The translations under genes were made by a program, and so were the position numbers. The notes beneath the pieces were generated by a model. The model did not search any database and was not told the DNA's origin. It saw only the letters and a list, made by a program, of their open reading frames with translations. From assembly GCA_965205095.1 (NCBI GenBank), contig OZ242040.1, forward strand, positions 2,855,362 through 2,919,361: a stretch of DNA of 64,000 nucleotides, written 5' to 3'. Positions 1 to 64,000 of this stretch are shown one piece after another (position 1 is the stretch's first letter; every line of letters starts with the position of its first letter). The DNA is from Candidatus Multivorans sp. (GTDB lineage: Bacteria; Acidobacteriota; Thermoanaerobaculia; Multivoradales; Multivoraceae).

Positions 1-43
1 GCCCACGCCAAAGCTGAGAACTGACTCCGCCCGCCTCCACGTC

Positions 44-265
44 TCAGAACCGGTAGCGCAATCCCGCCGACACACCCACATACCCGATCCCGTCGAACTC
101 CAGGTCGCTGTCGAACAGGCTGAGACTGCCGGCCGCGGCGGCGGGGCGGTCCGCCAGGGTCAGGGGCGGCGCCACGTCCTGGAAGCCCTGGGCGAGGGTC
201 TTGCGGACCAGGCTCGCCCGGTAGCGGAGGTTCGTGCGCGCCCAGCCGGCGCCGATGCCCGGCGA
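44..265 (-). other. A 73-codon frame continuing in the same frame beyond the TGA stop of the upstream hydrolase. It ends ...DLEFDGIGYVGVSAGLRYRF*, which looks like an outer-membrane beta-barrel C-terminus. No ATG is present, so this may be a gene remnant or a read-through tail.
   Basis: Manual translation of the reverse complement of 44-265. The terminal Phe and the alternating hydrophobic pattern are typical of an OMP C-terminus. It is in frame with the 266..1180 CDS. Confidence 0.2.
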
Positions 266-1180
266 TCAGGCCTTGGTCTGACCCTCGACGAACGGCAGCA
301 TCGCCGCGACGCACTCTGCCGGCTGCTCGAGCTGGAGCAGGTGCGTCGTGTCCGGAACGAAGTCGTAGTCGAGGGCCAGGATCTCTCCGAGATCCACCGT
401 TGGCAGAAAGGAGAACGGCACGGTGGGATCGGAGCCGATGATCTTCACGGGACAGGAAACGCGGCTCAGGTCCGCTGCCCTTGCCCATCGCGGACCTTCC
501 AGCGAGATGGTCGCTTCGTACTCCCTTGGGCAGCGCAGTTCGTAGCCGTCGCCGTTCGAGGCCTGGCGCAGCGTAGTGCGCGCGATGAGTTCGGGCGCGC
601 CGGGACATAGAAGCTGGAAGGCGGGGGCGCGAAGGACGCGGTCCACGAACTCCCCGCGGCTGGTGAAGCGCTCGCGGCGCCTCAGGGCGGCTTGGCCCAG
701 GTGGCGGAGCGTCGTCTCCACCTTCCGCACGTCCTCCGGCCGGCAGCCGGGTGGGCAGACGACCGGGTCGAAGAGGACGAGGGCGGAGTAGGCGGAACTG
801 CGCGTGGCGCCAATGAGCGCCGATTGCGCCGACACGGAGTGGAAGACGCCTATCTTCGGCCTGGCCCCGAAGTGCAGGTCGATCGCTGCCGCGATGTGGC
901 CGTGGTCGTCGACGAATGTCTCGATGCCGTGGTTCTCGCGGTTGCCGACCAGGTTCCAGCCGTGATTGCGGAGGTCGAAGAGAACGACGTCGAACCGGTC
1001 CGTGAGCAGCGACCAGAACGGGTAGTAGGCGTCGGCCGCGAAGCCGTTGCAGTGGCTGACCACGAGCCGCGGGCCGCAGGGGTTGCCGTGCCGCCTGAGA
1101 ACGATGAATTCGCCGTCGGCCGTGCAGGCCTCGGCCGTCGCCAGGGGCTCCGGCACTTGCCACCGGGTTTGTTCCGCCAT
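266..1180 (-). CDS. alpha/beta-fold hydrolase
   Basis: This is the C-terminal 305 aa of ORF 266..1891, starting at the ATG at 1178-1180 (MAEQTRWQ...). It has an HGW oxyanion motif and a GxSxG-like nucleophile elbow (HSVSAQS). The upstream part of the long ORF is Arg-rich antisense junk that overlaps the next gene. Confidence 0.6.
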   Translation of the reverse strand: MAEQTRWQVPEPLATAEACTADGEFIVLRRHGNPCGPRLVVSHCNGFAADAYYPFWSLLTDRFDVVLFDLRNHGWNLVGNRENHGIETFVDDHGHIAAAIDLHFGARPKIGVFHSVSAQSALIGATRSSAYSALVLFDPVVCPPGCRPEDVRKVETTLRHLGQAALRRRERFTSRGEFVDRVLRAPAFQLLCPGAPELIARTTLRQASNGDGYELRCPREYEATISLEGPRWARAADLSRVSCPVKIIGSDPTVPFSFLPTVDLGEILALDYDFVPDTTHLLQLEQPAECVAAMLPFVEGQTKA

Positions 1181-1191
1181 TCGCCGGGATC

Positions 1192-1923
1192 CTACGGTCG
1201 CCGGCAGACGAACAGCTCGTACTCCCCCGGTTCGATCTCCGAGTGATCGCAGTCCACGGCCTTCGCTTCGAAGCCGACCTCGGCGAGCAGATCGAGCCAC
1301 TCGGCACGGCGGAAGAGGCCCGTGACGTGCCGGTCGTGCACGACCTCGACGCTGCCGTCCGCCTCGCGCAGCACGAAGGCGTAGTCCGTCGTGATCGTCG
1401 TGTCCGTGGGGTCCGGGTCCCAGGTGTTCTCGAGGTAGTGGGCGCTCCGGTCCTCTCCGTCGCAACCGCCGCAGTCCGTACTGGGCTGGAAGTTCTCGCG
1501 CAGGTGGTCGGGCGCGAAGAGGGCGGCGCCGCCGGGCCGGCAGTGGACCCAGGCCGTTTCGATGGCGGCGCGCAGGTCCTCGAGCGTCGTCATGTAGTCG
1601 ATCGCGTCGTGGATGAAGACGCAGTCGAACGTCCGGTCGAGGCGGACCGTTCGCATGTCGCCCTCGACGTGCCGGCACTCGGGATTGAGCTGCCTGCTCA
1701 TCGCCAGCATCCCCGGTGACAGGTCGACGAGGGTCATCTCGAAGTGCGCCTTGAGGTGCGAGGCATTGTGGCCGCCGCCGCTGCCGAGTTCGAGGGCGCT
1801 GCGGGGGGCGCCGTCGGAGGCTTCGAGCAGGTGCCGGAGGTAGATGCCGGCTTCCTCCTGGTACTCGGCAGGTGGCGAGATGAGCGGCCACCAGGGGGCG
1901 ATTTCGGCATAGAGCTTGGGCAT
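1192..1923 (-). CDS. class I SAM-dependent methyltransferase
   Basis: ORF 1192..1923. It carries the SAM-binding motif ELGSGGGH followed by acidic loop motifs typical of the Methyltransf_11/12/23 folds. Confidence 0.65.
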   Translation of the reverse strand: MPKLYAEIAPWWPLISPPAEYQEEAGIYLRHLLEASDGAPRSALELGSGGGHNASHLKAHFEMTLVDLSPGMLAMSRQLNPECRHVEGDMRTVRLDRTFDCVFIHDAIDYMTTLEDLRAAIETAWVHCRPGGAALFAPDHLRENFQPSTDCGGCDGEDRSAHYLENTWDPDPTDTTITTDYAFVLREADGSVEVVHDRHVTGLFRRAEWLDLLAEVGFEAKAVDCDHSEIEPGEYELFVCRRP

Positions 1924-1937
1924 GAGTCGTGGAGGAT

Positions 1938-1997
1938 ACGGGCTCGCCGCTTCGCGGCGTCGCGCGGATGCCGGCGAGGGCGCCGGCGCACCCGGTG
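1938..1997. repeat. REP-like repeat copy A: hairpin module CGCCGC-ttc-GCGGCG + GATGCCGGCGAGGGCGCCGGCGCACCCGGTG
   Basis: Near-identical to 2733-2793 (copy B). Shares modules with the other copies. Confidence 0.75.
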
Positions 1998-2004
1998 CGG
2001 AGAG

Positions 2005-2706
2005 TCAGCCCGAGTGCGAGGAGGTCGAGGCGGCGATGATGGCGGGCATGACGGCGGCTGCGGCGACGGCGGCTTGCGCGGCCTCGACGGCGTTGGACGT
2101 GGCCTTGCCGATGACGTCTCCCTTGGTGAGGCTCTTGATGCGCTGCTTGCGGGGCCTCAGTTCCCGGCGGCCGAAGGTCGGGTTGAGCAGGCCCACCGCG
2201 TGCGCGAGCGCGGCCAGGACGACCGTCCGGGGCTCGACTTCCCGGTCGTCGCTGAAGATCGCTGTCCGCAGGCGCTCGATGATCTCCCGCTCCGGGCCCG
2301 GGTCGATTTCCGGGAAGACGCGTCGCTTGAAGATGAGGAGGATCTCCTGCTCATCCGCCCGCAGGATTCGCCGGGCGCAGAGCTGTTCCGCAACCCGGTG
2401 GTGGAGCTTCTTCGTGGAGGAGAAGCGCGTGATCCAGGTCTGGATCGAAGCCCGCCGCTTGGCGGACCGGATTCTCTTCAGGCACTCGTTGAGGATGGCG
2501 TCTTCGGTGCGGCGGATCTCGCGGACCTCGACCAGCTTGCGCCAGCGGCGCGACTCGTCGATGCGGATGCGCTCCTGGAGCAGGAGTTCGGCGGCCATCG
2601 CGCCGCCGAGTCCGATGCTCGTGTGGGCGCCGCCCAGGGTGCCCTTCGTGTCGTGCAGGGCGAGGAGCAGCAGTTCTTCGTGGAGGTGCAGGGGGGTGTG
2701 CCGCAT
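2005..2706 (-). CDS. GPP34/GOLPH3-family protein
   Basis: ORF 2005..2706. The N-terminal segment EELLLLALHDTKGTL... matches the bacterial GPP34 family signature. Confidence 0.55.
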   Translation of the reverse strand: MRHTPLHLHEELLLLALHDTKGTLGGAHTSIGLGGAMAAELLLQERIRIDESRRWRKLVEVREIRRTEDAILNECLKRIRSAKRRASIQTWITRFSSTKKLHHRVAEQLCARRILRADEQEILLIFKRRVFPEIDPGPEREIIERLRTAIFSDDREVEPRTVVLAALAHAVGLLNPTFGRRELRPRKQRIKSLTKGDVIGKATSNAVEAAQAAVAAAAVMPAIIAASTSSHSG

Positions 2707-2732
2707 CGTGTTGGGAGGCTAGCAGCGGGCGG

Positions 2733-2793
2733 TACGGGCTCGCCGCTTCGCGGCGTCGCCAAGATGCCGGCCAGAAGGCCGGCGCACCCAGTG
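2733..2793. repeat. REP-like repeat copy B
   Basis: tacgggctcgccgcttcgcggcgtcgc...gatgccggcc...ggccggcgcacccagtg, between the GH15 and GPP34 genes. Confidence 0.75.
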
Positions 2794-2794
2794 A

Positions 2795-4600
2795 TCAGAA
2801 GGCCTCGCTCCAGGGGCGGCTGAGGCGCAGGGCGGAGTTGATCAGGCCGACCATCGAGTAGGTCTGGGGGAAGTTGCCCCAGAGTTCGCCGGTCTCCGGG
2901 TCGAGGTCCTCGGAGAGAAGTCCCACCGGGTTGCGGCGGTCGAGCATCTGCTGGAACAGCTCGCGGGCTTCCTCGCGGCGGCCGAGGGCGTTGATCGCGT
3001 CGATGTACCAGAAGCTGCAGACGGCGAAGGAGGTGGCCGGGGAACCGAAGTCGTCCTCCCGGTAGCGGAAGAAGTGGCTGCCGGAACGCAGCGGCTCGAG
3101 GGACTCGACGGTGGCCGCGAAGCAGGGATCGTCGGCGTCGAGGAAGCCCAGGTCGTGGAGCAGGAGCAGGCTGGCGTCGATACCCTCGCCGTCCAGCGTG
3201 GCGGCGAGGCCGCCGCCTTCGGTCTCGGCGTGCCGGAGGACATGCGAACGGATCGCTTCGGCCTGGTTCGTCCAGTGCCGCTGACGATCGGCCAGGCCGA
3301 GCGCCCTCGCGATGCGCGCCAGGCGGTCGCAGGCGGCCCAGCACATCACGCTCGAGAAGGTGTGGACGGCGCTCCGCTGCCGGAACTCCCAGAGACCGGC
3401 GTCGGGTTGGTCGAACAGGGCCACGGCCTGGTCGCCGAGCTGTTCCAGCCAGCCGAACACGCGCCGGTTGCCGGGCTTGACCAGCCGGCGGTCGAAGAAG
3501 CTCTGGGTGACGGAGAGAATCGCGCTGCCGTAGCTGTCGTTCTGGAGCTGACGCCAGGCGTCGTTTCCGACCCGGACCGGCGGCATGCCGCGGTAGCCCG
3601 GCAGGCCGTCGACTGTGCGCTCGGTGAGTTCCCGCTCGAACTTGATGCCGTAGACCGGCTGCAGAACGCCGCCCTCGGCGGCAGCGGCGAGGTTCGTGAT
3701 GTAGCCGAGGTAGCCCTCCATCGTTCGCGTGGCGCCCAGGCGGTTGAGCGCCTGGACGACGAAGTGGGAGTCCCGCAGCCAGCAGAAACGGTAGTCCCAG
3801 TTGCGGCCGCTGTCCGGCGCTTCGGGGATCGAGGTGGTCATCGCCGCGAGCACGGCCCCGGTCTCCTCGAAACTGCAGAGCTGGAGCGTGATCGCGGCGC
3901 GGATCACCGCCTCCTGCCACTCGAAGGGCACCGCCAGGTGGCGCACGAACTCGCGCCACCAGGTCTCCGTCCGGCTCCGGAACTCGCGCGCCACCGAGTC
4001 GACGGGGTCGGTCAGGCTCTCGTCCGGTCCGAGCAGCAGGGTGAGCGGCTGTTCCAGGACGAAGGAGATCTCGTCGGTGATCAGCGAGACCGGCGCATCG
4101 GTGGTCAACCGAAGCGTCAGGGCGGGTCCGACGTAGCGGATGTGGTTGCTGCCGCGGGTTACTTCGGGGCGGCGCGAACCGTAGTCGAACCGCGGCCGCA
4201 GCCGGATGCGGATGCGCGGCTCGCCGGAGAGCCGCTCGACCGTGCGGACGATCATCGTTGGCCGGAAGGAACGGCCGAACTGCTCGAAGCGAGGCGCGAA
4301 GTCGGTGATCCGGACCGCGGCGCCGTTGCCGTCGCGGAGCGTCGTCACCAGGATCGCGGTGTTCTCCAGGTACTGCTGCTCGCTTTCACGGAACCCTTCG
4401 AGCAGCACGTCGAAGAAGCCGCCGGCCTCGGGGTCGCCGTCCCTGTCGTCCTTGCCGCCGAGGAGGGAATGGAAGACGGGGTCGCCGTCGAAGTGGGGCA
4501 GGCAGGCCCAGCAGATCCGGCCGCGCGGGTCGATCAGGGCACCGAAGCCGCAATTGCCGATCACGCCGCCGTCGAGCGGCCGCGCGTCACCGGTCGTCAT
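2795..4600 (-). CDS. glycoside hydrolase family 15 (glucoamylase/trehalase-like)
   Basis: 601-aa ORF with GH15 hallmarks (IGNCGFGALID... WLRDS... catalytic-domain alpha/alpha toroid motifs). Its ATG overlaps the otsB stop in an ATGA arrangement at 4597-4600. Confidence 0.8.
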   Translation of the reverse strand: MTTGDARPLDGGVIGNCGFGALIDPRGRICWACLPHFDGDPVFHSLLGGKDDRDGDPEAGGFFDVLLEGFRESEQQYLENTAILVTTLRDGNGAAVRITDFAPRFEQFGRSFRPTMIVRTVERLSGEPRIRIRLRPRFDYGSRRPEVTRGSNHIRYVGPALTLRLTTDAPVSLITDEISFVLEQPLTLLLGPDESLTDPVDSVAREFRSRTETWWREFVRHLAVPFEWQEAVIRAAITLQLCSFEETGAVLAAMTTSIPEAPDSGRNWDYRFCWLRDSHFVVQALNRLGATRTMEGYLGYITNLAAAAEGGVLQPVYGIKFERELTERTVDGLPGYRGMPPVRVGNDAWRQLQNDSYGSAILSVTQSFFDRRLVKPGNRRVFGWLEQLGDQAVALFDQPDAGLWEFRQRSAVHTFSSVMCWAACDRLARIARALGLADRQRHWTNQAEAIRSHVLRHAETEGGGLAATLDGEGIDASLLLLHDLGFLDADDPCFAATVESLEPLRSGSHFFRYREDDFGSPATSFAVCSFWYIDAINALGRREEARELFQQMLDRRNPVGLLSEDLDPETGELWGNFPQTYSMVGLINSALRLSRPWSEAF

Positions 4601-5400
4601 GGGCCCGCCAGCCGCTCGCGCAGCGCCTCCAGCCAGCGGTGCAACTCCCGCACACCGCCCAGGCCGTGCCTGGCGACGCTGTCGCGGCTGCCGTCCGGCT
4701 CCAGGCCGACGACGATCGCTGCGCCGCCGCCGCCCTGGGCGGCTTCGAACCCTTCCTCGTCGGTGATGTCGTCGCCGATGAACACGGGCGCTCGTCCGCG
4801 GAAGGGCGCTTCGGCCATGAAGTCCTCGACCACCGTGCGCTTGTTCGGGCGGTGCGGCTTGAGTTCGAGCACCATCTTGCCCTCCTGCACCCGGTAGCCC
4901 GAACCGAGTGCGGCGCGCACCCGCTCCATCGCCTCGCGGGCCGGGGCCTCTGCGTAGGCCGCGCGGCGGTAGTGGAGCGCCAGGGTCGCCGACTTGTCCT
5001 CCAGCAGCGTGCCCGGATGCTCGTCGACGAAGCGCTCCAGGTTCCGCCGCGCCGGTTCGAGCGCGGCCGAGCCGTCGCTCCGGCTGACCGCGCCGGCCGC
5101 CGACCGCCGCTCCAGGCCGTGCAGTCCCGCCGCCGGAAGGGCCAGCGGCGCGAAGAAGCGGTCGAGCACGTCGAGTGACCGGCCGCTGGCGAGCGCGAGC
5201 GCACCGTCGAGGCTCTCGCTGAGGCGGGCCAGCAGGCTGCCGACGCCTTCGTCGACATGGACCGCGTCGGGCGCCTCGGCGATCTCGATCAGGGTGCCGT
5301 CCACGTCCAGGAACAGGGCCCAGGAATCGGGCGGCGGCGCGGCGGAGCCCGTTTCCAGGAGGGCCCAGGCGGTGCGTGGCGGATGCGCTCTCTGCTTCAC
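4597..5400 (-). CDS. otsB: trehalose-6-phosphate phosphatase (HAD superfamily)
   Basis: ORF 4597..5400 with the LFLDVDGTL HAD motif I and OtsB-like length and context. It is divergent from otsA. Confidence 0.75.
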   Translation of the reverse strand: MKQRAHPPRTAWALLETGSAAPPPDSWALFLDVDGTLIEIAEAPDAVHVDEGVGSLLARLSESLDGALALASGRSLDVLDRFFAPLALPAAGLHGLERRSAAGAVSRSDGSAALEPARRNLERFVDEHPGTLLEDKSATLALHYRRAAYAEAPAREAMERVRAALGSGYRVQEGKMVLELKPHRPNKRTVVEDFMAEAPFRGRAPVFIGDDITDEEGFEAAQGGGGAAIVVGLEPDGSRDSVARHGLGGVRELHRWLEALRERLAGP

Positions 5401-5438
5401 ATGCCCCCCGACCGAGATCCCTTACGATACTGAAACCG

Positions 5439-6836
5439 ATGGCCCCTCAGGATCTGCCGGCTGCCCAGCAGTCGGAACTGGTGATTGTCGCCAACACCTT
5501 GCCCGTGCGTCGCGAGGAGGTGGATGGGGAACTGGGCTGGGCGCAAAGTCCCGGCGGCCTCGTCAGCGCCCTGTCGCCGATCGTGCGCGAGGCGGGCGGG
5601 TGCTGGGTGGGCTGGACCGGCGGCGCGGACGACGCGCCCGAGCCGTTCCGGCACGAAGGCATCCTGAACGTCGCGGTTCCGGTGTCGGAGGCGGAGGTCG
5701 CCGGCTCCTACCAGGGCATGTGCAACTCGACCCTGTGGCCGCTCTACCACGACGCGGTGCGGCCGCCCGAGTACCACCGCCACTGGTGGAACCCGTACGT
5801 CGCGGTCAACCGCCGCTTCGCCGAGGAGGCCGCGCGCCGTACCGCGCCCGGCGGCCGGGTGTGGATCCAGGACTACCACCTCCAGCTCGTGCCGCGGATG
5901 CTGCGCGAGCTGCGGCCGGACATCAGCTCCGGCTTCTTCCTGCACATCCCGTTCCCGCCGATCGAACTGTTCCTGCGCCTGCCGTGGCGGCGGGCGGTGC
6001 TGGAGGGACTGCTCGGCGCCGACGTGATCGGCTTCCAGACGCCGGCCGGCGCCTACAACTTCACGCGGCTCGCCGACCGGCTGATCGAGGCGGAGCCCCA
6101 GGGCGAGACGATCCGCTACCAGGGCCGCGACATCCGGGTCGGCGCCTTTCCGATCTCCATCGACACGGACCGCTACGCGAACGCGGCGCTGGCGCCCGAG
6201 ATCCGGGAGCGCGCCGAGCAGCTCCAGCAGCTCCGCCGCGGGCGGAAGATCATCCTCTCCGTCGACCGGCTCGACTACACGAAGGGCATCGACCTGCGGC
6301 TCAAGGCGTTCCTCGAGTGGCTGGGTCGCGAGGACCGATCGATCCGCGACGCGGTGATGGTCCAGGTCGCGGTGCCCAGTCGCGAGCGCATCTCGGAGTA
6401 CCAGATCCTGCGGCGCGACGTGGAGGAACTCGTCGGTCAGATCAACGGCGAGTACGGCGAACTCGGCGTCGTGCCGGTCCAGTACTTCCGGCGCAACCTG
6501 CCGTTCGAGGAACTCATCGCCTTCTACCTCGTCGCCGACGTGATGCTGGTGACGCCCCTCTGCGACGGCATGAACCTGGTGGCCAAGGAGTACGTCGCCA
6601 CGCGGCTCGAAGACGACGGCGTCCTCGTGCTCTCCGAGTTCGCGGGCGCGGCAGCCGAGCTGCCGGACGCCCTGCTGGTCAATCCCCACGACGTGAACGC
6701 GATGGCGGCCACGATTGAACAGGCGATCACCCTCGACCCGGAGGATGGAACGCGGCGGATGAAGGCAATGCGCGAGGTGGTTCGCCGCCACTCCGTCCAC
6801 GAGTGGGCGGCGCAGTTCATCGAGGCCCTGACCTGA
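5439..6836 (+). CDS. otsA: alpha,alpha-trehalose-phosphate synthase (UDP-forming), GT20
   Basis: In-frame ATG at 5439 (MAPQDLPAAQQSELVIVANTLPV...) within ORF 5376..6836. GT20 OtsA signatures are present throughout. The track's 5376 start would overlap otsB, so I rejected it. Confidence 0.85.
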   Translation: MAPQDLPAAQQSELVIVANTLPVRREEVDGELGWAQSPGGLVSALSPIVREAGGCWVGWTGGADDAPEPFRHEGILNVAVPVSEAEVAGSYQGMCNSTLWPLYHDAVRPPEYHRHWWNPYVAVNRRFAEEAARRTAPGGRVWIQDYHLQLVPRMLRELRPDISSGFFLHIPFPPIELFLRLPWRRAVLEGLLGADVIGFQTPAGAYNFTRLADRLIEAEPQGETIRYQGRDIRVGAFPISIDTDRYANAALAPEIRERAEQLQQLRRGRKIILSVDRLDYTKGIDLRLKAFLEWLGREDRSIRDAVMVQVAVPSRERISEYQILRRDVEELVGQINGEYGELGVVPVQYFRRNLPFEELIAFYLVADVMLVTPLCDGMNLVAKEYVATRLEDDGVLVLSEFAGAAAELPDALLVNPHDVNAMAATIEQAITLDPEDGTRRMKAMREVVRRHSVHEWAAQFIEALT

Positions 6837-8074
6837 CGCGGTATGGAACGGCGGGGCGTGCAACCGTGAAGGCCGGGCAGCAGCGCGGAGCACCCCCAGT
6901 CAGTGATGCCGAAGCGGGGTTCGAGGTAGGCGAGGGCTTCGAACGCTTTTCGCAGAAGGACGACATCTTCTGCCGTTCGTTCTGGGACCCCGAGGTGCGG
7001 ACCTCCCGCTCGGACATGTTCTACGAGACGTACCGCACGCCGGAGCTGCGCTGGCGTCCGGTCGACGGGTTCACGCGGCGCGACTACGCGCTACGCAACG
7101 CTTCCTGGCACGTCACCGACCTGTTCGCGGAGCTGCGGGGAGACGCCGACCGTCGCGAGGGCTTCCTCGACCCCTACACGGTGCTCCGGGACGGTCCGGG
7201 TCCGCCGGACGAGAGCGACGAACCGGAGGATGTCCTCGCCGCTCGACTCGCCGCCGATCTGAAGACGGCCGCCCACGCGCTGGGCGCCGACCTGATCGGC
7301 ATTACTGCAAACGACGAGCGCTGGGTGTACACACACGCGTACTCGCGGGAGAACGAGACGGAGAAACCGCAGGAGCTCCCGGGCGAACTCGGGAATGTCG
7401 TCGTCATTGCGCAGGCGATGGACCGGGGTCTGGTGGAGACCGTGCCGTCGGCCCTGAGCGGGACGGCGACAGGGGTCGGTTACAGCAGCGACACGGTGGT
7501 GCTGCTCGCGATCGCCCAGTACATCCTGAACATGGGCTACGCCGCGGTGCCGACGATGAACGACACGGCGCTGGCGATTCCGCTCGCGATCAAGGCGGGG
7601 CTGGGCGAATACGGCCGTCACGGGCTGCTGATCACCAGGGAGTTCGGCCCCAGGGTGCGGCTCGGGAAGATCTTCACCGACATGCCCCTGGCGCACGACC
7701 GTCCGTTGCGCTTCGGGGTGCGCGAGACCTGCGACGTGTGCCGCGCGTGTTCGGATGCCTGCCCGCCGAAGGCCATCGCGATGGACGCACCGGCGGACCG
7801 GATCTACAACATCTCCAACATCCGCGGCGTGAGGAAGTGGACGACGGACGCCGAGAAGTGCTTCCGGTTCTGGTCGAACCAGAACACCGACTGCTCGATC
7901 TGCGTCAGGGTCTGCCCCTACAACCGGGACTACTCCAGGCGCCTCAGCCGGCTCTGGAGGTGGATGGCGGGGACTCGCCTGCGCCGGCTCGCCCTCTGGC
8001 TCGACCGCCGGAGCGGCCGCGGACGGAGGGTTGAGCCCCAGACGTGGTGGGGCCGCGCCCTGCCTGGCTGGTAG
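6803..8074 (+). CDS. reductive dehalogenase / QueG-superfamily iron-sulfur protein (RdhA-like, non-respiratory type)
   Basis: The C-terminus has two ferredoxin-type motifs: CDVCRACSDACP, then C-x12-CSICVRVCPYNR (RdhA/QueG pattern). It also has LITREFGPRVRLGKIFTDMPL, which resembles the conserved RdhA core. There is no Tat signal and no rdhB neighbour. The start is uncertain: an alternative in-frame GTG at 6866 avoids a 34-nt overlap with otsA. Confidence 0.55.
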   Translation: MGGAVHRGPDLTRYGTAGRATVKAGQQRGAPPVSDAEAGFEVGEGFERFSQKDDIFCRSFWDPEVRTSRSDMFYETYRTPELRWRPVDGFTRRDYALRNASWHVTDLFAELRGDADRREGFLDPYTVLRDGPGPPDESDEPEDVLAARLAADLKTAAHALGADLIGITANDERWVYTHAYSRENETEKPQELPGELGNVVVIAQAMDRGLVETVPSALSGTATGVGYSSDTVVLLAIAQYILNMGYAAVPTMNDTALAIPLAIKAGLGEYGRHGLLITREFGPRVRLGKIFTDMPLAHDRPLRFGVRETCDVCRACSDACPPKAIAMDAPADRIYNISNIRGVRKWTTDAEKCFRFWSNQNTDCSICVRVCPYNRDYSRRLSRLWRWMAGTRLRRLALWLDRRSGRGRRVEPQTWWGRALPGW

Positions 8075-8168
8075 GCTTGAACGTAGCGTCCGGCCGCCGA
8101 GCGCAGGAGAACAGGAGGAAAGGCCGAACGGAATAGCGACTCTGCCCGTCCCGTTCGGATCCAATGCC

Positions 8169-9260
8169 ATGTGGATCAAGAAGTACGACCCCGCCCGTTA
8201 CCTCCCCTCCGACTCCGGTGTCGCGCTGCCGAGCAGCGAGCCGACGCCGCGCGACGTCTACATGGACCGGCGCAAGTTCGTGGCCGCGGCCACGGTCGGC
8301 ATCGCCGGCGCGTCGCCCCTGGCCGCCCAATTCCGCCAGCAGGTGCCGGCGCCTCCTCCGGCGCCGCCGATCGAGGACAAGCTGAAGCCGGCCCTCGAGA
8401 GGCCTGATGTGTACGGCGCCGAGCTCAGCGCGCGGCCCAAGCGGAACACGAAGTTCGCGGATCCGCCGGCCAGCATCGGCGGTGAACTGACGCCGCGCGA
8501 GGCGGCGGGCAGCCACAACAACTTCTACGAGTTCTATCCCGGTCGTGGCGGCCCGGTATGGAAGTTCGCCGGCAAGTTCACCGTCGAGCCCTGGAAGGTC
8601 GAGGTCACGGGCCTCTGCGACAACCCGATGACGCTCGATCTCGACGACATCTTCGGCTTCGAGCACGAGGAGCGGCTCTACCACTTCCGCTGCGTCGAGC
8701 GCTGGGCCATGAACGTGCCCTGGAGCGGCTTCCCCCTCAGCAAGCTGATCGAGAAGGCGCAACCGAAGTCGTCAGCCAGGCATGTCCGTTTCTTCACTGC
8801 TCTCAAGCGGGACCAGATGCCGGGCGTCAGGGAGGCCCACTGGTACCAGTGGCCCTACTTCGAAGCTCTCCGCATGGATGAGGCGATGAACGAGCTGGCC
8901 TTTGTCGCCACCGGCATCTACGGCGAGCCGCTGGTCAAGCAACACGGTGCGCCGCTGCGGCTCGCGATCCCGTGGAAGTACGGCTACAAGAGCGCGAAGT
9001 CGATCGTGAAGATCGAGTTCGTGGCCGAGGAGCCGAAGATCTTCTGGCAGATTCAGCCGCACGAGTACGGCTACCTCTCCAACGTGAACCCGAACATTCC
9101 GCATCCACGCTGGAGCCAGGCGACCTCGCACTGGCTGCACAACAGCCAGCCGTTCGAGACACCGATCTTCAACGGCTACGGCGAGTACGTCTCGAAGCTC
9201 TATCCCGAGGAGCCGACCACGATGCAGCGCGCGCTGCGCCAGGGTCAGGTCGCCCGGTAG
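8169..9260 (+). CDS. msrP: protein-methionine-sulfoxide reductase catalytic subunit MsrP (YedY, molybdopterin)
   Basis: In-frame ATG at 8169 inside ORF 8031..9260. The N-terminal leader is followed by the Tat motif MDRRKFVAAATVG. Conserved NNFYEF, RCVE-WAMNVPW-G and PWKYGYKS-K blocks match E. coli YedY throughout. Confidence 0.85.
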   Translation: MWIKKYDPARYLPSDSGVALPSSEPTPRDVYMDRRKFVAAATVGIAGASPLAAQFRQQVPAPPPAPPIEDKLKPALERPDVYGAELSARPKRNTKFADPPASIGGELTPREAAGSHNNFYEFYPGRGGPVWKFAGKFTVEPWKVEVTGLCDNPMTLDLDDIFGFEHEERLYHFRCVERWAMNVPWSGFPLSKLIEKAQPKSSARHVRFFTALKRDQMPGVREAHWYQWPYFEALRMDEAMNELAFVATGIYGEPLVKQHGAPLRLAIPWKYGYKSAKSIVKIEFVAEEPKIFWQIQPHEYGYLSNVNPNIPHPRWSQATSHWLHNSQPFETPIFNGYGEYVSKLYPEEPTTMQRALRQGQVAR

Positions 9261-9300
9261 GGCGCTAGACGGAGAACACGGCCGGTTCGTATCTGTAGTC

Positions 9301-9561
9301 ATGGGCGCCGCCACGGACACGCTGGGCACGGCCGACGCACTTGAAGGCGCCGGTCTTGATGCCGACACCGCCAAGGCAACAGCGCGCGCGATCGAAACGG
9401 GCTGCGCCTCCGCCGTCGAGGGGCTGGTGACGCGAGACGGCCTCAGGGCCGAGTTGAAGTCGCTGGAGACACGATTGGTCCTGTGGGGCGCGGGCATCGT
9501 GCTCGGTGGCGCCGCCCTGGTGCTGAGCGGAGTCGGCGTGCTGTTGAGACTGGTCGCCTAG
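9301..9561 (+). CDS. small DUF1640-like coiled-coil / C-terminal membrane-anchor protein
   Basis: 86-aa ORF with ...RAELKSLETRLVLWGAGIVLGGAALVL..., a pattern like the DUF1640 family. Its 3' end overlaps the ampG stop by 4 nt in a convergent arrangement. Confidence 0.4.
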   Translation: MGAATDTLGTADALEGAGLDADTAKATARAIETGCASAVEGLVTRDGLRAELKSLETRLVLWGAGIVLGGAALVLSGVGVLLRLVA

Positions 9562-11147
9562 CGGCTGGCCGCCATTCCCGCCCCGTGCCGCGCGGCCTGC
9601 ACCGCGGCCGCGAACAGGCCGATCGCGACGCCGAAGGTGATCAGACCTACGAGTTGCAGCCAGCCGAACATGTCCGATGGCGTGGCGATCGAGAGCAGCG
9701 CGGATCCGAAGCCGAAGTCGGCGAACTCGCCGGCGCGCACGGCCTCCAGTGCGGCCAGACCCGTGAGCAGAAGGGCGCCTCCGGCGAGAGTTAGAGCGCC
9801 GTAGGTCACGCCGTGGGCAGCGAGTTGTGCCGGTGACCGCGGCGGCAGCGGCTCCTGGCGGCGAACCTCGAACTTCGGTTCGCGCTCGCTCGGCTTGACG
9901 AAGCGGCTGAGCATGTAGAGGCCGGGCAGGCCGAGCGGGATCGTGAAGAGAAAGAAGTTCGACCACCCGACCGAATGGACCATGAAGCCCGCGATGGGGC
10001 CGGAGACGATCCGTCCCATGCCGAAGAGAGTCGAGAACAGGGCGTACTGAGTAGCCGAGAAGCGCTTCTGCGTCATGCGCAGCAGCAGCACGGAGAAGGC
10101 GCCCGTCCCCAATCCCTGGCATAGCGATTCGAAGCCCATCGCGCCGTAGAGAAGGCCCGGCTGCATCGGCAGGTTGGCGAGCAGGATGTAGCCGACGTTC
10201 GAGAAGATCTGCAGGAACCCGAAGATCCACAGCGCCCTTCCGAGTCCGATCACGTTGGTCCCCAGACCACCGACGATCGAGCCGACGATCGTCGCCGTCG
10301 TGCCGACGGTAGCCAGGGCTACACCGCGGTGGAACTCGGTGTAGCCCATGTCGACCAGGAAGGGCCGTAGCAGGCCCTGGGCCAGGTTGTCGCCGAACTT
10401 GAACAGAATGACGAAGGCGAGAATCTCGACCGCCCTGTGGCGGGAAAGAAAGCCCAGAAACGGTTGCCAGACGGCGTCCCGGAGCGTCTTCGGGCCGGGA
10501 GGCAGGTTCTTCGGCTCGGGCGCCAGGATGGTGATCGCGAGCATTGGCAGGTAGAGCGCCGCCAGGCCGACGCAGACGAGCGGCCACGAGGTGCTGCCGG
10601 CGACCGTGATGGCGGTCCCGCCGGCAACGAGCATGGCCATCCGGTAGAGGCCGATGCGGGCGCCGACCGCCGCTCCCTGTTCCTCTTTGCGGAGCACGTC
10701 CACGGCGTAGGCGTCGACGGCAATGTCCTGGGATGCGGCCGCCATGGCGATGGCCAGGGTCAGAGCCAGAGCCAGCCAGGGAGTGTCCGGATGATCGCCG
10801 ACGCCTGCCAGAGAGAGCGTGCCAAGCAGCAGGCACACCTGGGCGACTGCTGCCCAGCCCCGGCGGCGACCGAGGAAGGGCAGGGGGAAGCGGTCCATGA
10901 GGGGCGCCCAGACGACGTTGAACGTCCATGGCGCTTGCGCCAGCGTGAAGAGGCCGACCAGCCGGATGTCGACGCCGGAATCGCGCATCCAGTCCGGTAT
11001 TGCGATCCAGACCAGCCCGAGCGGCATGCCGGACGAGAACGAGAGGAGAACGACGGACAGCGTCCGCCAGGAGCGGACGGCCTGTACGAGGCTCTGCAGC
11101 GTTCCGAGCCGCTCCGGCGCCTGCTCCTCCTCGGCCATTGGACTCAT
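9558..11147 (-). CDS. ampG: AmpG-family muropeptide MFS permease
   Basis: 529-aa polytopic protein with AmpG signatures (LGFSSGLPL-like, RRRGW) and MFS topology. Confidence 0.8.
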   Translation of the reverse strand: MSPMAEEEQAPERLGTLQSLVQAVRSWRTLSVVLLSFSSGMPLGLVWIAIPDWMRDSGVDIRLVGLFTLAQAPWTFNVVWAPLMDRFPLPFLGRRRGWAAVAQVCLLLGTLSLAGVGDHPDTPWLALALTLAIAMAAASQDIAVDAYAVDVLRKEEQGAAVGARIGLYRMAMLVAGGTAITVAGSTSWPLVCVGLAALYLPMLAITILAPEPKNLPPGPKTLRDAVWQPFLGFLSRHRAVEILAFVILFKFGDNLAQGLLRPFLVDMGYTEFHRGVALATVGTTATIVGSIVGGLGTNVIGLGRALWIFGFLQIFSNVGYILLANLPMQPGLLYGAMGFESLCQGLGTGAFSVLLLRMTQKRFSATQYALFSTLFGMGRIVSGPIAGFMVHSVGWSNFFLFTIPLGLPGLYMLSRFVKPSEREPKFEVRRQEPLPPRSPAQLAAHGVTYGALTLAGGALLLTGLAALEAVRAGEFADFGFGSALLSIATPSDMFGWLQLVGLITFGVAIGLFAAAVQAARHGAGMAASR

Positions 11148-11254
11148 CCTATGCGTAACCGTCTATGAGTCGGAGGAGACCCGGTGACCTGGAACCCAGG
11201 TCGTGCAGAATCCGTAGTTGAACGTGAGCAGTCTCTCTTGAGGAGGAACCGACC

Positions 11255-11464
11255 GTGACCGCGACAGCCACCCAGTCCCGCCCCCTTCATCGCTCCGGGT
11301 CCGACCGCCTGATCGGCGGCGTCTGCGGAGGCATCGCCGCCTGGCTGGGCTGGAACCCGACGGGCGTCCGCCTTCTCTACGTCCTGGTCTCGATCCTCTC
11401 GGTCGCGTTTCCCGGGATCATCGTCTACATCCTGCTCTGGATCGTGATGCCGCTCGGCGACTGA
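11255..11464 (+). CDS. PspC-domain protein
   Basis: 69 aa: SDRLIGGVCGGIAAWLGWNPTGVRLLYVL... is the PspC domain. A GTG start at 11255 follows an AGGAGGA RBS at 11241-11247. Confidence 0.6.
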   Translation: MTATATQSRPLHRSGSDRLIGGVCGGIAAWLGWNPTGVRLLYVLVSILSVAFPGIIVYILLWIVMPLGD

Positions 11465-11492
11465 GCCGCCAGCTACCGGCTGCGCCGCGGTC

Positions 11493-11550
11493 CACTGGGT
11501 GCGCCGGCGCCCCCGCCGGCTCTCTGAGGAACACGCGCCGCGAAGCGGCG
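11493..11550. repeat. REP-like repeat copy C (inverted orientation) between pspC and glcD
   Basis: cactgggtgcgccggcgcccccgccggc ... cgccgcgaagcggcg. Confidence 0.7.
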
Positions 11551-11590
11551 GCAGCACTCCGGCTCCGCTGGGTTGGTAGGCTGACTGCCC

Positions 11591-13048
11591 ATGGCCCCGG
11601 CCGACGCAGCCGACTTTCTCGACGCACTGAAACGGCGCCTCGGCGCCGAGCGCGTCCTCACCGGCGCGGCCCCCATGGCGGCCTACGAGTCGGACGCGCT
11701 GACCGCCTTCCGGGCCCGGCCCCGCGCCGTGGTGCTGGTCGACTCGGCGGAGGAAGTCGTCGACGTCGTGCGCCTTTGCGCAGCGGCCGAAGTGCCGTTC
11801 CTTGCCCGTGGCAGCGGCACGAGCCTGTCCGGCGGTTCGCTGCCGGTCCACGACGGCGTCGTGATCGCGATGAACCGGCTGAACCGGATCCTCGAAGTCG
11901 ACCCGGTGCGGCGGACGGCGGTCGTCGAGCCCGGCGTCGTCAACCTCGCCGTGTCCGACGCAGCGGAGCCCTACGGCCTCTACTACTCGCCCGACCCGTC
12001 GAGCCAGTCCGTCTGCACGATCGGCGGCAACCTGGCCTTCAACTCCGGCGGCGCGCACTGCCTGAAGTACGGCATGACGAGCAACCACGTGCTAGGTCTC
12101 GAAGTCGTACTCCCGGACGGCGAGGTGATCGAGCTCGGCGGAGACAGCCTGGAAGGCGTTGGCCCCGACCTCGTCGGGCTGTTCGTCGGCTCGGAGGGCC
12201 TGTTCGGCATCGCGACGAAGATCACCCTGCGCCTGCTGCCGAAGCCCGAGACGTACTTCACCCTGCTGGCGGCCTACGATTCGCTGGCGGCCGCGGGCGA
12301 GGCGGTGGCTGCCGTCGTTGCTTCGGGCCTGCTGCCCGGGGCGATGGAGATCATGGACAACCTGGCGATCGAGGCGGCCGAGGCGGCGGTCGGCGCCGGC
12401 TATCCGCTGGATGCCGAGGGGCTGCTGATCGTCGAACTGGAGGGCGAGAAGCAGCAGGTGGCCGCCGAGAGCGAGCTGCTGCTGGAAGTCGTCAGGCAAT
12501 CGAAGCCCTATCTCGAGCACATAGCGAGCGACCCGGATGACCGCATGCGGATCTGGAAGGGCCGCAAGAGCGCCTTCTCCGCGGTCGGGAGGCTGAGCCC
12601 GGACTACATCGTCCAGGACGGAGTGGTGCCGCGGTCCCGGCTTGGCGAGGCGCTGACCGAGATCCAGCGATTGGGCGCCAAGCACGGGATCCGCGTGGCG
12701 AACGTCTTCCATGCCGGCGACGGCAACCTGCACCCGCTGATCCTCTTCGACGGCCGGGTCGAGGGCGAACTGGAGCGGGCGGAGGAATTGGCGGGCGAGA
12801 TCCTTCGTCTCTGCATCGACCTCGGCGGCTCGATCACCGGCGAGCACGGCGTGGGGATGGAGAAGCGGCAGTACCTGGGCGAGATGTTCGACGACGCCGA
12901 CCTGGACGCGATGCGCCGGATCCGCATGGCGATCGATCCCGGCGAACTGGCGAACCGGGGCAAGATGTTCCCGGACGCCGAGGCGCCGGCGCTGCTGAGC
13001 CACGGTCCGCACCCCTTGGAAGTGGCCGGAGTCATCTCGCGCGAATGA
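11591..13048 (+). CDS. glcD: glycolate oxidase subunit GlcD (FAD-linked oxidase)
   Basis: 485 aa with FAD_binding_4 and C-terminal FAD-oxidase_C blocks ([19 protein letters not shown]). Confidence 0.85.
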
Positions 13049-13088
13049 GGCGCGGCGGCGCGGTCAACAACGGAGGGGCGGAAGACTC

Positions 13089-14210
13089 GTGACCGGCATC
13101 GTCCATCAGCCGGGTTCGGCGGCCGAGGTTGCCGAGGCCGTACGCGGTGCGGAGTTGGTCGTTCCGCGGTGCGGCGGAACGAAGCCTGCGCTGTCGGCGG
13201 TGGACGGCGCCGAAGTGCTCGACCTGTCGGCTCTCACCGGCATCACCGAGTACCTGCCGAGCGAGTACACGGTGACGGCCCTGGCCGGCACGCCGCTCGC
13301 CGATGTCGAGGCGCGGCTCGCTGCCGAGGGCCAGTACTTGCCGTTCGATCCGTTGCTGGTCGACGCCGGCAGCACGATCGGCGGCGCCGTGGCTGCGGGG
13401 GCCAACGGCCCCGGCCGGCTGCGCTACGGCGGGCTGCGTGACTTCCTGCTCGCGGTGACCTTCGTCGACGGCCGGGGCGAGATCGTCCGCGGCGGCGCCA
13501 AGGTGGTCAAGAACGCCGCCGGCTTCGATCTTCCCAAGCTCATGGTCGGCAGCCTGGGTCGCCTGGGCGTTCTCACGGAGTGCACGTTCAAGGTCTTTCC
13601 GCACCCGGAGAGTTGCGCCACCGTGCGCGTCGCCGGCAAGACGCTGGACGAGGCCCTCGAGGCCGCCGCCCGCGTTGGGTCCGGCGCGGTCGAGCTGGAG
13701 TGTCTGGACCTGGTGCACGGTCTGGCCGGCTGGGACCTGGAGATTCGCATCGGCGGCCGCAGCTTCGCCCTGGACGCTCGGTTGAAGCGGGTCGCCGATC
13801 TTCTCGACACGGACGTCACCACTCTCTCGGGAGATGGCGACGCCACGCACTGGCGCAGCCGCCGCGAGTTCGGCTGGGCTCCGCCGGACGCCTCCGTCCT
13901 CAAGCTCCCCCTGACGCCGGCCACGGCGGCCGTCCTGGAACAGGTCCTGGCCGACCTCGACGCTTCCCACGTAGCCAGGGTCTACAGCGCCGGCATCCAG
14001 CAGGCTTTCGTCGCCTGGCCCGCTGAACGCGCAGCCGACCTGCCATCCCTCGACCGCGCCTTGACTGCGGCGAAACTGACAGCGCTCGCGCTGCGCGCAC
14101 CGGTCGCCGCAGCAAGCCAGCCGATCCTCGGTTACCGCACCGGCGGCGAGCTGCTACGCCGCGTCGAGCAAGCCCTCGACCCGGCCGGCCGCTTCGGCCG
14201 CCTGGGCTGA
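13089..14210 (+). CDS. glcE: glycolate oxidase FAD-binding subunit GlcE
   Basis: 373 aa with an FAD-binding PCMH-type domain, directly downstream of glcD. GTG start. No glcF follows. Confidence 0.7.
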   Translation: MTGIVHQPGSAAEVAEAVRGAELVVPRCGGTKPALSAVDGAEVLDLSALTGITEYLPSEYTVTALAGTPLADVEARLAAEGQYLPFDPLLVDAGSTIGGAVAAGANGPGRLRYGGLRDFLLAVTFVDGRGEIVRGGAKVVKNAAGFDLPKLMVGSLGRLGVLTECTFKVFPHPESCATVRVAGKTLDEALEAAARVGSGAVELECLDLVHGLAGWDLEIRIGGRSFALDARLKRVADLLDTDVTTLSGDGDATHWRSRREFGWAPPDASVLKLPLTPATAAVLEQVLADLDASHVARVYSAGIQQAFVAWPAERAADLPSLDRALTAAKLTALALRAPVAAASQPILGYRTGGELLRRVEQALDPAGRFGRLG

Positions 14211-14249
14211 ACCTTTCAATCTGCCGGCTCCCAACCTTTCAATCTGCCG
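14210..14249. repeat. tandem 17-bp direct repeat AACCTTTCAATCTGCCG x2 with 23-bp period
   Basis: Exact copies at 14210-14226 and 14233-14249, immediately after the glcE stop. Confidence 0.8.
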
Positions 14250-14311
14250 ACGGCCGGCCTGGGACGCCACGGACGCCCGGGTAGAATCGACAGCGCCAGG
14301 GATCGCTTGCG

Positions 14312-14326
14312 ACCTAGACGCTAGGT
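14312..14326. promoter_or_regulatory. perfect inverted repeat ACCTAG-acg-CTAGGT abutting the MNT start codon (putative operator)
   Basis: The palindrome at 14312-14326 ends 1 nt before the ATG at 14327. Confidence 0.4.
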
Positions 14327-14671
14327 ATGCGGACCATGCTCACCCTCGACTCGAGAGAACAGACTTGGCTTGACGGGTACAGGCGGGCCCTGAAGCGCGA
14401 ACACGCCGACGCCGTGCTGCGCCTGGTCGTGTACGGCTCCAAGGCGCGCGGCGACTCGCATGACGAGAGCGACCTCGATCTCCTCCTCATCGTCGATGAC
14501 TCCGCCTCCGACATGAAGAAGGCTCTCCGCCGCATCGGCCACGAATTGGCTGCCCCCCTGATTGTTCTGCCGTCCATCATGGCCTACACCGAAGGAGAGT
14601 GGAACCAGCTCGAGCGCTACCGTTCGGCCTACCATGCCGCCGCTGAGCGCGAAGGCGTCGCGGTACTTTGA
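14327..14671 (+). CDS. minimal nucleotidyltransferase (MNT / Pol-beta superfamily, MntA-like)
   Basis: 114 aa with GSKARGDSHDESDLDLLLIV, the GS-x9-DxD nucleotidyltransferase motif. Confidence 0.6.
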   Translation: MRTMLTLDSREQTWLDGYRRALKREHADAVLRLVVYGSKARGDSHDESDLDLLLIVDDSASDMKKALRRIGHELAAPLIVLPSIMAYTEGEWNQLERYRSAYHAAAEREGVAVL

Positions 14672-14774
14672 ACAGGACAAGGGGCTGCCTCGGCCAGCTG
14701 CTGTGACGGGCGCGTAGCGTCAAGGGAAGTTGACGTTTGAACGTCGCCGGTAAGCTGGCTGCTAGTGTTCCCGC

Positions 14775-14918
14775 ATGAGTCGGGCGCTTGGTAACGATCC
14801 GGCTGCGGCCGCGGACTTGGAGCGTCTGCCGACGCGAGCGGATCTCTGGAAGGTGGGGGTCGGCGTCGTAGCGGCCAACGTAGCGCTCACGGCCGTGATG
14901 ATCCGGCTGTGGGTCTGA
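14775..14918 (+). CDS. small ORF (47 aa) with hydrophobic C-terminal segment
   Basis: ATG at 14775 is the first start after an in-frame stop. The product ends ...VGVGVVAANVALTAVMIRLWV. Its TGA stop is followed by 3 nt and then the GTG of the next ORF. Confidence 0.2.
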   Translation: MSRALGNDPAAAADLERLPTRADLWKVGVGVVAANVALTAVMIRLWV

Positions 14919-14921
14919 TCG

Positions 14922-15251
14922 GTGGTCGTCGGCGCTTCTTTGGAACGGACACTGAAGATGGATGTCAAAGAGGCGGTAAGAAGGGCCAAGCGGTACCTCG
15001 GGGAGATCTTCTCCGGTGAGAAGATCACCCACGTGGGCCTCGAAGAGGTCGTCTTCGACGACGCGGCGAACTGCTGGAAGATCACCTTGGGGTTCTTTCG
15101 CCCATGGGATCTGGATATGGAGCAGACTCTTGTGAATCCTCTGGCCCGGATCGACAGTCACTCGCGGAGGACGTACAAGATCGTCCAGATCGACGACGAC
15201 AGCGGCAAAGCCGTGTCAATCACGAACCGCCGCCCGTCTACCGCTGCTTGA
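14922..15251 (+). CDS. hypothetical PepSY-like alpha+beta protein (putative partner of downstream PIN)
   Basis: The track ORF starts at a GTG at 14922. An alternative ATG lies at 14958. The helix + beta-strand pattern (EKITHVGLEEVVFDDAANCWKITLGF ... RRTYKIVQIDDDSGKAVSITN) resembles the PepSY fold. There is no signal peptide. Confidence 0.4.
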   Translation: MVVGASLERTLKMDVKEAVRRAKRYLGEIFSGEKITHVGLEEVVFDDAANCWKITLGFFRPWDLDMEQTLVNPLARIDSHSRRTYKIVQIDDDSGKAVSITNRRPSTAA

Positions 15252-15254
15252 GTC

Positions 15255-15716
15255 GTGCCGGCAGCAGCGTTCTTCGTCGACGCCAACCTCCTCGTGCTCT
15301 TCGTGGCCGGCATCGTCGATGAGACGCTGATCGGGAAACATCGCCGACTGCGCGAGTTCTCCGTGGCCGACTACGAGAGGCTGCGTGATCTGATCGCGCG
15401 CGTGGAGCGAGTTCTGGTGACGCCGAACACACTCACCGAAGCGTCCAATCTGCTCGGACAGCACCGCGAACCGGAACGCTCGCGCCTCCTGGACGGACTT
15501 CAGTACGTCATCGAGGGGAGCCGGGAGATCGTCGTTGCGAGCGCTGAAGCGGCACAGAGCCCCGTCTTTCGGCGCTTGGGATTAACCGACGCGGCGTTGT
15601 TCGAAGGGGCGACGGCCGAGCGGCCGCTACTGACCGTTGACCTCGACCTGTACCTGGCGGTTTGCTCAAGAGATGCGGCAGCGGTCGAGAACTTCAACTA
15701 CTCCCGCGATCTGTGA
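15255..15716 (+). CDS. PIN-domain nuclease (VapC-like)
   Basis: 153 aa with FFVDANLLV (Asp9), TEASNLL, LTDAAL and TVDLDLY acidic motifs. The GTG start lies 3 nt after the upstream stop. Confidence 0.6.
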   Translation: MPAAAFFVDANLLVLFVAGIVDETLIGKHRRLREFSVADYERLRDLIARVERVLVTPNTLTEASNLLGQHREPERSRLLDGLQYVIEGSREIVVASAEAAQSPVFRRLGLTDAALFEGATAERPLLTVDLDLYLAVCSRDAAAVENFNYSRDL

Positions 15717-15823
15717 TCCAGAGGCTGAACCGTCTCGTCAAGCGCCCGAAGCTCCATCTCGCGGATAGCGGCGTTGGCGTGACTCGGGCTTCGGCCTGCT
15801 GTTTCGCGGCTTGGGGGTGATCT

Positions 15824-16000
15824 CTACGTCTTGGGCGAGGCTGTCGCAAGCAGCAGCGCCTCCCAGCCTTTGGCCAGGTCTTCCTGGATCAAGGCGTTGC
15901 GCTCGCTCGACAGCTTCACCAGGGAGATCGTCTGTTTCCCGAGCGCGAGGAACTGGGCCATGTTGAGCGCCGTCGGGTTCCAGCCATAGGGCCCAGGAAG
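15824..16000 (-). other. short orphan frame (57 codons: LPGPYGWNPTALNMAQFLALGKQTISLVKLSSERNALIQEDLAKGWEALLLATASPKT*), possibly a gene remnant
   Basis: Manual translation. It is bounded upstream by an in-frame TAG. It has no obvious family. Confidence 0.15.
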
Positions 16001-16070
16001 CTAGAGGCGAGCGTTCACTGGGACCCCGCCCGGCTCCTCGGCGAGCGGGTCCAGGTACGGCACCGCCGCC

Positions 16071-17507
16071 TCAGCTCGCCTTCGGCAGAGCCCCCATCAC
16101 GGCCTTGACCTCCAGGAACTCCTCGAAGCCGAAGTCGCCCCATTCGCGGCCGTTGCCGGACTGCTTGTAGCCGCCGAAGGGGGCGCCGAAGTCGGCGGGG
16201 GCGCCGTTGATGTGGACGTTGCCGGCGCGAATGCGCGAAGCGACGCTGCGGGCGTGGTCGAGGTCGCCGGACTGGACGTAGCTCGACAGGCCGTACGGCG
16301 TGTCGTTGGCGATCCGGATCGCTTCCTCCTCGGTCTGGTAGGGGAGGATGGAGAGCACCGGGCCGAAGATCTCCTCCTGGGCGATCGTCATGTCGTTGCT
16401 CACGCCGCCGAAGACGGTGGGGCGGACGTAGTAGCCGCTGTCCATGCCTTCGGGGCGGTCCGTGCCGCCGGTGACGAGTTCGGCGCCCTCTTCGACGCCC
16501 TTGGCGATCAGGGCCTGGATCTTGTCGTACTGGACCTTGCTGACGACCGGGCCGATGGCTACGCCTTCCTGTCCCGGCGGGCCGACGGCGGTCGCTTCGG
16601 CGGCCGCCTTGGCGACCTCGAGCGCACGGGCGTGCGAGGCCGCCGGCACGAGCATCCGCGTGGGCGCGTTGCAGGACTGGCCGCTGTTCAGGAAGCACTG
16701 GCGGGTGCCGGCCTTGACCGCCTTGTCGATGTCCGCGTCCTCGAGGACGATGTTCGGCGACTTGCCGCCGAGTTCCTGGGCGACGCGCTTGATCGAGTCG
16801 GCGGCGGCCTTGGCGACGGCGCGGCCGGCCCGCGTCGAGCCGGTGAAGGACATCATGTCGATGCCCGGGTGACCCGACAGCGCGGCGCCGACCTCGGGGC
16901 CTTCGCCGTTGATCAGGTTGAAGACGCCCGGCGGAACGCCCGCGTCGTGGAGGATCTCGGCGAGCAGGATCGCGTTGAGCGGCGCCACCTCGCTCGGCTT
17001 GAGCACCATCGTGCAGCCCGCGGCGAGCGCCGGCGCGACCTTGCAGGCGATCTGGTTGATCGGCCAGTTCCACGGCGTGATCAGACCGCAGACGCCGACC
17101 GGTTCCTTGACGATGTTCGTCGTGCCGCGGGTCTCGACGAAGTCGTAGTCCTTCAGCACGTTCAGGGCGCCGGCGAAGTGGCCGAGGCCTGAGGGCGCCT
17201 GGGCGGCCTTGGCGAGCCAGGCCGGGGCGCCCATCTCCATCGAGATCGTCTCCGCCATCTCGCCGATCCGGGCCTGGTAACCGGCGACGATCCGGCCCAG
17301 GAGCTCGACCCGCTCTTCCTGACTGGTCCGGGAGAAGGACTCGAAGGCGGCCTGTGCCGCCGCGACGGCCTTGTCGACGTCCGCCGCGCTGCCGAGGCTG
17401 ATCCGGCCGATCGCCTCTTCCGTCGACGGATCGATCACGTCCATCGTCTTTGGGGTCGCCGGGTCGACCCACTCACCGTTGATGTAGAACTGCAGCGCTT
17501 CCTTCAT
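16071..17507 (-). CDS. NAD(P)-dependent aldehyde dehydrogenase
   Basis: ATG at 17505-17507 (MKEALQFYINGEWV...). ALDH signatures include ELGGKSP and a catalytic Cys region. The N-terminal 35 aa of the track ORF were rejected. Confidence 0.85.
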   Translation of the reverse strand: MKEALQFYINGEWVDPATPKTMDVIDPSTEEAIGRISLGSAADVDKAVAAAQAAFESFSRTSQEERVELLGRIVAGYQARIGEMAETISMEMGAPAWLAKAAQAPSGLGHFAGALNVLKDYDFVETRGTTNIVKEPVGVCGLITPWNWPINQIACKVAPALAAGCTMVLKPSEVAPLNAILLAEILHDAGVPPGVFNLINGEGPEVGAALSGHPGIDMMSFTGSTRAGRAVAKAAADSIKRVAQELGGKSPNIVLEDADIDKAVKAGTRQCFLNSGQSCNAPTRMLVPAASHARALEVAKAAAEATAVGPPGQEGVAIGPVVSKVQYDKIQALIAKGVEEGAELVTGGTDRPEGMDSGYYVRPTVFGGVSNDMTIAQEEIFGPVLSILPYQTEEEAIRIANDTPYGLSSYVQSGDLDHARSVASRIRAGNVHINGAPADFGAPFGGYKQSGNGREWGDFGFEEFLEVKAVMGALPKAS

Positions 17508-17630
17508 GGGACTGTCTCCGAGGGGTGTTGTTTGCCGGGACGGGTGAGTGTAGCGGTATGCACGATGGTGCTTACCTCGAACTCTCCTTGAGAAGTCGTA
17601 CTCGCGGCACATCTTGCCGGGTTCAACGTA

Positions 17631-19043
17631 TCAATGCACGCGGTTGGTGGCGAGCAGCCATTGCGCTGCTTGCTCCCCGCACTCGGCGCCGACGGCGATC
17701 GCCCGGCTCAGGCCGACGCCGTGGAGCGCGTTGCCGGCCAGGCAGAAGCCGTCGATCGGGTCCAGGGCGGCCTCGATTCGGGCCACTCGCCGCGGGTGAC
17801 CGGGGGCGTACTGCGGGATGGCGTGCGGCCAGCGGGCGACGCTCGTGTAGGTCGGCTCGGCGTCCAGGCCTACAGTTCGGCGTAGCTCCCGGAGAGTCAG
17901 CTCGACGAGCTGAGCGTCGCCGAGGTCGGCAGCCTCGGGGTCTACGCTGCCGCCGAACATCGAGCGGGTCAGGAACGTGCCTTCGGGGCCGCGGCCGCGG
18001 AAGGTAGCGGTCTCGTACTGGCAGCCGAGCATGCGGATGCCCTCGCCGCGGGCGACGAGGAAGCCGTAAGCCGGCTCGATGTGGTCCGCGGCCGCGGCGT
18101 CGAACGCGGTGTGGACGACGGCCATCGGCGGCAATTCGATCTGCCGGAGTTCGTCGGCGGCCCCTGCCGAGACGCCGTCGACGAGATCGGCGGCCGAAGG
18201 CAGGTCGGCCGCGACGATGACTGCATCTCCAGTGACTTCGCCGCCGGAAGAAGCGACCCTGAAGCCGCTGCCGCGCCGTTCGATCGCGGTGACCCGCCGG
18301 TTGCAGCGGACTTCGATTCCCGGCAGGCCTGCGACGGCCTGCGGAAGGGCCTGAATGCCGCGGCAAAAGGTCCGGTGCCCCGGCGGCGGAACGCCGCGCC
18401 TGCGGCCGGCGCGCATCGCCTTGAACAGGGAACCGTAGGCCCGTTCCATCGCGACCAGGCGCGGGAACGCGGCCGCCGCCGAGAGCTTCCGCGCGTCGCC
18501 CGCGAAGATGCCGAGGACGACGGGCGAGATGAGGCGGCGGGCCGCCTGCCGGCCCATGCGCCGGGCGGCAAAGTCGTACAGCGACTCGTCTTCGCCGTCG
18601 CTGCCTTCCGCATCGCCGTCGTGCCGACTCCGCACCAGGGGTTCCATCGCCAGTCTCGCCAGGCCGAGCGGTCCCAGCAGGCCGCTCTTCGCGAAAGCCA
18701 ATGGGCTGCGCTGCAACTCCCGCAGCCTGCCGCCCCGGTAGATGTAGCGGCGGTTCGCGGCCGGTTCGGGCGCCAGCACTTCGTCCTCGAGGACGCACGC
18801 CTCGACCATCTCCCGTACGACCGGCTGATCGTCGAGGAAACTCTGGGGGCCGGTCTCGATCAGGAAGCCGCCGGCCTGCTCGGTCCGCGCCTTGCCTCCG
18901 ACTTCGCCGTCCGCCTCGAGCACGAGGATCTCGATCTCGCCGCCGGCGCGCTCCGCCTCGACCGACGCCTTCCAGGCGGCGGCCAGTCCGGAAGGCCCGC
19001 CGCCGACGACAACCAGGCGACGGGCCGACGGCTGTTCGCTCAA
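17631..19043 (-). CDS. hemY: oxygen-dependent protoporphyrinogen oxidase (FAD)
   Basis: C-terminal ~470 aa of ORF 17631..19427. VVVGGGPSGLAAAW is the dinucleotide-binding motif and PPOX family blocks are present. The TTG start overlaps the hemE TGA (TTGA at 19040-19043). Confidence 0.75.
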   Translation of the reverse strand: MSEQPSARRLVVVGGGPSGLAAAWKASVEAERAGGEIEILVLEADGEVGGKARTEQAGGFLIETGPQSFLDDQPVVREMVEACVLEDEVLAPEPAANRRYIYRGGRLRELQRSPLAFAKSGLLGPLGLARLAMEPLVRSRHDGDAEGSDGEDESLYDFAARRMGRQAARRLISPVVLGIFAGDARKLSAAAAFPRLVAMERAYGSLFKAMRAGRRRGVPPPGHRTFCRGIQALPQAVAGLPGIEVRCNRRVTAIERRGSGFRVASSGGEVTGDAVIVAADLPSAADLVDGVSAGAADELRQIELPPMAVVHTAFDAAAADHIEPAYGFLVARGEGIRMLGCQYETATFRGRGPEGTFLTRSMFGGSVDPEAADLGDAQLVELTLRELRRTVGLDAEPTYTSVARWPHAIPQYAPGHPRRVARIEAALDPIDGFCLAGNALHGVGLSRAIAVGAECGEQAAQWLLATNRVH

Positions 19044-20134
19044 GCGTCCTCCGCCTCGGCGTGGACGGACTCGACCAGGGCCTGCACCGCCTGAAGCGGA
19101 GTCTCCGGCAGCACGCCGTGTCCCAGGTTCACGATGTGGCCAGGTCGCGGCAAGCTGGCGAGCAGGAGTCCGGTCTCGCGCCGGACCGCCTGTTCGCCGG
19201 CCAGGAGTGCGGCGGGGTCCAGGTTGCCCTGCAGGCAGAGGTCCGGCCGCCGCCGCCGGAGCGCTCCGAGGTCGGTGCGCCAGTCGACGCCGAGCGCCTC
19301 GCAGGGCAGGCCGGCGTAGTCGTCGACCAACTGGGGTGCGGCGTGGAGGAAGAGGATGCGGGGGACGCCGGCGTCGCCGAGCCGCCGGAGCAGCCGATCG
19401 AGGTGCGGCCGAATCCTCTGTCGCCATTCGGCGCGCGGGAAGAGACCGGCCCAGGAATCGAAGACCTGTACCGCGTCGGCGCCGGCCCGGTGCTGGCCGA
19501 GGAGATAGCGGGCGCAGAGCCGTCCCAGGCGGTCGAGCAGGGCGTCAAATGCCGCCGGCTCCTGGTAGGCGAACGCCCGCAGCCGCGGGAAGTCGCGGAC
19601 GCCGCGGCCCTCGACCAGGTAGGCCGCGAGGGTCAACGGAGCGCCCGCGAAGCCGAGGAGCGCCGTCTCCGGGACGAGCTCGGACCGGACGATCCGCTGG
19701 GCGGCCGCGACCTCCGGGGCGATCGCGGCCTCGTCGAGGTCGTCGGGATCGGGCAGGGCGGCGACGTCCCGCGCGCTGCGGATCGGCTCGGCGATCACCG
19801 GCCCCGGATCGAAGCGGAAGTCGACACCGAGGGCCGGCATGGGCGACATGATGTCCGCGAACGTGATCGCGGCGTCGAAGGGGAAGCGCCGGAGCGGCAT
19901 CAGGGTGACTTCGGCCGCCAGTTCCGGGTCGCGCGCGAGGCCGGCGAAGCCGTGGCGCTCCTTGAGTGCCCGGTACTCGGGCAGGATGCGTCCGGCCTGA
20001 CGCATCATCCACAGCGGCCGTCGCGGCGTGTCCTCGAATCGAAGGGCGCGCAGCAGCAGGGGTTCGGCCGGCGGGGCGGTGGCGGCGGCCGGGGCGGCAG
20101 CAGGCCCGGCCGCGGTCGTCGGCAGGGTGTTCAC
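19040..20134 (-). CDS. hemE: uroporphyrinogen decarboxylase
   Basis: URO-D signatures (PLWMMRQAGRILPEY...). The putative GTG start at 20132-20134 overlaps the hemA TGA (GTGA). The upstream part of the track ORF was rejected. Confidence 0.8.
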   Translation of the reverse strand: MNTLPTTAAGPAAAPAAATAPPAEPLLLRALRFEDTPRRPLWMMRQAGRILPEYRALKERHGFAGLARDPELAAEVTLMPLRRFPFDAAITFADIMSPMPALGVDFRFDPGPVIAEPIRSARDVAALPDPDDLDEAAIAPEVAAAQRIVRSELVPETALLGFAGAPLTLAAYLVEGRGVRDFPRLRAFAYQEPAAFDALLDRLGRLCARYLLGQHRAGADAVQVFDSWAGLFPRAEWRQRIRPHLDRLLRRLGDAGVPRILFLHAAPQLVDDYAGLPCEALGVDWRTDLGALRRRRPDLCLQGNLDPAALLAGEQAVRRETGLLLASLPRPGHIVNLGHGVLPETPLQAVQALVESVHAEAEDA

Positions 20135-21489
20135 TCGCCGGCCGTCCAGCGGGTCGATGGCTCGGAGGGCCTGTCGGCGCGCCGCTGTTCGAGCAGCTCC
20201 GGCGCCGCCGCGGCAAGGAAGGCGTCGACGCCGTCCTGACCGATCTCGATCGCCACCGCGCGCAGCCCCACGACCGGCAGGTGGCTCAGACGCTTCGCCA
20301 TCACGGCGGTCCACTCCCGGAGCGCTTCCCGTTCCGCCTCCGAGAGGCCCGCGAGATCGCCCTGCAGCAGGCGGTCCAGGTTGGCGCCCAGGGAATCCTG
20401 GTACTTGGCGCCGATCGCCCGGATCGCGCCGGCGACGGACCTGGTGGCCATTGCTTCGCGGTAGGCGTCGAGTTCCTCGTCGATCAGCACGCGGGCATCG
20501 GCGGTGCGCCCGCGCCGGTCGCGGAGGGTCTTCTGGGCCAGTTCATTGATCTGGTCCATGCCGATCCGCTTCAGACCCGCGACGCGGGCGTCGGCTGGAG
20601 CGACATCGGCCGGGATCGCCATGTCGATCACCAGCGGTGAGGCGCCGTACCGGGCGTCGCCGGCCGCGGCCAGGACCGACAGGCACCGCCGATCGACCAC
20701 CGGCCCCGGGGCGCCGGTCGAGAAAAGTGCCGCGGTCACCGGCGGCGGCTCGGACCGGAACCAGTCGAGGCTCATCGTTTCGACGGTCTTTGCGGATCCG
20801 TTCGCCGCGGTCGTGCCGCCCGTTCTTTCGGCAAGGTCGTCGGCCTTCGAGCGGGTGCGGTTGACCAGGACCAGGGGGATTCCGCGGGAGTGCAGCCGTT
20901 CCGTACACGTCTCGGTCATCGCCGCGACGCCGACCAGCGCCACCGGCCCCGGATGCTCCGCGGCGCGCTCGGTCAACAGGTCGGCCGCGATCTCCGACAG
21001 CGACGTGCGCCCGGCGCCGACCCCGGTCTCCCGGTGTACCCGCTTGCCGGCCCGAAGCGCCGATTCGACCACGCGCCGCAACTCCGGGTCGACCGTGCCG
21101 CTGGCCGTCGCCTCCTCCAGCGCGTCGCGCAACTGGCCGCGGATCTCCCGCTCTCCAGGCTGGGCCGAGTCGAGGCCGGCCGCTACCAGGTACAGGTGCT
21201 CGACCGCGCCTTCCCCTTCCCAGCTCCGGAAGACTCGCCGCGCCGCCCCCTCGCCGGCCACCAGCCGCAACAGCTCCCGCCGGCACGAGGCCAAGGTAGC
21301 TCCGGGCTCGGCCGAGAAGGCGAACGCCACCCGGTTGCACGTGGCGAGATAGATCAGCCCCTGAGCGCCGATCCGCTGCTTCAGCCGCCGCATCTCGGCG
21401 GCCCGCCGCTCATCCGGCACGGTGTACTGCGCGATCTCCTCGGCGCTCGCGTACCGCCAGGTCACCGCCACGACGCAACAGTTGTCCAT
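20131..21489 (-). CDS. hemA: glutamyl-tRNA reductase
   Basis: ATG at 21487-21489 (MDNCCVVAVTWRYA...). It has the LATCNRV signature and an NADPH-binding domain. Confidence 0.85.
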   Translation of the reverse strand: MDNCCVVAVTWRYASAEEIAQYTVPDERRAAEMRRLKQRIGAQGLIYLATCNRVAFAFSAEPGATLASCRRELLRLVAGEGAARRVFRSWEGEGAVEHLYLVAAGLDSAQPGEREIRGQLRDALEEATASGTVDPELRRVVESALRAGKRVHRETGVGAGRTSLSEIAADLLTERAAEHPGPVALVGVAAMTETCTERLHSRGIPLVLVNRTRSKADDLAERTGGTTAANGSAKTVETMSLDWFRSEPPPVTAALFSTGAPGPVVDRRCLSVLAAAGDARYGASPLVIDMAIPADVAPADARVAGLKRIGMDQINELAQKTLRDRRGRTADARVLIDEELDAYREAMATRSVAGAIRAIGAKYQDSLGANLDRLLQGDLAGLSEAEREALREWTAVMAKRLSHLPVVGLRAVAIEIGQDGVDAFLAAAAPELLEQRRADRPSEPSTRWTAGE

Positions 21490-21523
21490 CGGGCGATTCT
21501 GACCTAGTGGGACGCCTGGATTG

Positions 21524-22660
21524 TCACGGTTGTGTCGGCGTCGACGGTCCACTCTCGCGCACGCCGCATCTCGGCGGCACGTCTGATGCCGGCGGGGGCG
21601 CCGGCGCACCCAGTGTTCGCCACTCGCGGGTGTTGCGGAGGATCAGGTCGGTCAGCGCGTCGAGATGGTCGGGGCGGTCGTTGAGGCAGGGGATGTAACG
21701 AAGGCGCTCGCCGCCGGACTCCTCGAAGTAGCCGCGATTCTCGACCTCGATCTCTTCGAGCGTCTCGATGCAGTCGGCGGAGAAGCCGGGACAGGCGACG
21801 TCGACGTTCCCGAGGCCGGCCTCGGGCAGCTCGCGCATCGTGGCATCCGTCTTCGGGCCGATCCACAACTCGCGGCCGAACTGGGACTGGAAGGTGCTGA
21901 CCACCCGTTCCTCGTCGACGCCGAGCTCCCGGACCAGCAGGCGCGTGGTCTCCAGGCACTGGCACTGGTACGGGTCGCCGTTGTCGATGTAGCGCTGCGG
22001 CACGCCATGGTAGGAGAGGACGAGCCGGTCGGGCTCTCCGTCGCTCCAGGTTTCGCGGATGCTCGCGGCGAGCGAGCGCAGGAAGCCGGGGTCGTCGTAG
22101 TAGCTGTTGATCGTCCGCAGTTCGGGCACCCAACGCCAGCGGCCGAGTTGCCGGGCGAGCATGTCGATCGTGGACGCCGTGGTGGCGGCCGAGTACTGCG
22201 GGAAGAGCGGGAAGAACAGGAGGCGCGTGCATCCCCTGTTGCGGAGTTCCGCGAGCGCGTTTCCGATCGACGGTTCGCCGTAGCGCATCCCGAGGGCGAC
22301 ATGGAACGGGGGACCGCTTTCGCCCTGCTGCTGCCGTAGCCTCGCGGCGATGCCCTCGACCTGGCGTTTGCCGATCGCGAGGAGCGGCGAGCCCTCGTCG
22401 GTCCAGATCTTCTCGTAGAGCTTCGCGACCCGCTGGGGCCGCGTCGTCAGCACGAACAGGTAGAGGATCGGCAGCCACTTCCAGCGCGGCACCTCGGCGA
22501 TGCGGGTGTCGCTCAGGAACTGCCGGAGGTAGCGGCGCAGGGCCCCCGCCGTGGGCGCCGCGGGGGTGCCGACGTTGGCGAGCAGGACGCCGATGGCGCC
22601 GCGGTCCACGGAGGCGTCGACGCGCGGTTCGGGTTCGTAGAGGGATGTGCCGCTGGTCAT
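21524..22660 (-). CDS. hemH: ferrochelatase
   Basis: 378 aa with ferrochelatase blocks throughout. The last ~30 codons (LGAPAPPPASDVPPRCGVRESGPSTPTQP) are a translation of a REP-like repeat copy. Confidence 0.85.
   Translation of the reverse strand: MTSGTSLYEPEPRVDASVDRGAIGVLLANVGTPAAPTAGALRRYLRQFLSDTRIAEVPRWKWLPILYLFVLTTRPQRVAKLYEKIWTDEGSPLLAIGKRQVEGIAARLRQQQGESGPPFHVALGMRYGEPSIGNALAELRNRGCTRLLFFPLFPQYSAATTASTIDMLARQLGRWRWVPELRTINSYYDDPGFLRSLAASIRETWSDGEPDRLVLSYHGVPQRYIDNGDPYQCQCLETTRLLVRELGVDEERVVSTFQSQFGRELWIGPKTDATMRELPEAGLGNVDVACPGFSADCIETLEEIEVENRGYFEESGGERLRYIPCLNDRPDHLDALTDLILRNTREWRTLGAPAPPPASDVPPRCGVRESGPSTPTQP
21560..21615. repeat. REP-like GC-rich repeat copy D (module GATGCCGGCGGGGGCGCCGGCGCACCCAGTG), embedded in the 3' end of hemH
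   Basis: Shares the GCGCCGGCGCACCCAGTG core with copies at 1970-1997, 2778-2793, 11493-11520, 37224-37252 and 41185-41215. Confidence 0.7.
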
Positions 22661-22670
22661 GCGGTGTCGG

Positions 22671-23675
22671 TCAGATCCAGTCGCGGCGGACCAGGAAGTC
22701 GGAGGAGAGGCGGGCTTCGGGGGTTCCGGGTTCGGGCGCGTAGTCGTAGCGCCACGCCGCCAGCGGCGGCAGGGACGCCAGGATCGACTCGGTTCGGGCC
22801 CTCGCCTGGAGTCCGTAGCGCGTGCCGCGGTCGTACACCAGGTTGAACTCCACGTAGCGCCCCCTGCGGTAGAGCTGGAAGTCGCGCTCGCGCTCGCCGT
22901 AGGAAAGACCCCTGCGGCGCTCCAGGATCGGCAGGTAGGCGGGCAGGAAGTGGTCGCCGACGCTGCGGGCGAAGGAGAAGCAGCGTTCGAAGCGGCTGAG
23001 TTCGGCCGGTCGTTCGAGCCGGTTCAGATCGTCGAAGAAGAGACCGCCGACGCCGCGCATCTCCTGCCGGTGGGGAAGGTAGAAGTAGTCGTCGCAGGCG
23101 GCCTTGTAGCGGGCGTAGAGGTCGTCGCCGTAAGGCGCGCAGGCCTCGGCCGCGGTGCGGTGCCAGTGAACCGCGTCCTCCTCGAAGCCGTAGTAGGGGG
23201 TCAGATCGAAGCCGCCGCCGAACCACCAGCCCTCCTCGTCCGCATGGGCGGCGCCCTGGGGTTCGGCGTCCGCGGGCGGATGCGCGATGAAGAAGCGGAT
23301 GTTGGCGTGGCTCGTCGGTGCGTACGGGTTGCGCGGGTGCACGATCAGGGACACGGAGGTCGCCTCGAAGGAACGCCCCGCCAGTTCCGGCCGCCGCTCG
23401 GTCGCGGCGAGGGGCAGGGAGTCGCCGCGTGAATGGCTGAAGTTCACGGCGGCCTTCTCGATCACGGGGCCGTCGGTCAGCACCCTGGGCCGGGCGCATC
23501 CGCCCCGCTCGTTCGTCAACTCGCGGGCGTCGAACGGGGTGCCGTCGATCTCGACCAGTGCGTTGCAGATGCCGTCCTGCAGGCCGCGGAAGTAGGCGGC
23601 AACCGCGCCGGCGTCGTTCTGCGGTTCCCCGGCCGCCGTCGACTGGTCGGCGCTCGTACCGGAAGCGGGACTCAC
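22671..23675 (-). CDS. hemF: oxygen-dependent coproporphyrinogen III oxidase
   Basis: HemF blocks ([21 protein letters not shown]...). In-frame GTG at 23675-23673 overlaps the hemL TGA (GTGA). The N-terminal 200 codons of the track ORF were rejected. Confidence 0.8.
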
Positions 23676-24970
23676 GGCGCCGGAATCTCCGCCAGGGCTT
23701 CGCCGACCGCCGTGGCGAAAGCGCCGAGCGTCTCCTCGTCGTGGGCGAGGGAAAGGAAGCCGACCTCGAACGCGGACGGGGCGAGCATGTAGCCGCGGTC
23801 GAGCAGCCCGCGGTGGAGGAGGCCGAAGACCTCGGCCGTGTTCGGGTGGAAGCGGTCGGCCCGGCGCGGCGGTTCGCCGTCGCCGTACGCGAGCCAGAAG
23901 ATCGACCCGCAGCGGACGAGCCGGTAGGGGTGGCCGCTCGTTTCGAGGACGGGGCCGAGCTCGCGGTCGAGGAGCGCGCCCTGGTCTTCCATCCGCTTCC
24001 ATCCATCGCCGGCCGCGAGTTCGCGCAGGGTGGCGAGTCCGCCGGCGACGGCGAGCGGGTTCCCGGACAACGTGCCCGCCTGGTAGACGGGGCCGAGCGG
24101 CGAAAGCCGGTCCATCAGCCGCGCCGGGCCGCCGTAGGCGCCGACCGGCAGTCCGCCGCCGATCACCTTGCCGAGCGTGACGAGATCGGGCTCGATGCCG
24201 AGCTGAGCGCCGACGGTGACTCCGGGGACCCGGAAGCCGCTCAACACTTCGTCGAAGATCAGCAGTGCGCCGTGCTCGGTGCACAGGCGGCGCAGGAGTT
24301 GCAGATAGCCCCGCCGCTGCACCAGGAGGCCGTTGTTCGCCGGCAGCGGCTCGATGATCGTGGCCGCCAGGTTGTCCCCGTGGCGCCGGAAGGCCTCCTT
24401 CAGCGCCTCCTCGTCGTCGAGCGGCAGGACGATCGTGTCGCGCGCGGTCGCCGCCGGGATGCCGGCGCTCGAGGCGATCCCGAAGGTGGCGAGACCGCTT
24501 CCGGCTTCGACCAGCAGGGCGTCGACGTGGCCGTGGTAGCAGCCTTCGAACTTGAGCACCAGGTCGCGGCCGGTACAGCCGCGGGCGAGCCGGACCGCCG
24601 ACTGGGTCGCCTCGGTGCCGGAGTTGACGAACCGGATCTTCTCGATGACCGGCACGAGTTCCTTGACCATCCGCGCCAGCTCAACCTCGCCCTCGTGGGG
24701 CGCGGCGAAGGACGTGCCGCGCGCTGCCGCCTCGCACACCGCCTCGACCACGGCCGGGTGGCTGTGTCCCAGCACCAGGGGCCCGAAGGAGCCGACGAAG
24801 TCGACGTAGCTCCTGCCGTCGACCGAGCGCATGACCGCCCCTTCGGCCTCGGCGATGAAGGGCGGCGTGCCGCCGACCGCGCGGTATGCCCGCACCGGAC
24901 TGTTCACGCCGCCGACCAGGTGGCGCTGCGCCTCCACCCAGAGGTCTTCACTGCTTCGTCCGGCGCTCAT
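23672..24970 (-). CDS. hemL: glutamate-1-semialdehyde 2,1-aminomutase
   Basis: 432 aa, class-III aminotransferase with a GSA-AT signature. Its ATG overlaps the hemC-hemD fusion stop (ATGA). Confidence 0.9.
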
Positions 24971-26856
24971 TCAGTCCCCCTCGGGTCCGCGTCCGCTTCG
25001 TCGAGCCACAGGCGTTCGATGCCGGCGGCGGTCGGTTCCTCTGCGCACTTCACGTTGCCGGCTCCGGCGCTGCGGAGCGCCGCGGCTGTGGCGGCTCCGA
25101 TCGCCCAGCAGCTTCCCGGCCAGTCCAGGCCGGACGCTGCGAAGGCGGAAACCGCCGATGGAGCCGTGAAGAGTACGCGGGCGTGGGCCGCTTGCCAACC
25201 TTGCGGCCAGTCGAGTGCGTCGTTCGGATGCACGGTGTAGGCCGCCCAGGCAGTGACCTGGCGGCCGGCCGCCTGGAGCGCCTCGACGAGCGACGCTCCG
25301 CCGCGGGCGGAATGCGGCACGAACAGCGGGCAACGCGGGTCGAGCACCCGGGCCGCGTAGCCGGCAAGGTCCCGGCCGCCGGAGGCCCGCGCGGCCAGGT
25401 TCGGCGGCACGCCGGCCGCGAGCAGCGCGCGGGCGGTCCCTTCGCCCAGCGCGCACCACGGCAGCCGGCCCCAGACCGGCTCGCGCGCGGCGCGCTCCGC
25501 GACGACGCACGCGGCGTTCGGCGAGGAGACGAGCAGCCACGGCCACTGGCGTCGCGGACGGTCCAGGTCGATACGGTCCGCCGGCCAGGGGGTGTCGAAG
25601 ATCTCGACGGTGGTCGCCGGCAGAGCGGCGACGCCCACGCCTGGAGGCAGCCGCCTCGTCAGGCGCCGAACAGTCGTCGGGCCGGAAGTCACGATGAGGT
25701 CCGGCGTCGGATCGGTAGGACGCTCCTCACTGGGTGCGCCGGCGCCCTCGCCGGCCGCCGCCGCAGGCGGCTTCGAGAACGCGCCGGCCGTCAGGCCGGC
25801 ACCGAACTCCGCCAGACCCCGCTCAATCCGCTCCGCCAACGCGTCAAGATCGATGCCCCCGGCTCGGTCAGCGATCGAGACCGCTGCGCCGACGGCAGCC
25901 GGCGCCTCCCCGACCGCGGCCGCCTCCCGCCACTCATCGGGTGCGATCAGGGCATGGACCTCACGCAGTACGACCTCTTCCGCCTCCCCCTCGCCGGCGT
26001 CCGCCCAAGCCCCGAAAGGCCGCAGACAGCCACCCCCCAACCGGCCGAGCAGGGCACGCTCGGCGAAGGCCGCCGCCCGGCTCGGAGAGTGGTCGAGCGC
26101 CGCCATTGCCGCATGGCCATCCAGCCGCCCGCCGCGCAGGACCTGCACCGCGAGGGCGCCCTGGCCGGGAGCGCATGGCCAGGAGCGAAGGTCCAGCCGG
26201 AAACCGCGGATGGCGCCGGCTGAAGCTTCCAGCTCGCCGTTTCGCGCCAGGCGCAGGACGCCCGCTTCCGCCGCCAGCAGGGCGTCGATCGCGCCGCTCC
26301 GGAGCCACTCGAGCCGGCGTCCCACCGAGCCGCGGACGGCGCAGCAGACGAGGTCCGGCCGCAGAGCCAGCGCCCCGGCCTGCCGGCGTGGCGACGAGGT
26401 GCCCAGGCGCGCGCCGACCGAGAGCGGCGCGAACGCCGCGGCCGCCGGCCTGGTCTGCTTCTCCAGGGCGTCGTCGCCGTGATCGATCAGCTCCGCGAGC
26501 GTCGGCGCCCCTTCGCTCGCCTCGTTCGCTTCGTCGCCCGGCGCGAACAGCAGCAGATCGAACGGTCGCTCCCGCTCCGGCACCGCCGCGATCACCAGGT
26601 CCCGCTCGTCCTCCACCGGCAGGTCCTTCAGCGAGTGGACGACGAGATCCACGGAGCCGTCGCGCAGGGCCGCGGTCAGCTCGCCGGTGAATACGCCCTT
26701 GGCCTGGGCGAAACTGCCGCCGAGGCTGCGGTCGCCCTGGGAAGACATGGCTCGCACTGCCGTGTCCACGCCGAGCTCGCCGAGCCGCCGGGCGACCAGG
26801 TCGGCCTGAATCCGCGCCAGTGGCGTTGCCCTGGTGCCGATGACGATCGGGGCCAT
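24967..26856 (-). CDS. hemCD: bifunctional hydroxymethylbilane synthase / uroporphyrinogen-III synthase (HemC-HemD fusion)
   Basis: Single 629-aa ORF. The N-terminal ~330 aa is porphobilinogen deaminase (IVIGTRATPLARIQA..., cofactor Cys in GGGCLRPFGAWA). The C-terminal ~250 aa carries HemD blocks (LLVSSPNA..., VLFTAPSAV). Confidence 0.8.
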   Translation of the reverse strand: MAPIVIGTRATPLARIQADLVARRLGELGVDTAVRAMSSQGDRSLGGSFAQAKGVFTGELTAALRDGSVDLVVHSLKDLPVEDERDLVIAAVPERERPFDLLLFAPGDEANEASEGAPTLAELIDHGDDALEKQTRPAAAAFAPLSVGARLGTSSPRRQAGALALRPDLVCCAVRGSVGRRLEWLRSGAIDALLAAEAGVLRLARNGELEASAGAIRGFRLDLRSWPCAPGQGALAVQVLRGGRLDGHAAMAALDHSPSRAAAFAERALLGRLGGGCLRPFGAWADAGEGEAEEVVLREVHALIAPDEWREAAAVGEAPAAVGAAVSIADRAGGIDLDALAERIERGLAEFGAGLTAGAFSKPPAAAAGEGAGAPSEERPTDPTPDLIVTSGPTTVRRLTRRLPPGVGVAALPATTVEIFDTPWPADRIDLDRPRRQWPWLLVSSPNAACVVAERAAREPVWGRLPWCALGEGTARALLAAGVPPNLAARASGGRDLAGYAARVLDPRCPLFVPHSARGGASLVEALQAAGRQVTAWAAYTVHPNDALDWPQGWQAAHARVLFTAPSAVSAFAASGLDWPGSCWAIGAATAAALRSAGAGNVKCAEEPTAAGIERLWLDEADADPRGTE

Positions 26857-26902
26857 CGGACCGGGATTCTATGGAGCCGCGCTCCGGCGTGCCGGCGCGG
26901 AG

Positions 26903-26973
26903 CCCTGGAATAGAGTCGATACTCGGTCCCGCCGTTGGCCGCCTGGAGCCGATTGGGGCCTGGAACCGATAGG
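26903..26973. repeat. three direct repeats CCTGGA-n3-GAT-like (cctggaatagagtcgat / cctggagccgattgg / cctggaaccgatagg) in the hemCD-ACE divergent intergenic region
   Basis: Seen at 26903-26920, 26942-26956 and 26959-26973. Confidence 0.5.
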
Positions 26974-26984
26974 GAGGACTCGCC

Positions 26985-28820
26985 GTGTCGCTGATTCCGC
27001 TTCGAACCCGAGCAATTCCTGTTTACCTGGGCCCCTTCTGCCTGCTCCTGGCCGCTACCGCGGCCGTCCTGCTTGCCGGCTGCGCCGGCGAAGCACGGCC
27101 GACGGCGGCCGAGTTCACGGCAGCGGCCGAGGAGACGCTCATGGAGCACTACTACGACGGCAGCCGCGCGGCCTGGGTGCAATCGACGTACATCAACGAG
27201 GACACGACCGCCCTGGCGGCCCGTGCCGGAGCGGAGGCGCTGACCCGCGCGATCGACTTCGCGCAGGAGGCGGCGACCTACGACGCGGCGTTGGAGGCGG
27301 ACGAGGTGGCGCGCAAGCTCAACCTGCTTCGCGGCGGACTGACCGTGGCCGCGCCCGCTGACGAGGCGAAGATCGAGGAACTGAGCCAGATCACGACCAG
27401 GATGGAAGCGGCCTACGGCACCGGCAGGCACTGTCCGAGCGGGCCGGATTCCTGCCGTTCGCTCGACGATCTGGAGGACGTGATCGACAACAGCCGGGAC
27501 GCTGCCGCTCTGCTCGACGCCTGGGAGGGCTGGCGCACGATCTCGCCGCCGATGCGCGCGGACTACCAGCGCTTCGTCGAGCTTTCGAACGAGGGCGCCC
27601 GGGGCCTCGGCTACGACGACACCGGCGCGATGTGGCGGTCGGGCTACGACATGCCGCCGAACGACTTCGCCGCGGAGACGGACCGTCTCTGGGAGCAGGT
27701 GAAGCCGCTCTACGACGATCTGCACTGCCACGTCCGCGCCGAACTCGCGGAGCAGTACGGTCCGGACGTCGTGGATCCCGAGGGCGCCATCCCGGCGCAC
27801 GTTCTCGGCAACATGTGGGCGCAGACGTGGTCCAACGTGTTCGACCTCGTCGCGCCGCAGACGGCCGATCCCGGATACGACCTGACGGAGATTCTCCGCG
27901 AGCGTCAGACGTCGGAGCGGGAGATGGTCGAGATCGCCGAGGGCTTCTTCACCTCGCTCGGGATGGAAGAGCTTCCCGACACCTTCTGGCGGCGCTCCCA
28001 GTTCCTCCGGCCCCGAGACCGCGATGTCGTCTGTCACGCGAGCGCCTGGCAGCTCGACCTGGACGAGGACGTCCGGATCAAGATGTGCATCCAGATCAAC
28101 GCCGAGGATTTCTCGACGATCCACCATGAACTCGGCCACACCTACTACCAGCTCGGCTACCGGGAGCTGCCGCCCCTGTTCCGGGACAGCGCGAACGACG
28201 GGTTCCACGAGGCGCTGGGCGACACGATTTCCCTGTCCGTCACGCCGGGCTACCTCGTCGACATCGGTCTGCTCGACGAGGAGCCGCCGGCCGAGGCCGA
28301 CCTCTCGCTCCTCATGCGGATGGCGCTGGACAAGGTCGCCTTCCTGCCCTTCGGCCTGCTCGTCGACCGCTGGCGCTGGGGCGTGTTCTCCGGCGAGACG
28401 CCGCCCGAGGAGTACAACGCGGCCTGGTGGCGCCTGCGCGAGCAGTACCAGGGAGTGACCGCTCCATCGACGCGAACGGAGGAGGACTTCGACCCGGGCG
28501 CGAAGTACCACGTGCCGGGCAACACGCCGTACACGCGCTACTTCCTGGCGCACATCCTCCAGTTCCAGTTCCACCGCGACCTGTGCGCGGCGATCGGCTA
28601 CGAAGGTCCGCTCCACCGCTGCTCGATCTACGGCGAGGAAGAGGCGGGCCGTCGCCTGCGCGAGATGATGGCGATGGGTCTGAGCCGGCCGTGGCCCGAG
28701 GCGCTCGAGGCCATGGGCGGCAGCCGGGAGATGGACGCCACGGCGATCCTCGACTACTTCGCCCCGCTCGCCGACTGGCTCAAGGAGCAGAACGCCGGCC
28801 GGTCCTGCGGCTGGAGCTAG
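26985..28820 (+). CDS. peptidyl-dipeptidase A (angiotensin-converting-enzyme homologue, M2 family) lipoprotein
   Basis: 611 aa. The lipobox is LLAGCAG. It has the HHELGHTYY zincin motif plus a downstream HEALGD. M2 family blocks run across the full length. Confidence 0.8.
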   Translation: MSLIPLRTRAIPVYLGPFCLLLAATAAVLLAGCAGEARPTAAEFTAAAEETLMEHYYDGSRAAWVQSTYINEDTTALAARAGAEALTRAIDFAQEAATYDAALEADEVARKLNLLRGGLTVAAPADEAKIEELSQITTRMEAAYGTGRHCPSGPDSCRSLDDLEDVIDNSRDAAALLDAWEGWRTISPPMRADYQRFVELSNEGARGLGYDDTGAMWRSGYDMPPNDFAAETDRLWEQVKPLYDDLHCHVRAELAEQYGPDVVDPEGAIPAHVLGNMWAQTWSNVFDLVAPQTADPGYDLTEILRERQTSEREMVEIAEGFFTSLGMEELPDTFWRRSQFLRPRDRDVVCHASAWQLDLDEDVRIKMCIQINAEDFSTIHHELGHTYYQLGYRELPPLFRDSANDGFHEALGDTISLSVTPGYLVDIGLLDEEPPAEADLSLLMRMALDKVAFLPFGLLVDRWRWGVFSGETPPEEYNAAWWRLREQYQGVTAPSTRTEEDFDPGAKYHVPGNTPYTRYFLAHILQFQFHRDLCAAIGYEGPLHRCSIYGEEEAGRRLREMMAMGLSRPWPEALEAMGGSREMDATAILDYFAPLADWLKEQNAGRSCGWS

Positions 28821-28824
28821 CGGC

Positions 28825-29601
28825 TTGCTGATTGCCACCTGGAACATCAACGGCCTGGGAGCGCGCTTCGACTTCCTGGTCCACTGGCTCAAGGCGCGGC
28901 GGCCCGATGTCGTCGGCCTTCAGGAACTCAAGGCGACCGCCGACAACGTCCCGATCCCGGCGCTCGAGGAACTCGGCTACCACGCCGCCGTGTGCGGCCA
29001 GAAGGCCTGGAACGGCGTCGCTGTCCTCTCGCGCCATCCGATTGAGGAGGTCCAGTCCGGCCTGCCGGGCGAAGAGGAGGCCGGCGCGCGCCTGCTACGG
29101 GTGAAGACCGCGGGCCTCGACTTCACGACCGTCTACTGCCCGAACGGCAAGGACATCGATCACCTGGACTACCCGCGCAAGCTGGCGTGGTTCGACTCGC
29201 TCCGGGACTACCTGGGCGGTTCACTCGGCGCGGACGAGTCCGCGGTTCTCTGCGGCGACTTCAACATCGCGCCGACGCGCCTCGACACTCACGACGAGGA
29301 TCGTCTGGCCGGCGGCATCCACCACACGGAGGCGGAGCGCGACCGGTTTCGCGCGCTGCTGGACCTCGGCTTCGTCGACCTGTTCCGGGAACTCCATCCG
29401 GAGACGGTCAAGTTCTCCTGGTGGGACTACCGGTTCGGCGCCTTTCACCGCAACCTGGGCCTGCGGATCGACTTCCTGCTGGCGACCGAAACCGTACGGG
29501 AGCGTGTCCAGGAGGTCGAGACCGACCGCGACTACAGGAAGAAGAAGGAGGGGCTCATCGCCTCCGACCACGCGCCGGTGATGGCAAGGCTGGGTGCGTA
29601 G
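28825..29601 (+). CDS. xthA: exodeoxyribonuclease III
   Basis: TTG start. The MLIATWNINGL motif and EEP-superfamily catalytic residues (D, N, H near the C-terminus: SDHAPV) are present. Confidence 0.85.
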   Translation: MLIATWNINGLGARFDFLVHWLKARRPDVVGLQELKATADNVPIPALEELGYHAAVCGQKAWNGVAVLSRHPIEEVQSGLPGEEEAGARLLRVKTAGLDFTTVYCPNGKDIDHLDYPRKLAWFDSLRDYLGGSLGADESAVLCGDFNIAPTRLDTHDEDRLAGGIHHTEAERDRFRALLDLGFVDLFRELHPETVKFSWWDYRFGAFHRNLGLRIDFLLATETVRERVQEVETDRDYRKKKEGLIASDHAPVMARLGA

Positions 29602-29606
29602 CGCGG

Positions 29607-31217
29607 TCAGGCCGCCTCGACGACTTCGCCGACGGCCTGCGCGCGCTCGATCCGCGTGCTCTCATCGTTCGCCACCGAGCGGCCGGCCAGCCAGAAGAAG
29701 ATCACGCCGAGGACGTACGCGCCAAGGCTGGCGAGCATCGCCAGTTGCAACGAGCGGCCGGAGTCGACGCCGCCAGCCTCCAGGGTCGTGCTCAGCCAGC
29801 CCATGAGGAAAGGACCCAGGGCGAGACCCACGAAGGTCATCATGAGGATGTAGAACGCCGATGCGGTTCCGCGCATTCTGGGCAGCACGAGGTCGTTGGC
29901 CATGGCGACGGCCGAACCGATCCAGGCTGATCCGAAGACCGTGAAGAGGAAGTTCATCACGTAGGCGGTCGTGACGCTCTCGGTCAGCACGAGGAAGGCG
30001 CCCAGGGGGATCGAGCCGACGGCGATGATGATGCCGCAGAGCGGCCGGGCGTTCGGCCTCTTCCGCTTCATGCGGTCGGAGAACCAGCCGCCTCCGGCGA
30101 CGCCGAGCCAGCCGGCGACGGCGGCCGTGAGGCCGAGAATCAGGCCGGCTTCGCCGGCGCTCTGGTCGTGAACCCGCCGGAAGAACGTGGGCGCCCAGAA
30201 GCCGAGGCCGTAACCGACGAACGCCATCCAGCCGAAGCCGAACATGCCGTAGATCATCGACCGGGACCGGTAGATCAACTCGAACGTGGGCCTGTCCCGC
30301 AGCTTCAGGCCCTGCACCCAGGACAGGAAGGCATAGGCGCCGATGGCGAGCGCGATCCACTGCACCGGGTTGCCGAAGACCTGGATCAGGCCGAAGGCGA
30401 CTACGGCGCATCCGACGGCTATCAGCAGGTTTCGGCTGATCGCGCGAAAGCCGCCGCTCGCGAAGAGCGAGAACACGGTGAGCGGCGGCAGAATGGCGGC
30501 CGTTTCCTTGCCCAGTTCCTTGAACGGCGCGGGATGCGGGGGAGTGACGATGCCCTCGCTCTGGCCCCGCACGGGCTCTTTCAGAGTCCACACCCAGATC
30601 GCCATCAGCAGGCCCGGCAGCCCGACGGCGAAGAAGGCGACCTGCCAGCCGACGAGGCCGAAAGGCGCCCCGCCGTCGGCGTACGCGTTGTTCCAGCGGT
30701 CGACGATCTGACCGCCGATCAGGATGCCGAGGCCGGCGCCGATGTAGACGCCGCTCGAGTACATCGCGGTCACCGTGGCCCGCAGCCGCGGCGGGTAGTA
30801 GTCCCCGAGCATGGAGAACGCGGCCGGTCCGGCGCTCGATTCGCCGATGCCGACGCCGACCCGGTAGGCGGCGAGCGAAGCGAAGCCGCGCGCGGTGCCC
30901 GACAGCGCGGTCATCAGGCTCCACGCGGCCAGGCCGACCGAGATCAGGCTCTTGCGGGTCCACATGTCGGCCAGGCGGCCGATCGGAATCCCGAAGATGG
31001 CGTAGAAGACGGCGAACGCGGTGCCGTAGAGGAAGCCGAGCTGGGCGTCGCTGACGCCGAGGTCGTTGCGGATGTCCTCGGCGAGGATCGAGAGGATCTG
31101 ACGGTCGATGAAGTTGAAGACGTAGACCAGGACGAGGACGCCCAGGACGTAGTTGGAGTACCGCCGGCTGGGCGCCTGCGGGGCTGGGGTCTGGCTGTCC
31201 TGGTCTGTTGACGTCAT
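29607..31217 (-). CDS. MFS transporter (Spinster-like family)
   Basis: 536 aa, 12+ TM segments, with the FNFIDRQILSIL motif. Confidence 0.75.
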   Translation of the reverse strand: MTSTDQDSQTPAPQAPSRRYSNYVLGVLVLVYVFNFIDRQILSILAEDIRNDLGVSDAQLGFLYGTAFAVFYAIFGIPIGRLADMWTRKSLISVGLAAWSLMTALSGTARGFASLAAYRVGVGIGESSAGPAAFSMLGDYYPPRLRATVTAMYSSGVYIGAGLGILIGGQIVDRWNNAYADGGAPFGLVGWQVAFFAVGLPGLLMAIWVWTLKEPVRGQSEGIVTPPHPAPFKELGKETAAILPPLTVFSLFASGGFRAISRNLLIAVGCAVVAFGLIQVFGNPVQWIALAIGAYAFLSWVQGLKLRDRPTFELIYRSRSMIYGMFGFGWMAFVGYGLGFWAPTFFRRVHDQSAGEAGLILGLTAAVAGWLGVAGGGWFSDRMKRKRPNARPLCGIIIAVGSIPLGAFLVLTESVTTAYVMNFLFTVFGSAWIGSAVAMANDLVLPRMRGTASAFYILMMTFVGLALGPFLMGWLSTTLEAGGVDSGRSLQLAMLASLGAYVLGVIFFWLAGRSVANDESTRIERAQAVGEVVEAA

Positions 31218-31230
31218 TCGGCTCCCGTGG

Positions 31231-31758
31231 TCATTCGGCTCCGTCCGTTCCCGGTTCCGCCATGGCGCCGGGGACCGTGCCCTTCGCGAGTTCCTGGTCG
31301 ATCATCAGCATACCGACGCCGTCGCCGCCCACCAGGCGCAGCCGGCCGAGCAGTGTGCGGGCGACGTTCTCCTCCTCGACCTGCTCGTTGATGAACCACT
31401 GGAGCATGATCGAGGCGGCGCGGTCGTGGACCTTCTCGGAGAGGTCGTAGAGCTTCTCGATCGCCCTGGTGACCCGCTGCTCGCTCTCGAGAATGTCGGC
31501 GACGGCGGCTTCCGGCGATTCCCACTCGGTCGGCTGGGCCGGAATCTCGGGAATCTTCACGAGCAGATCGCGGTCGGCCAGGTGGTCGATGATGCGGTGG
31601 GCGTGGCCGAGTTCGTCGGCCGACTGGCCGCGCAGCCAGGCGCCGAAGCCGGGCAGGTCGATGCGCTCGAGCCAGAGCGCCATCGAGAGGTAGCGATGCG
31701 CGGCCTCGAACTCGAGCCCAAGGTGGGTATTCAAACGGTCGTGGAGCTTCTGGTCCAT
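31231..31758 (-). CDS. ftn: non-heme ferritin
   Basis: 175 aa with ferroxidase-centre residues (EFEAAHRY... ELGHAHR...) in the ferritin-like fold. Confidence 0.8.
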   Translation of the reverse strand: MDQKLHDRLNTHLGLEFEAAHRYLSMALWLERIDLPGFGAWLRGQSADELGHAHRIIDHLADRDLLVKIPEIPAQPTEWESPEAAVADILESEQRVTRAIEKLYDLSEKVHDRAASIMLQWFINEQVEEENVARTLLGRLRLVGGDGVGMLMIDQELAKGTVPGAMAEPGTDGAE

Positions 31759-31863
31759 CGTGTTCTCCGTGTCGGGCGATTGGGGCAGTTGAAGGCGGGC
31801 GCCGCCAGCATAGCGCCGCCCGATGGAGAAGCGGTGAAGCGGGAACCGCCCGCCTGCCTTGCG

Positions 31864-32844
31864 CTACGGCAGCAACTCTTCGACGCCGGCGCGCTCTTCG
31901 AACAGCTCGTCCAGAGTCGCCTGCATCCGCCCCTGGCTGAACTCGTCGACGTCGAGGCCCTGCACGATCTCGTAGTCGCCGCCGCTGGTGGTCACCGGGA
32001 AGGAGTAGATGACGCCTTCGCGCGCGCCGTAGCTGCCGTCGGCGGGAATCGCCATGCTGACCCAGTCGCCGTCGGCCGTGCCCTGGACCCAGGTGCGGAT
32101 GTGGTCGATCGCCGCGGCGGCCGCCGAGGCCGCGGACGAGGCCCCGCGTGCCTTGATGATCGCCGCGCCGCGCTGCTGAACGGTGGGGATGAACTCCTCG
32201 CGGGTCCAGGCCTCGTCGACGAGTTCCGGCGCCGGCCGGCCGTCGACCAGGGCGTGGTTGAGGTCCGGGTACTGGGTCGCCGAGTGGTTGCCCCAGATCG
32301 TCATCCGGCGCACGCGGGTCGTGTGGGCGCCGGTCTTCTCCGCGAGCTGGCTGATCGCCCGGTTGTGGTCGAGGCGGGTCATCGCCGTGAACTGGCGCCG
32401 GTCCAGGCTCGGCGCGTTGCTGGCCGCGATCAGGGCGTTCGTGTTCGCCGGATTGCCGACGACGACCACCCGCACGTCGCGGCTGGCGTGGGCGTCGAGC
32501 GCCTTGCCCTGCACCGAGAAGATCGCCGCGTTCGCCTGCAGCAGGTCCTTGCGCTCCATGCCCGGCCCGCGCGGCCGCGCGCCGACCAGCATCGCGACGT
32601 CCGCGCCGTCGAAGGCCTCGTCCGCGTCGGAACTCGTCACGATGTCGTGCAGGAGCGGATAGGCCGAGTCGCGAAGCTCCATGACGACGCCGGCGAGGGC
32701 ATCCATCGCCGGCGGAATCTCCAGAAGCTGGAGGCTCACCGGCTGCTCCGGTCCGAGCATCTCGCCGGCGGCGATCCGGAAGATCAGGGAATAGCCGATC
32801 TGACCGGCGGCTCCGGTGACGGCGACTCGAACGGGTGTTGGCAT
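31864..32844 (-). CDS. mdh: malate dehydrogenase (LDH-like type 2)
   Basis: [15 protein letters not shown]-binding motif and the MTRLDHNRA catalytic-loop signature. Confidence 0.85.
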
Positions 32845-32987
32845 GGCGTGATTTCCTCCTCGATCCGGCGCGGGATCGTAGCACCGCCGAGTCGCGGATC
32901 CGTGAGTGGCGCTTGCGGTGCCCCTGCCCGGGGATCGCTAGCGTCGCAACGGGCGGGACAGGTTCGGCCCTGCCGAGGACGAGGCGG

Positions 32988-33359
32988 CTATGGCGCGTCT
33001 CGCGTGACGAGCCAACGCGTTTCAGTTCTCAACGTCCGCGCGAACCGGCCGCCTTCGGCTTGCAACCGCCGCCACTCGTGGGCCGTGTAGACGAGCAGGT
33101 CTGTCGGCACCGGCAGATTCTCGGTGGGCCACTCGCGGGTCCTCTCCATCGCCGGCCGGTCGTCGGCTTCGACGATCGCTATCAGGTCCAGGTCGCTGCC
33201 GAAGCCCTCGTCACCGCGCGCGTAGGACCCGAAGTAGCCGAGCGCGATCAGGTCGTGGCGTCGTTTGGCTGCTGTTTCGCCCCAATCCTCGAGAACACGG
33301 AGGACGGCGTCAGTGTTCGGCCAGCGCTTGATCGACGAAATCGAAGATGTGACGGGCAT
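32988..33359 (-). CDS. minimal nucleotidyltransferase (MNT), cognate of upstream HEPN
   Basis: ATG at 33357-33359 (MPVTSS...). GSYARGDEGFGSDLDLIAIV is the nucleotidyltransferase motif. Its 5' end overlaps the HEPN 3' end by ~50 nt in a different frame. Confidence 0.6.
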   Translation of the reverse strand: MPVTSSISSIKRWPNTDAVLRVLEDWGETAAKRRHDLIALGYFGSYARGDEGFGSDLDLIAIVEADDRPAMERTREWPTENLPVPTDLLVYTAHEWRRLQAEGGRFARTLRTETRWLVTRDAP

Positions 33360-33699
33360 GGCTGAGCGCCAGTTCGCTCTGAATCGGACCATAGTGTTCG
33401 AACGGGGCGCCTTCGGCGTGTCCGTTCGGGTAACGCGCAGGAACGTAGAAGTTGTCGAGGACTTTAGCGCTGTCTACGAGCTCCGCCGGTGCGGACGTGG
33501 GCAGATCGGCCAGGAGTCGAGCCACGACGTGGCCCCATGCCTCCTGGCCCAGCGCGAGGTGGAGCGCCTTGACCGCCTTCTCGGCCGCCTGGTGGGCCGC
33601 GAAGCAAGCCCATTCGTGCCGTCCGTTCTCCCTGTTCTCTGCGGCGGTCTCCAGGTCGCGCTGGGCCTGGTTCCACCAGTCCTGTGAGCGCTGCGCCAT
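33310..33699 (-). CDS. HEPN-domain protein
   Basis: 129 aa, all-alpha, with the NFYVPARYPN region typical of HEPN proteins paired with MNT. Confidence 0.6.
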   Translation of the reverse strand: MAQRSQDWWNQAQRDLETAAENRENGRHEWACFAAHQAAEKAVKALHLALGQEAWGHVVARLLADLPTSAPAELVDSAKVLDNFYVPARYPNGHAEGAPFEHYGPIQSELALSHARHIFDFVDQALAEH

Positions 33700-33751
33700 C
33701 TGAACTCCCTTCGATCAGTGTACCGGCCGAAGCGCCAATAGACTCGCGCGC

Positions 33752-34777
33752 ATGGCGAAGCGCGTTCTGGTCACCGGCGGAGCCGGCTTTATCGGCAGTC
33801 ACACCTGCGTCGAGCTGCTCGCTTCCGGTTGGGACGTGACCGTCATCGACGATCTCTCGAACAGTTCGCCCGAGGCGTTGCGCCGGGTACAGGAACTGGC
33901 GGGGCGGGACCTGCGTTTCGTCGAAGGAGACGTGCTCGACGAGGCTGCGCTCGAGCGAGCGTTCGGCGACGGCGGCTGTGCGGCGGTCATCCACTTCGCC
34001 GCGAAGAAGGCGGTGGGCGAGTCCTGCGCCGACCCGCTTGGCTACTACCGTACGAACGTGGCGGGCACCATCAGTCTGCTGAGGGCGATGCGCCGGCACG
34101 ACGTGCGCCGGCTGGTCTTCTCGTCGTCCGCGACGGTCTACGGCGATCCGGGGCCGGGCGCCTGCCCGCTGGCCGAGAGCGCGCCGCTCAGGCCCTCCAA
34201 TCCCTACGGCCAGACGAAGCTCTGCGTCGAGCGCATGCTGCGAGATGTGGCCGCTTCGGAGGAGGACTGGCGGATCCTCTCGCTGCGCTACTTCAACCCC
34301 GCCGGGGCTCACCCGAGCGGCCGGATCGGCGAGGACCCACGGGGCCTTCCAGAGAACCTGCTGCCGAGCGCGATGCAGGCCGCGGTTGGAACGTTGCGCG
34401 AGCTTCGCGTGTTCGGGACGGACTATCCGACCCGGGACGGCACGGCGATCCGGGACTATCTCCATGTGGTGGACGTCGCGACCGGGCATCTGCGGGCGCT
34501 GGACCGCCTGCCTGCGGTCAACGGCTGCTCCGAGTACAACCTGGGCACCGGCTGCGGGGTCACGGTGTTCGAGGTGCTCGAGGCGGTGAAGCGGGCCAGC
34601 GGCCGGGAAGTACCGACCGTGCTCGAAGGGCGGCGGCAGGGCGACGCGACGGAGGTATGGGCGGATCCGTCGCTCGCGGGCCGCGACCTTGACTGGACGG
34701 CGGAGCGCGGCCTGGACGACATCTGCGCCGACGCCTGGCGCTGGCAGAACGCGAACCCCGAGGGGTACGGAAGTTGA
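33752..34777 (+). CDS. galE: UDP-glucose 4-epimerase
   Basis: VLVTGGAGFIGSH Rossmann motif, YxxxK catalytic motif and SDR-extended family blocks. Confidence 0.85.
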   Translation: MAKRVLVTGGAGFIGSHTCVELLASGWDVTVIDDLSNSSPEALRRVQELAGRDLRFVEGDVLDEAALERAFGDGGCAAVIHFAAKKAVGESCADPLGYYRTNVAGTISLLRAMRRHDVRRLVFSSSATVYGDPGPGACPLAESAPLRPSNPYGQTKLCVERMLRDVAASEEDWRILSLRYFNPAGAHPSGRIGEDPRGLPENLLPSAMQAAVGTLRELRVFGTDYPTRDGTAIRDYLHVVDVATGHLRALDRLPAVNGCSEYNLGTGCGVTVFEVLEAVKRASGREVPTVLEGRRQGDATEVWADPSLAGRDLDWTAERGLDDICADAWRWQNANPEGYGS

Positions 34778-35436
34778 GCGGAGACGGCAGGCCGAGCGCG
34801 GGAGATGCGCCGCTCGAGGTGTTCGTCTACTACGACTTCGCCTCCAGCCTGAGCTATGTGGCGCACCGGGTCCTGGCCCGGGTCGACGAGGCGCTAGCGG
34901 CGGAGCGCGTCGACCTGCGGTGGAAGGCGATCGACCTGACCGGCGTGGGGAACTTCCAGCGCGGCCGGCTTCTTGACCCGGCACGGCGGCAGAGCCTGCT
35001 GAGGGTGGCTGCGGCGCTGGACGTGAACTTCGACCCACCCGCGCGCTGGCCCGACTCGCGCCTGGCCGGCGAGGTAGCGGTGGTCCTGGACGAGCGCATC
35101 GACCGCGGACTCGACCCGGCGATCGAACGGGAATGGCGGGAGGCGGTGTTCGCGGCCTGTTACGAGCGCGCCGTCGAGGTCGAGGATCTGCTGCGGGACT
35201 TCGAGCGCCGTGTTCCCTTCCCGCTCGGATCGGCCGACGATCTTGCCGCCGGCCGCCGGCTGGCCGAGGTCACGCGGAACGCGGTGGCGGCCGGGGTCGA
35301 GGGCGTGCCGACCCTGATGTTCGACGTCTTCCCTCTGTGCGGCATCCACGACGAGGAGACGATGCTGGGGATGATCCGGCGCTATGCCCGGCGACGCCGT
35401 CGGCTGGAGGCGGATGCCGCAGCCGGGGTCAATTGA
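34774..35436 (+). CDS. DsbA-like thioredoxin-fold protein lacking the CxxC motif (kappa-GST / HCCA-isomerase family)
   Basis: FVYYDFASSLSY occupies the position of DF-CPWC-Y. GVPTLMFD is the cis-Pro loop region. Its start overlaps the galE stop (ATGA). Confidence 0.5.
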   Translation: MSGDGRPSAGDAPLEVFVYYDFASSLSYVAHRVLARVDEALAAERVDLRWKAIDLTGVGNFQRGRLLDPARRQSLLRVAAALDVNFDPPARWPDSRLAGEVAVVLDERIDRGLDPAIEREWREAVFAACYERAVEVEDLLRDFERRVPFPLGSADDLAAGRRLAEVTRNAVAAGVEGVPTLMFDVFPLCGIHDEETMLGMIRRYARRRRRLEADAAAGVN

Positions 35437-37160
35437 TGCGTCTCCTCGCTTTGTCCGCGACCGCAGCCGCGATCCTCGGTTGCGCGGTGGAGGACGGCGC
35501 TTCGGAGCCGCCGGCTGCGCCGTCGGCGGACGTCGCGGCCGCGGGAGGTGTGCGATTCGTCGACGTGACCGCCGAGACCGGCCTCGACTTCGTTCACGCG
35601 ACGGACTCCGCCGGGGCCTTTCCGATGCCGGCGATCATGGGCGGCGGCGTCGCGGCGTTCGATGCGGACGGCGACGGTCTGCTCGACCTCTACTTCCCGA
35701 ACGCGGGCAGCGAGATCGCCGGCGAGGCGGGGCGCAACCGCTTCTACCTGCAGCGGCCGCGCGGCCGTTTCGTCGACGCGACGGCGGGGTCGGGTCTGGA
35801 CAATCCCGGCTACGGCATGGGCGCGGCCGTCGGGGACATCGACAACGACGGCGACTTCGATCTCTACGTGACGAACTTCGGGCCCGATGTGCTCTACCGC
35901 AACGAAGGCGGCGGCCGCTTCGTCGACGTGACGGAGGACTTCGGTGTTGTGACGCCCGGCTGGTCGACCTCGGCCGTGCTCTTCGACGCGGATCTCGACG
36001 GCTGGCTGGACCTCTACGTCGCTCGCTACGTTCAGTGGAACGAGGCCCGCGAGTGCCAGGTCCAGGGCGGTCGGGTCGACTACTGCGGTCCGCAGCAGTT
36101 CGAGGGCGAGGCGGACGTCTTCTACCGGAACGAGGGCGGCCGGCGCTTCGTCGATCGCAGCCGGGATGCGGGCGTTTCGCTGATCGAGGACGCGGGCCTG
36201 GGCGTCGTTGCCGCCGACCTCGACGAGGACGGACTGCCCGACGTCTACGTCGCCAACGACGCCGACCCGAACCAGCTCTGGATCAACCGTGGCGGCGGCG
36301 TGTTCGAGGACGACGCGGTGCTGCTCGGTGCCGCCTACAATCGGTTTGGTGTAGGCGAGGCGGGTATGGGCATAGCACTGGGTGACATCGACGGCGACGG
36401 AGACGTGGACCTGTTCCTGAGTCACCTGATCGAGGAGACGAACACGCTGTACGTGAACCTGGGTGGAACACCGGGGGCGGCGGCCGGCTTCGAGGACCGG
36501 GCCGCCGAAGCCGGCCTGGCGGCGCCCAGCACGCCGTACACCGGCTTCGGAACCGCCTTCTTCGACGCCGACAACGACGGCGACCTGGACCTCGCCGTGG
36601 TCAACGGCGCGGTCAAGCAACGCCCGGAGACGCTCTCCGACCGTGACGACTGGTTCTGGCGCGGCTACGCCGAGCCCAACCTGCTGATGCTCGGTGATGG
36701 GGCCGGCGCCTTCGCCGATGCCAGCGGCGCTTCGGCCGACTTCGGGACGGCGCTCGACGTAAGCCGCAGCCTGGTTCCCTTCGACCTGGAGGGCGACGGC
36801 GATCTGGACCTGCTGGTCAGCAATCTGGAGGGGCCGGCGCGCGTCTATCGCAACGAGACGATCACGGAGACCGCGGCGGCCGCAGGGGGCTGGGTGGGGC
36901 TGCGTGTCGTCGACCCGGAACTGCGCCGCACGGCCCTGGGTGCCTCGGTCACTGCGTGGATCGACGGCCGGCCGGTTCGCCGCCTCGTGCTGCCGCTCGG
37001 CGGCTACCTGACCGGAGGCGAGGCGCCGCTCCACATCGGCCTTGGGGACGCCAACAACGTCGAGCGCTTCGAGGTGACCTGGCCGGGCGGCGCGGTCGAG
37101 GAGTTCGACGGCGCGGCAAGCGGTAGCGAAGTGACGCTCCTGCGCGGAGAAGGCCGATGA
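35436..37160 (+). CDS. CRTAC1-family (ASPIC/UnbV + FG-GAP repeat) lipoprotein
   Basis: In-frame ATG at 35436 (MRLLALSATAAAILGCAVEDG, a lipobox). It has repeated FG-GAP/VCBS D-x-D-G-D motifs and the UnbV_ASPIC C-terminus. The upstream part of the track ORF was rejected. Confidence 0.7.
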   Translation: MRLLALSATAAAILGCAVEDGASEPPAAPSADVAAAGGVRFVDVTAETGLDFVHATDSAGAFPMPAIMGGGVAAFDADGDGLLDLYFPNAGSEIAGEAGRNRFYLQRPRGRFVDATAGSGLDNPGYGMGAAVGDIDNDGDFDLYVTNFGPDVLYRNEGGGRFVDVTEDFGVVTPGWSTSAVLFDADLDGWLDLYVARYVQWNEARECQVQGGRVDYCGPQQFEGEADVFYRNEGGRRFVDRSRDAGVSLIEDAGLGVVAADLDEDGLPDVYVANDADPNQLWINRGGGVFEDDAVLLGAAYNRFGVGEAGMGIALGDIDGDGDVDLFLSHLIEETNTLYVNLGGTPGAAAGFEDRAAEAGLAAPSTPYTGFGTAFFDADNDGDLDLAVVNGAVKQRPETLSDRDDWFWRGYAEPNLLMLGDGAGAFADASGASADFGTALDVSRSLVPFDLEGDGDLDLLVSNLEGPARVYRNETITETAAAAGGWVGLRVVDPELRRTALGASVTAWIDGRPVRRLVLPLGGYLTGGEAPLHIGLGDANNVERFEVTWPGGAVEEFDGAASGSEVTLLRGEGR

Positions 37161-38569
37161 GAGCGTTCAGTAGAGCCGAGCCGTCCGTTGGCCGGCGCGT
37201 TTCTCCCGCCGCCTACGGCGGCAGCCGGCGAGGGCGCCGGCGCACCCAGTGGTCGGGCGGCCGCTGCGGCGTCGTCATTGCAGTCCTGGTACTCGTTCCC
37301 GCCGTCACCCAGGCCGCCGAACTCCCCACCCCCGACCTCACCGCCGTCGAACCCCGGGTCCGAGCCGCCATCGAAAAGGAGCTCGCCACCGCCACCCGCG
37401 AACCCGACTCTCCAGCCGTCTGGGGCCGCCTCGCCATGACCCTCCACGCCCACCAGTTCGACGAGGGGGCCGCGGCCGCGTACGCCGAGGCTTCGCGGCT
37501 GGCGCCCGGCGACTTCCGCTGGGTCTATCTGCGAGCGAACGTGGAAGAGGCCCGCGATCCGGCCGCGGCGGCGGCGTTCTACCGCCGGGCCGTCGAACTC
37601 GACCCCAACTACGCGCCGGCCCGCATCCGCCTCGCCTCCGCCCTCGAGAAGATCGGCCTCGCCGCCGACGCGGACGAGCACTACCGGGAAGCCGCGCGTC
37701 TCGAACCCGACAACGCGGTCGCGCACCTCGGCCTCGGCCGCCTCGCTCTCGGGCGCGGCGAAGTCGATCAGGCCATCCGTGATCTCGAACGCGCCTACGA
37801 TTTGAGTTCCGATACGCAGGCCGTCGTCGCCATGCTGTCGCGCGCCCGGCACCGGGCAGGCGACCGCGACGGGGCGAGGCGTCTCGCCCAGGCGGCGCGG
37901 GACCTGCCGCCGCTGCTCCACCAGCGCGACCCGCGCCGCGCCCAGGTCGACCTGCTGGCCGTGGACTCGGAGAGCTTTCTGCGCCGGAGCAAGACCTACC
38001 GGGAGACGGGGCAGTTGCAGGCTTCCCTCGGGGAACTACGGCGGCTGATCGAACTGGAACCCGGGAACGCCCAGGCGCACTTCGCCGCGGCCGGCGTTCA
38101 CGACCGGATGAACCGGCCGAGGGAGGCCGCCGCGGCCGCGCGCCGCGCTCTCGAACTCGACCCCGATCTGGCGGGCGGGCGAGCGGTGCTGGCTGGCGCT
38201 TTGTTCAAGCTCGGGCAGTTCGGGGAGGCGGCCGCCGAGGCCGAGCGGGTCCTTGCCGAAGATCCGGACGATGTCCACATGCTGCTCGTCACGACCATGC
38301 TGGCGATGCGGGAGAACGACGTGGCGCGGGCTCTCGAGCGGCTGGACCGGGCGGCCGCTGCCGGCGTCGCGGACAACCTGATGCGGGATCTGATGGTTCA
38401 GCTCCAGCTCGAGCTGGCCGACGCTCTGGGAGGTGCGGGCTTCTACGACGACGCGGCGCGCCGGATCGAGCAGGTGATCGAAGCGCTGGAGCAGGGCGGG
38501 GCCAGCGAAAGCGAGTTGCGGCTTCACCAGCGCCGGCTTGCGCAGTACCGGGAAAGGGCGCGCGGATGA
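37157..38569 (+). CDS. TPR-repeat protein (typical partner of CRTAC1-family gene)
   Basis: Multiple TPR units. The N-terminal 35 codons are a translation of a REP-like repeat copy, followed by a hydrophobic signal-like segment. ATGA overlap with the upstream gene. Confidence 0.6.
   Translation: MRAFSRAEPSVGRRVSPAAYGGSRRGRRRTQWSGGRCGVVIAVLVLVPAVTQAAELPTPDLTAVEPRVRAAIEKELATATREPDSPAVWGRLAMTLHAHQFDEGAAAAYAEASRLAPGDFRWVYLRANVEEARDPAAAAAFYRRAVELDPNYAPARIRLASALEKIGLAADADEHYREAARLEPDNAVAHLGLGRLALGRGEVDQAIRDLERAYDLSSDTQAVVAMLSRARHRAGDRDGARRLAQAARDLPPLLHQRDPRRAQVDLLAVDSESFLRRSKTYRETGQLQASLGELRRLIELEPGNAQAHFAAAGVHDRMNRPREAAAAARRALELDPDLAGGRAVLAGALFKLGQFGEAAAEAERVLAEDPDDVHMLLVTTMLAMRENDVARALERLDRAAAAGVADNLMRDLMVQLQLELADALGGAGFYDDAARRIEQVIEALEQGGASESELRLHQRRLAQYRERARG
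37206..37252. repeat. REP-like repeat copy E inside the 5' end of the TPR gene
   Basis: cgccgcctacggcggc (perfect hairpin) + gccggcgagggcgccggcgcacccagtgg. Confidence 0.7.
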
Positions 38570-40056
38570 GCGACGCGGAACACGGGACCGACGCGCCGGT
38601 ACGCGTACGGGTGGCGCCGTCGCCGACCGGCGACCCCCACGTCGGCACCGCCTACCAGGCACTGGTCAACCTGGCCTTCGCGCGCAGCCGCGGCGGCGTC
38701 TTCGTGCTGCGGATCGAGGACACGGACCGCGCCCGTTCGAGCCGCGCGTCAGAGGCCGCGATCCTCGACGCCCTGCGCTGGCTGGGTCTGAATTGGGACG
38801 AGGGGCCCTACCGCCAGAGCGAGCGGCTGGACCTCTACCGCTCGGAGGTCGACCGGCTGCTCGCCGCGGGCAGCGCCTACCGCTGCTTCTGCACGCGGGA
38901 GCGGCTCGACGAGATGCGCCGGGAGAACCGGGCAGAGCAGCGCTTCCCGGGCTACGACCGCCGCTGCCGGAGCCTGTCGTCTGCCGAGTCCGAGCGCCGG
39001 GCGGCGGCCGGGGAACCACACACGGTCCGTCTGGCGATGCCCACCGAGGGCGAATGCGTCATGCAGGACCTCCTGCGCGGCGAGATCCGGCGCGAGTGGG
39101 AGCTGATCGACGACCAGGTCATCCTGAAGGCCGACGGCTATCCCACCTACCACCTGGCCTGCACCGTCGACGACCACGCGATGGCGATCAGCCACGTGAT
39201 CCGGGGGGAGGAGTGGATCAACTCCCTGCCGAAGCACCTGCGGCTCTACGAAGCGCTGGGCTACGAGCCGCCGACCTTCTGCCACCTGCCGCTCCTGCGC
39301 AACAACGACGCGAACCGCTCCAAGCTCTCGAAGCGCCGCAATCCGACCTCGATCACCTGGTTCCGGGATGCCGGCTTCCTGCCCGAGGCGCTGCTGAACT
39401 TCCTGGGGCTCATGGTGTCCAGCCGGTCGGAGGGCGAAGAGAAGTTCAGCTTCGAGGAGCTCGCCAAGGCCTTCCGGTTCGAGGACATCTCGCTCGGAGG
39501 CCCCGTCTTCGACCTCGACAAGCTGCGCTGGCTCAACGCCCGCTACCTGCGCGAGGACTACGACGCGGTCGGGCTTGCCGGTCTCGTCCGCGACTGGTCG
39601 ATGGGGTCGGAGCGGCTCGCCGCCATCGCCGCTCTAGCCCAGCCGCGCCTCGAGACCCTGGGCGACTGGGGGCGGCTGACGAGCTTCCTGTTCGTCGATG
39701 CGCCCGCCGTCGAGCGTGAGAAGCTGGCCGTCAAGGGTCTGGAAGAGGCACAGGTGGCGGAAGCGCTTCAGTTCATGCTGTGGACGCTGGAACGCGAGCA
39801 GACCTTCACCGCCGAGGTCGTCCAGGGCCACTTCCGGCGCCTGTCCGAAGCGTTGGACGTCAGCCTGCGCAACCTGACCCGGCCCTTCTACGTCGCCATG
39901 TCCGGCGAGACCGCCTCGCTGCCGCTGTTCCAGTCGATGGAGATCCTCGGACCCGACCTGGTGCGAGCCCGCATCCGCCGCGCCATCGAAGCGCTGGGCG
40001 GCATCTCCGGCAAGCGGATGAAGAAGCTGCAGAAGCGCTTCGAAGAGTTGGCCTGA
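38566..40056 (+). CDS. gltX: glutamate--tRNA ligase
   Basis: HIGH-type motif (PHVGTA) and KLSKR (the KMSKS motif). It covers the full length of class I GluRS. Confidence 0.9.
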   Translation: MSDAEHGTDAPVRVRVAPSPTGDPHVGTAYQALVNLAFARSRGGVFVLRIEDTDRARSSRASEAAILDALRWLGLNWDEGPYRQSERLDLYRSEVDRLLAAGSAYRCFCTRERLDEMRRENRAEQRFPGYDRRCRSLSSAESERRAAAGEPHTVRLAMPTEGECVMQDLLRGEIRREWELIDDQVILKADGYPTYHLACTVDDHAMAISHVIRGEEWINSLPKHLRLYEALGYEPPTFCHLPLLRNNDANRSKLSKRRNPTSITWFRDAGFLPEALLNFLGLMVSSRSEGEEKFSFEELAKAFRFEDISLGGPVFDLDKLRWLNARYLREDYDAVGLAGLVRDWSMGSERLAAIAALAQPRLETLGDWGRLTSFLFVDAPAVEREKLAVKGLEEAQVAEALQFMLWTLEREQTFTAEVVQGHFRRLSEALDVSLRNLTRPFYVAMSGETASLPLFQSMEILGPDLVRARIRRAIEALGGISGKRMKKLQKRFEELA

Positions 40057-40082
40057 CGCAACCCCGGTGCCGGTGCGCCGTG

Positions 40083-40173
40083 TCGGTGCGCCGGCCTTCT
40101 GGCCGGCTGGGTTCGCGGGTCCTCTGACCCGCTGCCGCCGAAGGCGGCCAGGAGCACGCGCCGCGAAGCGGCG
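40083..40173. repeat. diverged REP-like copy F between convergent gltX and DUF2384 gene (possible bidirectional terminator)
   Basis: ggtgcgccggcc...ccggccttctggccgg palindrome plus the cgccgcgaagcggcg hairpin. Confidence 0.5.
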
Positions 40174-40191
40174 ACCTTCATGCGGCGGGGC

Positions 40192-40554
40192 CTATGCGTA
40201 GCCGCCGGCTGCCAGCCTGTCGAGATAAGCATGGACGTGCTCGGTTCTGCCTTCCCGCAGCAGCATGCACGCCGTTGCTCCACCGAATCCGGACAGCGGC
40301 TCCGAGCGAAACCAGGCGTAGGCCGCAAGCGGCGAGCCAGTTTCGGCCCGAACCTGGTTCAGAATCTCCAGCATCTGGCGGAGACGGCCTTGGGTCTTTC
40401 GAGCCCTGATCCGCGAGTCACGCGAGAGGGCGTCGCGCTCCAATCCAAGTGTGCCGGCGATCTCTGCCCTCGTGGTGCGCAACTCAGCGGCGATGAGCGC
40501 CGGAGACAAGACCTGGTTTTCGACGAGTCTCGCCAGAGCGCCCTTCGTCGTCAT
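40192..40554 (-). CDS. Xre-HTH + DUF2384 (MbcA/ParS-type antitoxin domain) protein
   Basis: ATG at 40552-40554 (MTTKGALARL...). It has an HTH-like LSPALIAAELRTTRAEIAGTLGL. The C-terminal WFRSEPLSGFGGATACMLLREGRTEHVHAYLDRLAAGGYA matches the DUF2384 toxin-binding domain consensus. Confidence 0.55.
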   Translation of the reverse strand: MTTKGALARLVENQVLSPALIAAELRTTRAEIAGTLGLERDALSRDSRIRARKTQGRLRQMLEILNQVRAETGSPLAAYAWFRSEPLSGFGGATACMLLREGRTEHVHAYLDRLAAGGYA

Positions 40555-41093
40555 TGCGGGAACAGGTCGAACACGTCGCCGGGCTTGTAGTCGGGTTTCA
40601 GGTCCCAGTACCACTCGTCGCCCTGCCAGACCCGTTTCGAGCCCAGTTCGCGGAGGCGGCCACGCAGACGATCGAGGGTGTCGGCCAGGCAGTTGTCGGG
40701 GTCGTGGAGGATGCGCGCGTCCTCGGTCATGTCGAGCAGGAGCGGGGTCCCGAGACGCAGCTCCCGGGGGGTCTTGAAGATGGGCGCCAGGCGGGTGTGG
40801 ATTCCGAGGTCGGCGGCCGTGTCGAACAACGGCTGCAGCCGGCCCGCCATGGTGCGGAACTCCTCGACCCGAGCGATCCGGCCATCCGGCAGATCTTCCG
40901 CCACGAGGAGGAGGTCGATGTCGGAGTCGGCCCTGGGCGTGGCGCGGCCGACGGATCCGTAGACGGCGAGGGCGGCCAATCGGCTTCCGTAGTGCGCCTT
41001 GCAGGCCTTGAGGACGGTGCCAAGGAGGTTGTCGTACTGACTCACCAGTCGCGCGGTCGCGCGGCTCTGCTCGGAGGATCGACGGACGGCCAT
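40551..41093 (-). CDS. nucleotidyltransferase (MNT fold) with C-terminal extension, translationally coupled to the DUF2384 gene
   Basis: ATG at 41091-41093 (MAVRRSSEQ...). VYGSVGRATPRADSDIDLLLV is the GS...DxD motif. Its stop overlaps the downstream start (ATGA at 40551-40554). Confidence 0.55.
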   Translation of the reverse strand: MAVRRSSEQSRATARLVSQYDNLLGTVLKACKAHYGSRLAALAVYGSVGRATPRADSDIDLLLVAEDLPDGRIARVEEFRTMAGRLQPLFDTAADLGIHTRLAPIFKTPRELRLGTPLLLDMTEDARILHDPDNCLADTLDRLRGRLRELGSKRVWQGDEWYWDLKPDYKPGDVFDLFPQ

Positions 41094-41160
41094 GGCTCCC
41101 TGATTGTAGGACGGACAGGCCATCACCGGTCCCGAGCCGGTCCCACAAACCGAGTGCGCC

Positions 41161-41230
41161 GGCATCCCCGCGGACTCAATCCACACTGGGTGCGCCGGCG
41201 CCCCCGCCGGCCTTAGTGGAGTCGCGCGGG
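41161..41230. repeat. REP-like repeat copy G (inverted) between glnS stop and MNT start
   Basis: cactgggtgcgccggcgcccccgccggcc. Confidence 0.65.
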
Positions 41231-41233
41231 GCG

Positions 41234-42937
<1,704 letters not shown>

Positions 42938-43001
42938 GGCGGCTTGGCCTGAGGCGTATTGCTGCGGAGCAGCGGAGGTTATCGCGCCCGGTTGCGCAGC
43001 G

Positions 43002-43715
43002 TCAGCCGTCGAACCGGTACCCCAGCCCGTGTACCGTGACGATGAACTCCGGCCGGCCCGGACTCGGCTCGATCTTCTGCCGCAACGACGACACGTGCAC
43101 GTCGACGGTGCGGGTCGTCGGCGTCGCGTCGTAACCCCAGACCTCGTCGAGCAGCCGGTCCCGGTCGTGGACCTGCCCGCGGTGCTCGATCAGGAACCTG
43201 AGCAGCCGGTACTCGAGCGCCGAGCAGGCGACTTCGGACTCGGCTCCGCCGTCGTCGATGCGCCACACCTGGGCGCTGTCGAAGTCGACGCGGATGTTGC
43301 CGAAACGGTACGTGCCGTCGGCCGCCGTTGACGCCGTTGCTCCGGCCTGGCTGCGTCGCAGCAGCGCCTCGACCCGCGCCAGCAACTCCAACGTCTCGAA
43401 CGGCTTCGCGAGGTAGTCGTCGGCGCCGAGCTTGAGGCCGAGAACGCGGTCGACCAGTTCGTTGCGGGCGGTGAGCATGAGAATCGGCGTCGACGTGCCG
43501 CCCTGGCGCAGATCGCGACAGACGTCGAAGCCGTTCTTGCCCGGCAGGTTGACGTCGAGCAGGACAAGATCGAAGCTGCCGTCCGCGGCCAGCCGCTGCC
43601 CTGAAGGGCCGTCGCCTGCGACCTCGACTTCGTAGCCCTCGGCGGCCAACCGGTCGCCCAGGGTGCGGGCAAGGCTGGGTTCGTCCTCGACCAGGAGCAG
43701 GCGCCGGGACGTCAT
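43002..43715 (-). CDS. OmpR/PhoB-family response regulator
   Basis: ATG at 43713-43715. The receiver domain (LLLVEDEP... D in VLLDVNLPG) is followed by a winged-helix trans_reg_C. Its start overlaps the kinase stop. Confidence 0.8.
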
Positions 43716-45532
43716 GCGGCGCTCGCCGGCAGCGAGACGCTGAACGTCGTGCGCCCGGGCTCGCTGTCCACGGTGATGGAGCCGCCGTGCTCCTCGATCG
43801 TGTTGCGCGCGAGGCTCAGACCAAGTCCGGAGCCGGGCTGAGTGCCCTCGGTCGCGGCCTTGCCGCGGACGAAGGGGTCGAAGATCCGACGCTGCTCGGC
43901 CTTCGGGATCCCGGGGCCGCGGTCGGTGACGGCGACGGTCACCCGCCGCCGGGCGGCGTCGCAGCTCGCTTCGACGCGCGCTCGCACGGCGCCGTCGGCG
44001 TCCCGGCCGTACTTCGCTGCGTTGTGCAGGAGGTTCATGAAGGCCGTGATCAGGGCGTCGCGGTCGCCCGGGATCGAGGGCAGATCGTCCAGCCCTTCGA
44101 GGTCCAGTTCGACACCGTGCTCCTCCAGGAACCAGGTCGATTCGGCCACTGTCGCGCGCAGCAGTTCGCCGGGGTCGATCTCGGCAGTCGCGTTCCGGGC
44201 AGAAGCCCGGCCGATGCCCGCCCACTGGAGCGCCTGTGCGACCAGTCGGGACAATCGGCGCCCCTCGCGTTCGATCATCTCGCCGTAGCCGCGGACGTCG
44301 TCGGGCCTGTGGACGATTCCCGCGCGCAGGTTCTCGCCCGCCGAACGGATCGCCTGGAGCGGAGTGTTCAGTTCGTGGGAGACCCCGGCCACGAAGTCGA
44401 CCTGCTGGGCGGCGAGTGACTGCGCGCGGCGAGCGGAAACGAGGACCAGGCCAAAGCCCACCGCGATCAGGGTCAGGACTCCGGAACTGACATAGAGGTT
44501 CCGTCGGCGGGCGGCGCTCGTGGCCGCTTCAAGCGATCCGCTGCGATGGGTGATCCGAACCTGCCAGGCTCCGGCGGACCGGTCCCGGTCGCGGCCGCCG
44601 TCGCGGCGTTCTCGTTCGCCGAGTGAGAAGCGACGCCGGTCGTCGCGGTCGTCGCGGTCGTTCGGTCGGAAGCCCGGCCTGTCGCGGTCGCTCTGGCGTT
44701 CGCGGAACGGTCGCGTCCGCAGCACCCGGAACTGGATGTCCGCTGCCCCGGATGGGATGGTGGACGTGCGCCCTGGAGCGCCTGCCGGGTCGGGAAAGAC
44801 CTGGCGCGGCGCGGGGCCGGACACGTCGGTCACCGAAACCCGATAGGGCGGCTCCTCGCCGGGAGATACGGCGCCGAAGTACCGTTCGATCATCGCCGGG
44901 AGCATCTCCTGTTCGAGGACCGAGACCTCGATACTGGCCACGATCAGACTGGTCGGTGGGCCGGGGCGACCGCTCCGGTTCCGCGTCGGTAGCGGGATCA
45001 CGAGCCGGTCGGTACGCTGCGGCGGCGTCAGACGACCGGGCGGCCGCAGCGCGCGCACCGCTTCCTCCAGGTCGGCGGGTGCCCCGCCGGGCTCCAGTCG
45101 GCCGCTGTCCTCGTCGAGCCGGAAGGCGTTGCGCGTTCCTTCCCGGCGGTCGGTCAGCACGAGCCAGGTTTCGTCGAGAATGTACGGGAAGGCCGCGTTT
45201 CTCCGCCAGTCCCGGACGACTCGCGCCAAGAGTTCTTCGAACTGTGCCGGCTGCCCTGCCGTTGGAGCCCGGCCCGGCTCGGTCAGGGTCGCGACACGCA
45301 GGAGAGCGGTGTAGAGCTGAGCCAGGGGCGCTTCGATGTCCCCGGCAAGCAGCCGGCTCGACTCCTCCAGGTTCGCGCGCATCCGCTCGCTGGCGGCGGC
45401 GCTGAGTTCGCCGGTCCAGCGGTACTGGAGGACGGCGAGGGTCACGAGCAGGACGGAGGCGACCGCGGCGACGATCAGCGTCCAGCGGTTGCTCGAACCG
45501 GTCTTCAGTCCGGGAATGCGCCGGACAGCCAT
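43712..45532 (-). CDS. sensor histidine kinase (HisKA + HATPase_c) with Arg/Asp-rich periplasmic region
   Basis: ATG at 45530-45532 (MAVRRIPGL... with TM1). It has a second TM, an H-box (GVSHELNTPL) and N/G1/G2 boxes. The periplasmic segment contains a low-complexity RPNDRDDRDDRRRF...RDRDRS region. Confidence 0.7.
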   Translation of the reverse strand: MAVRRIPGLKTGSSNRWTLIVAAVASVLLVTLAVLQYRWTGELSAAASERMRANLEESSRLLAGDIEAPLAQLYTALLRVATLTEPGRAPTAGQPAQFEELLARVVRDWRRNAAFPYILDETWLVLTDRREGTRNAFRLDEDSGRLEPGGAPADLEEAVRALRPPGRLTPPQRTDRLVIPLPTRNRSGRPGPPTSLIVASIEVSVLEQEMLPAMIERYFGAVSPGEEPPYRVSVTDVSGPAPRQVFPDPAGAPGRTSTIPSGAADIQFRVLRTRPFRERQSDRDRPGFRPNDRDDRDDRRRFSLGERERRDGGRDRDRSAGAWQVRITHRSGSLEAATSAARRRNLYVSSGVLTLIAVGFGLVLVSARRAQSLAAQQVDFVAGVSHELNTPLQAIRSAGENLRAGIVHRPDDVRGYGEMIEREGRRLSRLVAQALQWAGIGRASARNATAEIDPGELLRATVAESTWFLEEHGVELDLEGLDDLPSIPGDRDALITAFMNLLHNAAKYGRDADGAVRARVEASCDAARRRVTVAVTDRGPGIPKAEQRRIFDPFVRGKAATEGTQPGSGLGLSLARNTIEEHGGSITVDSEPGRTTFSVSLPASAA

Positions 45533-45585
45533 GGGCGGCAGTGTAGCCGCAGGCAGCGCCAGGGAAACCGTGTTGGCGCAGGGCT

Positions 45586-45625
45586 TTACAAGCGTTACAA
45601 ACATCTTGCAGCGGCTTGATGACTG
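45586..45625. promoter_or_regulatory. 40-bp element TTACAAGCGTTACAAACATCTTGCAGCGGCTTGATGACTG (copy 1), 67 nt upstream of the cytochrome gene and in the kinase-divergent intergenic region
   Basis: Identical to 46323-46362. It contains the direct repeat TTACAA-n3-TTACAA and a -35-like TTGCAG. Confidence 0.55.
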
Positions 45626-45692
45626 GCCTCCTGCGGGTCCGTACGGTTCCTCGCGTTCGATTCCCGTCCCGCCAAATGAGGAGCTGCCTGAA

Positions 45693-46307
45693 ATGAAGAC
45701 ACCCCGGAACCGTTCGATCGTGTTCACGCGCACCTTGCTGCCTGGCCTGCTGCTCGTGGCCGCCGCTTCGTCCGCGAATTGCCAGGAGTGGGAGCGCCGC
45801 TCGGACGAGCGCTGGAGGCGCGGCGATGCCCGCGCGGCAATCAGCCCGGAAGCGCTGGCGGCGATGCGACCGGTGCTCGAGCTCCAGGGCGACCCGCAGC
45901 GGGGCGAGGCCCTGTTCCGCGACCTCTGCGCGCGTTGCCACCTTGCCGGGGACATCGGCGGTGGACCGGGCCCCGATCTCTCCGGCGTCGGCGGCTGGAG
46001 CCCGGAGAGACTCCTGCACGACCTTCTGAATCCGAACGCGGAGGTGGACGCCGACTATGCGAGCTACGTCGTCGAAACGGTCGAGGGCGAGGTGTTCTCC
46101 GGACTCCTGGCTGAGAGTCCGGGCGGCGACGTCGTCCTGCTCACTGCTGGAGACACCACTGTCAGCCTCCCCGCCGGGCGGATCCGGGAGGTGCGCAAGG
46201 ACGACCTGTCCATGATGCCCGAAGGGCTGCTGGCGGGTCTCGAGCCCGCGGATGTGGCCGATCTTCTCGCGTTCCTGCGTCCCTCCGGGCAGCGAGACCG
46301 CAGGTAG
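45693..46307 (+). CDS. secreted c-type cytochrome / PSCyt-type heme-binding domain protein
   Basis: Signal peptide, then the CARCH heme-binding motif. The C-terminus (...MMPEGLLAGLEPADVADLLAFL) resembles the Planctomycete/Verrucomicrobial-type heme-binding domain. Confidence 0.55.
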   Translation: MKTPRNRSIVFTRTLLPGLLLVAAASSANCQEWERRSDERWRRGDARAAISPEALAAMRPVLELQGDPQRGEALFRDLCARCHLAGDIGGGPGPDLSGVGGWSPERLLHDLLNPNAEVDADYASYVVETVEGEVFSGLLAESPGGDVVLLTAGDTTVSLPAGRIREVRKDDLSMMPEGLLAGLEPADVADLLAFLRPSGQRDRR

Positions 46308-46322
46308 CGCGTGCGGCACGCC

Positions 46323-46362
46323 TTACAAGCGTTACAAACATCTTGCAGCGGCTTGATGACTG
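46323..46362. promoter_or_regulatory. 40-bp element copy 2, 65 nt upstream of the Spy/CpxP-like gene
   Basis: 100% identical to 45586-45625. The RBS and signal-peptide regions downstream are also similar between the two genes. Confidence 0.55.
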
Positions 46363-46427
46363 ACCGCCGCGGCGACCCGTACTGTTTGTCCACGTTTGAT
46401 TCCCTGCCACCCAAGGAGGTGCTTGAA

Positions 46428-46940
46428 ATGAGAACAACCCTGAGACGTTCGATGTCGATCGCCCGCGTTCTGCTTCCCGGTCTGCTGCTCGCAGCCGGGG
46501 CCATGGTCGCGGCGGCAGATGATGGCGATGATCGCGGCTCCAGGCGCGGTGCGCGCGGCGACTTCGCGGAGCGCGACGCCGAACGCATGGCCCGAGCGCT
46601 CCAGTTGACCGAATCCCAGCAGGAGGAGTGGCGGCGTCTGCGCGAGGAGCACGAAGCGAGCGTGCGATCTCTGATGCGCCAGATGCGCGACACGACGGAG
46701 CGCCTCGAGACCGAGGCGGACCTCCAGAGCCCCGACCCGACCATCGTCGGGCAGTTGGAGCTCGACCGGCGGAGCATCGTGCGCCAGTTGAGAGAGTCGC
46801 GAACCCAGGTCGACGAGGACCTGGCGCGGCTGCTCGACCGCGACCAGACGATCCGCTGGGAAGCCCTGCGGGAGAACGGCCGCGGCGGCTTCCGGGGACC
46901 CTTTGGCCCCGGTGGGCGCGGTCCTCGTCCTCGGAACTGA
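46428..46940 (+). CDS. periplasmic Spy/CpxP-family (LTxxQ motif) protein
   Basis: ATG at 46428 with an AAGGAGG RBS. It has a signal peptide and the LQLTESQQEEW LTxxQ motif, and a helical charged composition. The upstream part of the track ORF was rejected. Confidence 0.5.
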   Translation: MRTTLRRSMSIARVLLPGLLLAAGAMVAAADDGDDRGSRRGARGDFAERDAERMARALQLTESQQEEWRRLREEHEASVRSLMRQMRDTTERLETEADLQSPDPTIVGQLELDRRSIVRQLRESRTQVDEDLARLLDRDQTIRWEALRENGRGGFRGPFGPGGRGPRPRN

Positions 46941-46967
46941 ACCGGAGGCAACCAGCCTCCATTGCAT

Positions 46968-47003
46968 GGGCGGGCGTCCTTCGGGCGCCCGCCCTTCTTC
47001 GTT
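46968..47003 (+). terminator. rho-independent terminator (GGGCGGGCG-loop-CGCCCGCCC + TTCTTCGTT)
   Basis: 9-bp perfect GC stem followed by a T-rich tract, 28 nt after the Spy-like stop. Confidence 0.6.
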
Positions 47004-47074
47004 CGGCGGCGCTAGGATCGCGCCTCATCGATCAGTTCGGGCGGCGCGACAGGCCGCTTGAGGAGGCGCTTGGT

Positions 47075-47959
47075 ATGGCAGACGTTGCGTTCGTCGGACT
47101 TGGAGTCATGGGATACTCGATGGCCGGCCACCTGGCGGCCGCCGGCCACCGGGTGACGGTGTACAACCGCACGGCGGCCAAGGCGGAGCAGTGGGTCGGA
47201 GAGCACGGCGGCAGGAGCGCCCCGACTCCGGCCGAGGCGGCGGCGGGCGCCGAGTTCGTCTTCTGCTGCGTCGGCAATGACGACGACGTGCGGGCGGTGA
47301 CCCTGGCGCAGGGCGGCGCGCTGGAGGGCATGGCCGCGGCCAGCGTGCTCGTCGACCACACGACGGCGTCGGCGCGGCTCGCCCGCGAACTCGCGGGGGC
47401 GTGCGCGGAGAAGGACCTCGGCTTCGTCGACGCGCCAATCTCGGGTGGCCAGGCCGGCGCCGAGAACGGGGCGCTGACCGTCATGTGCGGCGGCGAAGCG
47501 GACGTCTTCAAGCGGGTGAACGCGGTCATCGACTGCTACAGCCGGGCGGTCACCCTGCTCGGCCCGGCCGGCAGCGGCCAGTTGACGAAGGCCGTCAACC
47601 AGCTCTGCATCGCCGGCATCGTCCAGGGCCTCTCCGAGGGCATCCACTTCGCCGAGAAAGCCGGCCTCGATCCGCTGGCGGTCATCGGCGCGATCTCGAC
47701 CGGCGCCGCCGGCTCCTGGCAGATGGACAACCGCGCCGAGACGATGGTCCAGGGCAAGTTCGACTACGGCTTCGCGGTCCAGTGGATGCGCAAGGACCTC
47801 GGGATCGCGCTGGAGGAGGCTCGGCGGAACGGCGCCCACCTGCCAATGGCTGCGCTCGTCGACCAGTTCTACAGCGAGGTCACCGCGCTCGGCGGCCTGC
47901 GCTGGGACACGTCGAGCCTGGTGGTGCGGCTGCGGTCGATGAGTGAGGGCGGCGGCTAG
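47075..47959 (+). CDS. NAD(P)-dependent oxidoreductase, 3-hydroxyisobutyrate dehydrogenase family
   Basis: ATG at 47075 with an AGGAGG RBS. FVGLGVMGYSMAGHL is the N-terminal Rossmann motif and HIBADH blocks are present. Confidence 0.8.
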   Translation: MADVAFVGLGVMGYSMAGHLAAAGHRVTVYNRTAAKAEQWVGEHGGRSAPTPAEAAAGAEFVFCCVGNDDDVRAVTLAQGGALEGMAAASVLVDHTTASARLARELAGACAEKDLGFVDAPISGGQAGAENGALTVMCGGEADVFKRVNAVIDCYSRAVTLLGPAGSGQLTKAVNQLCIAGIVQGLSEGIHFAEKAGLDPLAVIGAISTGAAGSWQMDNRAETMVQGKFDYGFAVQWMRKDLGIALEEARRNGAHLPMAALVDQFYSEVTALGGLRWDTSSLVVRLRSMSEGGG

Positions 47960-47962
47960 CGT

Positions 47963-48610
47963 TCAGGCGCTCGATCCCCTGGACACGTTCGGGTCGCCTG
48001 CGACGTAGAAGCGCCAGAGCCGGTTCGGCGCTCTCGAGACGCCGATGCGGCCGCTGCGGCCGGGTGCGTCCGGAGGCGGCGTGCCGTCGTCGGCGATGAA
48101 GACAGGTAGGCGCTGTCGGGGGTGGGCGGACGCGCTCACCAGATCGGCCGCGTCGTCGCGGCGGTCGAGGCCGAAGGCCTGGCACAGGCGGGCGGGGCCG
48201 GAGCAGAGGTCGACGGAACGGAACGGCTCGGTGGAACGCCGCCGGCTGGCCGCGTTGCGGGCGCGGCGCATGATGCCGGTGCCGGCCAGCGGCGCCGCGG
48301 CGCGCAGCAGGACGGCGGAGCAGACGCCGTCCTCGCCGCACACGACGTTGGCGCAGTGGTGCATCCCGTAGGTGAAGTAGACGTAGAGGTGGCCGGGCGG
48401 CCCGAACATCGTCCGGGTGCGGTCCGTCATCCCGCGGTGGCCGTGGCTGGATGGGTCGTTCGCGCCCTCGTAGGCCTCGACCTCGACGATGCGGGCGGCG
48501 CGGTTGCCGCGGACGAGGATCTTGTTGAGGAGCCGCGGCGCCACTTCGAGCGCCGTGGGCCTGTAGAACGAGCGGGGTAGCGGCGAGAGGCGGGACGAGC
48601 CGGTGCTCAG
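47963..48610 (-). CDS. DNA-3-methyladenine glycosylase (Mpg/AAG family)
   Basis: C-terminal ~200 aa of ORF 47963..49276: EVEAYEGANDPSSHGHRGMTDRTRTMFGPPGHLYVYFTYGMHHCANVV matches the AAG family. The start is uncertain. The only in-frame candidate upstream of the conserved N-terminal block is a CTG at 48610 overlapping the thioesterase TGA. Confidence 0.55.
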   Translation of the reverse strand: MSTGSSRLSPLPRSFYRPTALEVAPRLLNKILVRGNRAARIVEVEAYEGANDPSSHGHRGMTDRTRTMFGPPGHLYVYFTYGMHHCANVVCGEDGVCSAVLLRAAAPLAGTGIMRRARNAASRRRSTEPFRSVDLCSGPARLCQAFGLDRRDDAADLVSASAHPRQRLPVFIADDGTPPPDAPGRSGRIGVSRAPNRLWRFYVAGDPNVSRGSSA

Positions 48611-49023
48611 ACGGCCACCTCGTCCAGGTCCGTCTCCGGCCCCATGTAGGAGCGAATCTCGGCAGGCGTCTCCATCTTCGTGTACTCCGGGTCGTGCACG
48701 CTGACGTAGAGCACTTCCGCGGTGAACACGAGCCGCCCCTCGTGGGTACCGCGATAGCCGAGGGTCCAGGAGGTCCGGCCCCAGTGCCTGATGGCGAGGT
48801 CGACGTCCAGCAGGTCGCCGTCGGTGACCGAACCGAGGAAATCGATCGTGGTGCGCCGCAGCATCATCTCCCAGCCGAGTTTCTGGCGGACCTCCCGGAT
48901 GCCGAGCAGCCAGTTCTCGAGCGCGTCGTCCATGTACGCCATGTAGTGGGCGTTGAAGACGACGCCCTGCTTGTCGACCTCGCCGTAGCGGACGCGGATC
49001 GTGTGCCGGTAGGGCGTTGCCAT
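48607..49023 (-). CDS. acyl-CoA thioesterase (hotdog fold, YbgC/4HBT-like)
   Basis: ATG at 49021-49023 (MATPYRHTIRVRYGEVDKQGVVFNAHY...). Confidence 0.65.
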   Translation of the reverse strand: MATPYRHTIRVRYGEVDKQGVVFNAHYMAYMDDALENWLLGIREVRQKLGWEMMLRRTTIDFLGSVTDGDLLDVDLAIRHWGRTSWTLGYRGTHEGRLVFTAEVLYVSVHDPEYTKMETPAEIRSYMGPETDLDEVAV

Positions 49024-49034
49024 GGGAACGGCGG

Positions 49035-51209
49035 CTACAGGCCCGGCTCGAGGCCGACCGCCCAGGCGGCGAAGGCCCATTGGTCAGCGACGTCCTCGAT
49101 CTGCATCCAGGTCGGCTTGCCCGCGCCGTGGCCGGCCCGGGTTTCGACCCGGATGAGGACCGGGTTGTCGCAGCCCTGCGCCTGCTGCATCTCGGCCGCG
49201 TACTTGAAGCTGTGCCAGGGCACGACCCGGTCGTCGTGGTCGGCGGTCGTGACCAGGGTCGGCGGGTAGCAGGCACCGTCCTTCACGTTGTGCAGCGGCG
49301 AGTAGGCGTACTGGGCCCGGAACTCGTCCTCGTTCTCGGACAGGCCGTAGTCCGTCGACCAGTTGCGGGCGTTCGCGCTGGGCAGGTGGTAGCGGAGCAT
49401 GTCGAGGACGCCGACCGCCGGCAGGGCCGCCGCGAACAGGTCGGGCCTCTGGTTCAGCGTCGCGCCGACCAGGAGACCGCCGTTGCTGCCACCCTGGATC
49501 GCGATCCGCCCGGAGCTCGTGTAGCCCTCGGCGATCAGCCATTCGGCGGCGGCGATGAAGTCGTCGAAGACATTCTGCTTGTGCTCTTTCGTGCCGGCGA
49601 GGTGCCAGTCCCGGCCGTACTCGCCGCCTCCACGCAGGTTCGGGATCGCCAGCATGCCGCCCATCTCGAGCCAGGCAAGGCGGGACGACGAGAATCCGGG
49701 CGTCAGCGAGATGTTGAAGCCGCCGTAGCCGTAGAGGAGCGTGGGGTTGTCGCCGTCCTTCTCGATCCCCTTGCGGTGGGTGATGAACATCGGGATGCGG
49801 GTGCCGTCGCGGCTTTCGTAGAAGACCTGCTCCGTCTCGTAGCCGTCGAGGTCCGCGTCGATCGCGGGGCTGCGGACCAGCGAACTCTCGCCGCTGCCCA
49901 CGTCGTAGCGGTGGATCTGCGACGGCGTGCCGAAGCTGGAGTAGGAGTAGAAGGTCTCCGTGTCCTCCCAGCGGCCGCCGAAACCGCCGGCGCTGCCGAT
50001 GCCCGGCAGCTCGACTTCGCCGGCCGGCGTCGCGGGTTTGGCGCCGTTCGGTTCGGCCAGACGGACGACGCTGCGGGCGTCGTGCAGGTAGTTGAGCACA
50101 AGCTTGCCGCCGACGGCGGAGGCGTAGGAGAGCGTGTCCTCGACTTCAGGGACCACCTCGTGCAGGGTCGGGTTCCCGGCCGGCGAACCGTCGTTCAGGT
50201 CAACCGCGACGATCCGGTTGCGCGGCGCGTCCTTGTTCGTTTCGAACAGGAACACGGGACCGAGGTTCACGATGTAGCCGTAGAGCGCGTCCCACTGGTC
50301 GAGCAGGGGGCGGATCGCCGAGTCCGGCTCGTCGATCTTCCGGTAGTGGACCGCGTTCTCGAGGTAGCCCTCCTGGAGGTTGACCAGCAGGTACTCGCCG
50401 TCTTCCGAGACGGACGCGTAGGGGTTGCGGCGGGGATGCTCGGGCTGGCTGAACACGAGCCGGTCCTCGCTCTGGTCCGTGCCCAGGGCATGGAAGTAGA
50501 CGGACACCGCCTTCGAGCCGTCGCCCCGGGTGGGGTCGTCTTCCCGTGGGGGATAGCGGCTGTAGAAGAAGCCCGAGTTGTCCGGCATCCAGGAGATCGA
50601 GGTGAACTTCGTGAAGTCGATCAGGTCGCCCGTGTCCTCGCCGCTTTCGACGTCCCGGACCTTCCACTTCCGCCAGTCCGAGCCGGCGTCAGACTGCGCA
50701 TAGGCGACGTAGCGGCCATCCCGACTGGGCGTCATACCGGCCAGCGCCACCGTTCCGTCGTCGCTCCAGCCGTTGGGATCGAGCAGGACGCGCCCGGGCG
50801 GCTCGTCGCCCTCCTGGTCCATCGACTCGGCGACGTAGACCACGCTCTGGTCCTGCAGCCCGTCGTTGTGGCTGTAGAAGTAGCGCTCACCCCGCTTGCC
50901 CGGCGTGCTCCAGCGCTCGTAGTCCCAGATCGCCAGCAGCCGCTTCTCGATCGCTTCGCGGCCCGGGAGCGCGGCCAGAAATGGCTCGGCGACGGCGTTC
51001 TGCGCCGCCACCCAGGCGGCCGTCTCCTCGCCGTCGAGGTCCTCAAGCCAGCGGTACGGGTCCGCGACCTGGACCCCGAAGTAGTCGTCGACCTGGTCGA
51101 CCGTCCGGGTCTCCGGATACTCGACCGGGCCAGGGTCGTAGGTGTCGGTGGAGCAGGCCAAGAGGGGAAGAACAAGAGCCGGCGCGAACCGGCGAAGAGT
51201 GGGTTTCAT
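49035..51209 (-). CDS. prolyl oligopeptidase (S9A) lipoprotein
   Basis: 724 aa. Lipobox LLACS, an N-terminal beta-propeller, then the catalytic domain with GGSNGG (Ser), D and H. Confidence 0.85.
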   Translation of the reverse strand: MKPTLRRFAPALVLPLLACSTDTYDPGPVEYPETRTVDQVDDYFGVQVADPYRWLEDLDGEETAAWVAAQNAVAEPFLAALPGREAIEKRLLAIWDYERWSTPGKRGERYFYSHNDGLQDQSVVYVAESMDQEGDEPPGRVLLDPNGWSDDGTVALAGMTPSRDGRYVAYAQSDAGSDWRKWKVRDVESGEDTGDLIDFTKFTSISWMPDNSGFFYSRYPPREDDPTRGDGSKAVSVYFHALGTDQSEDRLVFSQPEHPRRNPYASVSEDGEYLLVNLQEGYLENAVHYRKIDEPDSAIRPLLDQWDALYGYIVNLGPVFLFETNKDAPRNRIVAVDLNDGSPAGNPTLHEVVPEVEDTLSYASAVGGKLVLNYLHDARSVVRLAEPNGAKPATPAGEVELPGIGSAGGFGGRWEDTETFYSYSSFGTPSQIHRYDVGSGESSLVRSPAIDADLDGYETEQVFYESRDGTRIPMFITHRKGIEKDGDNPTLLYGYGGFNISLTPGFSSSRLAWLEMGGMLAIPNLRGGGEYGRDWHLAGTKEHKQNVFDDFIAAAEWLIAEGYTSSGRIAIQGGSNGGLLVGATLNQRPDLFAAALPAVGVLDMLRYHLPSANARNWSTDYGLSENEDEFRAQYAYSPLHNVKDGACYPPTLVTTADHDDRVVPWHSFKYAAEMQQAQGCDNPVLIRVETRAGHGAGKPTWMQIEDVADQWAFAAWAVGLEPGL

Positions 51210-51265
51210 GATGGGGCCGGATTATAGGGCTCCGGTGTCCGTACCGACGCGGAGGCCGCTCGGCG

Positions 51266-51946
51266 TCAGAAACCCGGCACCTCCCGGCACCACTCGCTGA
51301 CCGCCTCGGCGACCTCGAGGTCGACATCCTCCTGCGGGCGGCCTGACCGTTTCAGCACGTGCAGGCTGTGGTCGCCGCCGTCGATGCAGTGCAAGGTGGC
51401 GCGCGGCTCGAGCCGCTCGCAGACGCCGGCGAGCAGTTCCGGGTCGGCGAGGCGGTCGCGGGTGCCGTTCAGGAAGAGCATCGGCTTCTCGACCCGGTTC
51501 AGGTGGTCGGCACGCGACGTTGCGGGCTTTCCCGGCGGGTGCAGTGGGAAGGCGTGGAAGACGAATCCGGCGACGTCGAGCGCTTCGGCAGCATCGGCGT
51601 TCGAGGCCATGCGGCCTCCCATCGAGCGTCCGCCGGCAAGGAGCGGCAGCTCGGGCCGCATGGTCCTGGCATGCGCCACCGCCGCCCGGACGGATCGCTG
51701 CAGGACGAGCGGCGGGTCCGGACGCCGCCGGCCTGCTTCCGTGTAGGGAAACTGGAATCGGAGCGTGGCGATGCGAAACCCGGCGACGCCGCGGGCGAAG
51801 GTTTCGATCGTCGCGTGACGCATACCCGCGCCGGCGCCGTGGGCGAAGACGAGGAGGCAGCGCGCGCCGTCGGGTTCGAGCAGGATCGCGCTGACCCGGC
51901 GGTCGGCGGAAACGACGAAGCCGGTCCCGGTCGTTTCGACCCTCAC
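51266..51946 (-). CDS. alpha/beta hydrolase (dienelactone-hydrolase-like)
   Basis: In-frame GTG at 51946-51944 overlaps the lhgO TGA (GTGA). It has an HGAGAGM oxyanion region and a GRSMGG nucleophile elbow. Confidence 0.5.
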   Translation of the reverse strand: MRVETTGTGFVVSADRRVSAILLEPDGARCLLVFAHGAGAGMRHATIETFARGVAGFRIATLRFQFPYTEAGRRRPDPPLVLQRSVRAAVAHARTMRPELPLLAGGRSMGGRMASNADAAEALDVAGFVFHAFPLHPPGKPATSRADHLNRVEKPMLFLNGTRDRLADPELLAGVCERLEPRATLHCIDGGDHSLHVLKRSGRPQEDVDLEVAEAVSEWCREVPGF

Positions 51947-53151
51947 AGCCCGAACGTCTCCGCCGCCCGGTCGGCCAGGGTGTCGCCGATCGCTAAGGAG
52001 GCGGTGGCGCCCGGCGACGGTGCGTTCAGCACGTGGAGCATCCGCGGACTCGTCTCGATCGCGAAGTCGTCCACCAGGTTGCCCTTGCGGTCGAGGGCCT
52101 GGGCGCGGATGCCGGAGCCGCCCGGCATCAGGTCGGCGTCGCTCAGATCGGGAACGAAGCGCCGCAGGTCGCGGGCGAAGCGGGCGCGGCTGCCGGACCG
52201 CGCCATCTCGCTGATGCCGACCTTCCAGAAGCGGAGGGCCATCTTCCAGAAGCCCGGATAGCTCAGGCTGCTCCACGTGTCGCGGGCGTCGAAGCTGCCG
52301 CGGTCGTAGCCCTCGCGCTTGAGCGCCAGGACGGCGTTCGGACCGGCTTCGACCGAGCCGTCGACGCGCCGGGTCAGGTGGACTCCGAGGAAGGGGAAAC
52401 GGGGATCGGGGACCGGGTAGATCAGTCCCCGCAGCAGGTTGCGGCGCTCCGGGGCGATGTCGAAGTACTCGCCGCGGAAGGGGACGATCCGCACGTCCGG
52501 ATCGAGGCCCGCCATCCGCGCCACGCGGTCCGACTGGAGGCCGGCGCAGTTGATCGCGTGGCCGGCTTCGAAGTCGCCCGCCGTGGTCTCGACGACGACG
52601 CCGTCGGACCGCGGGACGATGCCGGTCACGCGGGTACGCAGGTGCAGCGGCACGCCGCTTTCCTCGAGTTCGTCGGCGTAGGCGCGTGCCACCGCCTGGT
52701 AGTCGACGATCCCGGTCTCGGGAACCCAGAGAGCGTCGACGCCGGTCGCGTGGGGCTCGAACTCCGGGATGCGCTCGGACGGCAGGCGCTCCAGGCCGGC
52801 GAGGCCGTTCGCCCGGCCGCGGCGCTCCAGTTCGTCGAGACGGGGGATCTCCTCCGGGTCGGTCGCGATGACGAGCTTGCCGCAGATCTCGTAGGGAATC
52901 CCGTGCCGGTCGCAGTACTCGATCAGCCGTTTCCGGCCGCCGACGCAGTTGCGCGCCTTGAGCGAGCCGGGCTTGTAGTAGAGGCCGGAGTGGATGACGC
53001 CGCTGTTGTGGCCGGTCTGGTGGACGGCGGGCCGGGGTTCCGCCTCGACCACCCGGATGTCGAGGTCGCTGAAGCGGTGCGAGAGGCTGCGCGCCGTCGC
53101 GAGGCCGATGATGCCGGCCCCGATGCAGACGACGTCGGCGCGCTCTGGCAA
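51943..53151 (-). CDS. lhgO: L-2-hydroxyglutarate oxidase/dehydrogenase (FAD)
   Basis: VVCIGAGIIGLA FAD motif, DAO-family fold, and LhgO-like length. Confidence 0.8.
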   Translation of the reverse strand: MPERADVVCIGAGIIGLATARSLSHRFSDLDIRVVEAEPRPAVHQTGHNSGVIHSGLYYKPGSLKARNCVGGRKRLIEYCDRHGIPYEICGKLVIATDPEEIPRLDELERRGRANGLAGLERLPSERIPEFEPHATGVDALWVPETGIVDYQAVARAYADELEESGVPLHLRTRVTGIVPRSDGVVVETTAGDFEAGHAINCAGLQSDRVARMAGLDPDVRIVPFRGEYFDIAPERRNLLRGLIYPVPDPRFPFLGVHLTRRVDGSVEAGPNAVLALKREGYDRGSFDARDTWSSLSYPGFWKMALRFWKVGISEMARSGSRARFARDLRRFVPDLSDADLMPGGSGIRAQALDRKGNLVDDFAIETSPRMLHVLNAPSPGATASLAIGDTLADRAAETFGL

Positions 53152-53159
53152 GGGCGGGC

Positions 53160-54371
53160 TCAGGCGCCGTCCGCGGCGGCGACAGCGGTTTCGTCGCCAT
53201 CCTCGCGCGGACGCTCTTCGGACGTCGGCGGCAACGCGCTCGGGTAGGTGCCGAGGATGCGGAGTTCCTTCGTCTTCTCTTCGATCGCCTCAAGTGCCTC
53301 GGTGACCGGCGCCGAGGCGGCGTGGCCGTCGATGTCCAGGTAGAACTGATAGCGCCAGGGCGTGGCGGGGATCGGCCTGGATTCGATCTTGGTCAGGTTG
53401 ACGCCCCGCCGCGAAAAGCTGCGCAGCACTTCGCCGAGGTCGCCCGGCTGGTGACCGGTCACCAGGAGCAGGGAGGTCTTGCAGGGCTGGTCGGGCGGGC
53501 ACGGCGCCGCCTCGCTGGCGACCTCGACGAAGCGGGTGAAGTTCCCGGCCTGGTTCTGGATGCCGTGGGCGAGAATCTCCAGGCCGAAGACCCGTGCCGC
53601 CGGCTCGCTGGCGATGGCGCCGACCGTCCGGTCGTTCCCTTCCCGGACGCGAGCGGCTGCGCCGGCGGTGTCGAACTCGGGCTGCGGCCGCAGCCAGTCG
53701 TGGTTGTGGAAGAACTGGTCGCACTGGCGGAGCGCCTGGGGGTGCGAGAGCACGAGCCGGAGATCGTCGATCTTCGTGCCGGGCAGCGCGAGCAGGCAAT
53801 GCGCCACCTTGCTGATGACTTCCGCGGTGATCACCAGGCCCCCTTCGGCCAGCAGGTCGTAGGTCTCGTTGATGCTGCCCGCGGTGCTGTTCTCGATGGG
53901 CAGCAGGGCGATGTCGTGGCGGCCGTCGCGGACGCCCTCGGCAGCCCCCCGAAACAGTTCGTAGCCCTGGAGCACGACGCCTCCGGGCCGTCCGGCGTAC
54001 TGCCGCTGGGCCGTCAGGTGGCTGAACGAGCCCTCGACGCCCTGGTAGGCGACTCGCAGCGGTGCCCGGTCGAGATCGCGGATGTAACCCTGCTGCGCCG
54101 CGATCGACATCTCGATCAGCAGCCGGAAGATGCGCTCGGTCTGGTGGGGGTCGAGGTCGAGTTCGGCGGCGATGGTCCGTACGCGGGTCAGCAGTTGCTC
54201 CTCGCGCAACTGGTCGCGGAACGGAAAGGCCGAGGCGATCTTGGCGCCCGCGACCTCCCGCGACAGTTCGACGCGGCGCCGGAACCCCTTCAGCAGTTCC
54301 TGGTCGACGTCCTCCAACTCCTGGCGCACCGCCTCGAGATCGGGCAAGACGTCATGCTCGGCAGCGGCCAT
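53160..54371 (-). CDS. pheA: bifunctional chorismate mutase / prephenate dehydratase (P-protein)
   Basis: CM_2 domain, PDT (ESRP motif TKIESRP) and a C-terminal ACT domain. Confidence 0.85.
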   Translation of the reverse strand: MAAAEHDVLPDLEAVRQELEDVDQELLKGFRRRVELSREVAGAKIASAFPFRDQLREEQLLTRVRTIAAELDLDPHQTERIFRLLIEMSIAAQQGYIRDLDRAPLRVAYQGVEGSFSHLTAQRQYAGRPGGVVLQGYELFRGAAEGVRDGRHDIALLPIENSTAGSINETYDLLAEGGLVITAEVISKVAHCLLALPGTKIDDLRLVLSHPQALRQCDQFFHNHDWLRPQPEFDTAGAAARVREGNDRTVGAIASEPAARVFGLEILAHGIQNQAGNFTRFVEVASEAAPCPPDQPCKTSLLLVTGHQPGDLGEVLRSFSRRGVNLTKIESRPIPATPWRYQFYLDIDGHAASAPVTEALEAIEEKTKELRILGTYPSALPPTSEERPREDGDETAVAAADGA

Positions 54372-54417
54372 GAGGAATCTCCGCGGCCTGGGATGGCCGC
54401 GGGGCGCAGTATACGGC

Positions 54418-55464
54418 TCAGCCGCGGTGCGGCCGGATGGCGACCTTCAGGGCGCGCCGGCCGATCATCAGGTCGAGCGCTTCCGTCAGCCGGTCGAGGG
54501 GCAGCTCGCGTTCCACCAGCGCGCCGTAGCGCTCCGGTGCCCCGATCAGACGGTCGAGCGCCGCCCGAAACGACGAGGGCCGGTGGTGGTAGACGCCCAG
54601 GAGCGTCTGTTCCTGGTAGTGGATCCGCTCCGCGTCGATCACCAGGTCGGTCCCCGGGCGGCAGCCGCCGAACAGGGCGGCGACCCCGCCGGGAGCGAGC
54701 GACTTCACGGCGTGATCCCAGCCGGCGGGCGTGCCGGTCGCATCGATCGCGAAGTCGAACGGGTCTTCGGCCGCTGGGTCGGCGCCGTCGCCGGCACGGC
54801 CGAGATGCGTCTCGGCAGCACCGAAGGAGCGCGCCATTTCGAGGCGCCGACGGTGCGGGTCGAGGGCGCGGACATGAGTACGCATGCTGTGGAACAGGTC
54901 GATCAGCATGAGGCCCAGCGGACCGCCGCCGATGACCAGGGTCCGCGCCTCGGTGGGCGGACCGCTCCAGGCGCCGAGGCAGCGTTCGAGGCAGTGGACG
55001 GCGCAAGCCAGAGGCTCCGCCATGGCGGCGACCACCGGTTCGAGGCCGGCTGGCCGCGGGTGCACGCTGCGCTTCGCGACGGCTTCGGGGATCAGCAGGT
55101 AGTCGGCGAAGGCGCCGTTCAGGTAGATGAGGTTGCGGCAGAGGTTCTCGCGTTTGTGCCGGCACGGCTGGCACTTGCCGCAGGAAGCGCTGTTGGCGAC
55201 GACGACGGCCTCGCCCTCGTTGTGAACGGCTCGGGCGCCGGCGCGGACAACGGTGCCGGTGACCTCGTGGCCGAAAGGCGACGGCAGGGCCAGCATGGTC
55301 GGATGGCCGCCGCGGCGGTAGACCTTTACGTCCGTGCCGCAGGTGGTCGCGGCGTCGACCCGGATCAGCAGTTCGCCGGGGCCTGGCTCGGGCATCGGCA
55401 GCCGCCTCAGCTCGACGCTCCCGGGGCCGGTGAGAAAGGCCTGGGTCTGGTGTTCCGGGATCAT
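54418..55464 (-). CDS. zinc-dependent alcohol dehydrogenase (MDR family)
   Basis: GHE zinc ligands (GHEVTG), a structural zinc motif CGKCQPC, and the Rossmann GGGPLG. Confidence 0.8.
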   Translation of the reverse strand: MIPEHQTQAFLTGPGSVELRRLPMPEPGPGELLIRVDAATTCGTDVKVYRRGGHPTMLALPSPFGHEVTGTVVRAGARAVHNEGEAVVVANSASCGKCQPCRHKRENLCRNLIYLNGAFADYLLIPEAVAKRSVHPRPAGLEPVVAAMAEPLACAVHCLERCLGAWSGPPTEARTLVIGGGPLGLMLIDLFHSMRTHVRALDPHRRRLEMARSFGAAETHLGRAGDGADPAAEDPFDFAIDATGTPAGWDHAVKSLAPGGVAALFGGCRPGTDLVIDAERIHYQEQTLLGVYHHRPSSFRAALDRLIGAPERYGALVERELPLDRLTEALDLMIGRRALKVAIRPHRG

Positions 55465-55468
55465 GGCT

Positions 55469-56485
55469 TCAGGGGTGCAGCAGGACTTTCAGCGCTGCCC
55501 GGCGCCGACACAGGTCGACGGCTTCGGCGGCGCGGTCGAGGGGCAGGCGGTGGGTGACGAGCGGCGACGGATCGAGGGCGCCGCCATGCATCATGTCGAG
55601 CACGCGTTTCTGTTCCGCGGGCGAGCCCGAGTAGGCGCCGATCACGTGGCGTTCGGACCTGAAGACCGCGTTGATGTCGAAGGTGACGCGGGCGTCCCGG
55701 GCGGCGTGGGCGAAGAGCACGACGCGGCCGCCTGGTCTCGTGGCCTGGAGAGCCAGGTCGAAGGCGTCCTGACCGCCGGCCGTGTCGAAGACGGCGTCGG
55801 CGCCGGCACGGGGGTCCGTTGGGTCGAACAGGTCGGTGAGCTCGCCGGGCGTCACAACGGTGTCGGCGCCGAGCTGTCTGGCGGTGGCGCGTCGGCCGGG
55901 GTCCGGCTCGGCGACGAGGATCCGGGCGCCGGGAAACGAGGCGCGCAGCACCAGCAGGTGGAGCAGGCCCATCGAGCCGGCGCCGATGACGACGACCGCG
56001 GGTTTCTCCGGTACCAGGCCGGCGCGATCGATGCCCCGCAGCACGCAGGCGGCCGGTTCGACGAACGCGGCCGCCTCGTCGGCGAGCCTGTCGTCGAGCT
56101 TTCGCACCGTGCGTTCGACCGCCCGGGCCTTGAGCCGCAGGCGCTCGCTGAAGCCGCCGGGGTCGAGCAGGTTCTCCGCGAATCGCGGGCACATCGTCTC
56201 GGCGCCGGAACGGCACAGGCGGCACTCGCCGCATGGAGCGTGGTGCGGCGCGACGAGCCGGTCGCCGGGCACGAGGGAGCCGGCGCGGCTCTCGACCACC
56301 CGGCCGACGACTTCGTGACCGAGGACCTCGCCCGGCGGCCGCCCGGCGTCGGCCAGCTTGTAGAGGTCCGTGCCGCAGAGGCCGCAACAGACGAGTTCGA
56401 TCAGCGCTTCGCCGGCCCTGATCGTGGGCTCCGGCGCCTCAGCCAGCTCCAGGTTGCCGTCGGCCGTGGTGCGAGCGACCTTCAT
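55469..56485 (-). CDS. zinc-dependent alcohol dehydrogenase (MDR family), tandem paralogue
   Basis: CGTD...GHEVVG, CGECRLCRSG and GAGSMGLL motifs. Confidence 0.8.
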   Translation of the reverse strand: MKVARTTADGNLELAEAPEPTIRAGEALIELVCCGLCGTDLYKLADAGRPPGEVLGHEVVGRVVESRAGSLVPGDRLVAPHHAPCGECRLCRSGAETMCPRFAENLLDPGGFSERLRLKARAVERTVRKLDDRLADEAAAFVEPAACVLRGIDRAGLVPEKPAVVVIGAGSMGLLHLLVLRASFPGARILVAEPDPGRRATARQLGADTVVTPGELTDLFDPTDPRAGADAVFDTAGGQDAFDLALQATRPGGRVVLFAHAARDARVTFDINAVFRSERHVIGAYSGSPAEQKRVLDMMHGGALDPSPLVTHRLPLDRAAEAVDLCRRRAALKVLLHP

Positions 56486-56739
56486 TTCCCCTCATTGTCG
56501 CCCATTTCGTCTCGCTCGGGTCCTGCGGTACGGGCGGCCGCTTTGACCAGGAGGCGGAACTGGTGTACGTTCCGCCTGCCGCCGGGTCCAGCTCGCAGTC
56601 CCCTGGTCGCGATGACGACCAAGAGCGCTTGATCGCCGCGCCAGGGTTGACGCAGCGGTGGACAGAGTCCTCCCCCTGCTTGCTCGCCCGCGCACAAACC
56701 GCTTCATCACTATCTCCCGACCAGAGGAGCTTTTCCCTC

Positions 56740-58191
56740 ATGCCCAAGAAACCTCGCGCAACCGGCCGGCGTTCGTCCGGTGGACGGCCGTCCGGCCGAA
56801 GGCCAGCCGGCCGTGGCCGGTCCGGCCGCACGCCGCAGAGCCACGATGCCGTCTGTGCCGAATGCGACAGTCCGACAACCGTCCCCTTCAGGCCCGCACC
56901 CGGCAGACCGGTGTATTGCCGCTCCTGCTTCAGCAACCGTCCGCAGGGCAACCGCAACCGCTCCGAGGGCAGCCGTCCCCAACGTAACCGTCCTCACGGC
57001 GGCGGCGCACGGGTGAACGGCGCCAAGCCCGTGGTCGAGCCGGCGGCGGATCCCGGGCACGACACTCACTCCGGCGCCGTGTTCGCCAGCCTGGAGCTTT
57101 CGCGCGCGACCAGGGCGGCGATCGGCCGAATGGCGATCTCCGAGCCGACACCCATTCAGGAGCAGTCCATCCCCGCGCTGCTGGCTGGGCGGGATCTGGT
57201 CGGGCAGGCGCAGACGGGATCCGGAAAGACGCTGGCCTTCGCCGTGCCCATTGCGGAGGTCTGCGATCCGTCGACCCGGCGCGTTCAGGCGCTGGTGCTG
57301 GTGCCGACCCGGGAGTTGGCCCTCCAGGTAGCCGGCGTCATCTCCCGTCTGGCTTCATCGGGCCGTGTGACCGTGACGCAGCTCGTCGGCGGCCGGCCGA
57401 TACGGCGCGAACAGGCGGCGCTCCGGCGAGGAGCCGATGTCGTCGTCGGCACGCCGGGCCGGACGCTGGACCACCTGCGCCAGGGGTCCCTGGATCTGGG
57501 CGCCGTGCGGTTCCTCGTCCTGGACGAGGCGGACGAGATGCTCGACCAGGGCTTCGCCCGCGACGTCGAGGCGATCCTCAGCCGCACTCCCGCTTCAAGG
57601 CAGACCGCCCTGTTCTCCGCCACCATGCCGAACTGGGTGGCGAAGACGGCGAAACAGTACCTGCGCAACCCGGTGAAGGTAGAGATCGACGCCCGGACGC
57701 AGGAGTCCGCGGTGGAGCATCTGGTCTACTCGATCCAGAAGGACGACAAGATCGCGGCACTCCGGACACTGCTGGACGGCCGCAACGGCGACCCGATTCT
57801 CGTCTTCGGTCGAACGAAGCACGGGGTCAGGAAGCTGGCGAAGAAGCTCGATGCGCTGGGCTATCCGGTGGGGGCGCTTCAGGGCAACCTCAGCCAGGGC
57901 GCCCGCGAGCGCGTGATGCGAGGTTTCCGTTCCGGTGCCGCGCCGATCCTGGTGGCGACGAATGTCGCCGCCCGCGGCATCGACGTCCAGGGCATCGGTC
58001 AGGTCATCAATTTCGACCTGCCGGACTCGCAGCGGCTGTTCACCCACCGCGTGGGACGAACCGGGCGGATGGGGAGTTCGGGCGAGGCGGTGACCTTCAT
58101 CACGCCGGACGAAGAGCGGAAGTGGCGCGAGATTCAGCGGGGGCTGGGTCGACGGTTTCCCCGCCGGCCGTGGCGGGCGCCGGCGAGCTGA
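56740..58191 (+). CDS. DEAD-box ATP-dependent RNA helicase with N-terminal RG-rich + CxxC-x17-CxxC zinc-ribbon extension
   Basis: ATG at 56740 with an AGAGGAG RBS. The core has a Q-motif (F...PTPIQ), AQTGSGKT, DEAD and SAT, and ends HRVGRTGR. Residues ~1-110 comprise the RG-rich segment and CAECD...CRSC. The track N-terminus was rejected. Confidence 0.85.
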   Translation: MPKKPRATGRRSSGGRPSGRRPAGRGRSGRTPQSHDAVCAECDSPTTVPFRPAPGRPVYCRSCFSNRPQGNRNRSEGSRPQRNRPHGGGARVNGAKPVVEPAADPGHDTHSGAVFASLELSRATRAAIGRMAISEPTPIQEQSIPALLAGRDLVGQAQTGSGKTLAFAVPIAEVCDPSTRRVQALVLVPTRELALQVAGVISRLASSGRVTVTQLVGGRPIRREQAALRRGADVVVGTPGRTLDHLRQGSLDLGAVRFLVLDEADEMLDQGFARDVEAILSRTPASRQTALFSATMPNWVAKTAKQYLRNPVKVEIDARTQESAVEHLVYSIQKDDKIAALRTLLDGRNGDPILVFGRTKHGVRKLAKKLDALGYPVGALQGNLSQGARERVMRGFRSGAAPILVATNVAARGIDVQGIGQVINFDLPDSQRLFTHRVGRTGRMGSSGEAVTFITPDEERKWREIQRGLGRRFPRRPWRAPAS

Positions 58192-58214
58192 CGGGGGCCG
58201 CCTGCGGGAAGCGG

Positions 58215-60068
58215 TCACGCCACTTGCCGCTTCCTCTCATGCGGGTCGAAATGACGCTTGCGTAGCCGGAGTTGAGCCGGAGTGACCTCGATCAGCTCGT
58301 CCTCGCGGATGAACTCGATGGACTGTTCCAGGGAGAGGCGGCGCGGCGGCACGGTCTTCTCGTAGGCGTTCGCGCTGGCGGCGCGCATGTTGGTCTGCCT
58401 TCTCTCGCGGGTGATGTTCACGTCGAGGTCGGAGCCGCGGCTCGATTCACCGACCAGCATTCCCTGGTAGACCGTTTCGTTCGGTCCGACGAACAGCTCG
58501 CCCCGACTCTGGAGGTTGTTCATCGCATAGGTGGTGACGCGGCCGCCGCGGTCGGCGACCAGCGCACCGGTCGCCCGGTGAACGATGCCGCCGGCCCAGG
58601 GCCGGTAGCCGATGAGCATGCGGGTGAGGATGCCGGTGCCCTTGGTATCGGAGAGGAACTCGGTGCGGTAGCCGATCAGGCCGCGGCTGGGAACCTCGAA
58701 CTCCAGGCGCACCCTTCCCGAACGGCGGGTGACCATCCGAGCCAGGACCGCTCTGCGCGCACCGAGCTTGCGGACGACCACCCCCTGGTACTCCTCGGCC
58801 ACGTCCATGACAGCCAGTTCGTAGGGTTCGTGCATGGCGCCCTGCACCGAGCGGGTCAGCACGCGGGGCATGCCGACCGAGAACTCGTAGCCTTCGCGGC
58901 GCATCTGCTCGATCAGGATGGCGAGCTGGAGTTCGCCGCGGCCGTAGACCAGAAACCGGTTGGCCGAGTCGGTGGTTTCGACCCGGAGCGCCAGGTTGTT
59001 TCGCGCCTCATCGAAGAGCCGCTCGCGGAGGTGGCGCGAGGTGAGGTACTTCCCGTCCCTGCCGCTCAGCGGGGAGTCGTTGATTCCGAACTCCATCGAC
59101 AGCGTGGGTTCCGCCACGTCGAGCGGCGGCAGGGCTTGGGGGTCTTCGGCGTCGGCGATGCTCTCGCCCAGTCCGACACCCTCCATGCCTGCCAGCGCGA
59201 TGATCTCTCCCGGGCCGGCCGACGGCACGGCGACCCGCCCGAGCCCCTCGTAGACGAACAGCTTCGAGACGACGGCGGGAGTCCGAGCCCCGGTGCGCCG
59301 GCACACCGTGACCGCCTGCCGGTGCCGGACGGTGCCGGCCACGACGCGTCCGATAGCCAGCGGACCGAGGTGATCGTCGGGCTGCACGTTGGTCACCAGC
59401 ACCTGCAGGGGGTGATCGGCATCTCCCGATGGCGGCGGAACGTGTTCGAGGATCGTCTCGAACAGGGGCCTGAGATCCGTCAGGTCCGCGTCGAGCGCCG
59501 TCGTGCACTTGCCTTCCCGGGCGACGGCGTACAGCACGGGGAAGTCGATCTGTTCCTCGGTGGCGTCGAGGTCGATGAACAGGTCGTAGATCTCGTCCAG
59601 GACCTCGCCGGCGCGTGCGTCCCTGCGGTCGATCTTGTTGATGACCACGATCGCGGGCAGTCCCAGCTCCAGGGCCTTGAGCAGGACGGCGCGGGTCTGG
59701 GGAAGCGGCCCCTCGGCGGCGTCGACGAGCAGCATGACGCCGTCGACCATGCGCAGGGTGCGTTCGACCTCGCCGCCGAAGTCGGCGTGCCCGGGTGTGT
59801 CGACGATGTTGATCTTGACGTCACCGCCGGGGTGCGATCCATCGTGTCCCTTGATCGCGGTTTCGCGCTTCCGCGGGGTGTAGGTCACGGCGGTGTTCTT
59901 CGCCATGATCGTGATGCCCTTCTCGCGCTCGAGGTCCATCGAGTCGAGAACCCGCTCCCGGACGTCCTGGTTGGCGCGGAAGATCCCGCTCTGCCAGAGC
60001 ATGGCGTCCACGAGCGTCGTCTTGCCGTGGTCGACATGCGCAACGATCGCTATGTTGCGAAGGTTCAT
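58215..60068 (-). CDS. typA: translational GTPase TypA/BipA
   Basis: ATG at 60066-60068 ([21 protein letters not shown]...). The 617 aa carry TypA blocks. The 366 codons upstream in the 983-aa track ORF are Arg-rich antisense and were rejected. Confidence 0.9.
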
Positions 60069-60118
60069 TCCGTACTCGGTTGAAGCGCGTGCCCCGGCCT
60101 GCGAGGCGCGGTCTTTGG

Positions 60119-61243
60119 TCAGTCGGCCGCGGATTCGGGCAGCCGGGTTTGCCGCGAAGGCGATTCCCTGATGTGGATGTCGTGCTGGCTGAACGGGATC
60201 TCGATCCCGGCGGCGGCGAACGCCCTGTGCGTCGCCTTGACCAGCTCGTGGGTGACGATGCCGCGAAGCACCGGCTCCTCGACCCAGCACAGCAGTTCGT
60301 AGTCGATGGACGAGGGGCCGAAGGTGCGGAACCGTACACGAGGTTCGGGCTGTTTGCACACCTTCGGGTTGTCCGCGGCGACCTGGAGCTGGACCGCTTC
60401 GACGTGGTCCACGTCGCTGCCGTAGGCGACCCCGACGCGCACCCGGATCCGGTACTTGACGTGCGGCCCGCCGCTCTCGTTGTTGATCTTCGCGTTCCCC
60501 ATCACCGCGTTGGGGATCGTGACCTCGATGTCGTCGCGGGTGAGCAGGCGCGTGCTGCGGATGCCGATCTCCGTGACCATGCCGCGCTCGCCGGTGTCGA
60601 GCGTGATGAAGTCGCCGATCTTGTACGGCCCGTCCGCGAAGATGAAGATGCCCGCGAACAGGTTCGCCAGCGTGTCCCGGGCGGCGAAACCGATCGCCAG
60701 TCCGGCGATGCCGCCTGCGGCGAGCAGCCCGGAGACGTCGGCGCCCCAGGCGTTGATCACCAGATAGGCCCCCAGGATCACGATCGCGACCTTGGCCAGG
60801 TTCTCGAAGAGGGGCTCGGTGTGCCTGGAGACGAGAGCGCCCTGGCTCCTGCGTCGCGCCAGGGCCCGTAGCAGGACTCCCGAGGCGCGCAGCGCCGCGA
60901 CGACCCAGAACAGCAGCGCGACGGTCTGCAGCGCGTCGACGATTCTCTGCTCGGAGGCGCCGGCGAGTTGCAATCGAGCGACGCCCATCCGCAAGCCGAT
61001 CAGGAAGACCGAAATCCAGAGCGGCCAGTGCGCCGCCTCGAGCAGTCGGTCGTCGACTTCGGTCTTTGTCTTCGCGACGAGTTTCGTCGCGCCGAACTTG
61101 AGGATCCACCAGACGACCCAGGCGCCTAGCGCGGAGACGAAGGCGATGGCCAGCAACTGCAGCCACGCGCCCCAGAGCTCGTGCACGTAGATCGGAAGCA
61201 GCTCGGCGAGCCGTCGTTCGAGTGCGGTCAGTTCTGCTACCAC
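60119..61243 (-). CDS. mechanosensitive ion channel (MscS family)
   Basis: TM helices followed by the MscS pore-helix/beta domain ([25 protein letters not shown]). The GTG start at 61243 is tentative. Confidence 0.65.
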
Positions 61244-61273
61244 AGGATGACTACGATAGCGTGACGCCTTGCA

Positions 61274-61654
61274 ATGAACTGGCTCGTTGTCGGACTCTTG
61301 ATGTGCGCCGCTTCGGTCGGCGCCGGCGCTTTCGGCGCGCACGGGCTGCGCTCCTCGCTCGACGCGGAGCACCTGGCGCTGTGGGAGACGGCGGCCCGCT
61401 ATCTCATGTACGGCGGAGTCGTGGTCAGCCTTCTCGGCCTCGCCGGACGCGTCTCGGCGGTCGATCTGCGGCTTGCCGGCTGGCTGCTGTTCGTCGGGTC
61501 CCTGATCTTCTCCGGGACGGTCGCGGCGATTGCCGTTGGCGGCCCTCGCTGGCTGGGCGCGATCACGCCGATAGGCGGCACTCTGCTGATCGTCGGCATT
61601 CTGGTTTTCGCCTGGAGGGTGCTGCAGGGTCCAGGTACTCCGGCCGGGTTCTGA
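61274..61654 (+). CDS. DUF423 (YgdD/TMEM256-family) membrane protein
   Basis: 126 aa with 4 TM segments. The GAFGAHGL motif is typical of DUF423. Confidence 0.6.
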   Translation: MNWLVVGLLMCAASVGAGAFGAHGLRSSLDAEHLALWETAARYLMYGGVVVSLLGLAGRVSAVDLRLAGWLLFVGSLIFSGTVAAIAVGGPRWLGAITPIGGTLLIVGILVFAWRVLQGPGTPAGF

Positions 61655-61776
61655 AACAACGGGGGAATGCCGGTTCGGCGCCGCGCGTTCGGACGATTCC
61701 CTACAGCCTCTGCGCGGTTTATGCTGCGGCCCCGGCCGCGCCCAGGCGGTCCTCACATTCCAGGAGATCAACTGAA

Positions 61777-63402
61777 ATGCCGAACGGCACATTGCAAGTA
61801 CCCGCACCCCGCAACGAACCCGTTCTCGACTATGCGCCCGGTTCCGCCGAGCGGGCCGCTCTCGAGGCGCGGTTGAAGCAGATGCTCGGCGAGCGGGTCG
61901 AGATTCCGGTCCTGGCCGGCGGCCGCGAGATCCGCACCGGCCGCACGCAGGACGTCGTCTGTCCTCATGACCACCGCCACGTTCTCGGCACCTGCCACCA
62001 GGCCGGCGCCGCGGAAGTCGAGGCGGCCGTGGCGGCTTCCCAGGAGGCCTGGCCGGCGTGGTCCGCGATGCCGTTCGAGGAGCGGGCGGCGATCTTCCTC
62101 CGCGCCGCGGAGCTTCTGGCCGGTTCGTGGCGGCAGACGGTGAACGCCGCGACCATGCTGAACCAGTCGAAGACGTGCTACCAGGCGGAGATCGACTCAG
62201 CCTGCGAACTGATCGACTTCCTGCGCTTCAACGTCGCGTTCGCGGAGGAGCTCTACGGCCAGCAGCCGGTCTCGTCGCCCGGGATCTGGAACTACGTCGA
62301 GTACCGGGCGCTCGAGGGCTTCGTGTTCGCGGTCACGCCGTTCAACTTCACCGCGATCGCCGGCAACCTGCCGACGTCCGCCGCGATCATGGGCAACACC
62401 GTGCTGTGGAAGCCGGCGTCCACGGCGCTGCTTTCCGGCTACTACTTCGTGAAACTGCTGGAGGAAGCGGGGCTGCCGCCCGGAGTGATCAACTTCGTGC
62501 CGGGTCCGGGCGCGACCGTGGGCGATCCGGTTCTCGCCAGCCGCCACCTGGCGGGCATCCACTTCACCGGTTCGACACCGGTCTTCCAGCGGATGTGGCG
62601 GACGATCGGAGACCGGATCCAGGACTACGACACGTACCCTCGCATCGTCGGCGAAACCGGCGGAAAGGACTTCGTCTTCGCGCATCCGTCGGCGGACCCC
62701 GCGGCGCTGACCACGGCGTTGATCCGGGGGTCTTTCGAGTACCAGGGGCAGAAGTGCTCCGCGGCGTCCCGGGCCTATGTTCCCGCTTCGCTTTGGGGCG
62801 AGGTGCGCGACCGGCTCTGCGCCGACCTGGAGACGGTGTCGATGGGCTCGCCGGTCGACTTCTCGAACTTCATGGCCGCGGTCATCGACCAGTCGTCCTG
62901 GGGCAACATCTCGGGCTACCTCGCCGACGCGGAGAACGGATCGCCGTACGAGGTCGTGTCAGGGGGCGGCCGGGACGATTCGGTCGGCTACTTCGTGGAG
63001 CCCACCGTCGTCCGCAGCGAGGATCCGCGCTCGCGCCTGATGAGCGAGGAGATCTTCGGCCCCGTTCTCACGGTCTACGTCTATGAGGACGGCGCGCTCG
63101 ACGAGGCGCTGGAACTCTGCGACACGACGAGCCCCTACGCTCTCACCGGCGCCGTGTTCGCCCGCGACCGCACGGCCGTCGCCCGAATCGGCGCCGCGCT
63201 GCGCAACGCCGCCGGCAACTTCTACATCAACGACAAGCCGACCGGAGCCGTCGTCGGCCAGCAGCCCTTTGGCGGCGCCCGTGCGTCCGGCACGAACGAC
63301 AAGGCGGGCTCCATGGCCAACCTGATGCGCTGGACGTCCCAGCGGGCTGTCAAGGAGAACTTCGCCCCGCCGACGGACTATGGCTACCCGCACATGGGCT
63401 GA
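61777..63402 (+). CDS. pruA: L-glutamate gamma-semialdehyde (1-pyrroline-5-carboxylate) dehydrogenase
   Basis: ATG at 61777 with a CAGGAGA RBS. ALDH fold with an ETGGKD/FEYQGQKCSA catalytic Cys region, and RocA/PruA-like length (541 aa). Confidence 0.8.
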   Translation: MPNGTLQVPAPRNEPVLDYAPGSAERAALEARLKQMLGERVEIPVLAGGREIRTGRTQDVVCPHDHRHVLGTCHQAGAAEVEAAVAASQEAWPAWSAMPFEERAAIFLRAAELLAGSWRQTVNAATMLNQSKTCYQAEIDSACELIDFLRFNVAFAEELYGQQPVSSPGIWNYVEYRALEGFVFAVTPFNFTAIAGNLPTSAAIMGNTVLWKPASTALLSGYYFVKLLEEAGLPPGVINFVPGPGATVGDPVLASRHLAGIHFTGSTPVFQRMWRTIGDRIQDYDTYPRIVGETGGKDFVFAHPSADPAALTTALIRGSFEYQGQKCSAASRAYVPASLWGEVRDRLCADLETVSMGSPVDFSNFMAAVIDQSSWGNISGYLADAENGSPYEVVSGGGRDDSVGYFVEPTVVRSEDPRSRLMSEEIFGPVLTVYVYEDGALDEALELCDTTSPYALTGAVFARDRTAVARIGAALRNAAGNFYINDKPTGAVVGQQPFGGARASGTNDKAGSMANLMRWTSQRAVKENFAPPTDYGYPHMG

Positions 63403-63417
63403 TGCGGTCGCCGCGCC

Positions 63418-63699
63418 GTGATCGTCGATTGCGCGGACAAGCGCACTGAGGCGTTCTACAGCGGTCGCCGGGTCGCAGCTTTTTCGGGCTTCGCCCGGAC
63501 GGCCTCGCGAAAGCTGGACCAGCTCGACGCGGCCACAAGCCTGGGCGACCTGGCCAGGCCGGGCAACCGTCTGAAGGCGCTCAAGGGTCGCCGCAAAGGA
63601 CAGTGGAGCATTCGCATCAACGACCAATGGCGAGTCTGTTTCAGGTGGCCTGCGGGAAGCCCGGGTCCCACGGACGTGGAGATCGTGGACTACCATTGA
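63418..63699 (+). CDS. higB: HigB-type toxin (RelE/ParE superfamily)
   Basis: GTG at 63418 is the first start after the in-frame TGA of pruA. NRLKALKGRRKGQWSIRINDQWRVCFRW...VEIVDYH is the HigB signature. Confidence 0.7.
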   Translation: MIVDCADKRTEAFYSGRRVAAFSGFARTASRKLDQLDAATSLGDLARPGNRLKALKGRRKGQWSIRINDQWRVCFRWPAGSPGPTDVEIVDYH

Positions 63700-63713
63700 G
63701 GCGGAGGCAGAAC

Positions 63714-64000
63714 ATGCGCGAGCCCATTCATCCCGGTGAGACGCTGCGCGAGGATCTCGACGCCCTCGGAATGAGCGCGGCGGAACTGGCGCGGCGGCTC
63801 GACGTGCCGGTGAGCCGCATCACAGAGATCCTCAAGGGTCGGCGCGCCGTTACCGGCGACACGGCTCTTCGGCTCGGGCGTTTCTTCGGCACCTCGGGGG
63901 AGTTTTGGCTCAACTTGCAGAAGCTCTACGAACTCCGGCTTGCGGAACGCGAAAACGGCTCGGCGATCTCTCGGTTGCCGACTCTGGATGCAGGCGGGGG
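63714..64000 (+). CDS. higA: HigA-type antitoxin (XRE HTH), 3'-partial at window edge
   Basis: ATG at 63714 with a GGCGGAGG RBS. The Cro/C1-type HTH is LGMSAAELARRLDVPVSRITEILKGRR. Confidence 0.65.
   Translation, partial: MREPIHPGETLREDLDALGMSAAELARRLDVPVSRITEILKGRRAVTGDTALRLGRFFGTSGEFWLNLQKLYELRLAERENGSAISRLPTLDAGG

Follow-up and report, generated by a model that had tools for sequence, protein, structure and literature searches.

We identified, on the minus strand at positions 17631-26856 of the window (the whole 64-kb stretch of DNA that was analyzed), seven contiguous heme biosynthesis genes that very likely form a lineage-conserved operon for the O2-dependent, protoporphyrin-dependent heme pathway, with seven polypeptides providing eight enzyme activities, a leaderless transcript starting at a TAGAAT box, and coupled translation. 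As the first-pass annotation had claimed, the open reading frames of hemCD, hemL, hemF, hemH, hemA, hemE and hemY follow one another in the same direction. All seven were found at the positions listed here, and all seven products match the expected family in Pfam and NCBIfam:

24967-26856, minus strand: hemCD, a single ORF of 629 aa, hydroxymethylbilane synthase (HMB synthase) fused to uroporphyrinogen-III synthase (UROS)
23672-24970, minus strand: hemL, glutamate-1-semialdehyde 2,1-aminomutase (NF000818, 535 bits versus a cut-off of 398)
22671-23675, minus strand: hemF, O2-dependent coproporphyrinogen III oxidase (NF003727, 387.2 bits versus a cut-off of 297)
21524-22660, minus strand: hemH, ferrochelatase (TIGR00109, 290 bits versus a cut-off of 125)
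20131-21489, minus strand: hemA, glutamyl-tRNA reductase (PF05201, PF01488 and PF00745)
19040-20134, minus strand: hemE, uroporphyrinogen decarboxylase (TIGR01464, 333 bits versus a cut-off of 303)
17631-19043, minus strand: hemY, protoporphyrinogen oxidase of the PgoX type (TIGR00562, 231 bits versus a cut-off of 98)
16071-17507, minus strand: aldehyde dehydrogenase gene (PF00171, 3.7e-159), 123 nt downstream of hemY and with its own Shine-Dalgarno sequence

The domains of HemA all score above their Pfam cut-offs (PF05201 93.1 bits, PF01488 35.8, PF00745 34.6), and the protein aligns to the Methanopyrus glutamyl-tRNA reductase 1GPJ (7.6e-23) with the Cys of TCNR at the active-site position. 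It stays below the NCBIfam equivalog cut-offs (TIGR01035, 172.3 versus 209.55; NF000744, 183.3 versus 429) and shares only 25-30% identity with the HemA of other Acidobacteriota. Judged by its sequence, it is a divergent member of the glutamyl-tRNA reductases. No hemB was found within the 64-kb window, in agreement with the first-pass annotation, and a search of the whole window with Rfam (at gathering thresholds) and a tRNA scan gave no matches, and no riboswitch or RNA element is tied to the cluster. We also considered a horizontally acquired island, which is ruled out by a GC content (0.70-0.735) like that of the flanks and by the synteny of the flanking genes in relatives. Overall, this is an ordinary but tidy heme operon of a marine-type, high-GC member of the Acidobacteriota (Thermoanaerobaculia, Ca. 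Multivoradales-like).

The layout is kept in close relatives. Two loci, L001 (Ca. Multivorans thiocomprendens, a name of which we found no mention in the literature) and L002 ("Holophagales bacterium" SB0667_bin_1), have a gene order identical to that of the window, from a divergent M2 peptidase gene through hemCD-L-F-H-A-E-Y to the aldehyde dehydrogenase gene. Their proteins are 74-96% identical to those of the window, all four 4-nt overlaps described below are shared, and their heme clusters differ from it in sequence only, chiefly in how long the HemC insertion and the linker are. The aldehyde dehydrogenase gene, which occupies the equivalent position in both and is separated from hemY by a stop codon in L002, probably lies outside the heme pathway. 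In a more distant member of the Thermoanaerobaculia (L082, 46% identical) the order is hemCD-F-H-A-E-Y, and at each of the five junctions a candidate start shares 4 nt with the end of the preceding gene.

The spacers within the cluster are, in order, -4, -4, 10, 34, -4 and -4 nt:

hemCD/hemL, minus strand: ATGA, 4-nt overlap, with the hemL ATG on the hemCD stop; kept in L001, L002 and a further locus, L081
hemL/hemF, minus strand: GTGA, 4-nt overlap, with the hemF GTG on the hemL stop
hemF/hemH, minus strand: 10-nt gap
hemH/hemA, minus strand: 34-nt gap, 21490-21523
hemA/hemE, minus strand: GTGA, 4-nt overlap, with the hemE GTG on the hemA stop
hemE/hemY, minus strand: TTGA, 4-nt overlap, with the hemY TTG on the hemE stop and GGAGGA before the TTG

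The four overlapping junctions (ATGA, GTGA, GTGA, TTGA) had already been noted and can be read straight from the DNA, with a stop/start overlap at each. We infer that the GTG and TTG codons are the starts used, since they are the sole in-frame starts that give the full Pfam domain without an overlap of 180-600 nt with the upstream gene, since a gene caller based on codon usage chose the same starts independently, and since two related genomes retain all four overlaps. Elsewhere in the window, four more same-strand pairs share 4 nt, so overlaps of this length are usual for this genome. The contiguity and shared direction of seven genes of one pathway are far beyond chance, and the layout persists in relatives. 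The overlaps would couple translation from hemCD to hemL to hemF, and again from hemA to hemE to hemY.

Three features bear on where transcription begins:

26857-26984, between divergent genes: 128-nt region between hemCD and an M2 (ACE-like) peptidase gene, presumably with the promoters of both divergent genes
26866-26871, minus strand: TAGAAT, -10-like hexamer at -15 to -10 from the hemCD ATG, invariant in L001 and L002
21496-21501, minus strand: CAGAAT, at -12 to -7 from the hemA ATG, within the 34-nt hemH/hemA gap

The intergenic region upstream of hemCD shows 88% identity across the window, L001 and L002, and no Shine-Dalgarno sequence was found before the hemCD ATG. Among the 38 window genes with an upstream gap of at least 30 nt, nine carry TAnnnT starting at -19 to -11 (background 0.67%, p=3.5e-12), which suggests that TAGAAT, 9 nt before the ATG of hemCD, is a candidate promoter for a leaderless mRNA. 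Transcription would most likely begin at this box and yield a leaderless hemCD message. A scan for consensus sigma-70 promoters found none, and the proposal therefore rests on the separate enrichment test. Terminator-like signals in the cluster are not above chance (three found versus 4.0 expected). With all genes in one direction, spacers that are short or negative, and no terminator within the cluster, as operon criteria ask, a single transcript over all seven genes is predicted.

The cluster may instead be divided into at least two transcription units, such as hemCD-hemL-hemF-hemH and hemA-hemE-hemY, with a promoter in the hemH/hemA gap giving a second leaderless mRNA at hemA; we regard this as unlikely. 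The window, L001 and L002 all keep the string GTCAGAATCGCC(C/T)GATG, whereas the remainder of the gap diverges in L002. It resembles TAGAATCCCGGTCCGATG before hemCD, and -10 hexamers near start codons are overrepresented in this genome; yet CAGAAT is missing the initial T of the -10 consensus and lies 1-3 nt nearer the ATG than do the hexamers of the nine clear examples, and only speculatively might it act as a weak internal promoter. Translational coupling would break exactly at the two gaps without overlap, but the 34-nt gap contains no terminator, and in L082 a candidate GTG at the corresponding junction shares 4 nt with the end of hemH (in the stored annotation the gene begins 3 nt past the stop). 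As the first committed gene, hemA is often separately regulated, which counts for a division; an internal promoter, on the other hand, would supplement read-through rather than replace it. A single seven-gene transcript remains our preferred reading.

In the pathway that we propose for this operon, HemA and HemL would convert Glu-tRNA to 5-aminolevulinate, and HemB, encoded elsewhere, would take this to porphobilinogen. The HemC module would then build hydroxymethylbilane on the dipyrromethane cofactor held by Cys277, and the tethered HemD module would turn this unstable compound into uroporphyrinogen III ahead of its spontaneous closure to isomer I, a dead end. HemE, HemF, HemY (as a PgoX) and HemH would finish protoheme.

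The character of the late branch can be judged from its enzymes. The closest solved relative of HemY is the Myxococcus xanthus PgoX 2IVD (5.9e-65, versus 3.5e-49 for Bacillus subtilis CgoX). The PgoX signature consists of R95, F329 and L332 of the M. xanthus protein (PMC10740692); HemY retains counterparts of R95 and L332, and a Tyr, likewise bulky and aromatic, in place of F329, whereas B. subtilis CgoX carries S, T and V there. For HemH, the closest solved relatives are human protoporphyrin ferrochelatases, with a match that spans residues 23-342, whereas coproporphyrin ferrochelatase (CpfC) matches only residues 90-343. HemF, a PgoX-type HemY and a HemH resembling protoporphyrin ferrochelatase (PpfC) together point to the O2-dependent protoporphyrin branch. 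The earlier statement that the late enzymes are O2-dependent thus holds for HemF and the PgoX-like HemY, and with these two an aerobic lifestyle, which had been presented as implied, is a reasonable inference, within a check for hemN that covered the 64-kb window only.

It is very improbable that the late genes belong to the coproporphyrin-dependent route, with HemY as a CgoX, HemH as a CpfC, ChdC (HemQ) encoded elsewhere and HemF as an accessory. This route is encoded by three of the four Acidobacteria analyzed in one study (PMC10740692), and HemQ occurs in Acidobacteria according to the literature; here, though, hemF lies within the operon and is predicted to be translationally coupled. The replacement of F329 by Tyr would fit a CgoX, but the overall match of HemY favors PgoX, and its Arg and Leu stand where CgoX has small residues. 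The ferrochelatase match argues against a CpfC in the same way, with PpfC spanning the whole of HemH. No ChdC or other Chlor_dismutase-family gene was found in the 64-kb window, to which the search was confined. In one comparison locus, L059, a gap inspected for ChdC as a contrast for the coproporphyrin route holds a radical-SAM HemN-like gene instead. The protoporphyrin branch is the reading that we retain.

The first gene of the operon encodes a fusion, with HemC N-terminal and HemD C-terminal in one ORF without a stop codon (domain order PF01379, 1.5e-45; PF03900; PF02602, 3.3e-19):

25789-26856, minus strand: HemC module, residues 1-356, with all three domains
25717-25788, minus strand: linker, residues 357-380, disordered and Ala/Gly/Pro-rich (pLDDT <50)
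24970-25716, minus strand: HemD (UROS) module, residues 381-629, with PF02602 over residues 426-612 (3.3e-19)

The AF2 model of the protein (pLDDT 88.8, pTM 0.89) comprises a complete HemC including domain 3, then the linker, then an intact UROS fold, and no part of either module is absent; the linker varies in length and sequence between homologues. In Foldseek comparisons, the HemC module superposes on 1PDA with a TM score of 0.82 across the whole target. It scores above its family cut-offs (PF01379, 155.8 bits versus 22.1; TIGR00212, 180.1 versus 164), and R9, K77, D78, R157, R158, R175, R181 and C277 are invariant in 50 homologues and align with the E. coli residues, C277, within GGGC, being by alignment the cysteine of the dipyrromethane cofactor. 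The HemD module reaches 69.4 bits for PF02602 (cut-off 27.5) and TM scores of 0.70-0.71 with 4ES6 and 3P9Z. It matched no solved UROS sequence in phmmer at E<=0.01, and is divergent on that account. Among the PDB matches there was no solved structure of a fused HemC-HemD. Both enzyme activities are predicted for the fusion, and channelling between the modules is proposed.

About 110 (>100) fused full-length homologues were found at 44-100% identity, and among the best 150 library matches HemC-HemD fusions make up no fewer than 63 separate clusters at 50% identity. Such fusions occur in several phyla and have arisen in more than one lineage. That the fusion is an artefact of assembly or sequencing, with a stop lost or a frameshift introduced between neighboring genes, might be entertained given the separate, adjacent hemC and hemD of most comparison loci, but it is effectively refuted already, and its probability is negligible, by the independent NCBI, ENA, JGI and Logan assemblies from which those homologues come, by the fused ORF in L001, L002, L081 and L082, and by the completeness of both modules in the model. 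The single 629-aa polypeptide described earlier is accordingly confirmed.

The comparison loci, 80 in number, were gathered with generic HemC peptide patterns and mostly contain an ordinary hemC, only L001 and L002 being close to the window. Many of them appeared to carry fusions; a check for continuous ORFs left single ORFs only in L001-L004, L007 and L079. In most of the 80, hemA and hemC are at least adjacent, and several loci from other phyla hold five to six heme genes together, so the earlier claim that these genes are scattered in most bacteria is too strong. The HemC-HemD fusion is already known and common, and multi-gene heme clusters occur in many phyla.

A group of three marine contigs labelled as archaeal (L003, L083 and L084) carries a cluster of the form hemA-hemCD-hemB-hemL-hemE-hemF-hemY-like, with hemH on the opposite strand. 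Like the window, these clusters have a HemC-HemD fusion of the same subfamily, HemF and a clustered aerobic pathway; unlike it, they include hemB and start with hemA. With an HMM built from acidobacterial proteins alone, their HemD modules score 137-154 bits, versus at most 48 for every other HemD in 83 loci, and an exhaustive search over 1.84 billion representatives places their fusions right behind the Thermoanaerobaculia group. Compared with the window protein, the HemCD of L003 and L083 is 29-31% identical and that of L084 41%, and the HemE of these contigs is not specially close (33-34%). L003 contains few long spurious ORFs. The archaeal identity is based on record titles (Methanobacteriota or Thermoplasmatales) and one neighboring wyosine-biosynthesis gene, and the contigs probably belong to Marine Group II. 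We put forward only tentatively, as somewhat less probable than its converse, that the window fusion may belong to one subfamily common to marine Thermoanaerobaculia and planktonic archaea, the latter with a whole O2-dependent pathway of bacterial type in a cluster. If true, this would mean inter-domain transfer, in either direction, of the fused gene and perhaps of the whole aerobic heme cluster.

Apart from this archaeal link, which is its only wider evolutionary interest, the cluster is not exceptional and raises no new biological question. Its value lies mainly in annotation, as an O2-dependent protoporphyrin heme route in a poorly studied acidobacterial order near Ca. Multivorans; in addition, the HemC-HemD fusion, which is natural, well conserved and confidently modelled, could be used for studies of how the unstable hydroxymethylbilane is channelled or for heme pathway engineering.

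Among known systems, the Bacillus-type operons hemAXCDBL and hemEHY co-transcribe the early heme genes with hemC adjoining hemD, and keep early and late genes in different operons, the late genes of Firmicutes serving the coproporphyrin-dependent route. Both the Bacillus type and most Acidobacteriota, which show hemA-hemC(-hemD) pairs, have separate hemC and hemD ORFs, unlike the window. The resemblance to Leptospira put forward by the first-pass annotation stands in part. A bifunctional HemC/HemD fusion and the heme cluster hemACBLENG are documented there (Guegan et al. 2003, as cited in later papers), and phylum, gene content and gene order differ. Leptospira is a spirochaete with hemB in its cluster, an oxygen-independent HemN and another gene order, whereas the window comes from a high-GC member of the Acidobacteriota, is without hemB and has HemF instead of HemN; both unite HMB synthase and UROS in one polypeptide and hold most of their heme genes in one co-directional cluster.

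Seven ORFs lie contiguously on the minus strand at 17631-26856, as the first-pass annotation had described, and their products match the expected heme families in Pfam and NCBIfam. The GC content is ~70% along the entire window, and the heme cluster shows no compositional break. Its genes, in order of transcription, are:

24967-26856, minus strand: hemCD, the HemC-HemD fusion gene (629 aa; PF01379 at residues 4-240, a weak PF03900 at 263-295, PF02602 at 426-612; TIGR00212 above cut-off)
23672-24970, minus strand: hemL (NF000818, 535 bits)
C-terminal 334 codons of the long ORF 22671-24284, minus strand: hemF (NF003727, 387 bits)
21524-22660, minus strand: hemH (TIGR00109, 290 bits)
minus strand: hemA (three GluTR Pfam domains)
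minus strand: hemE (TIGR01464, 333 bits)
minus strand: hemY (TIGR00562, 231 bits)

From hemCD to hemY, the sequence shows ATGA and GTGA overlaps, gaps of 10 nt and 34 nt, and then GTGA and TTGA overlaps. At 23675, 20134 and 19043 the start is GTG or TTG; any other in-frame start would either cut into the Pfam domain or run hundreds of bases into the upstream gene. The same three starts were picked independently by a gene caller that uses codon-usage log-odds and had been trained on other genes of the window, and the homologous junctions are identical in two related genomes. Since domain completeness, the gene caller and the junctions of relatives all back these starts, we consider the cluster and its junctions confirmed, including the serial 4-nt overlaps (ATGA, GTGA twice, TTGA) of the earlier description. 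Overlaps of this kind commonly mark translational coupling; they are also typical of this genome, with four other same-strand gene pairs in the window overlapping alike.

The cluster is a conserved, well-organised set of housekeeping genes, most likely a single operon. HemCD has one 100%-identical database entry, ~100 more fused homologues at 63-90% identity (those named are Acidobacteriota or 'Holophagales' MAGs), and a further set at 44-47% identity that includes Thermoanaerobaculia; Ca. Multivorans itself is classified as Acidobacteriota; Thermoanaerobaculia; Ca. Multivoradales. Among species-level genomes, HemCD is most similar in Candidatus Multivorans thiocomprendens (85%) and 'Holophagales bacterium' SB0667_bin_1 (79%). 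Both share the order of the window: divergent M2 peptidase, hemCD, hemL, hemF, hemH, hemA, hemE, hemY, aldehyde dehydrogenase. Their cluster proteins are 74-96% identical to those of the window, and all four 4-nt overlaps are kept. The divergent neighbour, at 26985-28820 (plus strand) in the window, is a full-length angiotensin-converting-enzyme-like M2 peptidase (PF01401, 2.3e-221). In a 46%-identical Thermoanaerobaculia relative (L082:10001-17810), the order is hemCD-hemF-hemH-hemA-hemE-hemY, with hemL outside the cluster; all five junctions show a candidate 4-nt stop/start overlap (TTGA, then GTGA four times), two of these candidate starts conflicting with stored gene calls, which begin downstream of the stop. 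In another distant relative (L081), a divergent hemB adjoins hemCD-hemL-hemA.

The window and its two closest relatives share 88% identity over the 128 nt upstream of hemCD. This region contains no Shine-Dalgarno sequence, and a -10-like hexamer, TAGAAT, is located at 26866-26871, that is, -15 to -10 from the hemCD ATG. Among the 38 window genes whose upstream gap measures 30 nt or more, 9 have a TAnnnT hexamer starting at -19 to -11; the background frequency is 0.67% (enrichment near starts, p=3.5e-12). Examples are found at 26866-26871, 1924-1945, 2707-2728, 11139-11160 and 45533-45552, the hexamer lying 7-10 nt before the start codon, and the genes concerned mostly have no Shine-Dalgarno sequence. 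Given this enrichment close to starts, leaderless or near-leaderless mRNAs seem frequent in this genome, and hemCD fits the pattern. A conserved CAGAAT in the hemH/hemA gap, six nt before the hemA ATG, leaves room for an internal promoter there, which we regard as unlikely; terminator-like hairpins within the cluster are at chance level.

As to the heme branch, HemF is the oxygen-dependent coproporphyrinogen oxidase, and HemY is nearer to the protoporphyrinogen-type enzyme of Myxococcus (PgoX, 5.9e-65) than to the coproporphyrinogen-type enzyme of Bacillus (CgoX, 3.5e-49). A published comparison (PMC10740692) finds R95, F329 and L332 of MxPgoX retained among PgoX enzymes, with small residues in their place in CgoX; at the aligned positions the HemY of the window has Arg, Tyr and Leu, against Ser, Thr and Val in B. 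subtilis CgoX. HemH aligns over its full length to protoporphyrin ferrochelatases, whereas coproporphyrin ferrochelatase matches only from residue 90 on. Pfam scans of every called gene found no ChdC, HemN or HemB gene in the 64-kb window, and tblastn with two HemB sequences gave no match there either, in agreement with the reported lack of hemB in the cluster. Taken together, HemF, the type of HemY and HemH, and the absence of ChdC and HemN from the window make the classical aerobic branch most likely. This is mildly notable, since published work found the coproporphyrin route in three of the four Acidobacteria that it analysed (PMC10740692). The aerobic lifestyle proposed earlier is reasonable in view of the O2-dependent enzymes, if worded as aerobic or at least oxygen-exposed and as judged from the 64-kb window alone.

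Among the other genes of the window is a ferritin-like one (PF00210; 31231-31758), encoded on the minus strand like the heme operon and 4.4 kb upstream of it. Both gltX (38611-40056, plus) and glnS (41234-42937, minus) are present, 12-16 kb from the operon, with no linkage implied; the GltX product, Glu-tRNA, is the substrate of HemA. A 4Fe-4S dicluster-domain protein with a weak reductive-dehalogenase match (6866-8074, plus) adjoins a molybdopterin oxidoreductase (8169-9260). Trehalose genes occupy 2795-6836: otsB and a GH15/trehalase-like gene, both on the minus strand, overlap by 4 nt, and otsA is divergent. We also observed a bacterial homologue of Golgi phosphoprotein 3 (GPP34, PF05719, 1.5e-44; 2005-2706, minus), a toxin-antitoxin-like pair of HEPN and minimal nucleotidyltransferase genes (32988-33699, minus) and two more solitary NTase genes (14327-14671, plus; 40551-41045, minus). 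At 14-16 kb the GC content drops to 0.64, and several ORFs have no family match.

An artefact of reading frame is ruled out for HemCD by the recurrence of the fused ORF in >100 independent assemblies. Together with the AlphaFold2 model (50 homologues; mean pLDDT 88.8, pTM 0.89; disorder limited to residues 357-380), this upholds a single, continuous 629-aa polypeptide. In Foldseek searches the N-terminal 356 residues resemble complete HemC structures (1PDA, target-normalised TM 0.82) and the C-terminal part UROS structures (4ES6, 3P9Z; TM 0.70-0.71); no structure covering both modules is among the matches listed. In HemC, the catalytic Asp (D78), the Arg residues and the cofactor Cys (C277) show no variation within the family. 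Domains 1 and 2 of HemC are separated by a variable insertion of partly low complexity (26422-26544; residues ~105-145), which measures ~40 aa in the window and up to ~100 aa in the homologue P0096, and is shorter in Thermoanaerobaculia and archaeal-type proteins; the model folds it into short helices (pLDDT 84-92). Since hydroxymethylbilane is unstable and, left to itself, cyclises to the useless isomer I, a tethered cosynthase would offer 1:1 stoichiometry and proximity.

The view that heme genes are scattered in most bacteria is too strong, judging by our comparison loci. The hemA gene adjoins hemC in most of 80 hemC-bearing loci from other genomes, and five or six heme genes occur together in Myxococcales, Rubricoccaceae, Bacteroidota and another Acidobacteriota; clustering is thus not rare. 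HemC-HemD fusion is likewise common. The best 150 of 1.84 billion cluster representatives include 55 long proteins from outside the clade of the window, of which 54 carry both domains; with that clade counted, fusions fall into no fewer than 63 separate clusters at 50% identity. The fusion was verified as a single ORF in Bryobacteraceae, in Prolixibacteraceae and in archaeal-labelled contigs. The latter are marine (Methanobacteriota archaeon SAT205 and TARA scaffolds), and are assigned to archaea by their record titles and a single wyosine-synthesis gene nearby:

L003, 8568-18345: hemA-hemCD-hemB-hemL-hemE-hemF-hemY-like, hemH on the opposite strand
L083, 8496-18241: hemA-hemCD-hemB-hemL-hemE-hemF-hemY-like, hemH on the opposite strand
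L084 (shorter), 967-6285: hemA-hemCD-hemB-hemL, then an unassigned partial gene at the contig end

HMMs built from acidobacterial fusions alone score the HemD module of L003 and L083 at 137-154 bits and every other HemD in 83 loci at 48 bits or less. In an exhaustive library search the archaeal-type proteins rank directly after the Thermoanaerobaculia group, and L003 and L083 carry a complete oxygen-dependent heme cluster. These scores, ranks and cluster contents suggest that the HemCD of the window and of the archaeal-labelled contigs form one fusion subfamily, which may have a single origin and a possible history of inter-domain transfer. In Leptospira, a HemC/HemD fusion is documented as bifunctional, and it is the same kind of fusion as that of the window.

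Follow-up and report, generated by a model that had tools for sequence, protein, structure and literature searches.

An exact 40-nt repeat, TTACAAGCGTTACAAACATCTTGCAGCGGCTTGATGACTG, found in the 64,000-nt stretch of 'Candidatus Multivorans' DNA analyzed here (the window), is best explained as the compact autoregulatory promoter-operator module of the OmpR/PhoB-family two-component system encoded beside it, a reading to which we assign a probability of roughly 0.7. The two copies lie 737 nt apart on the same strand and are separated by 67 nt (copy 1) and 65 nt (copy 2) from the start codons of two genes for secreted proteins (Table 1). Each gene carries a ribosome-binding site of GGAG type, and the N-termini of the two proteins look like signal peptides and resemble one another. 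The kinase and cytochrome genes diverge from a 160-nt region that contains copy 1. In its main outline the locus is as described in an earlier reading made from the sequence alone (the sequence-only reading). The element had no match in 100 dinucleotide-preserving shuffles, even with up to 3 mismatches permitted. Similarity between the two copies continues at ~70% across the 5' UTR and signal peptide, up to ~45762 and ~46497 respectively.

Table 1. Genes and predicted regulatory features of the locus (window positions).
Feature	Position	Strand	Details
Response regulator, OmpR/PhoB family	43002..43715	-	237 aa; Pfam Response_reg and Trans_reg_C
Sensor histidine kinase	43712..45532	-	606 aa; HisKA/HATPase
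-10-like TACACT, putative kinase promoter	45540..45545	-	7 nt before kinase ATG
Conserved GGAAACC block	45563..45569		Between operator and kinase -10; from alignment of 19 unique first copies
40-nt module, copy 1	45586..45625	+	TTACAA-GCG-TTACAA direct repeat at 45586-45600
Further phased TT units, copy 1	45606; 45616		TTGCAG; TTGATG
-35-like ATGACT, copy 1	45619-45624
-10-like TACGGT, cytochrome promoter	45642..45647	+	18 nt past GATGAC
Conserved block CGCGTTCGATTCC	45652..45664	+	At predicted cytochrome transcript start
Secreted mono-heme c-type cytochrome	45693..46307	+	204 aa; CxxCH
40-nt module, copy 2	46323..46362	+	Begins 15 nt past cytochrome stop codon
-10-like TACTGT, LTXXQ promoter	46380..46385	+	19 nt past GATGAC
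Conserved block CACGTTTGATTCC	46391..46403	+	At predicted LTXXQ transcript start
Secreted LTXXQ protein (Spy/CpxP/ZraP superfamily)	46428..46940	+	170 aa; Gly/Arg-rich C-terminal tail
Intrinsic-terminator-like hairpin and T tract	46968..47004	+	End of transcription unit

Pfam assignments for the regulator and kinase agree with the claimed OmpR-family two-component system, and the regulator ATG overlaps the kinase stop codon (ATGA). Among NCBIfam models the regulator scores best against RpaB, MtrA, YycF and PhoB, every score falling under its equivalog cut-off, and the nearest solved structures are RegX3, MtrA and RpaA. The extracytoplasmic domain of the kinase (~300 aa) is predicted to be double-Cache-like. 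The first target is indeed a c-type cytochrome, matching NCBIfam TIGR02603 (heme-binding, CxxCH) at 100.5 bits against a cut-off of 68.15 as well as the generic Cytochrom_C profile, but the PSCyt-type domain also proposed for it was not recovered, as neither Pfam PSCyt1 nor PSCyt2 matched even at E<=10. The Spy/CpxP-like assignment of the second target is backed by PF07813 (27.1 bits, above the cut-off of 24.3) and an LTESQ motif, while PF13801 scores 28.1 bits, under its cut-off of 29.2. Homologs of this protein carry the source names 'Spy/CpxP family protein refolding chaperone' or 'periplasmic heavy metal sensor', and no exact match to the protein of the window turned up when the assembly collection was searched for it.

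The element contains the TTACAA-n3-TTACAA direct repeat noted previously, with half-site-like units at element positions 1 and 10 (TTACAA), 21 (TTGCAG) and 31 (TTGATG). Such near-promoter direct-repeat half-sites, about one helical turn apart and next to the gene for a winged-helix Trans_reg_C regulator, have the features that would mark an operator of that regulator, and the repeat remains the best candidate for its binding site. We propose that the 5' part, (T)TTACAAG-C-GTTACAAA with half-site TTACA, is the primary site of the phosphorylated regulator, the stretch predicted for contact being TTACAAGCGTTACAA. The weaker TT units, phased 11 and 10 nt further, may take a second regulator dimer. 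The ATGACT at the 3' end would serve as a poor -35 which, together with TAnnGT 17-18 nt downstream, would form a weak, activator-dependent sigma-70-type promoter.

Since a scan of positions 45400-47100 with the E. coli consensus found no promoter, these promoter calls rest on cross-species conservation: TAnnGT occurs 18-19 nt past GATGAC in 31 of 31 unique copies, with variable sequence in between. A promoter inside the 40-mer (second TTACAA as -35, GATGAC as -10) was rejected because GATGAC lacks the invariant final T and TAnnGT is better conserved at a fixed distance downstream. A sigma-54 reading, in which TTACAA-N5-TTGC is spaced like TGGCAC-N5-TTGC, was rejected because the GG is absent.

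On the other side of copy 1, a kinase -10 pattern, TA(C/G/T)(A)(C/G)T, lies 6-8 nt before the start codon in this kinase family and in a distant one described below. TANNNT is the signal described for leaderless genes (PMC3160421), and the kinase-regulator mRNA is probably leaderless. The distance from operator to kinase -10 is 39, 29 or 19 nt depending on the clade, and 38-40 nt in soil loci, all whole helical turns; the GGAAACC block within it may serve as the kinase -35 region. Transcription of the cytochrome and LTXXQ genes is predicted to begin ~7 nt past TAnnGT, at about 45654-45656 and 46392-46394, and that of the kinase at its ATG (45532, - strand) or within 1-2 nt of it. Copy 1 has its center ~60 nt away from the predicted start on either side and would therefore drive both the cytochrome gene and the kinase-regulator mRNA, the latter output constituting positive autoregulation. 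In loci L002 and L004, insertions of 100-130 nt separate the operator from the kinase -10, and autoregulation from this operator therefore cannot be universal there.

The element is strongly conserved. Among 31 unique copies from ~20 species, variation is confined to positions 12, 25-28, 39 and 40, though for L007-L029 the search pattern itself dictated positions 1-20; L001-L006, which were reached through protein homology, are equally conserved. Identity across the 40-mer is at least 37/40, while four-fold degenerate sites of neighboring genes in distant loci are only 47-75% identical to the window. Apart from one chance match, a scan for the exact first 20 nt of the element hit 22 stretches, every one of them carrying the kinase-regulator locus of a Thermoanaerobaculia/'Ca. 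Multivorans' genome. Each of ten complete 4.5-5 Mb chromosomes of this group (OZ244786.1 and OZ245033.1 among them) carries exactly one core locus, beside the kinase-regulator operon. The 64-kb window holds no other copy of the element and no other TTRCA-N3-6-TTRCA (shuffle mean 0.15). In these exact-core and window scans the wider regulon anticipated by the sequence-only reading did not materialize past this single locus; nor was the element scattered over many loci as a generic repeat, the outcome that reading had named as evidence against itself. A dispersed repeat or miniature mobile element was rejected on the same single-locus distribution. These comparisons support purifying selection on the element, which has the behavior of a cis-regulatory module under selection, linked to the two-component system next to it. 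A distant LTXXQ homolog (P0044, in L005) is non-syntenic and lacks the element, and upstream of the gene neighboring a distant kinase homolog (L032) no repeat was seen.

The same module accompanies a distant kinase family from soil Acidobacteria, identified in a metagenome scan using a 5-sequence sensor alignment (A3; a 13-sequence alignment, A2, was overly divergent). In the 80 soil loci the sensor is ~30% identical and the regulator ~60% identical, with a near-identical recognition helix. TGT(T/A)A(A/C)-N3-4-TGTAAA lies upstream of the kinase in 78 of them, with 2 matches elsewhere in 357 kb, and the module of the window can be aligned base for base with the soil consensus, TTTACATTCTTAACAAnnTCTTTGCnnnnGCTTAACGAC. 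Of 64 unique soil copies, both landmarks could be located in 32, and in all 32 a -10 of the form (A/G)ATAAT is found at 18-19 nt. The divergent gene differs from that in the window, encoding a Gly/Arg-rich secreted protein in the soil loci and an EF-hand protein in L030, and the kinase-regulator operon is the sole neighbor common to both module-bearing families. Sequence comparison therefore shows the module to be co-inherited with the two-component system rather than with the target gene.

The leading alternative is that the module is an alternative-sigma promoter, for instance of ECF type, or is recognized by some regulator whose gene lies elsewhere, with the adjacent regulator not binding it. 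Most copies contain GAC-N16-CGTA, an arrangement reminiscent of ECF promoters, and ECF factors often control LTXXQ/Metal_resist genes; the E. coli-type scan came back empty and the invariant stretch is longer than a typical regulator site. On the other hand, TAnnGT is retained where CGTA is lost (L004, L016, L018), which weakens the ECF-type reading and favors a sigma-70-type -10 over an ECF-type CGT, and no sigma or anti-sigma gene lies within the conserved neighborhood. The operon is also the only shared neighbor, and a direct repeat with TTACA half-sites is typical of OmpR-family regulators. We consider this alternative unlikely. It is more doubtful still that the adjacent regulator binds but represses, the module being a negative-autoregulation operator whose weaker TT units overlap the -35. 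The phased TT units do extend into the -35-like ATGACT, but overlap of this Pho-box-like kind is the activating arrangement in PhoB. In addition, the core promoter is weak by consensus, suiting activator dependence, and a main repeat at about -60 relative to each predicted start, together with the 10-nt steps on the kinase side, is typical of upstream activation.

Two further explanations concern the nature of the repeat itself. The proximity of the copies, and the similarity reaching into the UTR and signal peptide, might suggest that they owe their identity to a recent duplication event, to gene conversion or to a small mobile repeat and are themselves functionless. However, the flanks are only ~70% identical against 100% in the 40-mer, the 40-mer is retained across species whose four-fold sites are near saturation, and each genome has a single locus. 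Moreover, the two copies in L001 differ at one base, so homogenization is unnecessary to explain the identity, and we regard this explanation as very improbable. We likewise give next to no weight to a structured RNA (riboswitch, leader or small RNA), even though non-coding conservation is strong upstream of two genes and the 5' UTR holds another conserved block. There was no Rfam match at E<=1, the fold of 45580-45700 was no better than shuffles (z = +0.51), and the UTR alignment folded at -0.15 kcal/mol with no compensatory change or covariation. The conserved -10-like hexamer downstream of the 40-mer also means that the 40-mer is probably untranscribed from this promoter.

Several observations count against the promoter-operator explanation. 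The half-site period is 9 nt, whereas OmpR-family sites usually have one of 10-11 nt. The empty E. coli-consensus scan weighs against it too, with only ~7/12 consensus positions matched by the -35/-10 pair proposed here, and 40 near-invariant bases exceed the normal need of a regulator dimer and a -35, the blocks ACATCTTGC and GCTTG having no contact assigned to them. The insertions in L002 and L004 and the changes in the direct repeat or its spacer that the second copies of L016, L018 and L022 accept also count against it, and a different factor occurring together with the locus may be what binds.

The sequence-only reading called the system Cpx-like, a label that is correct for wiring and, as judged by model scores, incorrect for membership. 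As in cpxP-cpxRA of Escherichia coli, an OmpR-family operon and the gene of a small LTXXQ protein of the periplasm are transcribed divergently from a single shared control region with direct-repeat sites. The parallel would go further with autoregulation and with the LTXXQ protein possibly feeding back, both inferred at the window locus. However, the regulator scores 155.7 bits against the CpxR model NF008199 (cut-off 341), which ranks 13th behind RpaB, MtrA, YycF, PhoB, CreB, OmpR and others; the kinase scores 82.9 against CpxA (cut-off 486) and the LTXXQ protein 24.7 bits against the CpxP model NF009391 (cut-off 148). The window differs further in its gene order (kinase then regulator), in a sensor predicted to be double-Cache where CpxA has a single PAS-like domain, in a probably leaderless kinase mRNA and in that no wider regulon was found. 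The claimed opposite-strand reading GTAAC-N4-GTAAA holds for copy 1 (GTAAC-GCTT-GTAAA) but not for copy 2 (GTAAC-GCTT-GTAAG), and its resemblance to the CpxR box, GTAAA-N5-GTAAA, is partial, with a spacing of N4 in place of N5. Only the loose GTAAA-N4-8-GTAAA form (PMC5063474) would admit the window repeat, with one or two mismatches.

By sequence, the half-site is nearer to those of RpaB and MtrA. The cyanobacterial RpaB, the best-scoring NCBIfam model (204.8 bits, under the equivalog cut-off of 330), recognizes HLR1, two (G/T)TTACA(T/A)(T/A) repeats 2 nt apart (PMC6525291). The window repeats match this half-site at 7/8 positions in TTTACAAG and 8/8 in GTTACAAA, but are 1 nt apart, and the phylum, kinase and targets are unrelated. 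MtrA, second-best both in NCBIfam and among solved structures, binds in Actinobacteria a tandem 9-nt box, GTCACAgcg (PMC4285127). Two such units (a hexamer plus gcg) parallel TTACAAgcg TTACAAaca of the window, although the hexamer differs, the score of 194.6 is under the equivalog cut-off of 300, and the kinase and biology differ. The layout also recalls the PhoB pho box and OmpR tandem sites apart from the 9-nt first period here. In those systems head-to-tail half-sites lie at about one helical turn, and the one closest to the promoter, a weak one, extends as far as its -35. In zraP-zraSR, the zinc/envelope stress system of Enterobacteria, a CpxP/Spy-superfamily gene likewise diverges from a kinase-then-regulator operon, and the periplasmic protein is both output and modulator. 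ZraR, however, is an NtrC-type sigma-54 activator, whereas the window regulator is OmpR-type and the window promoter lacks the sigma-54 GG/GC.

In relatives without the cytochrome gene (L003, L004, L006), the LTXXQ gene is directly divergent from the kinase, while in the window the cytochrome gene sits between them. The LTXXQ protein would be the ancestral output and, if it resembles CpxP and ZraP in this, may also act back on the kinase. Copy 2 would have arisen by duplication of the promoter, 5' UTR and signal peptide, supplying the LTXXQ gene with a regulated promoter of its own downstream of the cytochrome gene, so that the cytochrome appears as a new gene wired into an existing circuit.

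The repeated element is real and tidy, and the circuit is of an ordinary kind: two-component systems controlling themselves and a neighboring chaperone-like protein of the periplasm are well known, and what is gained here is a new, well-defined example, not a new principle. To our knowledge, almost nothing is known of transcription control in Acidobacteria. Searches of the literature for 'Candidatus Multivorans', and for Acidobacteria two-component systems with LTXXQ, gave no matches, and the Thermoanaerobaculia of this group are uncultured. For such organisms the locus yields testable predictions from sequence only, namely an operator, two core promoters with starts and a probably leaderless autoregulated kinase operon, along with a natural series of spacing and sequence variants. 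A broader reading, which we advance tentatively and at somewhat less than even odds, is that the locus belongs to an undescribed, Acidobacteria-wide signaling family. This family may combine four features. Its kinase would have a double-Cache-like sensor of a new type, and its regulator a recognition helix that stays fixed. The promoter-operator module, ~39 nt long, would be ancient and bidirectional and still alignable base for base from one class to another. To one side it would drive a leaderless kinase mRNA, and to the opposite side a secreted output that can be swapped, whether LTXXQ chaperone, Gly/Arg-rich protein or EF-hand protein. If this is true, one lineage recruited a periplasmic cytochrome c via a duplicated promoter, leader and signal peptide, and the circuit would sense a small ligand, not misfolded envelope proteins.

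The 40-mer TTACAAGCGTTACAAACATCTTGCAGCGGCTTGATGACTG is present in exactly two copies in the window (45586-45625 and 46323-46362), confirming the sequence-only reading of a 40-bp element repeated upstream of two secreted-protein genes. A control of 100 shuffles gave no match, even when 3 mismatches were permitted (G+C of the window, 69.6%). The element ends 67 nt before the start codon of the cytochrome gene and 65 nt before that of the LTXXQ gene. The two upstream regions are ~70% identical across the 5' UTR, ribosome-binding site and signal peptide, so the duplicated unit comprises promoter, leader and signal peptide; within it, only the 40-mer has kept its identity. On the other side, the kinase stop codon overlaps the regulator ATG (ATGA, 43712-43715), which suggests translational coupling. 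The cytochrome, described from sequence as carrying a PSCyt-type domain, matched the TIGR02603 CxxCH domain, while the Pfam PSCyt domain was not found by profile search. The LTXXQ protein has a Gly/Arg-rich C-terminal tail (46875-46937; GRGGFRGPFGPGGRGPRPRN). A toxin-antitoxin-like HEPN/nucleotidyltransferase pair adjoins the glutaminyl-tRNA synthetase (GlnRS) gene (~40190-41216; annotated in the related locus L001, 1-659); some relatives have this pair and others do not.

Features of the kinase-regulator locus and its divergent genes (window coordinates)
Feature	Position	Strand
OmpR-type regulator	43002-43715	-
Histidine kinase	43712-45532	-
TACACT, TAnnnT hexamer of kinase	45540-45545	-
c-type cytochrome	45693-46307	+
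LTXXQ protein	46428-46940	+
Terminator-like hairpin	46968-46994	+

The LTXXQ protein has homologues at 55-92% identity in Acidobacteriota metagenome-assembled genomes, and in their loci GlnRS is followed by the regulator, the kinase, the element and LTXXQ, in that order. Exact matching of a 20-nt core of the element, TTACAAGCGTTRCAAACATC, against 185,579 species genomes, where ~2 matches are expected by chance, returned 23 stretches; 22 of these belong by taxonomy to Thermoanaerobaculia/'Candidatus Multivorans', and all 22 lie at the kinase-regulator locus. The remaining one, in a Clostridia bin (L017, 7462-7481), matches the 20 scanned nucleotides only, with unrelated sequence around them; it is due to chance and can be used as a control. 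Among the fetched loci, two from 'Ca. Multivorans sp.' (L028, L029) are among the nearest to the window, with LTXXQ 98% identical and kinase, regulator and GlnRS 94-97% identical. Each of 10 complete chromosomes (4.5-5.1 Mb) holds precisely one locus by the core scan, and the rest of the window contains neither a further TTRCA-N3-6-TTRCA pair nor a further match to TTACAANNNTTACAA with up to 2 mismatches. The element is thus not a dispersed repeat, and the generic repeat at many loci that had been considered as a counter-reading was not seen. So far as exact and near-exact matches show, it is not the mark of a wider regulon either, and the proposal of a regulon went too far.

Among 31 unique copies, the 40-mer varies only at positions 12, 25-28, 39 and 40. 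Positions 1-20 are invariant by the search pattern in the loci found with the core (L007-L029), while those found through protein homology (L001-L006) show equal invariance independently of that pattern. In contrast, four-fold degenerate sites of the kinase, regulator, LTXXQ and GlnRS genes in distant loci share only 47-75% identity with the window, and intergenic flanks are unalignable in places. Given this cross-species constancy, the identity of the two copies requires no gene conversion, and both are evidently held by selection; in L001, the two copies differ by 1 base.

The main argument for the protein that would bind the module comes from a second kinase family. The N-terminal 370 residues of the kinase have no Pfam match and define an Acidobacteria family (close relatives 45-95% identical, distant ones ~25-33%); the sensor also contains an Asp/Arg-rich low-complexity loop (residues ~275-315), for which model confidence is low (pLDDT below 50 at 276-314). 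Two of three fetched loci of distant members have the repeat beside the kinase, oriented as in the window: L030 (TTTACATCTCCTTACAAAG), where the divergent gene encodes an EF-hand protein, and L031 (TTTTACATTCTTAACAAAC), where it lacks an assigned function. No repeat was seen in the third, L032. A metagenome scan by sensor-domain alignment yielded 80 soil loci of the L031 type, 78 of which carry TGT(T/A)A(A/C)-N3-4-TGTAAA on the kinase strand upstream of the kinase (mostly 66-78 nt, overall 57-150), against 2 matches elsewhere in 357 kb on both strands. The soil consensus on the target strand, TTTACATTCTTAACAAnnTCTTTGCnnnnGCTTAACGAC, can be aligned base for base with TTTACAAGCGTTACAAACATCTTGCAGCGGCTTGATGAC of the window, and a -10 (A/G)ATAAT lies 18-19 nt downstream in all 32 copies, of 64 unique, in which both landmarks could be located. 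The soil regulators are ~60% identical to that of the window, with the 24-residue recognition-helix region almost unchanged. The soil divergent gene is unrelated to the window targets and encodes a 355-aa Gly/Arg-rich secreted protein without a Pfam match (its GGFRGG repeats, as in L036 1315-2382, minus strand, are resembled by the LTXXQ tail). Since the kinase-regulator operon is the sole partner common to every module-bearing locus, its regulator is the predicted binder of the module.

In the alignment, conserved blocks come in the order GGCTTTACAAGCGTT(A/G)CAAACATCTTGC, GCTTGATGACTG, CCGTAnnGT and CACGTTTGATTCC, separated in turn by 4, 12-13 and 5-7 variable nt, with the ribosome-binding site after the last. 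Units resembling half-sites start at element positions 1 and 10 (TTACAA), 21 (TTGCAG) and 31 (TTGATG). The distance from GATGAC to TAnnGT is 18-19 nt in 31 of 31 copies, and L004, L016 and L018 have lost the preceding CG and kept TAnnGT. This pattern points to a sigma-70-type -10 (TAnnnT) with a spacer constrained in length and free in sequence, and a poor -35, ATGACT. It accounts for the negative result of a scan with the E. coli promoter consensus, and such a predicted promoter fits activator dependence. An RNA element was also considered for this region, and was rejected on the lack of an Rfam match, folding no better than that of shuffles, and no covariation in the UTR alignment. Both targets keep a block C(A/G)CGTT(T/C)GATTCC where their transcripts are predicted to start (45652-45664 and 46391-46403); it has TTGAT in common with the module's 3' part, ~43 nt upstream, and no RNA structure was found for it.

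Toward the kinase, both families have a TAnnnT hexamer 6-8 nt upstream of the start codon, which is ATG in the window family and GTG in the soil family. A hexamer this close to the start codon is a signature of leaderless genes (PMC3160421), and the kinase-regulator operon is probably leaderless. The TGTAAA half-site and the hexamer are 39 nt apart in the window clade, the longest version, 29 nt apart in ten other loci and 19 nt apart in L003, that is, exact 10-nt steps between clades (L003, L006, L011, L014 and others set against window 45546-45585); in almost all soil loci they are 38-40 nt apart. Exact helical-turn steps are expected of an activator site that depends on the face of the helix, and the repeat centre in the window is ~60 nt from both predicted starts. 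This coupling of operator and kinase promoter would not be universal, since L002 (~5117-5235) and L004 (~5730-5880) carry 100-130-nt insertions between operator and kinase -10. These contain internal inverted repeats (e.g., GGAGCTTGAGCC...GCGCAAGCTCC) and could be small elements, either mobile or structured.

Three layouts occur among relatives: module and LTXXQ without the cytochrome gene (e.g., L003, L004, L006); module, cytochrome, second module and LTXXQ (the window clade, L016, L018, L022); and a single module followed by cytochrome and LTXXQ (L002, L023, L025). The second copies in L016, L018 and L022 were missed by the exact scan because of substitutions in repeat or spacer (ACG spacer, TTACGA, TTACCA), and represent natural operator variants. 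No second promoter separates cytochrome and LTXXQ in L002 (5963-6000), L023 and L025: the CGTTTGAT leader block of LTXXQ comes immediately after the cytochrome stop codon, so that in these lineages the two genes are predicted to form a simple operon. Together, the layouts mark LTXXQ as the older output, to which the cytochrome was added with a copied leader and signal peptide. The marine (TARA) locus L004 has a second LTXXQ paralogue 3' of the first (6649-7134), with no module copy seen upstream of it (6500-6650 inspected).

The wiring parallels that of cpxP-cpxRA and zraP-zraSR, but the proposed Cpx-type assignment was an over-reach, as the bit scores fall far under the cut-offs for CpxR (155.7 against 341), CpxA (82.9 against 486) and CpxP (24.7 against 148). 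The repeat fits the CpxR box only in the loosest form of that box. The regulator's top NCBIfam matches are RpaB, MtrA, YycF and PhoB, each under its cut-off; among solved structures, RegX3, MtrA and RpaA are the nearest relatives. The window half-sites match the RpaB HLR1 unit (G/T)TTACA(T/A)(T/A) at 7/8 and 8/8 positions, with an inter-unit gap of 1 nt rather than the 2 of HLR1; the 9-nt tandem of 'hexamer plus gcg' is similar to MtrA boxes.

As first suggested, a regulator site within an autoregulated circuit that has LTXXQ as an output appears right in kind. Most likely, the phosphorylated adjacent regulator would activate from the TTACA direct repeats, which would feed two weak target-side promoters and the leaderless kinase promoter opposite; binding, sign of regulation and transcript starts, like the signal of the circuit, we infer. 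Circuits of this type are already known, and the window locus is a newly resolved example, providing a well-resolved circuit in a poorly studied phylum.
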